A stretch of DNA of 30,786 nt, taken from IMG/VR virus record IMGVR_UViG_3300005611_000135, positions 1 through 30,786 of that record, one strand, 5' to 3'. The stretch is from a virus. Lineage: Duplodnaviria; Caudoviricetes. Below are positions 1-30,786 of this stretch, one piece after another (positions within the stretch are counted from its first letter, which is position 1; each line of letters starts with the position of its first letter). Under the pieces are notes generated by a model that did not search any database, was not told where the DNA came from, and worked only from the letters and a program-made list of their open reading frames with translations. The position numbers were made by a program, and so were the translations under genes.

Positions 1-77
1 CGGGCATACTCATTTTGAGTAGCGCTTTTGAAATCTAAAGAGGCACCGCTTCCGTTACTGTAGGATTGATAAATGCT
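1..77 (+). repeat. Left terminal inverted repeat (77 bp, perfect)
   Basis: Bases 1-77 are the exact reverse complement of 30710-30786; first mismatch at position 78. Contains palindrome TACTCA-TTT-TGAGTA (7-21). Confidence 0.97.
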
Positions 78-477
78 GACCGTATTCCTCAACAATGCGC
101 TTGAGGTAGTTAGTCCTTACGTGCGTCCATACGTAGTATTTCTCTTTACCGTCTGTGGTTCTGTAGAATCCCTGTATAAACCCACCTTCCCACTTCTCGT
201 AATAGTGCACGTTCCATACGGGCTTAGGTGACACAACGATATTGAGTATGGCGTTTTCGTCGTCGATATTTAGGACGTCATATTCGTTCTTTGAAGTATC
301 TTCATACCTGTCGCCTACTACCAATTCTACTCGTATGCCCTCTGCATATTTAATAAGACCCTTGCAAACTTCTACAGCCTGTCCTTCATCGTTTTCACAG
401 CGTAATGTGAGAGGGTCTTTAGGCATTGAAGCCTTCGCTCTTGTAACTATCTCCTTAAACAACCGTTCGTTTTTCAT
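55..477 (-). CDS. Hypothetical protein; last codons lie inside the inverted repeat
   Basis: 140 aa ORF, ATGA overlap with upstream gene, last in a tightly packed leftward operon. Confidence 0.75.
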   Translation of the reverse strand: MKNERLFKEIVTRAKASMPKDPLTLRCENDEGQAVEVCKGLIKYAEGIRVELVVGDRYEDTSKNEYDVLNIDDENAILNIVVSPKPVWNVHYYEKWEGGFIQGFYRTTDGKEKYYVWTHVRTNYLKRIVEEYGQHLSILQ

Positions 478-761
478 ACTATTTGCAGGTATTTATAGAT
501 TGGCTGATTTACGCCCATATAGGCGCCTGCTATGTTGTATGAAAAATACTCGTGAGCATCTTCACGGGTCATACCGTCACGGTTCATTAGTATGTCGATA
601 ATTTTGTGGTAACTGTAAACGACCCTATAACCCGTGTGAGCATAAACGAGGCTATCAATCGCCTCGTCCATATCTGTCAATACGATTAACTCTTGCTCAA
701 CATCCATTTGCTCTAAATAATCTACGAGTAAGTCTGCGTTTGTTTTAGGAGCCTTGTTCAT
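474..761 (-). CDS. Conserved phage hypothetical protein
   Basis: 95 aa; motif VVYS..KII.ILM.RDGMT.EDA.EYF.YNI.GAY.G..P resembles a family common in aquatic phages. Confidence 0.8.
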   Translation of the reverse strand: MNKAPKTNADLLVDYLEQMDVEQELIVLTDMDEAIDSLVYAHTGYRVVYSYHKIIDILMNRDGMTREDAHEYFSYNIAGAYMGVNQPIYKYLQIV

Positions 762-987
762 CGGTATTGGTATATCTTGGTTTGAGGTTATCGACTACTT
801 TTTGCTTGCTCTTTGAGTTTTCGTGCATTACTGACATTGAATACTCTGCCGATATGTTAAGGCATACAGCATATCTTTGAGCGCTGTCGGGGTACTCTTC
901 ATTCATCGTGTCGTCCCTCATACACCTTTGGATAAACTCGTCTATAGTTTCATCTTCTACGTACTCTTGTGGTATTGGTAGTGGCAT
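745..987 (-). CDS. Small conserved phage protein (MP.P...E...FI.RCM...EYPD..QR.AVC family)
   Basis: 80 aa; motif recalled from small proteins/domains near phage packaging and head genes; function unknown. Confidence 0.75.
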   Translation of the reverse strand: MPLPIPQEYVEDETIDEFIQRCMRDDTMNEEYPDSAQRYAVCLNISAEYSMSVMHENSKSKQKVVDNLKPRYTNTDEQGS

Positions 988-988
988 A

Positions 989-1462
989 TTACATCTCCAA
1001 TTTTAGTTGTGGTGTTTGGTATGTCCCTATTGTTTTGTCAACCGCATCTATTCGCGCCTGTAGTGAATTTAGACGCCCTATAAGACCTTGCCTATATGTA
1101 AGTAACTCTTCTTTGGTTTGAGCGTAAGCATAGCCCTTACTTGTACCAATCAGGTATGGCAAGTGCCCATTTGTGTGCAACCAATGTATGATTTTTCGCA
1201 CCCTCGGGGCTGACAATGATTTTTCACCAATCCTTTCTTGGATTTCGGGGTTTGAAATTGTACCACCGTCCCTGAAAACGTTTACTATTAGCACATATAC
1301 CTTGCGAGCGATTCGCTTCTCTTTCTCGGTTAACTCGTATGTTATTTCCTCAAATCCTTTAATCATATCGTCCTCGTATTCGTATTGTTGTAGTTGATAG
1401 TTGAAGGGGCAACAGCCATCTTCCGATGAATACGCCCCACAGCACTGTATTAGTTTGTCCAA
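989..1462 (-). CDS. Winged helix-turn-helix protein (start may be the internal Met of MIKGFEEIT)
   Basis: FEEITYELT...PRVRKIIHWL...IGTSKGY pattern: helix-turn-helix plus wing, then a coiled helix; resembles Bacteroidota phage proteins. Confidence 0.7.
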   Translation of the reverse strand: MDKLIQCCGAYSSEDGCCPFNYQLQQYEYEDDMIKGFEEITYELTEKEKRIARKVYVLIVNVFRDGGTISNPEIQERIGEKSLSAPRVRKIIHWLHTNGHLPYLIGTSKGYAYAQTKEELLTYRQGLIGRLNSLQARIDAVDKTIGTYQTPQLKLEM

Positions 1463-1647
1463 GATTTTACGTTTATGAAGTTTTTTAAGTCAACATAAAG
1501 TTTTTCTAAATCCTGTTTCTCTCGTGTATAGTCCTCATACAAATCTTCCCATTGTTCAGGCTTTTTACACAAACACAAACGTTCTACACACCTCGCAAAA
1601 GCGTCTAACTTTTCTGATATATACTTATTTGGGCTTTCCTTTTCCAT
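1450..1647 (-). CDS. Hypothetical protein
   Basis: 65 aa ATG ORF overlapping both neighbours in the operon. Confidence 0.6.
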   Translation of the reverse strand: MEKESPNKYISEKLDAFARCVERLCLCKKPEQWEDLYEDYTREKQDLEKLYVDLKNFINVKSWTN

Positions 1648-1972
1648 AACAGGGGTTCCATTGATAAAGGTTTATGAAATAGCCTGATGTTTCGGACACG
1701 GTTTTACCGCTAACCAAAAGAACAGGCGGGTTGCCATATTCATCTACATATCTTGATTCCTCAAGAACAAACTTAGATAAGAGGCTTCTTGCGTATGTAG
1801 GGCTACAATCGCATTTATTTACGACATCTTCTGCGCTGACCCATTTACTGTTTTTCACGATATTGAGCACCTTGGAAGTTGTGCTTTCGCCATTCATTCT
1901 ACGTATTCGCTTGTATTTGGCTTGCTCAAATTTCGACATAAGGTGTACTTCATTTTCCATTTTCTGCCTCAA
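1625..1972 (-). CDS. Putative wHTH DNA-binding protein
   Basis: KVLNIVKNSKWVSAEDVVNKCDCSPTYARSLLSKF fits HTH spacing. Confidence 0.6.
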   Translation of the reverse strand: MRQKMENEVHLMSKFEQAKYKRIRRMNGESTTSKVLNIVKNSKWVSAEDVVNKCDCSPTYARSLLSKFVLEESRYVDEYGNPPVLLVSGKTVSETSGYFINLYQWNPCYGKGKPK

Positions 1973-2768
1973 GGTTAGTGTTTTTCGGGTTCAATTCAAC
2001 GCCCCTATGCTTCGCTTGGTGCATTAAAGCGCTATATAAGTTTTCAAGTATTTTTTCGTCCATTTCAGCCTCAAGGTTGTAGTGCCATAAGAGGGCTGTG
2101 GCTCCCTCAAACAACTTTACATCTTCCATTGGGTACTGCGTCTGTCCGTGATGCGTCACTATAATTGACGGGTCATAATAGATTTTGAAACCCGCTTCTC
2201 TTGCCAAGTGGCAAAAGTAATAATCTTCAGACAAGTACCTTCCATTTACTACACCGACGCCAAAATAATCATAGTACCCCGACTTCAATTCAGGTTCGTC
2301 ATTCTCTCTTTTGAACTTTCGCTCAGGAAACTTCTCACGAATTTTCTCAAAAACGCTACGATGAATCATCATAAAACCTGTGCCAATTTCACGCATTACT
2401 TGAAGGTTGCCTTCTTGCTCGACGAAACTATTACTTACGGGTTGATAGGGAAGTGTTTTTTTGAGATAAATTCCACCAATGACACCCTTTTCTTGTGCCC
2501 TCAACATATTGATTTGCTCGGGTGCAAATGTGATGTCGCTATCAATAAACATCAAATACTCACAATCTGAGGATAAAAAATAGCCCGTCACTTTATTTCT
2601 TGCCCTACTTACAAGGCTGTCCCCGTTCATAAACTGCACTTTTTCCACGCAGATAGCGGGATTGAACAGTGAATAGTTTATGGCGTTCATTGCTTGGACA
2701 AGAGCCTTCCCGTCGTAACAAGGATAGCCTATCATTACGTCTTTTATGATTTGGGTTTTACTTTTCAT
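1950..2768 (-). CDS. Glycosyltransferase, GT-A fold (GT2-like)
   Basis: SLVSRARN, YLMFIDSDI (DxD), GTGFMMIHRSVFEK and YLSEDYYFC motifs. Confidence 0.88.
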   Translation of the reverse strand: MKSKTQIIKDVMIGYPCYDGKALVQAMNAINYSLFNPAICVEKVQFMNGDSLVSRARNKVTGYFLSSDCEYLMFIDSDITFAPEQINMLRAQEKGVIGGIYLKKTLPYQPVSNSFVEQEGNLQVMREIGTGFMMIHRSVFEKIREKFPERKFKRENDEPELKSGYYDYFGVGVVNGRYLSEDYYFCHLAREAGFKIYYDPSIIVTHHGQTQYPMEDVKLFEGATALLWHYNLEAEMDEKILENLYSALMHQAKHRGVELNPKNTNLEAENGK

Positions 2769-3081
2769 TTACATTCCACTTTATTTTAAGATTTATATTA
2801 AGGTTCTTGTCACCGTATTGCTTTTGCAGGTGGTCATTAAGCGCCTTTTCTACCGCTTTTTGAATTGTTTCCACATCGTTGTCTTGCCCTGTTTTCGATA
2901 CTATTTGTGACATAACGTAATATGGAGCCACCAAACCGCTGTAACTTTCGTTCAAGTCCATTGCAATCTGATAGTATTCGTTAAAACGCTCTTCATTTTT
3001 TGCTTTTTCTTCAATTTCCATAAGCACAGGCATTACGATTAGGGTTGCTAATAACGATAGTGTTAGGTATATGCTGTTCAT
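2758..3081 (-). CDS. Putative terminase small subunit (Sf6 gp1-like, degenerate HTH)
   Basis: SLL..MP-x14-F-x3-Y-x2-A, AL-x7-YGDK and terminal IKW match the spacing I recall for Sf6-type TerS. ATG 3081 preferred because TTG 3141 lies in the predicted promoter. Confidence 0.5.
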   Translation of the reverse strand: MNSIYLTLSLLATLIVMPVLMEIEEKAKNEERFNEYYQIAMDLNESYSGLVAPYYVMSQIVSKTGQDNDVETIQKAVEKALNDHLQKQYGDKNLNINLKIKWNVNEK

Positions 3082-3112
3082 ATTCCGTATGTTTGTTTCG
3101 TTTACCGACGCT

Positions 3113-3141
3113 AATATATATGTTTTCAACACGAATTGCAA
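3113..3141 (-). promoter_or_regulatory. Sigma70-like promoter for the left operon
   Basis: Minus strand TTGCAA-17 nt-TATATT, about 30 nt upstream of ATG 3081. Confidence 0.55.
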
Positions 3142-3158
3142 ACAGATAACATAAGTTT

Positions 3159-4436
3159 ATGCCATTAGAATATACTCTTAGCCCGTATCAGGACGATTTT
3201 ATCAATAGCGATAAGCGAATAGTTTCTATCGTAGGGGCGAAAGGGAGTAGTAAGACGTGGTGTGGGGCGCGTTTTACTGCGGTTCAGGCAATAACTCAAC
3301 CAAACTCGCAAGGCTTGGTGATGGCAAACAGCCGACAGCAGATACTTGATATTTTTGAGCAGGACATTCGACCCTTGCTTGAAGAGTTGAATTGGACATA
3401 CAGTTTTAACGGTCAACTTCTCAAACTGACGATATTTAATACAGTAGTACATTTGCGAAGTGCTGACCCTGACGCGGTAAAAAAGATTGAGTCCATTACA
3501 TATCATTGGGGTTGGGCGGACGAGGCATCGTATTATGACCCCGAAACCTTAAAGACATTCTTCTCAAGAATTAGAAAAGGAAAAAAACTTGCACGAATAA
3601 CGTCTATGCCTGACGAACCCGACCACACAATGTACCCATTTCTTGAGCAGTTAGTCGCAAATTTTGATGGCTCGCTGTACGAAATAGGGCTGATGGACAA
3701 CCCCGACAAACAGTTTGTTAATGACTATGTGAAAATACTTAAGTCCACCTATTCAGGCGCTCAGTTAGAAAGATTTCTGTATGGAAAGAGAGTTTCCCTT
3801 GAAGGAGAGGGATTATTCCGTGTAGAAAGCGAGATGCGTGGCGACTATAAATATGACCCTGAAGATGAACTATTACTGTGTTGGGACTTTAATGTGGAGT
3901 ATAGAGCGGTGAGCGCTTGGCAGAAAATGGGTTACAACAAAGAGGGCAAAACAATAATTGCTTGCGTAAAATCTTGGCAGTTAAAAGAAGCAACTGTATA
4001 TGAAGATGCAATTTTGTTATGTGATTACCTTTCTAATCATAAAAATACTATATTCCTGCAAGGTGATGCGAGTGGTGAGAATAGGTCTGCGCAGGCGACT
4101 ACAAGTATGTGGAAAATGATACGTGATGTTTTCTACGATAAATTTGATGATGTGCGTTTTGTAGTGCCATCAAAAAACCCCCCTGTCAAAGATACAATTC
4201 AATGCGTAAATTGGGCGCTATCAGAAAGTCTTGTATATTTTGATAAGGCGGAACGTAATGTATATATGAGTCTGCAGGCAATAAAGGCTGATAAATATGG
4301 TGAAATTGACAAAAGCATTGATTACAGAAACAGCACAAGCGCAAGAACCCACGAAGCAGATACTGCAAGGTATGCTATATGGCACTTTTACAAAAACGTT
4401 TGGGCAGGTAGAAGAGGGGGCTTCTTTATAGTATGA
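3159..4436 (+). CDS. terL: Terminase large subunit
   Basis: PYQ Q-motif, variant Walker A GAKGSSKT, Walker B WGWADEA, RNase H-like CWDFN, GDASG and HEADTARY motifs; directly precedes portal. Confidence 0.92.
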   Translation: MPLEYTLSPYQDDFINSDKRIVSIVGAKGSSKTWCGARFTAVQAITQPNSQGLVMANSRQQILDIFEQDIRPLLEELNWTYSFNGQLLKLTIFNTVVHLRSADPDAVKKIESITYHWGWADEASYYDPETLKTFFSRIRKGKKLARITSMPDEPDHTMYPFLEQLVANFDGSLYEIGLMDNPDKQFVNDYVKILKSTYSGAQLERFLYGKRVSLEGEGLFRVESEMRGDYKYDPEDELLLCWDFNVEYRAVSAWQKMGYNKEGKTIIACVKSWQLKEATVYEDAILLCDYLSNHKNTIFLQGDASGENRSAQATTSMWKMIRDVFYDKFDDVRFVVPSKNPPVKDTIQCVNWALSESLVYFDKAERNVYMSLQAIKADKYGEIDKSIDYRNSTSARTHEADTARYAIWHFYKNVWAGRRGGFFIV

Positions 4437-5641
4437 GTTTTCTTGACAGATTTCGTAGAAAGAAAAATTACTTGCCTTCGCGTAGTTGGAACGCTTTGTT
4501 GTCAGGCGATGGCGTTTGGATGCAAAACGCGTGGAATAAGAGGTTAATTATTGAGCAAGCGTATCAACGTAATGCTCCTTTTTATTCAGCGGTCAACATA
4601 TTGACGCAGGCTATTGTAGAAATGCCGATTGAGGTTGAGTATGAATCAAACGGTAAGATGGGCGTTACAGATAGACACCCTATTCTTAATATGCTTGAGC
4701 GTGGTTGCACAAGACAGGAGTTTATCGAGCGATACGTTATGTATTACTTGGTGACGGGCGAAACGTTTGCAGAAATTGTGTGGTCGTCTGACAACCGCCC
4801 TCTTGGTCTTATCTCCTTGCCTTCACAAAATATGGTTGTTGTTCAGGGTGATGAATACAGACCAATCAAAAAATATATCTACAATGGCACAAAACAGATT
4901 CCCTTTATGCCTGAAAGCATTGTGCATTTATACAGACCCTCTTTAAGCAATTATTTTGAATCATTAAGTCCCGCAATACCGTTGCAGGAACTTATAGCGC
5001 TTCAGAACTCGGCTGTTACTTGGAACAAAAATGTTGCGCAACAAGGTGGCGTGCCCCCAATCATCGCCATTGCTGAAGGATTGGATAAAAGCGACGCGGA
5101 ACGATTGCGTAAAGATTGGGAATCACAGTCGGGTTCTAACAATTCCCACAGGCTAAAGTTTGTAGGAGCGCAACTAAAACTTGAGAAGATGAATATGACC
5201 CCTCACGATGCAGAGTGGGGCGATGCCATACTTACAAGTATGCGAATGATTTTTATGGCGATGGGCGTTTCGTCATCGTTGATGAATGACGCGGGCAACA
5301 AAACATACAACAACGTACACGACTCGAGGAAAGCACTATACAATGAGGGCGCTATACCTATAGCGAAACGGGTGTATAGTAGCATAACGCAGAAACTATC
5401 GAAGTATTATGCTGATAACCCAAGAATACGGGTGAAAACCGACAGTATTCTTGCGATTCAGGAAGATAGAAAAGACACAATCGAAAGACTTGTGTCTGCT
5501 GTGCAGGCAGGAATTATGTCGGCAAATGAAGCCCGAAAAGAACTTGGTTTGCCTAAAAAGAGTGAGGATGGAGCAGACGACCTGAAACGAACAGGCTCTT
5601 CAGCGCCACCACCACAACCAAACGTTATCCCTAATGGCTGA
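4433..5641 (+). CDS. HK97-family portal protein
   Basis: HPILNML, YLVTGETF, QSGSNNSHR, TYNN and GIMSANEARKELGLP motifs; 402 aa; follows TerL. Confidence 0.93.
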   Translation: MSFLDRFRRKKNYLPSRSWNALLSGDGVWMQNAWNKRLIIEQAYQRNAPFYSAVNILTQAIVEMPIEVEYESNGKMGVTDRHPILNMLERGCTRQEFIERYVMYYLVTGETFAEIVWSSDNRPLGLISLPSQNMVVVQGDEYRPIKKYIYNGTKQIPFMPESIVHLYRPSLSNYFESLSPAIPLQELIALQNSAVTWNKNVAQQGGVPPIIAIAEGLDKSDAERLRKDWESQSGSNNSHRLKFVGAQLKLEKMNMTPHDAEWGDAILTSMRMIFMAMGVSSSLMNDAGNKTYNNVHDSRKALYNEGAIPIAKRVYSSITQKLSKYYADNPRIRVKTDSILAIQEDRKDTIERLVSAVQAGIMSANEARKELGLPKKSEDGADDLKRTGSSAPPPQPNVIPNG

Positions 5642-7220
5642 AACATTTACAGATTACCCCGAAAGTGCCTCTAACAACGCGAAGCGTGCTATACGTATTA
5701 AAGAAGAAAACGATATAGGGTGCGGGACTAAGGTTGGATGGACTCGGGCAAGACAACTTGCCAACAAAGAGGCTATCACGTTAGAAACTGTTCGAAGGAT
5801 GGCAAGTTTTAACAGGCACAGGCAAAATAGCAAAGGCGACCCAAAAGAAGATTGTGGGGCGCTTATGTGGTTGGCTTGGGGCGGGACATCAGGCATAAAT
5901 TGGGCAATCAAAAAATCCGAAAGTTACAAATCAATGAACTCTACTAAAGCCGAAGAACTCTTCAATCAAATTAAAGACTTTGCCGAAAAGCAAGGCGACG
6001 CAATGATGGACTACAACCTCAACGACACTGTAAGGTTGTCTGACGATGCAGGCAATCAAGTCGTTGGCATTGTTGAAAACGTCGATAAAGGCGTATATGA
6101 CGTGCGTGTTATGGCTCAAGCGGGCGATATGTTCGAGCCTACCGATACCGTCCTTTATCGCTTCTCTGATGAACTTGAACCCTACCGTGAACCCCAAGAA
6201 ACCGAAGAGAACGATGATACTGAAGAAACTGAAGAGATGGCAGAGTCATTTGATAATGAAGATGGAGATACTCCGAATCAATCTACAGATGAAGAAGCAG
6301 AGGATGGACAAGGAGTTGATGCAGGAGAAGAAGAGGCGGAGAATTCAGAGGAATCAGAAGATGATGAATCAGAAACTGAAGAAACTGAAGTAGAAGAGCC
6401 TGAAGAGGAATCTTCCGAGGAAATGGAAGAGGACGAAGAAGAGGACGAAGAAGAGGACGAAGAAGAGGACGAAGAAGATGACGAAGAAGAAGTGCCTCTA
6501 AAAAAAGGTATGACCGTTTCTTGGCGCAGTAGAGCGGGTGTAACGTATGGCAAACTAATTGACGACAAAGGAAACGTAGAGGTTTATGTCAAAAACGACA
6601 ACGTTTACACACCAACGACAATCGTTGTAAAACATAAACTTAGCAACCTCAAACCTGCGAGCATAGACATCAAAGACCGCGCTTTTCAAATCTTGTGCGA
6701 ACTAAAAGAAATGGACGTGGAAGTTGACGAGTCGAAAAACGTGGCTGTCATCACGGGAATAGCCTCTTCATACGGTCAGGTGGACTTGGGGGGTGATACA
6801 GTGGCTAAAGGCGCCTATAAACAGACTCTATACCACAAGGGGGGCAAGGTTAAGTTGTTTAATGACCACAAGTGGAAGATGTCTGACCTTGTTGGTCTTG
6901 CTTATCTTGAAGATGGCGAAGAAGGCTTGATGATGAAAGCAGAAATGCCACTTGAAGTACCTGAAGCAAGCAATACATATAAAATGATTAAATTTATGCT
7001 TGACCGTGAAGAAAAAGTAGGACTATCTATAGGCTACAACACGGTCAAAGCAGATTACAATGATGATGGCACAAGAGTATTGAAAGAGTTATCATTACAG
7101 GAAATTAGCGTGACTCCATTTCCAATGGACACACACGCCAACATTTTAGAAGCCCGAATCAAACGCATACAATACAAGTCGATGCAAGAAGATTGGGCGA
7201 CTATTACTGATGCGCCCTAA
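5634..7220 (+). CDS. Multidomain HK97-type prohead protease
   Basis: C-terminal domain with GIASSYGQVDLGGD, LFNDH, GLSIGY, EISVTPFPM; long N-terminal extension with an acidic tract. Confidence 0.9.
   Translation: MAETFTDYPESASNNAKRAIRIKEENDIGCGTKVGWTRARQLANKEAITLETVRRMASFNRHRQNSKGDPKEDCGALMWLAWGGTSGINWAIKKSESYKSMNSTKAEELFNQIKDFAEKQGDAMMDYNLNDTVRLSDDAGNQVVGIVENVDKGVYDVRVMAQAGDMFEPTDTVLYRFSDELEPYREPQETEENDDTEETEEMAESFDNEDGDTPNQSTDEEAEDGQGVDAGEEEAENSEESEDDESETEETEVEEPEEESSEEMEEDEEEDEEEDEEEDEEDDEEEVPLKKGMTVSWRSRAGVTYGKLIDDKGNVEVYVKNDNVYTPTTIVVKHKLSNLKPASIDIKDRAFQILCELKEMDVEVDESKNVAVITGIASSYGQVDLGGDTVAKGAYKQTLYHKGGKVKLFNDHKWKMSDLVGLAYLEDGEEGLMMKAEMPLEVPEASNTYKMIKFMLDREEKVGLSIGYNTVKADYNDDGTRVLKELSLQEISVTPFPMDTHANILEARIKRIQYKSMQEDWATITDAP
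6426..6485 (+). repeat. 12-bp coding tandem repeat GAAGAGGACGAA x5 (EEDE)
   Basis: Four perfect copies plus one with a single mismatch. Confidence 0.92.
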
Positions 7221-7285
7221 GGCAATCAAACGAACAAGGCGATTATCACTTGTCGTATAATTCATAACATAAAATCCGTAAAACA

Positions 7286-8473
7286 ATGGCTAATGCAGTT
7301 AAAGATTGGCGTAACGCGGTTGCCGAACTCAAGGAACTAACAGTTGACCGACTGAATAGTGTCGAAGAGAAAGGCGCGGAGTATAAAGAGAAACTTGAGC
7401 GAATCAATGCAAAACTTGATGAACTTGAATTTTCTGCAAAAACTTCCACCGCGGGTTCGCCTGAAGTAAAAAGCAATGAAACAGTAAACGAGTTTAAGGA
7501 TGCGTTTGTGCGATTCGCTCGCAAAGACCGACAAGAACTCGCGAGAACTGAAGTGAAGTCAACCTACCACCCTTCAATGACAAAGAACGCCAATATGGTA
7601 CGCTTTGATATTGCAGGAGCAGGTGCTCTCCTTCTGCCCGCACAGATTAGCGAAGAAATCATCAAGAACGTTGTTGAAAGCACACCTGCTATGCAACTTG
7701 CAAGAGTTACACAGACAGACCGCTCAGAATACAAACGACGCGCCCGCACAAGCACTCCTGGGGGTCAATGGCTTGGTGAAACCGCAGAATCAACAAAAGG
7801 TAAGCCTCTCTACAAAGAAATCACTATCACCCCGCACAAATGGGCATCTTCTTATGGTATGTCTATTGAGCAGGAGCAAGATACAGGCTACAATCTTGTA
7901 GCAGAAATTACCCAAGCGTTTGGAGAAGATTTCGCAGTCGATATGGGTGGCGCGTTCCTGAATGGTGACGGTGTGCAAAAACCAACGGGTCTTGCTGACA
8001 ATGTTGGAACTTTCACAACGGGTGGCGCAGAACTTACCGCAAGCGACCTTATTCGTGCGCAGGAAAGCCTTAAGGAAACATATCAAAATAGTGGCTCTTG
8101 GCTGTTCACACGAACTGCACGAGCAGGTATCAGAACCCTTTTCCTGTCAAGCGCAAGTGCGTCTTTGCAGTATCTGTGGGAGCCTGATTTCACTCGTAAG
8201 AGTCCTACTTTGCTTCTTGGCTCACCTGTGTTTATCGCACGTGAAGGCGACCTTGCGGGAGCAAACGACAATCAATACACAACAGGCAACAAGATTGCAG
8301 TCTATGGCGATTTCGCACAAGGCTACGAAATTGTGATGCGTACTGATATGTATATGATTGACGACCCATACAGCAACGCTTCATCTTTTGAGCGTGATTT
8401 CCATCTTATGACCCGAGTCGGTGGTGGAGTAATCAAGCCCGAAGCATTGACAACTATAGTCGCAGGCTCTTAA
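7286..8473 (+). CDS. HK97-fold major capsid protein
   Basis: Coiled-coil delta domain, GALLLPAQISEEII, WLGE, AFLNGDGVQKPTGL, LLGSPV, YGDFAQGY, RVGGGV. Confidence 0.96.
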   Translation: MANAVKDWRNAVAELKELTVDRLNSVEEKGAEYKEKLERINAKLDELEFSAKTSTAGSPEVKSNETVNEFKDAFVRFARKDRQELARTEVKSTYHPSMTKNANMVRFDIAGAGALLLPAQISEEIIKNVVESTPAMQLARVTQTDRSEYKRRARTSTPGGQWLGETAESTKGKPLYKEITITPHKWASSYGMSIEQEQDTGYNLVAEITQAFGEDFAVDMGGAFLNGDGVQKPTGLADNVGTFTTGGAELTASDLIRAQESLKETYQNSGSWLFTRTARAGIRTLFLSSASASLQYLWEPDFTRKSPTLLLGSPVFIAREGDLAGANDNQYTTGNKIAVYGDFAQGYEIVMRTDMYMIDDPYSNASSFERDFHLMTRVGGGVIKPEALTTIVAGS

Positions 8474-8488
8474 AAAAGGAGAATAATT

Positions 8489-8881
8489 ATGGCATCATTT
8501 GATTTCGCAAATAAGAGTGCATACACATTTATTCAAGCAGGCACAGTCACAGCCAATGTGCAAGTTGTCGCGCTTGATACGCAAGGTTATGAAGGCGTAG
8601 CCTACGTTGCTTCCGTAGCAACAAGTAACCTAAGTGGCTCAAACCCTCTGAGTCTTTCTTTCCTCGAAGGGGATGACACCAACATCTCTAACGCAACTGC
8701 AATCCCTGCAGAGCGGGTTATCACTAATCCAAGCATTAACGCATCAAACACCGCTTTTACAGCGAGCGTTGTGCCTTTCAAGCGATACCTGTTTGCAACT
8801 TGTAACATTAGCGCACCTGTTTCTGCGAATGTTCATTTTGTCGGAGCGTTAGGATATCCACATTCCTCGCCCACGCAGTAA
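8489..8881 (+). CDS. Probable capsid decoration/cement protein
   Basis: Follows MCP, strong AAGGAG RBS, beta-rich, LDTQGYE and KRYL motifs; followed by a terminator. Confidence 0.65.
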   Translation: MASFDFANKSAYTFIQAGTVTANVQVVALDTQGYEGVAYVASVATSNLSGSNPLSLSFLEGDDTNISNATAIPAERVITNPSINASNTAFTASVVPFKRYLFATCNISAPVSANVHFVGALGYPHSSPTQ

Positions 8882-8885
8882 CCTC

Positions 8886-8920
8886 AAGGGGGTAGGTCTT
8901 TTTGACTACCCCTTTTTTTT
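8886..8920 (+). terminator. Intrinsic terminator after head genes
   Basis: GGGGTAG(G)TC-TTTTT-GACTACCCC stem then T8. Confidence 0.88.
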
Positions 8921-8956
8921 AATCTTTATGGTCAGGTTAAAACTGACTTAATCGCT

Positions 8957-9490
8957 ATGAAAAAGAACGTTGAGTTTACAAAACCAACTTCATTGCCAAA
9001 AGGCGATGAAAGGTTTGTTTATCATAAAGGGCAAATCGCGCATTACATTGGAAATATGCACGATTACCCCGTGCATCTTGGCAGGGTCGGTTACGGAAAA
9101 CTGTATAGTGATAACACCCCTAAGACTATTTCATTAACAGCAGGTGAGGTCACAAGAATAGATGGTTATACGTTTGCGCCTATGTCTTTGGGTGTTACGG
9201 GCAACACAACTACTTTGGTTTCAGAATTTCGTGGATTAGCATTAGTATATGGCTTTATCTCTTTTACAGGCGGTGCATCTATTGTTTATGATTTACACCT
9301 TCGTAAAAACGGTGAGGATATATGCGTTTGTAATCCTGAATCACAAGCCATTGGTAATAGCGAGTTTGAATTGTCAACAATGGATTTCACGAGTGTTGAA
9401 GAAGGTGATGAATTTGAACTATGGTTCCAAGCCGATACCGACAAAACACTCTCTTACACAACAACAAAACTAATTCTAATAGTATTATGA
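8957..9490 (+). CDS. Hypothetical virion protein with C-terminal TNF/C1q-like jelly-roll
   Basis: Beta-strand pattern LRKNG...VEEGDEFELW; lies in the head-neck region. Confidence 0.55.
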   Translation: MKKNVEFTKPTSLPKGDERFVYHKGQIAHYIGNMHDYPVHLGRVGYGKLYSDNTPKTISLTAGEVTRIDGYTFAPMSLGVTGNTTTLVSEFRGLALVYGFISFTGGASIVYDLHLRKNGEDICVCNPESQAIGNSEFELSTMDFTSVEEGDEFELWFQADTDKTLSYTTTKLILIVL

Positions 9491-9744
9491 ACAAATATAA
9501 AATTAAAGAAGGTTTCAGCCTTTGTTTTGACAACGTAAATGTTCTTGACTTAAAAAAAGGCGACACATACGAACCACAAACAAGGATGCAAGAAGAAGTC
9601 TTTGCTGAATTAACAAGACGCGGTAAATGCGAACTTTATGTAGAGCCAAAAAGCACGCCTGCTGAAACTAAAGTAAGCGAGCCTGAAGAAAAAACAGAAA
9701 CCAAGCCTAAGAGCAAGAAAAAAACCAAAAAGTCTGAAGAATAA
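9487..9744 (+). CDS. Small head/neck-region protein with Lys-rich tail
   Basis: ATG 9487 overlaps upstream stop (ATGA); ETK..KKK tail as often seen before connector genes. Confidence 0.7.
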   Translation: MNKYKIKEGFSLCFDNVNVLDLKKGDTYEPQTRMQEEVFAELTRRGKCELYVEPKSTPAETKVSEPEEKTETKPKSKKKTKKSEE

Positions 9745-10337
9745 TGCGATACCTGCTTCGGGACTCAATTAGCCCAACATATACTTTTTCTGCATCTCCC
9801 GATGTTTGTGAAGTAACAAGCAACAGTATTGCTATGGCTATTACTGTAGATGACGTTAAAGATTACGCGCTTATATACGATAATGAGTCAGACACTGCCA
9901 TTGAAAATCAAATCAAGGCAACGCAGTCTAAGATTGAAAGGTTTGTAAACCGAGATAGCACTGTTCGTAATCGTGTAGCGTTATGGGCACTTCCGCAAGA
10001 AATCATCGAAATACCTTATGGCGTGCACTCAAACATTATTGTTTATCAACGACTGTCAGAGGCTGATGATTGGGAATTGAAAACTGAAGATATTGATTAC
10101 TATGTGATTGATAGCGCTACTAAATACAAGAGCATTAGACTCAAGCAGTTGACGCAGACTAAAATCACTTACACAAGTGGTTCTGCTACTATCGACCCTG
10201 AAATGAAGCAGGCTATTATTCAGGAAGTCACCTTTTTCTTCAAAAACAGAAACGACCCTGATGCCCGAGTTGCAGAAACACGCAATGGAATTAGTTTGGC
10301 AACGTACAACTTGCTAACAGGATATATTCGATACTAA
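9744..10337 (+). CDS. Head-tail connector (gp6-like adaptor)
   Basis: ITVDDVKDY...IERFVNR...YTSG...MKQAI..V.FFFKNR pattern. Confidence 0.85.
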   Translation: MRYLLRDSISPTYTFSASPDVCEVTSNSIAMAITVDDVKDYALIYDNESDTAIENQIKATQSKIERFVNRDSTVRNRVALWALPQEIIEIPYGVHSNIIVYQRLSEADDWELKTEDIDYYVIDSATKYKSIRLKQLTQTKITYTSGSATIDPEMKQAIIQEVTFFFKNRNDPDARVAETRNGISLATYNLLTGYIRY

Positions 10338-10894
10338 TGAAGTTAGGCGACCAATTTATAGCAAATATAATCCCCAAGGTTGAAAACGCGGTCGATAAGG
10401 GGTCAGAAAGTTTGGCTAATAGTCTAAACGACCACATTGATATATTGGCAGACAATGGGCGCAAATACAATGCGAAAAAGTACAAAAACACATACAGTGT
10501 GCGCGGTAAGTACGAAAGAACCCACAAGTTTAGACGTGAAAGACTTGGCTACCAAACAGACTATGTTGACCTGAAATTTATCGGCAAGAGCCTTTTGAAC
10601 AGGCAGGTTCAAAGAAACGCACTTGGTGAACATACTATTGAGTTTATTGACCAACCTGTACGCAGGGGTCTTGGTAGTGCGCAGTTATATTATTATCATA
10701 ATTGGGGTTTTTACCCAAATCCACGCAGGCAGTTGTTTCCCGACACAGCGGGCGCAATGAAAGGTGGGTCTAAATTTAAGGTTACAGAAGCCGAACTTAA
10801 AGCACCTAACGTTTTAGATTCAGGTGACGTGATACCACAGAATTACGTGACTAAGGCAAGGCAAATTGTAACAAGCAAATTGAAGGGCAAATGA
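10337..10894 (+). CDS. Putative neck/tail-completion protein
   Basis: Basic 185 aa protein by position; YHNWG..PRR.LF resembles virion morphogenesis proteins. Confidence 0.5.
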   Translation: MKLGDQFIANIIPKVENAVDKGSESLANSLNDHIDILADNGRKYNAKKYKNTYSVRGKYERTHKFRRERLGYQTDYVDLKFIGKSLLNRQVQRNALGEHTIEFIDQPVRRGLGSAQLYYYHNWGFYPNPRRQLFPDTAGAMKGGSKFKVTEAELKAPNVLDSGDVIPQNYVTKARQIVTSKLKGK

Positions 10895-11364
10895 GCAGTA
10901 GTAGTAGGGACATAATTGACCAACTTGTTAATAGTTTGTCAAACTATATTAACGACCCAACGATATTGTTCGAGAAGTACCCTATATCGTATGAGGATAT
11001 AGATTCTCGTCAGGATATACGCAAAGCGAGAGTATCTATTTATGAAATTAGTGAACTTACAACTATTACCGTTGACGATGGACGCGCAAATATGAGCACC
11101 CAAACATACGGTATAGATATAAGTGTTGTGCGTGGCTACACAAACAACAACGCTAAAAGAGGCGAACTTATCTTGTATGAGATAAGGGATAAGATTATTG
11201 ATTGGGCAAGGGATAATCTCGATGTTAGCGCATTAACAGGTGGCTACATATATACCTTCAAGTATAATTCTTCAAGTAGTTTTACGAGAAGTGATAGATT
11301 TGTCAGCAGAACTATGTATTTTGACTCAATGCGAGATTTGTTAAAGCAACAATTCACAACTTAA
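10891..11364 (+). CDS. Putative tail terminator protein
   Basis: Size, alpha/beta pattern and position just before the tail tube candidate. Confidence 0.5.
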   Translation: MSSSSRDIIDQLVNSLSNYINDPTILFEKYPISYEDIDSRQDIRKARVSIYEISELTTITVDDGRANMSTQTYGIDISVVRGYTNNNAKRGELILYEIRDKIIDWARDNLDVSALTGGYIYTFKYNSSSSFTRSDRFVSRTMYFDSMRDLLKQQFTT

Positions 11365-11380
11365 AAACAGGACAAATAAA

Positions 11381-11770
11381 ATGGCAGTTACAAAAACACT
11401 AATTTTTGACAAAGTTACAGTTAGCGGTGTTGACTACACCTTGCACCTGACAGAAAACGCAGAAGTTACTATCGAGCCTCTAACCGACGTTGTTGATGAC
11501 GGTCAGACGCTTGTTTCTGCATACGACGTATCATTTAGCGTTGACGTTTACGATACCGATGCGCTATCAGGGGCAAATATCTATGTTGACGCGTCAACTG
11601 ACCCTGTAAAAACAAACATTGTATTTTCAGGTGTATCTTCAGCGCAAACAATTACAATCACAAATGTATATGTGAACGCTATCAAAAAATTTGACAGCAA
11701 CCGATTGGCTGTGAACTTGTCAGGCACGAAGCGAACGGTAACCCTTGCGAGCGCTACAACTGAATCTTAA
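11381..11770 (+). CDS. Putative major tail tube protein
   Basis: 129 aa, beta-rich in T/V/S/D; position before chaperones and tape measure. Confidence 0.55.
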   Translation: MAVTKTLIFDKVTVSGVDYTLHLTENAEVTIEPLTDVVDDGQTLVSAYDVSFSVDVYDTDALSGANIYVDASTDPVKTNIVFSGVSSAQTITITNVYVNAIKKFDSNRLAVNLSGTKRTVTLASATTES

Positions 11771-11788
11771 TCATTTAATTTTATCGCA

Positions 11789-12832
11789 ATGCTTAATCTA
11801 TTAAAAAAAATATCCATACAAGATGTTGGACAATCTGACCGAGTGGCAAGATTTGAAAACATTATGGAAGGTGTAGATGGTAGCGCGGTATTTGGTTTTT
11901 CTTCAGAGGCTGAAGCAATACAGGTTTTAGATAATCAAACGCAACAGTACAAGCAAAACCACACTCTTGATTTACGAGTTATTGAGGACTCTACAGAGTC
12001 AGCGTTTCTTAACACAATCATCGCAAATGGAAATTTGTGTAATGTTGTAGCAGAAGGGATTGATGGCACTGTATTTATGGAGAGTGTGAGAGTCGCAAGA
12101 AGTAAGCAATATGACCAAATTACTGCACTATCTGTTCAATTCACAAAAACCACTCAAATTGGTTATATGCGAGCCAATGAAGTAAGTGGTTTAGACCCGA
12201 CTGAGGTGACCTATTTCACGCCTGTATATGCAAGTAACAACATTCTTGATAAGTGGAATATGAACCAATTCGTGCTGTATGAGAGCGATTCTTGGCTTTC
12301 TCCTTTTGCGACTTATGCTTATACCACTTCAAATACTGCAGGTCAAAGAATTAGTGAATCAATAGCGAACACATTACCTGCTGATATAACTATTCAATTT
12401 AGAAACCTTGACGGTTTCTTTTTGCCACCTGAAACACAATGGATTCCCGCGCCTTTTGAAGCAGGAACAGAGTTGGTTATGGCATTAAACGTTGTTCTTT
12501 CTTCTACCTCAGGCACAAACTATTTGAATTCTTACGTATGTGTTGAGGTTGAGCGAGCATTTAGTGGATTCCCTCTTGGCAGTTTGTTTTATGTCGGATA
12601 TATACCGAATGGCACAACCAATACAAACGTTGCTTTTCAGTTTGATATTCCCTCAGGGGCTACCCGTATGAGGATGCGTGTTACCCCCGCAAGCAGTAAC
12701 ACAAGTGGTAATACCGCTATCACGTCTTTGACTTTTGGCAATCTTGGTTTGTATCTAAAAGATGGACTGCCTACGAGGTTTACAAACGTACAGACAGCGA
12801 CAAACACTAATGTTGACCCTGAAACAACATAA
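11789..12832 (+). CDS. Putative second tail-tube-like protein with C-terminal beta-sandwich extension
   Basis: N-terminal ~125 aa weakly resembles the preceding protein (VLDNQT vs VDDGQT). Confidence 0.45.
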   Translation: MLNLLKKISIQDVGQSDRVARFENIMEGVDGSAVFGFSSEAEAIQVLDNQTQQYKQNHTLDLRVIEDSTESAFLNTIIANGNLCNVVAEGIDGTVFMESVRVARSKQYDQITALSVQFTKTTQIGYMRANEVSGLDPTEVTYFTPVYASNNILDKWNMNQFVLYESDSWLSPFATYAYTTSNTAGQRISESIANTLPADITIQFRNLDGFFLPPETQWIPAPFEAGTELVMALNVVLSSTSGTNYLNSYVCVEVERAFSGFPLGSLFYVGYIPNGTTNTNVAFQFDIPSGATRMRMRVTPASSNTSGNTAITSLTFGNLGLYLKDGLPTRFTNVQTATNTNVDPETT

Positions 12833-12847
12833 AATCACAATGCGTAT

Positions 12848-13153
12848 ATGATAGTACAAGAGGAAATTACTGTGAGCGGAGAAAGGGTAAAACTGCGCCC
12901 TTATACAGAAAGGCGGTTGAGTCAACTTGTTGAAATTCAGCAAGAGATTCAGGAGTACATAGAAGCAAACCCCGAAATGGGATTTGACGAAATTGACAAA
13001 AAGAAAGTGGCTAAGTGGTGGAAACGCAAGGCGGAAGTTTTGTGGGAAACTCAAGAGCCACTGCCTTTGTCATTTTTTGAAAGTCCTGATTTTGAAGTGA
13101 CGTGGCTTAAAAAATCTGAAGATTTTTTTTTAGCGAGCAGGGTATATCTCTAA
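12848..13153 (+). CDS. Tail assembly chaperone (gpG-like)
   Basis: Upstream of tape measure; T9 slippery run near the 3' end (GAT TTT TTT TTA). Confidence 0.75.
   Translation: MIVQEEITVSGERVKLRPYTERRLSQLVEIQQEIQEYIEANPEMGFDEIDKKKVAKWWKRKAEVLWETQEPLPLSFFESPDFEVTWLKKSEDFFLASRVYL
13123..13132 (+). other. Programmed -1 ribosomal frameshift site
   Basis: T TTT TTT / T TTT TTA heptamers; the -1 frame is open from 13123 through ATG 13192 to the stop at 13380. Confidence 0.75.
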
Positions 13154-13380
13154 AAAAAGCAGACGTCGCTTGGAAGCGTTCTATCGCCTTTATGCCACAG
13201 GGTTCCAAAAAAGACCTTAATAGGCAGAAGTGGATAGAACTTGTAGGGGTTTACTATTATCATAGTCTGTGTCTTGCTAATTTCAACCCAACCGAAGCCA
13301 TTAAGATATTCGACAATCCTGCCCACGTTATTGCTGAAGCGGTGGTATCGCAAATGGCTTACAATTATTTTGAAAAATGA
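13123..13380 (+). CDS. gpT-like segment of the frameshifted G-T chaperone
   Basis: -1 frame reads FSEQGISLKKADVAWKRSIAF-MPQGSKK...; stop overlaps the tape measure start. Confidence 0.7.
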   Translation, partial: FFFSEQGISLKKADVAWKRSIAFMPQGSKKDLNRQKWIELVGVYYYHSLCLANFNPTEAIKIFDNPAHVIAEAVVSQMAYNYFEK

Positions 13381-16300
13381 GCCAATCACAGATACTGCAA
13401 TATGTAGTCAAGTTTAGTTATGATTCACAGTCCCTTCAGCAGATAAAGCAAGTCCTCAATCAGCAGAACTATACTATAAAACTGAAGTTTGACTCCCAAC
13501 AAGTCCAAGAGGAACTTGAGAGGGTCAACAAAAGCATCATCAACCAAACGCTTCAGTTACGTAATCTTGCGCAACAAAGTAATGCTGTCAACCAAAGCCT
13601 GCAGGGCGTTACTAATAGCGGGAACACAGCAAGTACCGCGACAGCACAAGCGGGTCAGCAATTAAACCTGTTCACACAGGCAAATCAGCAATTAACACAA
13701 CAGCAACAACGCCAACTACAACTGACTAATCAGTTGGCGCAAGCAAGACAGCAAAACCAAGGCGGTCTTGCTGATATGTATCAGTCAGAGTCCCAATCAC
13801 TTCTTGAGATTAGTCGCCAAATTGGAAAATACAAAGCCGAACTTGCTATACTTCAGCAAATGCAAGCCGAAGGTATGCAGTTGTCGGACGAGGACAAGTT
13901 GCGGAAGCAGGGATTGTTTACTGCCATTAAACAACTTGGTGTTGCATACGGTAAAGAACGCGAGGCTATATTAGGACGCACAGAAGCGACTATACAGTCA
14001 CAAAATGCGACCCAATCTGCATCACAAGCAATAGAGCAGTCGTACACCACACAGATAGGGACTCTTTCGTCACTGAAAGACCAAATTACTGCAGTTAAGG
14101 GGGAACTTGCAACGCTTGATAGTATTCGTCGAGAAGAAGGTCAATTAACGGAAGAGCAACGGGAAAGTTATGAGGTTTTACAGGCTACACTTGGCACGCT
14201 GAAGCAACAATACAGAGAAGCGAACAGCGAAATACAGCGAAATGAGCAAGCACAGCGAAATTTAGGCAAAACGACTAATGACGCTACTAAAGATATAATT
14301 GACTCATACAAGCCATACAGTGAATCGCTTTCTGACCTTACCAAAAAGCAAAACGACCTTAGGGCTGAGATTAAAGAACTGCAAGATGCCCAAAAATCAT
14401 CAAGCGGTATTACAGACGAGCAATCGCAACGATTGGCGCAGTTACAACTTGCCTACAGAGAGGTTGGTCGTTCAATTACTCAAATAAAACGCGACGCTAA
14501 CAGTACGGAAGAAGCGAACCGAACCTTGGGCAATAGTTATCAAGATATGCAGGCGCGTATGCGTCAGTTGTCTGTTGAGATACGGAATACACAAGACCCT
14601 TTAGGGCAGAACAAAGACACTGTAGCGAAACTTACCGCAGAGTACAATGAACTTAATCAGAAGTTAAAAGACATTGATGGCTCAATGGGTAATCATCAAC
14701 GAAATGTTGGTAATTACATCGACTCAATCCGTCAGGCCGCGAGCGCCATTGCAGTGTTTCAAGGGCCTCTCGGCCCCCTTTCAGGGCGATTAAATAGCGT
14801 TGCAACGCTTTTATCCAAGTTAAAAGATGCGCAGATTTCCGCGGGTGTAGCCTCACTTACGTTGGGCAAAATGGTTCAAAAGGCTCTTATTGCATCGGGT
14901 TTTGGCGTGCTTCTTGTAGTCCTTGGTAGTGTCATATCGTTTCTTAAGAAATCAGAAGAAGGGAATGATGCGCTTCGAGTATCTACTGCAAAATTAGGGG
15001 CTGTCGTATCTACTGTAACAGAGCCTTTTATTCAACTTGGTAAAATTATATACAACACGCTTTCTACGCCTGAAGGGTTCAGTGAGTTTATGCAAAGACT
15101 TGGCAGGGTAGAGATATTCGGCACGAAACTAAAGGACGTGTTCGATAGGCTTAAAAAGGCGTTTTATGAAGCGCTTGTCAACCCTCAAGTTGCCCTAAAA
15201 AATCTTGTTGTTGATTTAGGTGTGTTTGTAGGCAACATTACAGGTATAGCAGAGGTTTTTAACACTGTAAAAGGAGTCATAACAGACGCATTTAATGACC
15301 CAAGACAGGCTGTCGCTGATTTATGGGAAACTATTAAGGAAAGCCTAATTTTCAGAGCGCAGAAACTTCTTGACACCTTTAAGTTTGTTGGCGGTGCTAT
15401 AAAAAGCGTGATGGAACTCGATTTTGACGCTCTGAAAGAAAACTATGCGGGCGCAGTAAATAGCATTATAGACGCCACAACAGGAGTTGATGACACCGTA
15501 GGTAAGGTGGCAGAAAAAGTTGCACCTATAGGGCAAAAAATAAAAGAAGTATTCCAAAATGGGGTAGATAGCGCCAAAGACTTTATGAACACTCTTTCTG
15601 AAAACGTAGAAATGGCGGAGCAAGAACAGAAGGCGTTAAATGACATACAAAGAGAACTTCGTGCCTTAGGAATTGAAAGAGCACAACAAAATCGCAATAT
15701 ACAAGAGGCAAGAAGATTTGCTCGTGAAAACAGGTATGAGTTAGAAGAAGGTATTCGCAGACTTAACGAAGTTATTGAAGCAGAGGAAAAACTTGCTGAA
15801 AAAGAGTTGGACGCAAAACGTCGTGCACTTGAAATCAAAAGAGCACAAACCGATAGATTCTCGAGCACAAGTGAAGAACTGCAGGAACTTGCAGATATGG
15901 AAATCGAGTTTCACAATTTGGAAAAAGAGCACGAAACCAATCGTATGCGATTGGTTCGGGACAGAAACACTCTTGAAACTAAGATGATACAACTACGCTA
16001 CAAACGAGAGAAAAATTTTCTTGAGTGGCAGTTGCAACAGATGGATTTTGAGAACAAGCGTATTTTATACTCGCGAAGGGGTATGCTACAAGAATTGATT
16101 GTTGCAGAAAAAGAGTACACGGACGTCTTTGGCAACGAATTGCTAAAACAACAAATGCTGACGCAATATCATATTGAAGAAACAGCAAGGCTTGAGGCCG
16201 CGGGTTTCAAGGCTTCTATAGCGAGTGTTATGGCGTATGCAAATGCTGTGCAACGCATTGAGCAGGAAGAGTTAGAGGCAAGTAAAAAGGTTTCCGACAT

Positions 16301-16805
16301 TCGTCGCAAGTACAAAGAAACTGTTTTTGATGCTATCAAAGAAGCAGGGTTTAGAAGCGCAGAGGCTCTGTTTGGAGAATCAAAACTTTTATCATCTGCG
16401 GAAACAATCGTAGATACATTGAAGGGCGCTCAAAGAGCGTTTGCAAACAACCCACCACCAAGCCCAATAGGTATAGCAAGTGCCTCTGCGGTTTTGGCAA
16501 AAGGGGTAATAGCGTTGCGTAAAATTAACGCGACTAAAAAAGGTGATAAGTCCATACAGGGAGCGGGTGGAGCAGGTGGCGCAGGCGCTACTATTGCGTC
16601 AGCGCAATCTGCGACCGCGAGTTTTGGTCTTGTTGACCCTAACCAATTAAATTTGCCTGCAGAAATCGCAAGTCAGTTAGCAAATTCGGGTATTACTATT
16701 AGTCAGCCAAACATTATATTGAGTGGTGAATTTGACCCTGAGTTTTTAAGCGTAAAAGTACAAGAAGGCAACAATATACGCAGTGGCGAAACCGTAGGAG
16801 TTTAA
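13377..16805 (+). CDS. Tape measure protein
   Basis: 1142 aa helical/coiled-coil, GNHQRNVGNY motif, hydrophobic segment ALIASGFGVLLVVLGSVISF. Confidence 0.93.
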   Translation: MSQSQILQYVVKFSYDSQSLQQIKQVLNQQNYTIKLKFDSQQVQEELERVNKSIINQTLQLRNLAQQSNAVNQSLQGVTNSGNTASTATAQAGQQLNLFTQANQQLTQQQQRQLQLTNQLAQARQQNQGGLADMYQSESQSLLEISRQIGKYKAELAILQQMQAEGMQLSDEDKLRKQGLFTAIKQLGVAYGKEREAILGRTEATIQSQNATQSASQAIEQSYTTQIGTLSSLKDQITAVKGELATLDSIRREEGQLTEEQRESYEVLQATLGTLKQQYREANSEIQRNEQAQRNLGKTTNDATKDIIDSYKPYSESLSDLTKKQNDLRAEIKELQDAQKSSSGITDEQSQRLAQLQLAYREVGRSITQIKRDANSTEEANRTLGNSYQDMQARMRQLSVEIRNTQDPLGQNKDTVAKLTAEYNELNQKLKDIDGSMGNHQRNVGNYIDSIRQAASAIAVFQGPLGPLSGRLNSVATLLSKLKDAQISAGVASLTLGKMVQKALIASGFGVLLVVLGSVISFLKKSEEGNDALRVSTAKLGAVVSTVTEPFIQLGKIIYNTLSTPEGFSEFMQRLGRVEIFGTKLKDVFDRLKKAFYEALVNPQVALKNLVVDLGVFVGNITGIAEVFNTVKGVITDAFNDPRQAVADLWETIKESLIFRAQKLLDTFKFVGGAIKSVMELDFDALKENYAGAVNSIIDATTGVDDTVGKVAEKVAPIGQKIKEVFQNGVDSAKDFMNTLSENVEMAEQEQKALNDIQRELRALGIERAQQNRNIQEARRFARENRYELEEGIRRLNEVIEAEEKLAEKELDAKRRALEIKRAQTDRFSSTSEELQELADMEIEFHNLEKEHETNRMRLVRDRNTLETKMIQLRYKREKNFLEWQLQQMDFENKRILYSRRGMLQELIVAEKEYTDVFGNELLKQQMLTQYHIEETARLEAAGFKASIASVMAYANAVQRIEQEELEASKKVSDIRRKYKETVFDAIKEAGFRSAEALFGESKLLSSAETIVDTLKGAQRAFANNPPPSPIGIASASAVLAKGVIALRKINATKKGDKSIQGAGGAGGAGATIASAQSATASFGLVDPNQLNLPAEIASQLANSGITISQPNIILSGEFDPEFLSVKVQEGNNIRSGETVGV

Positions 16806-16806
16806 T

Positions 16807-17559
16807 ATGTCAGTACAGCAAGAGTCCGTTTATATGGGCGCATATTTTCTGAATGGGCGGAGAAAAAACAATCCGTCATCAAATGCCTATCAAGAATGGA
16901 CGCCTATAGATGGCTACCCCTTATCGTTTGATATTTGGTCTGTTTCTTACAAAGCGGTTAGAGAGTATATTTCAACACCGCTCACAACCGCACTGATGGG
17001 TTATGAGAGGGGCAACACAAGCGGTATTCGCTTGAGGGCGTCTATCAGTCTTAGAAATACAAATAGTGCGCAGTCAGAGGCGCTCAGGCAACTGATAGGC
17101 TTGATGTCATCTCAATACGACAGGACGATTGTTCAAGCCCAAATAACAAACATTGTATCATCAAATGCGACGCAAAGCCTATTTGACACGAATTTAACAG
17201 CGACATATCCAAATACGATTAGCAACGCCTATCAGGGCGCATTTGTGCAAGATAATAACGCGTCATTTTTATGCACAAGGTATTCTCAAAACGCCACAAT
17301 CAAACAATTTACTGTAAATGGGAACGTTGTTGACGCGGGGTGGACAACGGGCACAAATATAAACGTTTATTTACCGCCATCGGTGCCCACGGTGATAGGT
17401 TTGTCAACAGATGAAACAGAGTCGAATATGCACTTCTATAATCCTGTTGGCTCTACTTTCGGCATAGAAAGAGAATTGACTATCGGGAACCAAATAATAT
17501 CATTCGATTTGAAAAGCGTTGATAGATTTCAGTATGCACCAACCAACTTAAAGTTATGA
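16807..17559 (+). CDS. Putative distal tail protein with inserted beta domain
   Basis: Position directly after tape measure; 250 aa. Confidence 0.5.
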   Translation: MSVQQESVYMGAYFLNGRRKNNPSSNAYQEWTPIDGYPLSFDIWSVSYKAVREYISTPLTTALMGYERGNTSGIRLRASISLRNTNSAQSEALRQLIGLMSSQYDRTIVQAQITNIVSSNATQSLFDTNLTATYPNTISNAYQGAFVQDNNASFLCTRYSQNATIKQFTVNGNVVDAGWTTGTNINVYLPPSVPTVIGLSTDETESNMHFYNPVGSTFGIERELTIGNQIISFDLKSVDRFQYAPTNLKL

Positions 17560-20500
17560 TTCGTTCATCTTTTAAGACCTCGGTCGGAGAGGTTATTGTC
17601 GAGATAACTACGGGCGGGAGCCAAATAGATGCGTTTATCAATAAAATTGGCGAGATAAAGTATCAGTTTGACCAAACGCCCGACTCAATAGACATCAACA
17701 AAACTATAGCACTTTATAGTCAAATGTCTGTTGACCTGAACAAGTACAGTCTTGAAAACATAGACGTTTACGATAGGTTAATGAATCCGCCTAACGGGGC
17801 AGAACCTTTGGATGTAGTCGTAGTTGTACGACCTTACGACGACACGGGAATATTTTACAACGAAAAAACTGCTCGATTTAATTTTCAGTTGGAGCAGAAG
17901 AATATAAACTATCGGGAAAAAGACGAACTAATCAACCTTCGTTTTACCCCGAGATTAAAAACAAATGTTACTGTATCGGACGTTGTAGATGGGGGCACAA
18001 ACTATAACTACGCTGTAAGACAGACGACAAGTAGCACGAATACTACGAACCTGAACTGCCTGCCTGTGAAAGATTACATAAGCAGGGCAATGGAAAAGAT
18101 TTTTGACAATGAGGGCGAGAGTAATTGGGAAACTATCATCGACTCAAGTCAAACGGGTCTTGACACAAATAGTTACACAAATAATGTTTTTGAGGACTAC
18201 TCTAATTGGTCGAGCGGTCAACAAGGGTTTGTGATTTGCGGATATAGCGAACTTGTTTTTGAATCACCCGACGCTGACACGGAAACAGTGTTTGGTAATG
18301 GTTTGGTTACGATTGACAGAACTATAACCAACACAAATCTCAACATACCTTTTGACCAAATCGTTAACTATAACGTACAAGCGACAGGTCTTTTGAGTCA
18401 GTTTAATAATGGCGACTCAATATCATTTAATTTACCCGACCAACAACCTTTAACGTTCTATGTGTTTTTTGCTAACTCTACCGCAAACAGCATACAAACA
18501 AGTTACTTTCCTCAATACACGGTTCGACCTACAAATGCCACATTCAGCAATGTGGCGTTCCAAATCACACGAAAAGTGCAACCCTCACTTGTACCCGCGG
18601 TACAAACATTAAAGCAGTTAGCGGGAACTGAGGGAGCCATATTTGGCACGGGGTTTAGCAAAAACTTTTATGTCTATAGGTTGTTTAACAATCTATCTAA
18701 CGTTGTTTCCATAGATTACAGCAACGTAATAGATTTAAGCGAAAAGAAGGATAGTTTTTTTCTTAACAACAGCCTTGTTGGTCAAATAGCAAGCCTCTAC
18801 TATGGCACGGGAAATGGATATAGTGGTTACGGTCAGTTGCTTAACAATAAAAATGCAATTCTACCGAACATACTTGATTACAACAGTATTATTAAAGGCA
18901 ATGCAAACGCAAATAAAAGCCTTAAAATACAGATTCCAACAGCATATCCGTTTCTGAATAAAACAAGGCGTGATGGCGTTGATTTTGAATTTCTTGAAAT
19001 TGTAGAGCCTGACGTTGACCCAACTGAATTTGACAGAAACTTAGAGAAGAGTCTTACCGAAAATGGCATAACAGCATATTTTAATGCCCTTAATCAAATT
19101 GGCGGTGGCACAAAAATAAAGGTAACTCTAATGGGTGCGTTTACTGTGAAACCGTATGAAGTCTTTGAGTTTGGCACAGACGCACCTGAAAAGTACCAAA
19201 ACAGGCAATTCCGCATTACTAACATATCATACAATTTAGTTGATGACATAGCGAAGATTGAAGGCTATCAAATTAACAACCTGCAAAGTGAAGTTGTAGA
19301 ATTACCTGAACCGCCAAACAGCGGTGGGGGTGGTGGCAATGGCGGGGGTGGTGGTAACACTGAACCACCAACAGATACAGGATATGCAATCACTTACAGA
19401 CTAAACGAATGGAACCTGATAGGCAATCCAACTCCAAACGACATTGTGCAGTCTGCAAATGGCTCTTTGGGTTATTTCAGTGATTATCTAAATGGCACGC
19501 TATACAAATTTACAGGTAGTTATGAGGAAACAGATGTTCTCGAGTCAAATACGGGTATTGGATATTGGGCGTTTTTAGGTATTTCAGGTGGCGAAGCAAC
19601 TGCTATTACATATAACGTGTCACCCCTTTCGGAACAAAGCCTTTTTTCAGTTTCTCTTAATGCGGGATGGAATTTAATTACGGGCTATGGTGGTGAAGGT
19701 ATGTCTGAGGTCAGCGGTGCATACCTTAATGGCAGTATATATGCGTTTAATGGCTCCTACGAAGAGATAGACAGGTTATTAGCAGGGCAGGGGTATTGGA
19801 TATATTCATCGAATGGCGGTACAATAAACATAACTCCAACAACCAATGTTAGCAACGTTACTAATTGGAACCTAACGCACAAAAAAATTGAAGTAACAAG
19901 TGGTAACAAATTGCAACAGGTTTATTTCGATAGAGATACGGGCAATACAACCACAAACTACCTTGCGCTTCAATTCCCGCCAATCATAAATGGCATTTTT
20001 GACGCACGTATAAACAATGATGAATTAAATACCGTACTACGCGACAGGCGCGTGATAGACAGCAACACTGTCAACATAGACGTGCAATTTGCAGAAGGTG
20101 GGCGAAGGTCTATTGCGCATTATCCTGTAACAAACACTATAAGTCTAACTACGCAGTATCAATACACGTTTTTTGAGGGTGATAAAATTATCACAGCCTT
20201 AAACGTAACTGAAGGCGACACTATTGATTTACCCGAGTTGACTACTCGTGTGCAAATTAAACCAATGGGCGCCTCATTGCGATTACCCGTTCGTGCAAGT
20301 GATATAGCAAACGATGACTATGTTTTGACCGCTGAATATGACAGAACGGGTACGTCTGTAACTAATGCGAACGTCGAAACACTTATACAAGATTCTTTAT
20401 TTGCTGTATATGACTTAGACGGTGATTACAAGATAGAGGTTGGATATAGAACTAACATCGCCATAACACCGCAGATTTTTCTTGATGACACTGCCCAAGG

Positions 20501-20927
20501 TACGTCGGGAGCAAATTCTGTAACTATTACATACGATGCAATCGGATTAACGACATTGAGTGGTGGTAATTGGTTAGTAAAAAACAGTCAGGTAACTCAC
20601 GATTACTCAACTATAGAAACCACTGTAGCCTTAGCATCTTTTTCTACCAATCAAAATAATTACAATATAGGCGATGGTACATTTTTTACAATCGCGACGT
20701 CCGCAACGCCTTCTGCAGACATAACAGGTATTACAGGTGGCGTTGATGGGCGCATTATTGAACTATTAAACAGGGGTTCTCGTGATATATATTTACGACA
20801 TCGCAACGGTGGCTCTTCAGGCGCTAATCAAATAACGGAGCCACGCGGGAACGATGTCTTATTAACACAGTATTCATCAGTACGATTACGGTATGTTACC
20901 GCAGTAGGTAATTGGGTGGTATGTTAA
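17556..20927 (+). CDS. Large tail tip/hub protein with adhesin-like C-terminal modules
   Basis: 1123 aa; hub-like end (FRITNISYNL), Gly/Pro linker, two WNLI...GYW repeats, fibre-type C-terminal domain (ITGITGGVDGRII). Confidence 0.75.
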   Translation: MIRSSFKTSVGEVIVEITTGGSQIDAFINKIGEIKYQFDQTPDSIDINKTIALYSQMSVDLNKYSLENIDVYDRLMNPPNGAEPLDVVVVVRPYDDTGIFYNEKTARFNFQLEQKNINYREKDELINLRFTPRLKTNVTVSDVVDGGTNYNYAVRQTTSSTNTTNLNCLPVKDYISRAMEKIFDNEGESNWETIIDSSQTGLDTNSYTNNVFEDYSNWSSGQQGFVICGYSELVFESPDADTETVFGNGLVTIDRTITNTNLNIPFDQIVNYNVQATGLLSQFNNGDSISFNLPDQQPLTFYVFFANSTANSIQTSYFPQYTVRPTNATFSNVAFQITRKVQPSLVPAVQTLKQLAGTEGAIFGTGFSKNFYVYRLFNNLSNVVSIDYSNVIDLSEKKDSFFLNNSLVGQIASLYYGTGNGYSGYGQLLNNKNAILPNILDYNSIIKGNANANKSLKIQIPTAYPFLNKTRRDGVDFEFLEIVEPDVDPTEFDRNLEKSLTENGITAYFNALNQIGGGTKIKVTLMGAFTVKPYEVFEFGTDAPEKYQNRQFRITNISYNLVDDIAKIEGYQINNLQSEVVELPEPPNSGGGGGNGGGGGNTEPPTDTGYAITYRLNEWNLIGNPTPNDIVQSANGSLGYFSDYLNGTLYKFTGSYEETDVLESNTGIGYWAFLGISGGEATAITYNVSPLSEQSLFSVSLNAGWNLITGYGGEGMSEVSGAYLNGSIYAFNGSYEEIDRLLAGQGYWIYSSNGGTINITPTTNVSNVTNWNLTHKKIEVTSGNKLQQVYFDRDTGNTTTNYLALQFPPIINGIFDARINNDELNTVLRDRRVIDSNTVNIDVQFAEGGRRSIAHYPVTNTISLTTQYQYTFFEGDKIITALNVTEGDTIDLPELTTRVQIKPMGASLRLPVRASDIANDDYVLTAEYDRTGTSVTNANVETLIQDSLFAVYDLDGDYKIEVGYRTNIAITPQIFLDDTAQGTSGANSVTITYDAIGLTTLSGGNWLVKNSQVTHDYSTIETTVALASFSTNQNNYNIGDGTFFTIATSATPSADITGITGGVDGRIIELLNRGSRDIYLRHRNGGSSGANQITEPRGNDVLLTQYSSVRLRYVTAVGNWVVC

Positions 20928-21361
20928 TGAAAAAGCAAAAACTAAAGGCAGAAAGGCTTTACGTGGACAAAAAAAGCACAAATTATGGATTTGAAAAAGT
21001 TTTTGCGCCCGAAAAACCTCGCTTTTCTATGCGAGTTAGGGCAAGGGCAAGATGGCTCAAGATTTGGTGGAAAGTAAAAAGACCCCTATTTTTAATTGTA
21101 TCAATGACTAAGTACAGGCACTTATTAACTTTATTAAACATAGATATGAAGATTAAATACAATCAAACAAGTACAAAGGCGGGTATTGTTCTATTGACTA
21201 CAATTCTTGCTTTATTAGGAGTCAACGCAGAGCAGGAATTTCTTACGGAAAACATTGAAAAACTTGTAGAGGGGGTTGTTCTTATGGTGGGGTCATTGAC
21301 AGCATTGTATTCCATTCTAAAAGACGACGAGAAAGGTAACGACTCAAACAATGATTCTTGA
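20927..21361 (+). CDS. Putative holin-like membrane protein (alternative start 21146)
   Basis: Two hydrophobic segments after QTSTKAG, charged C-terminus, basic N-terminal extension. Confidence 0.5.
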   Translation: MKKQKLKAERLYVDKKSTNYGFEKVFAPEKPRFSMRVRARARWLKIWWKVKRPLFLIVSMTKYRHLLTLLNIDMKIKYNQTSTKAGIVLLTTILALLGVNAEQEFLTENIEKLVEGVVLMVGSLTALYSILKDDEKGNDSNNDS

Positions 21362-21387
21362 CATTGATTGTCACAAACGCATATATT
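21358..21387 (+). promoter_or_regulatory. Sigma70-like promoter with no downstream ORF
   Basis: TTGACA-18 nt-TATATT. Confidence 0.65.
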
Positions 21388-21392
21388 GAAAC

Positions 21393-21490
21393 AGAATACT
21401 TGTACTTTGTAGGTATTGGTTTTCTATGTGATTGTTTGGTTTTTGTTAGTTGATAAAAAGGGCGGGCGTAAAACCCCGTCCTTTTTTTTT
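21393..21490 (+). ncRNA. Candidate small regulatory RNA (~95 nt)
   Basis: Promoter, 5' hairpin 21395-21417 with G-U pairs, U/G-rich unpaired segment, terminator; complementary to phage gene leaders. Confidence 0.6.
21455..21490 (+). terminator. Intrinsic terminator, probably bidirectional
   Basis: A5-GGGCGGG-loop-CCCGTCC-T9 between convergent operons. Confidence 0.88.
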
Positions 21491-21497
21491 ATGAATA

Positions 21498-21589
21498 TGC
21501 GGGTTCTAACCTAATCGGTGAGATAGTCAGCCCCGCAGAAAGACCCGAGGGGGCTTGAGTCTTTCGATTCGCTCCCTCGGGCATTTTTT
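21498..21589. other. Two GC-rich long hairpins in the convergent intergenic region
   Basis: TGCGGG...CCCGCA (21498-21537) and CCCGAGGGGGC...GCTCCCTCGGG (21544-21581). Confidence 0.6.
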
Positions 21590-21881
21590 ACTGCTCGACG
21601 CTATCTTCTCTCCTAAATTTTGCTTTAATCATCAATTCAGGTTTCCTGCAGTAACTCTGCGGTACTTCCATCTTGAAACTATCAACCCTGTGGTCAATAA
21701 TAACGTTTGGGTCGTCCTTAAACTGCCTATACCACCGACGGGCGGTATAGGGTTCGGTTGTTTCGAGATAGACCGTCTTTGACGAGTGTTCGTACAAAAT
21801 AGAGGTTTCTCGCTCTTCAGAACTGAACGCTCTACCTATGTTGTTCAGTATCTTCTCGATTTGTGCTTTCACCTTTTTCAT
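21588..21881 (-). CDS. Conserved phage hypothetical protein
   Basis: 97 aa, EERETSI.Y motif, ATGA overlap with erf. Confidence 0.7.
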   Translation of the reverse strand: MKKVKAQIEKILNNIGRAFSSEERETSILYEHSSKTVYLETTEPYTARRWYRQFKDDPNVIIDHRVDSFKMEVPQSYCRKPELMIKAKFRREDSVEQ

Positions 21882-22492
21882 TGGCTATCTTCTATGGATT
21901 CTCGGCTAAGGTCTGAAAAATACGCTTGCGCCTGTTTGCTGACTTTGTAGTGAGTGAACAAGTCTTTTACCGTCACTGCGCCTGCTCTTATTTTTTGCTC
22001 TGCATTTGACCAATCTTCGGTGCCCTCATTGAGCCACTTCCGATTGTCATTTTCAGGCTGTTTCTTGTCTCGTGGCTGTGAAGGTTTTGCAGAATCAGAA
22101 ATCATTCTTGCTTCATCAGTATCGGCATCTTTAGCGTCATCAATGAGCCACATTCCGTTGAGCGCATATTTTCTCGCGTAACTTGATGCGGTGCCCGAAA
22201 TCTGCGATTCGTCCATACCTTTCTTTTGGTCTGCCTCTCGTGCCAATGCACTTACCTGAATAGAGTCTGACTCAAAAGAAACAGTTACGGTTGCCTCAAT
22301 ATAATACCTGTTGCCAATTAAACGAACACTATCCGTAATGGTCTGCAACAACCCTTCTTTGTATAGCAAGGGTTTTAGCGCCTCAAGAACATCTTCTTGA
22401 CTACGGTAATTGTATCGACCAAACGAATTGTATTGGTTTTTCGGTGCACGCAATTCGTGCTGTATCTTAATGATTTTTTCTATTAGACTCAT
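21878..22492 (-). CDS. erf: ERF-family single-strand annealing protein
   Basis: APKNQYNSFGRYNYRS.ED and GTASSYARKYALNGMWLIDD.KDAD signature. Confidence 0.93.
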   Translation of the reverse strand: MSLIEKIIKIQHELRAPKNQYNSFGRYNYRSQEDVLEALKPLLYKEGLLQTITDSVRLIGNRYYIEATVTVSFESDSIQVSALAREADQKKGMDESQISGTASSYARKYALNGMWLIDDAKDADTDEARMISDSAKPSQPRDKKQPENDNRKWLNEGTEDWSNAEQKIRAGAVTVKDLFTHYKVSKQAQAYFSDLSRESIEDSQ

Positions 22493-22770
22493 TTTTCACC
22501 TCTCGTTTTGGTTTCGCGGTCTTTCATCATCAGTTTGATTTCGTTGAACTGACGCTCCTGCATACCACATACAGATTCATAAAAATGATAAACCTTTTTA
22601 TGCACCTGCTCTTCAGGTGGCGTTGCCAACATAAGCGATATTGCCGAAGGGCTATACCCCATTGCTATAGCAACTTGTCGTTGTGAAAAGTTTGACACTT
22701 CCATTATTCTTAATGATTGGTCAAACAGTTTTTTGTTGATTTTGGCTACTGTGTTTTTTGCAATCGTCAT
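22489..22770 (-). CDS. XRE/Cro-like HTH protein
   Basis: FSQRQVAIAMGYSPSAISLML; ATG 22770 follows the upstream stop and an A/C-rich leader. Confidence 0.7.
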   Translation of the reverse strand: MTIAKNTVAKINKKLFDQSLRIMEVSNFSQRQVAIAMGYSPSAISLMLATPPEEQVHKKVYHFYESVCGMQERQFNEIKLMMKDRETKTRGEK

Positions 22771-22792
22771 AGGTTTTGTTGTTAGTTTTGGT

Positions 22793-23167
22793 TTATGCTT
22801 TGTATTTGTTTTTGGTGCTAACGCTTTGCATCGCGTACATTTCATACACGTCATCGTAAAAACTCTTCGATTTTGGCACAGCGGTAAAAATATCTACCAT
22901 TGTGGATGGCGCCATCTTGGTTGATGCACTTACTTCGCCATTGCCATTGTTTTTGACAATAAAGATGTACTCAACCATTTCATTAAGAGCCTTCAGTTTC
23001 ATCGCGGTTTCTTTGAACAGTTTGTCAACTATTTCGTTGAAGTCGTTCGCCATAAACTCTACGACGCCATTTGCTTCATCTAAGGGAAGGCTCTTTAGGT
23101 ACTCAATGGCACCTTTTTTATCGTCTGCTTCTGCGTATGCGAGTAACTTTTCTAAGTGCGTTTTCAT
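22793..23167 (-). CDS. Hypothetical protein
   Basis: 124 aa ATG ORF coupled to the upstream gene. Confidence 0.7.
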   Translation of the reverse strand: MKTHLEKLLAYAEADDKKGAIEYLKSLPLDEANGVVEFMANDFNEIVDKLFKETAMKLKALNEMVEYIFIVKNNGNGEVSASTKMAPSTMVDIFTAVPKSKSFYDDVYEMYAMQSVSTKNKYKA

Positions 23168-23592
23168 TTTGTGTTCCTCTCCAATTTAACATAGGATGTG
23201 TATTTTTTTTCCGCCATAGGGATTTCTTCTCCGTATTGGTCGGTTAGTCCGCCTATTTCTGCTGACCGTTTCATCATATCTTGCCTGCCCTTAATAAGAG
23301 CCTTCAATCTATCCACCTCTTCGTCTTTATATGAATACGCCACTTTTGACACGTTCTTCAAAGTATATCCATTGTAAACGAGAGCGTCCTTGCCTGCGTG
23401 TTGAATTTCGTCAAGTACATACTTAGAAATTTGGTCACGCAATTCTTTTGCTAATTTTTCGATTTCGTACAATTCCACGTATGTTGGGAATGCTTCAATA
23501 TCGCCTTGCTCTATGTGGTAAACGGTATTTGCATATTCTTCGCAAACCTCGTCAACCAACATTCCATTTTCAGGGTAAACTTTATCTCTCAT
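23164..23592 (-). CDS. Conserved phage hypothetical protein
   Basis: Helical then beta pattern (YNGYTL...YSYKD...TDQYGEEIP) like Bacteroidota phage early proteins; ATG 23592 chosen. Confidence 0.7.
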   Translation of the reverse strand: MRDKVYPENGMLVDEVCEEYANTVYHIEQGDIEAFPTYVELYEIEKLAKELRDQISKYVLDEIQHAGKDALVYNGYTLKNVSKVAYSYKDEEVDRLKALIKGRQDMMKRSAEIGGLTDQYGEEIPMAEKKYTSYVKLERNTK

Positions 23593-23788
23593 ATCTATCT
23601 CCGTACATATCGTTTTGTCGTTCAGCAAGACGTTCTTGCTCTTCGGTTCTGTATCTGTATTGTACTCTTGGCTCTGATTCCATTCTTAACTCTGCCTCAA
23701 GTTTATCTCTGTATCGCTCTTGCTGACGCTGTAACTCGAAGATTTCTTCTTCTTCTCTTTGTCTGTCTGCGTATTCTTGACTTGTCAT
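23582..23788 (-). CDS. Hypothetical highly charged protein
   Basis: 68 aa E/R-rich, ATGA overlap. Confidence 0.65.
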   Translation of the reverse strand: MTSQEYADRQREEEEIFELQRQQERYRDKLEAELRMESEPRVQYRYRTEEQERLAERQNDMYGDRYER

Positions 23789-24006
23789 AACTTTCTGTTT
23801 TTTGAGATTTCAAATTTTAATTCTGCCAATTCCCTTAACATATTGTCGATTGTTTCTTCGTCCCTGAAGAATATATGCGTTCGACCGTATGATGCCTTGT
23901 CTTTGGCAAACATTAAACCGTGCGTTGTATTGATTGTGCCTTTATCAAGCGAGAAGCGCTCAATAATAGACTCTTTGCCTAAGTGTATATTTAGTGATGT
24001 TTGCAT
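23785..24006 (-). CDS. Hypothetical protein, first gene of the leftward early operon
   Basis: 73 aa, about 45 nt downstream of a strong promoter match. Confidence 0.65.
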   Translation of the reverse strand: MQTSLNIHLGKESIIERFSLDKGTINTTHGLMFAKDKASYGRTHIFFRDEETIDNMLRELAELKFEISKNRKL

Positions 24007-24049
24007 ACTTTGCGATTGTTTTGGTTAATGTTTATCATCATTGTTGATG

Positions 24050-24080
24050 CAAAGATACACACTAATTTTCAAGTTGTCAA
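24050..24080 (-). promoter_or_regulatory. Early leftward promoter
   Basis: Minus strand TTGACA-17 nt-TATCTTTG (also fits the Bacteroidota TAnnTTTG box). Confidence 0.75.
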
Positions 24081-24097
24081 GATAAATTTACACAAAA

Positions 24098-24484
24098 ATG
24101 GAAATATCATTACTAATAGACGGTAAGCCTTGCCACCAAAAACGCCACAGACACGGAAGGGGGCGCACTTATGACCCAAGTAAGCCTGAAAAAAATAATG
24201 TGATAAAAAAAATAAAGAGCCAATACAGGGGCGCCCTGATTGACGTTCCTATAACTTTAATTATTACTGCTTATTATGTCCCACCCAAATCGTACAAGAT
24301 AGACGTCAAGTCGGGTTTGCATTACAAGCAGACTACGCCTGACTGTGACAACATTGCAAAATTTTATATGGACGCGATGAACAAGGTGGTGTATGCCGAT
24401 GATAAACTTGTCGCATCTTTAAGCGTTACAAAAATGTACCACGAGCGCGACCACGTAATTATTTACATATCAACATTAGAGTAG
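24098..24484 (+). CDS. rusA: RusA-family Holliday junction resolvase
   Basis: PDCDNIAKFYMDAMNKVVYADDKLV catalytic motif. Confidence 0.92.
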   Translation: MEISLLIDGKPCHQKRHRHGRGRTYDPSKPEKNNVIKKIKSQYRGALIDVPITLIITAYYVPPKSYKIDVKSGLHYKQTTPDCDNIAKFYMDAMNKVVYADDKLVASLSVTKMYHERDHVIIYISTLE

Positions 24485-24491
24485 ATTTTAC

Positions 24492-24522
24492 TTGCTTTCA
24501 AAAGTAATTGTTCATATCTTTG
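24492..24522 (+). promoter_or_regulatory. Promoter for replication genes
   Basis: TTGCTT-17 nt-TATCTTTG, same -10 box as at 24050. Confidence 0.65.
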
Positions 24523-24548
24523 CAAACCAACCTTATTCCCAACTTGCT

Positions 24549-24580
24549 ATGGCAGGTGTCTTTGATTAGGCGCCTGCCAT
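24549..24580 (+). promoter_or_regulatory. 13-bp leader hairpin upstream of the initiator gene
   Basis: ATGGCAGGTGTCT-TTGATT-AGGCGCCTGCCAT. Confidence 0.6.
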
Positions 24581-24656
24581 TTACCTCATTAAGTAGCGTT
24601 GACTCTTGACCGAGCCTTCGCTCCCTTCATTCAACAGTAACCAAAAAAGCAAAGTG

Positions 24657-25406
24657 ATGAATAAGGACGCATACTATTTCCCGCATTTCTGCAATGCGAG
24701 GTCGGACAGAAAAATTAGGCGAGTAAGAAAAGAGTTGGGCATCGAAGGGTATGCCATATATTTTATGCTGTTAGAGGTTCTTCGGGAGCAAGAAGATTTC
24801 TCATATCCCCTATCTGACATCGACCTTCTTGCAGATGAATTTCAGACTTCAGAACAGAAGATTGATGTGGTTATTAAGAACTACGAACTGTTCGAAATTG
24901 ATGAACATCAAAACTTCTTTTCATATAAGCAAATTGAGTACCTAAAACCGTATTTAGAGCGCTCTAAAAGAGCAAGGACTGCTTCACTAAAGCGTTGGGG
25001 CACAAGCAAAAAACAAAGTAATAATGCAAATGCAATGCAAATGCTAAGCGCAAGCAATGCAAGTAAAGTAAAAGAAAGTAAAGTAAATGATAGTATATAC
25101 AGCGATTCTTTCTTGGAGTTTTGGGAGTCTTACGGAAAGAAAAAGGAAAAGCGTAAATGTGCAATCAAATGGAACAGGCTTAAAGAGTCAGATAAAAATT
25201 TGATATTAGAATTTATCCCGATTTACAAAAACAGCGTTTCGAGCGTACAATATCAAAAAAACCCATATACATTTTTGAATAGCGGTATATGGGAAGATGA
25301 TTGGTCGTCTTATACGCCAAACCAACAATCAGTAAAATCAAAAGGCAATGGACAAACACAACGCTTTATCGAAGTTGGTCAAAGACTCGTTGACAGCGAT
25401 TGGTGA
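24657..25406 (+). CDS. Putative replication initiator (DUF4373/Lin1244-like N-terminal domain)
   Basis: YYFPHFCNARSDRKI...GIEGYAIYFMLLE.L; low-complexity linker; FLEFWESYGKK...KNPYTFLN..WEDD C-terminal domain. Confidence 0.8.
   Translation: MNKDAYYFPHFCNARSDRKIRRVRKELGIEGYAIYFMLLEVLREQEDFSYPLSDIDLLADEFQTSEQKIDVVIKNYELFEIDEHQNFFSYKQIEYLKPYLERSKRARTASLKRWGTSKKQSNNANAMQMLSASNASKVKESKVNDSIYSDSFLEFWESYGKKKEKRKCAIKWNRLKESDKNLILEFIPIYKNSVSSVQYQKNPYTFLNSGIWEDDWSSYTPNQQSVKSKGNGQTQRFIEVGQRLVDSDW
25023..25087 (+). repeat. Iteron-like short repeats, candidate origin
   Basis: AATGC x5 followed by AAGTA repeats within the initiator linker. Confidence 0.55.
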
Positions 25407-25917
25407 GAAGGCATCAGTATCACAGAAAAGCGAGTTAATTAAGCATAAAAATAATTACATTGTTCCTACAAGGGGGCAGGTAAAAATCATATTATCGTAC
25501 CTATACAGCATTGGTGCAACAGACTATCACCTGACTGAAAACGATGAAGCAAACAAGCAAGTGCTGATTCAATGGTACAATGAAATGGTTGTAAAAAACA
25601 CAAGTTTTCCATCTGACATAAACATTGGCTTTGTGTTAGAAGAATTCAAAAGCGCTGTCATACAGGGCTATGCGGATATGAAAGGTTTTAATTTGCGCAG
25701 TCAAGTGCAGGCTTTTAAGCAATGGATTCGTGAGTACAATAACGAACTGTACTCAAAATGGTATTCGCTAAATGCGGATAAAAAACCCAAAGAACTACCA
25801 AGGTTCGCGGGTGCGGAAAAGACCGTCGATAACGTAGATAACCAATTACATACGATATTTGGCGACTCAATTCCTCAAACATTCACTAAATACACAACAA
25901 AAACCAAACAACTATGA
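25348..25917 (+). CDS. Hypothetical protein (helicase-loader position)
   Basis: 189 aa directly after the initiator; no motif recognised. Confidence 0.65.
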   Translation: MDKHNALSKLVKDSLTAIGEKASVSQKSELIKHKNNYIVPTRGQVKIILSYLYSIGATDYHLTENDEANKQVLIQWYNEMVVKNTSFPSDINIGFVLEEFKSAVIQGYADMKGFNLRSQVQAFKQWIREYNNELYSKWYSLNADKKPKELPRFAGAEKTVDNVDNQLHTIFGDSIPQTFTKYTTKTKQL

Positions 25918-26201
25918 GTTACGAAAACAAAGGAATCATCTTTGAAAACAAGTACAAAACTACAGATAGGCACCCTGACTACAAAGGGCGCATCAACTTT
26001 AACGGTGTTGAGTATGATTTAGGCGCTTGGTACGGAACGACCCGTAACGGTGACAAGATGCTGTCACTAAAGGTCGGTGAGGTATATGACCCAAATCGTA
26101 ATGCTCAACCACAAACTACAGTGGTAAGTAGTCAACCCGCGAACAACGGGACAGACTTCATTGAAAAAGCGATGGAAGAAGATGACCAACTGCCATTCTA
26201 A
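25914..26201 (+). CDS. Putative ssDNA-binding protein (DUF736-like)
   Basis: HPDYKGRI...GAW...LSL core, flexible linker and acidic DDQLPF tip. Confidence 0.7.
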   Translation: MSYENKGIIFENKYKTTDRHPDYKGRINFNGVEYDLGAWYGTTRNGDKMLSLKVGEVYDPNRNAQPQTTVVSSQPANNGTDFIEKAMEEDDQLPF

Positions 26202-26206
26202 GTATT

Positions 26207-26716
26207 ATGGGAAAATTTCAGATTGAAGATTTAATATACCCCGTTACTACGCCATTTCTGATTTCACACAATCAGTTACAAGCCATACGGGAGCATCATC
26301 TGAAGCCTATCAATGAGATAGCATCAAGCGTAAGCATTTACTACGCTTGGTGTTATCGTGATAGGTTGCACGAATGTAAAAATGGAAGGCGACCTGAAAC
26401 AGACACAGAGTTTGAGCATTTTCCACACGTGGTTGGTAAAATGTATTGGTCAGAACATTGCTTTTTACCGAGCCTAAGACAACTTGATGGGAAAGGTGCT
26501 TGTGATATTTCAGGAAAAGATTTACTATCTTTGGCAGAGTTACTCCTTAAACACACCAAGTATTGCAGATACGCGATATACGAAGAAAGCAGGTTTATAC
26601 ACTGCGATTATGCTTGGGGGTACAAAGAGCCAAGGTTTTATTTGGGCGATAAATCTTGGTTGCAGGTTGGCGAGGATAAGTATTTTGAAACAATAAAAAA
26701 TTTATCCAATGGATGA
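26207..26716 (+). CDS. Putative endolysin, peptidase M15 family
   Basis: CYR...SEH...GACDI...FIHCD zinc-ligand pattern. Confidence 0.72.
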   Translation: MGKFQIEDLIYPVTTPFLISHNQLQAIREHHLKPINEIASSVSIYYAWCYRDRLHECKNGRRPETDTEFEHFPHVVGKMYWSEHCFLPSLRQLDGKGACDISGKDLLSLAELLLKHTKYCRYAIYEESRFIHCDYAWGYKEPRFYLGDKSWLQVGEDKYFETIKNLSNG

Positions 26717-26996
26717 TAGGTTAGGTCAACGCCTTGATAAACTTGAAGAGCATCTTGTGCAGGTGTCGGAAACCCTCGCAGGTATTGTAAAAAGCGTTAC
26801 AGCAATAAACATAGGCATACAGGGAAATAATGACCACGACCAACTTGGTTACAGGCATAGGATAAAAAGACTTGAAGATGAAGTTGAAGAGATACAAGAC
26901 TTCAAAAAAAAAATTCAATACACTGCGTCCGCAATAGCGTTTATAGGTTCCTTCGTGGCAAACGCAATATGGATTATTTTTCAAAAACTAAACTAA
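26709..26996 (+). CDS. Coiled-coil membrane protein (holin/XhlA-like)
   Basis: Coiled coil plus one C-terminal TM helix, adjacent to the endolysin. Confidence 0.55.
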   Translation: MDDRLGQRLDKLEEHLVQVSETLAGIVKSVTAINIGIQGNNDHDQLGYRHRIKRLEDEVEEIQDFKKKIQYTASAIAFIGSFVANAIWIIFQKLN

Positions 26997-27002
26997 AAAC
27001 AG

Positions 27003-27269
27003 ATGGCATACGATAAATTTTCAGGTGAACACAAATACGCTAACCAATCATACACTTTTGCAGAAACCGCTGATTACTCTACAAGTGATTATGTTTTCAA
27101 TAGGGTTCCAACAGCACTCAACTGTGATTCTCTTGGCAAACTTCGCGTTGATATGCTTGAAGGCGGTACAAATGTGTTAATACAAGTTGTTTTTGGTGAA
27201 AACAAACTTCGAGTAACGAAGATTTATGCCTCTTCACCAACTACAATGAATGTAGTAGGATTATCCTAA
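27003..27269 (+). CDS. Head spike base protein (RcGTA Rcc01079-like)
   Basis: AL....G.LRV.M..G......LRVTKIYA...T..VVGL matches the recalled family pattern and size. Confidence 0.72.
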   Translation: MAYDKFSGEHKYANQSYTFAETADYSTSDYVFNRVPTALNCDSLGKLRVDMLEGGTNVLIQVVFGENKLRVTKIYASSPTTMNVVGLS

Positions 27270-28216
27270 TGATACAGTTTATTGGAAGTGCGCCAAACGG
27301 TTTCCTGCAATGGTTATCTCAATACTTTTCTAAAAACCTAAACGTGTTTCTGCTTGACAGATACCCTGCGAACTTGCACTATGCGTTTGCGTTAAGAGCG
27401 TTGTCTGAAGAATATGCAGTACGACAGTTTGCGCGTGTGCGAAGAGATGTAGATGGCGCCACTTTTGATGTCACGCAGTCATCATTTGACGATGGCACAC
27501 TTGAGTCGTTTATGACACTAAATGGCACAAATACGTCGATTACAGGAACTGTTGTTCAGTTAAATGACCAATCTAATAATTTAAGAACTGCTACACAGGC
27601 AGACCCCGCAAAACAGCCTACAATATGGAAACCAATATCAGGGTTGGTTACAAATTTTGGAGAACCTGCAATCGAATTCGATGGAATTGACGATGAATTA
27701 ACCGTTACAAATAGCGGTGTTTTATCTGATTTCACCTTATTCTCAATGATAAAATTTAACAACTTGGCGACAGGCATTGGCGCATTAGTTGGTGTTGACC
27801 AAGCAGGCGTCGTATATGATGGCGCTCAAAACGGTATAGGCTATAGTGATGCAGTAACAGCCTTTCAGTTATTGTTAGATAAAGCCAACATAGATGAAAA
27901 TACTGCGTTGTACTCTGTGATGACCGACAAATTAGGTCTTAGACTTTCACCGACTTTAGACGGTATAACCTATGGCAGTCTATCGCCCGCGGGTGGTGAT
28001 TTAGAGGTTGACTTTTCTTCGATAAATGGTCGATTTACAAGCAATATAACAAGCGTAGTTATGCAAGATTTGATTGTTTATAGTGCTGAAAAAACAGCAG
28101 AGCGGGCTGACATTTTAGACTACATAAACTATTATTACCAAAAATATCTTGTTCCAAATGTAGCGGTAGGAACAGGTACGGACTATAACGAACTTATTTG
28201 GAACGCAACAACCTAA
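27269..28216 (+). CDS. Head fibre/spike with ConA/LamG-like lectin domain
   Basis: AFALRAL...RVRR, DQSNN...ATQ....QP, PAIEFDGIDDEL motifs; coupled to the spike base gene. Confidence 0.7.
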   Translation: MIQFIGSAPNGFLQWLSQYFSKNLNVFLLDRYPANLHYAFALRALSEEYAVRQFARVRRDVDGATFDVTQSSFDDGTLESFMTLNGTNTSITGTVVQLNDQSNNLRTATQADPAKQPTIWKPISGLVTNFGEPAIEFDGIDDELTVTNSGVLSDFTLFSMIKFNNLATGIGALVGVDQAGVVYDGAQNGIGYSDAVTAFQLLLDKANIDENTALYSVMTDKLGLRLSPTLDGITYGSLSPAGGDLEVDFSSINGRFTSNITSVVMQDLIVYSAEKTAERADILDYINYYYQKYLVPNVAVGTGTDYNELIWNATT

Positions 28217-28220
28217 AATT

Positions 28221-29018
28221 ATGGACTTAAAAAACAAAAAGTTTAGTGCAACCTACGGGAACCTTCTGACTATAAATACCGTAGCAGGTTCGCCAACTTC
28301 AGGTGATGTCCAAAATGGGGACGGAACAAATATTGCCTCAATGAACATAAATGGGGATTTGTCTGCAACTAATGTTAATGCAAATTTGGCTTCTGCCACG
28401 ACTGTAAACGCTCAAAACACTAATACGACAAATATAACAGCCACGGACGTAAATGCGACAAATATAAACGCCACTACATTTGTTGCTACAGTAGCGACAG
28501 GTGATGCGGGCGGACTGACAAACATAAACGCTCAAAACATAACAGGCGTATATACGGGAAACATTGCTTTGCCTTGGGCTAAACTTGAGTGGACAACAAA
28601 TTATTTTAATCTGCCGAATAATGCCCTGTCAAGACCAAGATGGGATGTTTACGATGATAACACAACTCTATTTGAGGTCTTTGACTTAGGTGGTTTTAAC
28701 CCTCGGTTAAAAGTAAACCAAAATGGATTATACTTGTTTCTCAGTACAGTGCATCTTTATGATATGTATGCAGATATGGATTTGCAGGTTCATCTTATCG
28801 GTGGCAGTAGCAATACTGCGTCAAATGCTATCGTAACTTGTCTTAACGATGAAAAATTTGCTGAGTCACAAGAGGACAGAACGATACAAGGGCAAGCATC
28901 TGTCGAGGCAGTTTCAGGTCAGTATTACACTATAGGAATAGAGCCTTCTGCAAATAGCCCATTTCCGAGTAGTGCAAATAATTGCCCGACATCACTGACC
29001 GTCATAAAAGTCGCTTAA
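28221..29018 (+). CDS. Fibre protein, paralogue A
   Basis: N-terminal anchor, Asn/Thr 5-residue repeats, C1q/TNF-like C-terminal domain. Confidence 0.65.
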   Translation: MDLKNKKFSATYGNLLTINTVAGSPTSGDVQNGDGTNIASMNINGDLSATNVNANLASATTVNAQNTNTTNITATDVNATNINATTFVATVATGDAGGLTNINAQNITGVYTGNIALPWAKLEWTTNYFNLPNNALSRPRWDVYDDNTTLFEVFDLGGFNPRLKVNQNGLYLFLSTVHLYDMYADMDLQVHLIGGSSNTASNAIVTCLNDEKFAESQEDRTIQGQASVEAVSGQYYTIGIEPSANSPFPSSANNCPTSLTVIKVA

Positions 29019-29042
29019 ACAAAAACAAGTAATCGTTGTTTT

Positions 29043-29846
29043 ATGGACTTAAAAAACAAAACAATATCCTCAACGCTTGGGAACCTTCTAACTATCAACA
29101 CTGTGGCAGGTTCGCCAACAGAGGGGGTTGTTCAAAATGGCGATGGTGTAGATGTGAAAAGCATCAACATAGGTGGTGATGTTGTATTAACAAATGTAAA
29201 CGCAACCACAATAAATGCTAACACGGTAGATACTACTACGTTAAATTCAAACATAAACGCCACAAACCTAAACACAACAAACATTGAGGGGGTAAATTTA
29301 GGCTCAACAGTGATAAATTCTAATGGGTTTACATTGTCAAATGTAAGGGGCGAAGAAATTGTAGGTGACAGATTAAGTGCAGGTTCTGTTTATGGTAGAT
29401 ATATTAAAACAACGTGGAACACAAACTATTTCAACTTAACCAATAACCAAAACAACTATATACCTTGGGACTCTTCGATTGATAACGACCCTCAAAATAG
29501 AGTCTTTGAGTTTGTAGTAAGTGGCATCTATCGCAAAGTACAAGTTAAAAGAAGTGGTTGGTATTTATGTTTTGCAACAATTCACTTGTACGATATGTAT
29601 GCAGATATGGACTTACGCGCTTCTATTCAAGTTGACGAATTTATTACATCACCCGCAACCGAGTTTGGTATTATAGATGAAAAATTCATCGAAGGGCAAG
29701 AGGATAGGACAATGCACGCAAAAAGACTTATATACGTGCCTGAAAATTGGTACATAACATATTGGGTCAACCCGTCTGCAAACGCCCCATATCCAAGCAA
29801 CGCAAATAATTGCCCTACTTCTTTATTGATTCTTCAAATATCGTAG
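29043..29846 (+). CDS. Fibre protein, paralogue B
   Basis: Shares GNLLTINTVAGSPT, HLYDMYADMDL, QEDRT and ANNCPTSL with the previous gene. Confidence 0.65.
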   Translation: MDLKNKTISSTLGNLLTINTVAGSPTEGVVQNGDGVDVKSINIGGDVVLTNVNATTINANTVDTTTLNSNINATNLNTTNIEGVNLGSTVINSNGFTLSNVRGEEIVGDRLSAGSVYGRYIKTTWNTNYFNLTNNQNNYIPWDSSIDNDPQNRVFEFVVSGIYRKVQVKRSGWYLCFATIHLYDMYADMDLRASIQVDEFITSPATEFGIIDEKFIEGQEDRTMHAKRLIYVPENWYITYWVNPSANAPYPSNANNCPTSLLILQIS

Positions 29847-29852
29847 GTAAAA

Positions 29853-30752
29853 TTGAAAGCAAGAAAGGTTGGTAATGATGTCATTGTTGTAACTGACATC
29901 TATAAAGGTATTGATTTATTTATATGCTCTGATGTTCACTATGATTCGCTAAAATGCGATAGAAAGTCTTTCAAGGCACACCTTGAGCACATCAAAAGCA
30001 TAGATGGCAAAGTAATAATCGTTGGCGATTTATTTGACGTTATGGGTTGCTATAAAGACCCAAGGTCAAAGAGTGCTGATATTGACCCTAAATACATCGT
30101 CAGAGGACGCTCGTATTTAGACTTGGTTGTAGATGACGCATACGAGTTTCTAAAGCCATACAGGGAAAATATACTAATGATTTCGTATGGCAATCACGAA
30201 ACAGCCATACTAAGGCATAGGGACACCGATATTATTGACAGGCTCGTGTACCTTCTCAACCAAGACAGCGAATTTCAAACGCAGAAGGGAGTATATCAAG
30301 GTTGGATTCAAATGATGTTTCGAATGAGCGAAAAATCAGCGAGAATGAAATCATATCGAATAGCATACCACCACGGTAAGGGTGGTAACGCAAGACGCTC
30401 TAAAGGTATATTGTATTCGCAGTTAGACGCTATGGAGTACCCCGACGCAAACATAATCGTATCAGGGCACGACCACAATAAGTTGTACGACCCAAGCAAC
30501 GTAAGAAGGCGACTGCATTGGAATAAAAGGATATACACATACAAAGATACCGTGCATTGGCTCAAGACGGGTTCTTACAAAAAAAGCGCAGACGACTTCG
30601 GTTGGGAAGTAGAAAAAGGCTTCGCACCAAAACGACTTGGTGGGTGGTTCGTGAATCTCAAAATGAAAGTTAGTGTGGTGACGGATTTCGAGGGCAAGCG
30701 TAAGGAGCAAGCATTTATCAATCCTACAGTAACGGAAGCGGTGCCTCTTTAG
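29853..30752 (+). CDS. Calcineurin-like metallophosphoesterase; ends inside the inverted repeat
   Basis: SDVH, GDLFD, GNHE, HHG and SGHDH motifs; TTG start. Confidence 0.9.
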   Translation: MKARKVGNDVIVVTDIYKGIDLFICSDVHYDSLKCDRKSFKAHLEHIKSIDGKVIIVGDLFDVMGCYKDPRSKSADIDPKYIVRGRSYLDLVVDDAYEFLKPYRENILMISYGNHETAILRHRDTDIIDRLVYLLNQDSEFQTQKGVYQGWIQMMFRMSEKSARMKSYRIAYHHGKGGNARRSKGILYSQLDAMEYPDANIIVSGHDHNKLYDPSNVRRRLHWNKRIYTYKDTVHWLKTGSYKKSADDFGWEVEKGFAPKRLGGWFVNLKMKVSVVTDFEGKRKEQAFINPTVTEAVPL

Positions 30753-30786
30753 ATTTCAAAAGCGCTACTCAAAATGAGTATGCCCG
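30710..30786 (-). repeat. Right terminal inverted repeat (77 bp)
   Basis: Exact reverse complement of 1-77. Confidence 0.97.

What the first reader, a model, noticed from the sequence alone, without database searches (positions are those of the whole stretch)
21358..21490. Candidate phage sRNA antisense to several of the phage's own translation-initiation regions
Seen: TTGACA-18-TATATT promoter with no ORF, a 10-bp 5' hairpin (21395-21417) whose G-U pairs favour the + strand, an unpaired U/G-rich segment and a terminator. Bases 21432-21447 (TTGTTTGGTTTTTGTT) are a perfect 16-nt complement of 25896-25911, which ends 2 nt before the ATG of the SSB-like gene. The same segment pairs imperfectly with leaders of the first early gene (24011-24026), the post-initiator gene (25319-25331), the HTH gene (22772-22794) and more weakly the TerS-like gene (3088-3103). 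Inference: one trans-acting RNA represses early/replication genes, and possibly host mRNAs with A/C-rich SD-less leaders; it might act as a regulatory switch in a genome with no clear CI/integrase module. Caveat: the seed is low complexity.
Basis: partly seen in the sequence, partly recalled or inferred. Interest (0 to 1): 0.85.

Follow-up and report, generated by a model that had tools for sequence, protein, structure and literature searches.

The report
Phage anti-leader RNA targeting early genes
A bacterial virus carries a short unit with promoter-like and terminator-like ends whose middle is complementary to the ribosome-loading sites of four of its own early genes, so it likely makes a small RNA that would switch those genes off, but neither the RNA nor any repression has been shown.

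Summary
The unit is there: an 11/12 sigma-70-type promoter (21358-21387), a predicted ~97-nt RNA with an unpaired U/G-rich middle, and a terminator. Bases 21432-21447 are a perfect 16-nt complement of the SSB-gene leader (0 of 300 shuffles, 0 of 872 real-leader decoys reach 16). With accessibility counted, four of 43 start regions stand apart (first early gene, SSB, HTH gene, last early gene; -20 to -16 kcal/mol, next -12). Corrections: the 5' hairpin alone is no more stable than shuffles; a 31-codon TTG frame fills the unit, so 'no ORF' is wrong; the contig ends in a 77-nt inverted repeat, so the missing CI/integrase is unproven. The seed is the complement of the ordinary A/C-rich, SD-less leader style of the likely host (Balneolales), which feeds the main rival: a stranded leader copy in the late operon's 3' UTR. 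No homologue, covariation or expression data were found; host targeting was at chance level. Verdict: probably a trans-acting antisense sRNA (about 0.55), working like GcvB-R1 or GibS; a new variant of a known kind, from one genome.

The parts
21358..21387 (+). Promoter-like site TTGACA-18-TATATT; the -35 box overlaps the stop codon of the holin-like gene
   Evidence: 11/12 match; such a site arises in 89 of 20000 shuffles of 21330-21455; same class heads the operons at 24080 (-) and 3141 (-), both with 17-nt spacers
21393..21490 (+). Predicted ~97-nt RNA (start inferred 6-7 nt after the -10 box, end in the T run)
   Evidence: Fold -26 kcal/mol, z -3.4, most of it from the terminator; no Rfam family reaches its gathering score; not shown to be transcribed
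21393..21425 (+).
   Evidence: Paired in the whole-RNA ensemble; 21393-21420 alone z -1.06
21426..21454 (+). Single-stranded U/G-rich pairing region; 16-nt core 21432-21447
   Evidence: Unpaired probability mostly 0.5-1.0; carries the complement of AACTAA, the first or second most enriched hexamer in host-lineage leaders
21455..21490 (+). Intrinsic terminator, bidirectional in form, also the expected end of the late operon
   Evidence: z -3.6 on +, -2.9 on -
25896..25911 (+). Predicted target: leader of the SSB-like gene (25914-26201), perfect 16-nt match at -18..-3
   Evidence: -19.3 kcal/mol with accessibility; SSB by PHROGs E 1e-10
24011..24036 (-). Predicted target: leader of the first gene of the leftward early operon (24006-23785, unknown function)
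   Evidence: -20.3 kcal/mol, best of 43
22759..22787 (-). Predicted target: leader and start codon of the HTH-like gene (22770-22489), the only internal non-overlapping start in that operon
   Evidence: -17.9 kcal/mol; HTH only weakly supported (PHROGs E 0.0015; Atlas lead)
21887..21913 (-). Predicted weaker target: leader of the 97-aa last early gene (21881-21588), using the 5' part of the pairing region
   Evidence: -15.8 kcal/mol, needs opening of the hairpin base
21358..21453 (+). Rival feature: 31-codon TTG frame overlapping the holin-like stop by 4 nt, hydrophobic C-terminal half
   Evidence: best PHROGs E 0.062
21146..21361 (+). Holin-like last gene of the late operon (start uncertain; longer frame from 20927)
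   Evidence: PHROGs holin E 0.056, weak
24050..24080 (-). Promoter-like site of the leftward early operon, TTGACA-17-TATCTT

Best explanation
The unit likely makes a ~97-nt trans-acting antisense RNA whose single-stranded middle, which is complementary to four of the phage's own start regions, is predicted to pair with them and would block ribosome loading on the SSB gene and on the leftward early (recombination) operon. Shown in sequence: promoter-like site, terminator, complementarity, and that the two best leftward sites are the only two starts in that seven-gene operon that do not overlap an upstream gene. Inferred: transcription by host RNA polymerase from infection onward (and possibly also as the 3' end of the late mRNA), Hfq-independent pairing through a long seed, occlusion of the A-rich -3 to -20 determinants used in SD-less initiation, and spread of the block to downstream genes by translational coupling. 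The most likely role is a delayed negative feedback that turns early and replication functions down as the RNA accumulates.
For: Exact 16-nt match to a start region: 0 of 300 dinucleotide and 0 of 300 mononucleotide shuffles of 21426-21454 (shuffle mean 9.4), 1 of 300 and 0 of 300 for 21418-21454; 0 of 872 real leaders from host-lineage genomes and related phages used as decoy seeds exceed 13, and the window's own leaders share at most 11 nt with each other. Mean of the four best duplexes -21.1 vs -16.7 +/- 1.1, 0 of 300 dinucleotide shuffles; 4 of 872 decoys as good. With accessibility, four of 43 start regions score -20.3 to -15.8, the next -12.0, and all four lie in the 11-gene early/replication block. 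Promoter chance 89 of 20000; the same class heads operons in the window and precedes an ATG in 7 of 8 intergenic cases in relatives. In 800 kb of host-lineage DNA, 5 non-coding leader matches of 16 nt or more were found and none had a terminator behind it. Host-lineage leaders are mostly SD-less (SD-like in 9 of 99 and 6 of 117); Hfq 0 of 61 genomes, in line with long seeds as for GibS (PMC7366714, passages).
Against: No expression data. No homologue, so no covariation; the one close relative is identical over the unit and nearly invariant around it. The seed is low-complexity and leader-like: among A/C-rich decoys 3 of 56 equal the four-site score, and two related phages each have two real leaders sharing 16 and 22 nt. 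Without accessibility the three main start regions rank only 6th, 7th and 10th among non-self sites genome-wide. The single best duplex for the longer segment is not exceptional (25 of 300) and '3 of top 4 early' for the shorter one is not either (52 of 300). The terminator is needed by the late operon anyway; the spacer is 18 where the operon-head sites have 17; the promoter pattern was defined after seeing these sites; a 31-codon frame fills the unit. The region was picked because of the match, out of a very large scan.
Confidence: 0.55

Rival explanations
1. No functional RNA: the stretch is the 3' UTR of the late operon, and the U/G segment is a stranded or duplicated leader read from the minus strand (its gene lost), matching other leaders because all strong leaders in this lineage look alike.
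For: The minus strand reads like a typical leader; related phage leaders are near-identical in style; leaders sharing 16 and 22 nt occur in two related phage contigs; terminator-then-leader-then-ATG layouts occur among the 25 pattern hits (e.g. L118, L120, L127); the terminator is required regardless; hairpin not significant.
Against: No ATG or ORF of 20 codons or more follows the segment on the minus strand; it leaves the 11/12 plus-strand promoter unexplained; real leaders as decoys never exceeded 13 nt against this phage's starts (0 of 872); likeness to the SSB leader stops at the 16-nt core.
Confidence: 0.18
2. The RNA is real but aimed mainly at host mRNAs, as a general anti-leader or against a surface-protein/TonB-dependent-receptor operon, with the phage matches as a by-product.
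For: It carries the complement of the top host-leader hexamer. One Balneolales genome has a 21-nt perfect complement ending in the start codon of a 566-aa secreted protein that follows a TonB-dependent receptor gene (-36 kcal/mol). Host start regions at -18 or better: 14 of 597 vs 7.9 +/- 3.4 in shuffles.
Against: That enrichment is borderline (6 of 78 shuffles). The strong match is not kept in the 27 other homologous genes whose starts could be read (best -27). Exact 15-mer hits in 283 genomes: 9 vs 9 for the reversed control, 1 of 9 at the start of a long ORF; 19-mer hits 3 vs 4. The true host genome is unknown.
Confidence: 0.12
3. The unit is a small gene: a 31-aa hydrophobic peptide translationally coupled to the holin-like gene, perhaps a lysis accessory.
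For: TTG start overlaps the holin stop by 4 nt, the commonest overlap here (10 of 39 same-strand neighbours); the stop lies 1 nt before the terminator; codon score is above 90% of open wrong-frame windows.
Against: Codon score is at the 5th percentile of 593 true coding windows; the frame stays open 30 codons in 10% of shuffles; only 1 of 43 annotated starts is TTG; U/G-rich DNA encodes hydrophobic residues by itself; best PHROGs E 0.062; it explains neither the promoter nor the 16-nt match.
Confidence: 0.08

Closest known systems
GcvB sRNA, region R1 (enterobacteria)
   Same: Unstructured G/U-rich seed pairing with C/A-rich elements in or next to ribosome-binding sites of several mRNAs, silencing ACA translation enhancers (PMC3879156, passages).
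   Different: Chromosomal, Hfq-linked, targets amino-acid transport genes with SD sequences; no sequence match here. This unit is phage-borne and aimed at the phage's own genes.
GibS sRNA (Bacteroides thetaiotaomicron)
   Same: Long single-stranded seed repressing SD-less mRNAs at the start region in a lineage without Hfq (PMC7366714, passages).
   Different: Chromosomal, metabolic targets, seed in the 5' part; no Rfam or sequence match.
Phage antisense RNAs controlling own development: P22 sar, lambda OOP and aQ, Phi24B 24B_1, P1 C4
   Same: Phage RNAs that repress a phage regulatory gene by pairing (PMC12197685 parts 1-2 of 6; PMC8198154 passages for C4).
   Different: As described there each acts on one antirepressor, cII or Q mRNA, mostly from the opposite strand or the same operon, in phages with a protein repressor. 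Here one distant RNA is predicted to hit several start regions in two operons.
Trans-acting phage sRNAs VpdS (VP882) and PreS (lambda)
   Same: Phage-encoded, trans-acting, affect phage replication (PMC12197685 part 1).
   Different: Hfq-dependent and largely host-directed; proteobacterial hosts.

Membership tests
Trans-encoded base-pairing sRNA | Own promoter and intrinsic terminator around a short unit | tested here: met
   Consensus matches only
Trans-encoded base-pairing sRNA | Discrete transcript detected | not tested
   No read data were examined; expression remains open
Trans-encoded base-pairing sRNA | Accessible seed complementary to start regions of distant mRNAs beyond chance | tested here: met
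   weaker against A/C-rich decoys (3 of 56)
Trans-encoded base-pairing sRNA | Non-coding | tested here: inconclusive
   No ATG-started frame of 20 codons; two TTG frames with intermediate codon score
Trans-encoded base-pairing sRNA | Seed conserved or covarying with targets in relatives | tested here: inconclusive
   Only an identical copy; none in 151 genomes or viral pattern scans
Trans-encoded base-pairing sRNA | Repression dependent on pairing | not testable with these tools
   Needs reporters with compensatory changes
GcvB (Rfam family) | Match to the covariance model | tested here: not met
   No hit
GcvB (Rfam family) | Host has Hfq | tested here: not met
   0 of 61 genomes of the likely host order
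GibS and other Rfam sRNA families | Match at gathering score | tested here: not met
   Best 24.9 bits vs gathering 99 (icd-II) and 21 vs 50 (STnc390)
Cis-antisense phage RNAs (sar, OOP, aQ) | Encoded opposite the target gene with full complementarity | tested here: not met
   Targets lie 0.4-4.5 kb away; no gene on the opposite strand of the unit
P1 C4 / P4 CI immunity RNAs | Family match and a downstream icd/antirepressor operon | tested here: not met
   No Rfam hit at threshold; no antirepressor among 43 ORFs; operon layout of P4 recalled, not from a call

The most novel reading that the evidence does not exclude
An RNA-only developmental switch: one phage sRNA shuts both free entry points of the early operon and the SSB gene, while leftward early transcription reading through the weaker minus-strand side of the terminator makes its exact complement and sponges it, giving a mutual-repression toggle (and immunity to superinfecting kin) in a phage with no protein repressor or integrase, in an Hfq-less, SD-less host.
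Probability: 0.1. Interest if true: 0.82.

Novelty: new variant of a known kind. Interest (0 to 1): 0.5.

Why it matters
If real, it is a phage sRNA that controls several of its own early genes in trans by masking the A/C-rich leader that replaces the Shine-Dalgarno signal in Bacteroidota-type hosts. Six literature searches (listings only) surfaced no phage sRNA from a Bacteroidota or Balneolales host and none aimed at several own start regions, though the library lacks most subscription papers. It gives a simple search rule (promoter, reverse-complement leader, terminator) for other phages of these hosts and a compact test case for Hfq-independent repression. It rests on one genome with no expression or conservation support.

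Tried and rejected
Rfam: nothing at gathering score. Relatives through neighbouring proteins: ERF, 97-aa and SSB scans of viral contigs gave 1 distant locus each, the 97-aa alignment none; metagenome and genome scans gave one near-identical copy (L003) and two non-syntenic loci; capsid relatives (10 loci; one contig in 283 genomes) did not reach the equivalent junction; a phage-like contig with ERF and initiator homologues (G076) has an ordinary gene at that junction and no such match. GenBank phages matched only through ERF. Pattern scans: 0 hits for the 20-mer; 7 loci, 4 distinct contexts, for the 18-mer, none with this layout; 25 loci for seed-plus-terminator, none with an ORF-free promoter unit by my script. 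A model from the single sequence gave 1 of 151 genomes, a plain terminator behind a short ORF, and only terminator-driven hits in 39 held sources. The striking host match (G135) was set aside as the best of a motif-rich background. A host promoter consensus could not be derived from 800 kb. The TGACA-N5-TGTCA palindrome over the -35 box has no second exact copy and is not taken as an operator. Exact protein look-up of the 31-codon frame was negative but also missed both holin frames, so it is uninformative. Earlier-findings look-ups returned nothing. Two start positions were mis-set and one; searches use corrected ones.

Full report
Setting. The window is a 30.8-kb tailed-phage contig: terminase, portal, protease, HK97-type capsid and tape measure on the plus strand, then a leftward block with ERF and a weak HTH gene, then RusA, a Lin1244-type initiator and an SSB-like gene. 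No integrase, repressor with peptidase domain or antirepressor was found among the 43 ORFs scanned. The host is likely Balneolales (Bacteroidota-type): the 97-aa protein has a 61% homologue in a record titled Balneolaceae, and capsid, SSB, ERF and initiator homologues each turn up in one of 283 genomes of that order. This is inference, not an assignment. The two ends of the window are an exact 77-nt inverted repeat that begins inside coding sequence at both ends; this looks like an assembly break at a repeat, so completeness, and with it the absence of a CI/integrase module, is not shown.

The unit. It sits between the convergent ends of the late operon (holin-like stop at 21361) and the leftward early operon (stop at 21588). 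TTGACA-18-TATATT at 21358-21387 is one of two 11/12 sites among 28 promoter-like hits in 19000-30786; the total count is not above shuffles (32.5 +/- 7), but a site this good arises in 89 of 20000 shuffles of the 126 nt before the terminator. A pattern drawn from these sites hits 11 times in 28 kb of intergenic and 10 times in 298 kb of coding sequence across 11 phage sequences; in the window its intergenic hits are this site and the heads of both leftward operons, and 7 of 8 intergenic hits in relatives precede an ATG by 18-226 nt (the pattern was defined after the fact). The predicted RNA 21393-21490 folds at -26 kcal/mol (z -3.4; minus strand -15.9), but the terminator carries this: the 5' hairpin alone has z -1.06. 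Bases 21426-21454 are mostly unpaired. The terminator is expected for the late operon in any case. 'No ORF' is wrong: a 31-codon TTG frame (21358-21453) overlaps the holin stop and ends 1 nt before the terminator, and a 32-codon TTG frame runs through the terminator. The first has an intermediate codon score (5th percentile of 593 true windows, 90th of 560 open wrong-frame windows) and is open by chance in 10% of shuffles.

The pairing. 21432-21447 is the exact complement of 25896-25911; the next-best sites in the window have 3 mismatches and the next-longest exact match of the whole unit is 12 nt. Against the 43 start regions, a 16-nt match was reached by 0 of 300 dinucleotide and 0 of 300 mononucleotide shuffles of the 29-nt segment (1 and 0 of 300 for the 37-nt segment); the mean of the four best duplexes by 0 and 1 of 300 (0 and 6 of 300). 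Some measures were not significant: best single duplex for the long segment 25 of 300; three of the top four being early genes for the short segment 52 of 300. In the seven-gene leftward operon, 24006 and 22770 are the only starts that do not overlap an upstream gene (coordinates); free-standing late-gene leaders score -12.0 or weaker. Against this, a plain genome-wide duplex scan puts these start regions only 6th, 7th and 10th among non-self sites.

What the seed is. In 800 kb from two Balneolales genomes, leaders are A-rich, G-poor and mostly SD-less (SD-like in 9 of 99 and 6 of 117 unambiguous starts), and AACTAA is the first or second most enriched hexamer; the RNA carries its complement (starts were refined with a matrix from the same data). 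So the seed is an anti-leader in general, and a better control is real leaders as decoy seeds. Of 872, none exceeded 13 nt of exact match and 4 matched the four-site score; among the 56 that are at least 75% A/C, 3 did. The window's own leaders share at most 11 nt. However, two related phage contigs each contain two genuine leaders sharing 16 and 22 nt, so copies of leaders do occur in this group, which keeps the stranded-leader reading alive. In those cases both copies precede an ATG; here none follows, and the other strand has promoter and terminator. In the host DNA, 5 of 154 non-coding leader matches reached 16 nt and none of these had a terminator behind it.

Host targets. One genome (G135) has a 21-nt perfect complement ending at the start codon of a secreted 566-aa protein downstream of a TonB-dependent receptor gene. 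It is not kept in 27 readable homologous leaders of 29 loci, pattern hits equal reversed controls (3 vs 4; 9 vs 9), and 1 of 9 lies at a long ORF's start. Over 597 host start regions enrichment is borderline (6 of 78 shuffles). Host targeting is possible but unsupported.

Conservation. The only copy found is identical over 260 nt in a 98.9%-identical contig whose differences lie almost all elsewhere. Viral pattern scans, a single-sequence covariance model over 151 genomes and 39 held sources, and related phage fragments gave no homologue; most related contigs are short and do not reach this junction, so this is absence of data more than evidence of absence. Rfam has no family for it. Expression was not examined.

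Mechanism. Most likely (0.55) host polymerase transcribes a ~97-nt RNA whose open middle pairs with the four start regions. Adenines at -3, -6 and -12/-13 promote initiation in Flavobacterium (PMC6847099, passages); the SSB and HTH duplexes cover all of these and the 24006 duplex covers -5 to -30. GibS shows that SD-less mRNAs can be repressed at the start region without Hfq, with an extended seed (PMC7366714, passages), and Hfq was found in 0 of 61 genomes of the order. Blocking the two free entry points would, if the overlapped genes are coupled, damp the whole ERF operon, and SSB with it: a delayed shut-off of early functions. Rivals: inert 3' UTR with a stranded leader (0.18), host-directed RNA (0.12), 31-aa peptide gene (0.08).

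Comparison. It works like GcvB R1, a G/U-rich unstructured seed against C/A-rich enhancer elements (PMC3879156, passages), but is not a member of that or any Rfam family. Known phage RNAs that govern their own genes (sar, OOP, aQ, 24B_1; PMC12197685 parts 1-2 of 6; C4, PMC8198154 passages) act on one regulator mRNA; VpdS and PreS act in trans through Hfq. No supplements were read. Six searches (listings and abstract starts) showed no phage sRNA from this host group or with this target set.

Verdict. Observation partly confirmed, interpretation partly supported; new variant of a known kind; interest 0.5, limited by one genome, a low-complexity seed and no expression data.

Noticed in passing
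window 1-77 and 30710-30786: Exact 77-nt inverted repeat at the two ends, starting inside the last gene on each side; probably an assembly break at a longer inverted repeat or palindrome, so the genome may continue. No protelomerase was found.
   Followed up: partly
window 21497-21590: Two further GC-rich hairpins in the 3' end of the leftward early operon (z -3.4 on minus, -4.0 on plus); one ends in a T run on the plus strand, the other has G-U pairs that favour the minus strand.
   Followed up: partly
window 21359-21373: Perfect TGACA-N5-TGTCA palindrome over the -35 box of the unit; no other exact copy in the window.
   Followed up: partly
window 24485-24656: Second rightward promoter-like site (TTGCTT-17-TATCTT at 24492) and a 130-nt leader with hairpins in front of the replication initiator gene.
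   Followed up: no
window 25020-25090: Short AATGCA and AAAGTA repeats inside the initiator gene, shared with related phage contigs; may be the origin.
   Followed up: no
window 26207-26996: A 169-aa ORF that by eye resembles a zinc peptidase endolysin and a 95-aa coiled-coil/TM ORF lie in the replication operon, far from the holin-like gene; no library match at E 0.001 for the first (resemblance recalled).
   Followed up: no
window 1950-2768: Glycosyltransferase-like gene divergent from the terminase gene, kept in that position in 6 related contigs (L006-L009, L013, L017).
   Followed up: partly
window 5634-7220: Prohead protease fused to an extra N-terminal domain and a long acidic (E/D) linker.
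   Followed up: no
L017 18651-19200 and L018 980-1324: Related phage contig in G204 has a duplicated early-gene block and repeats the leader AACTAACAC..AACCAAAACA before several genes, 16 nt of it shared with the tail-tube leader.
   Followed up: partly
L134 3890-4150: Two early genes of the G076 phage-like contig share a 22-nt leader.
   Followed up: partly
L034 8668-13279: Conserved Balneolales pair of a TonB-dependent receptor and a secreted protein with one to four repeats of a ~450-aa domain (69 of 283 genomes), no NCBIfam name for the repeat.
   Followed up: partly
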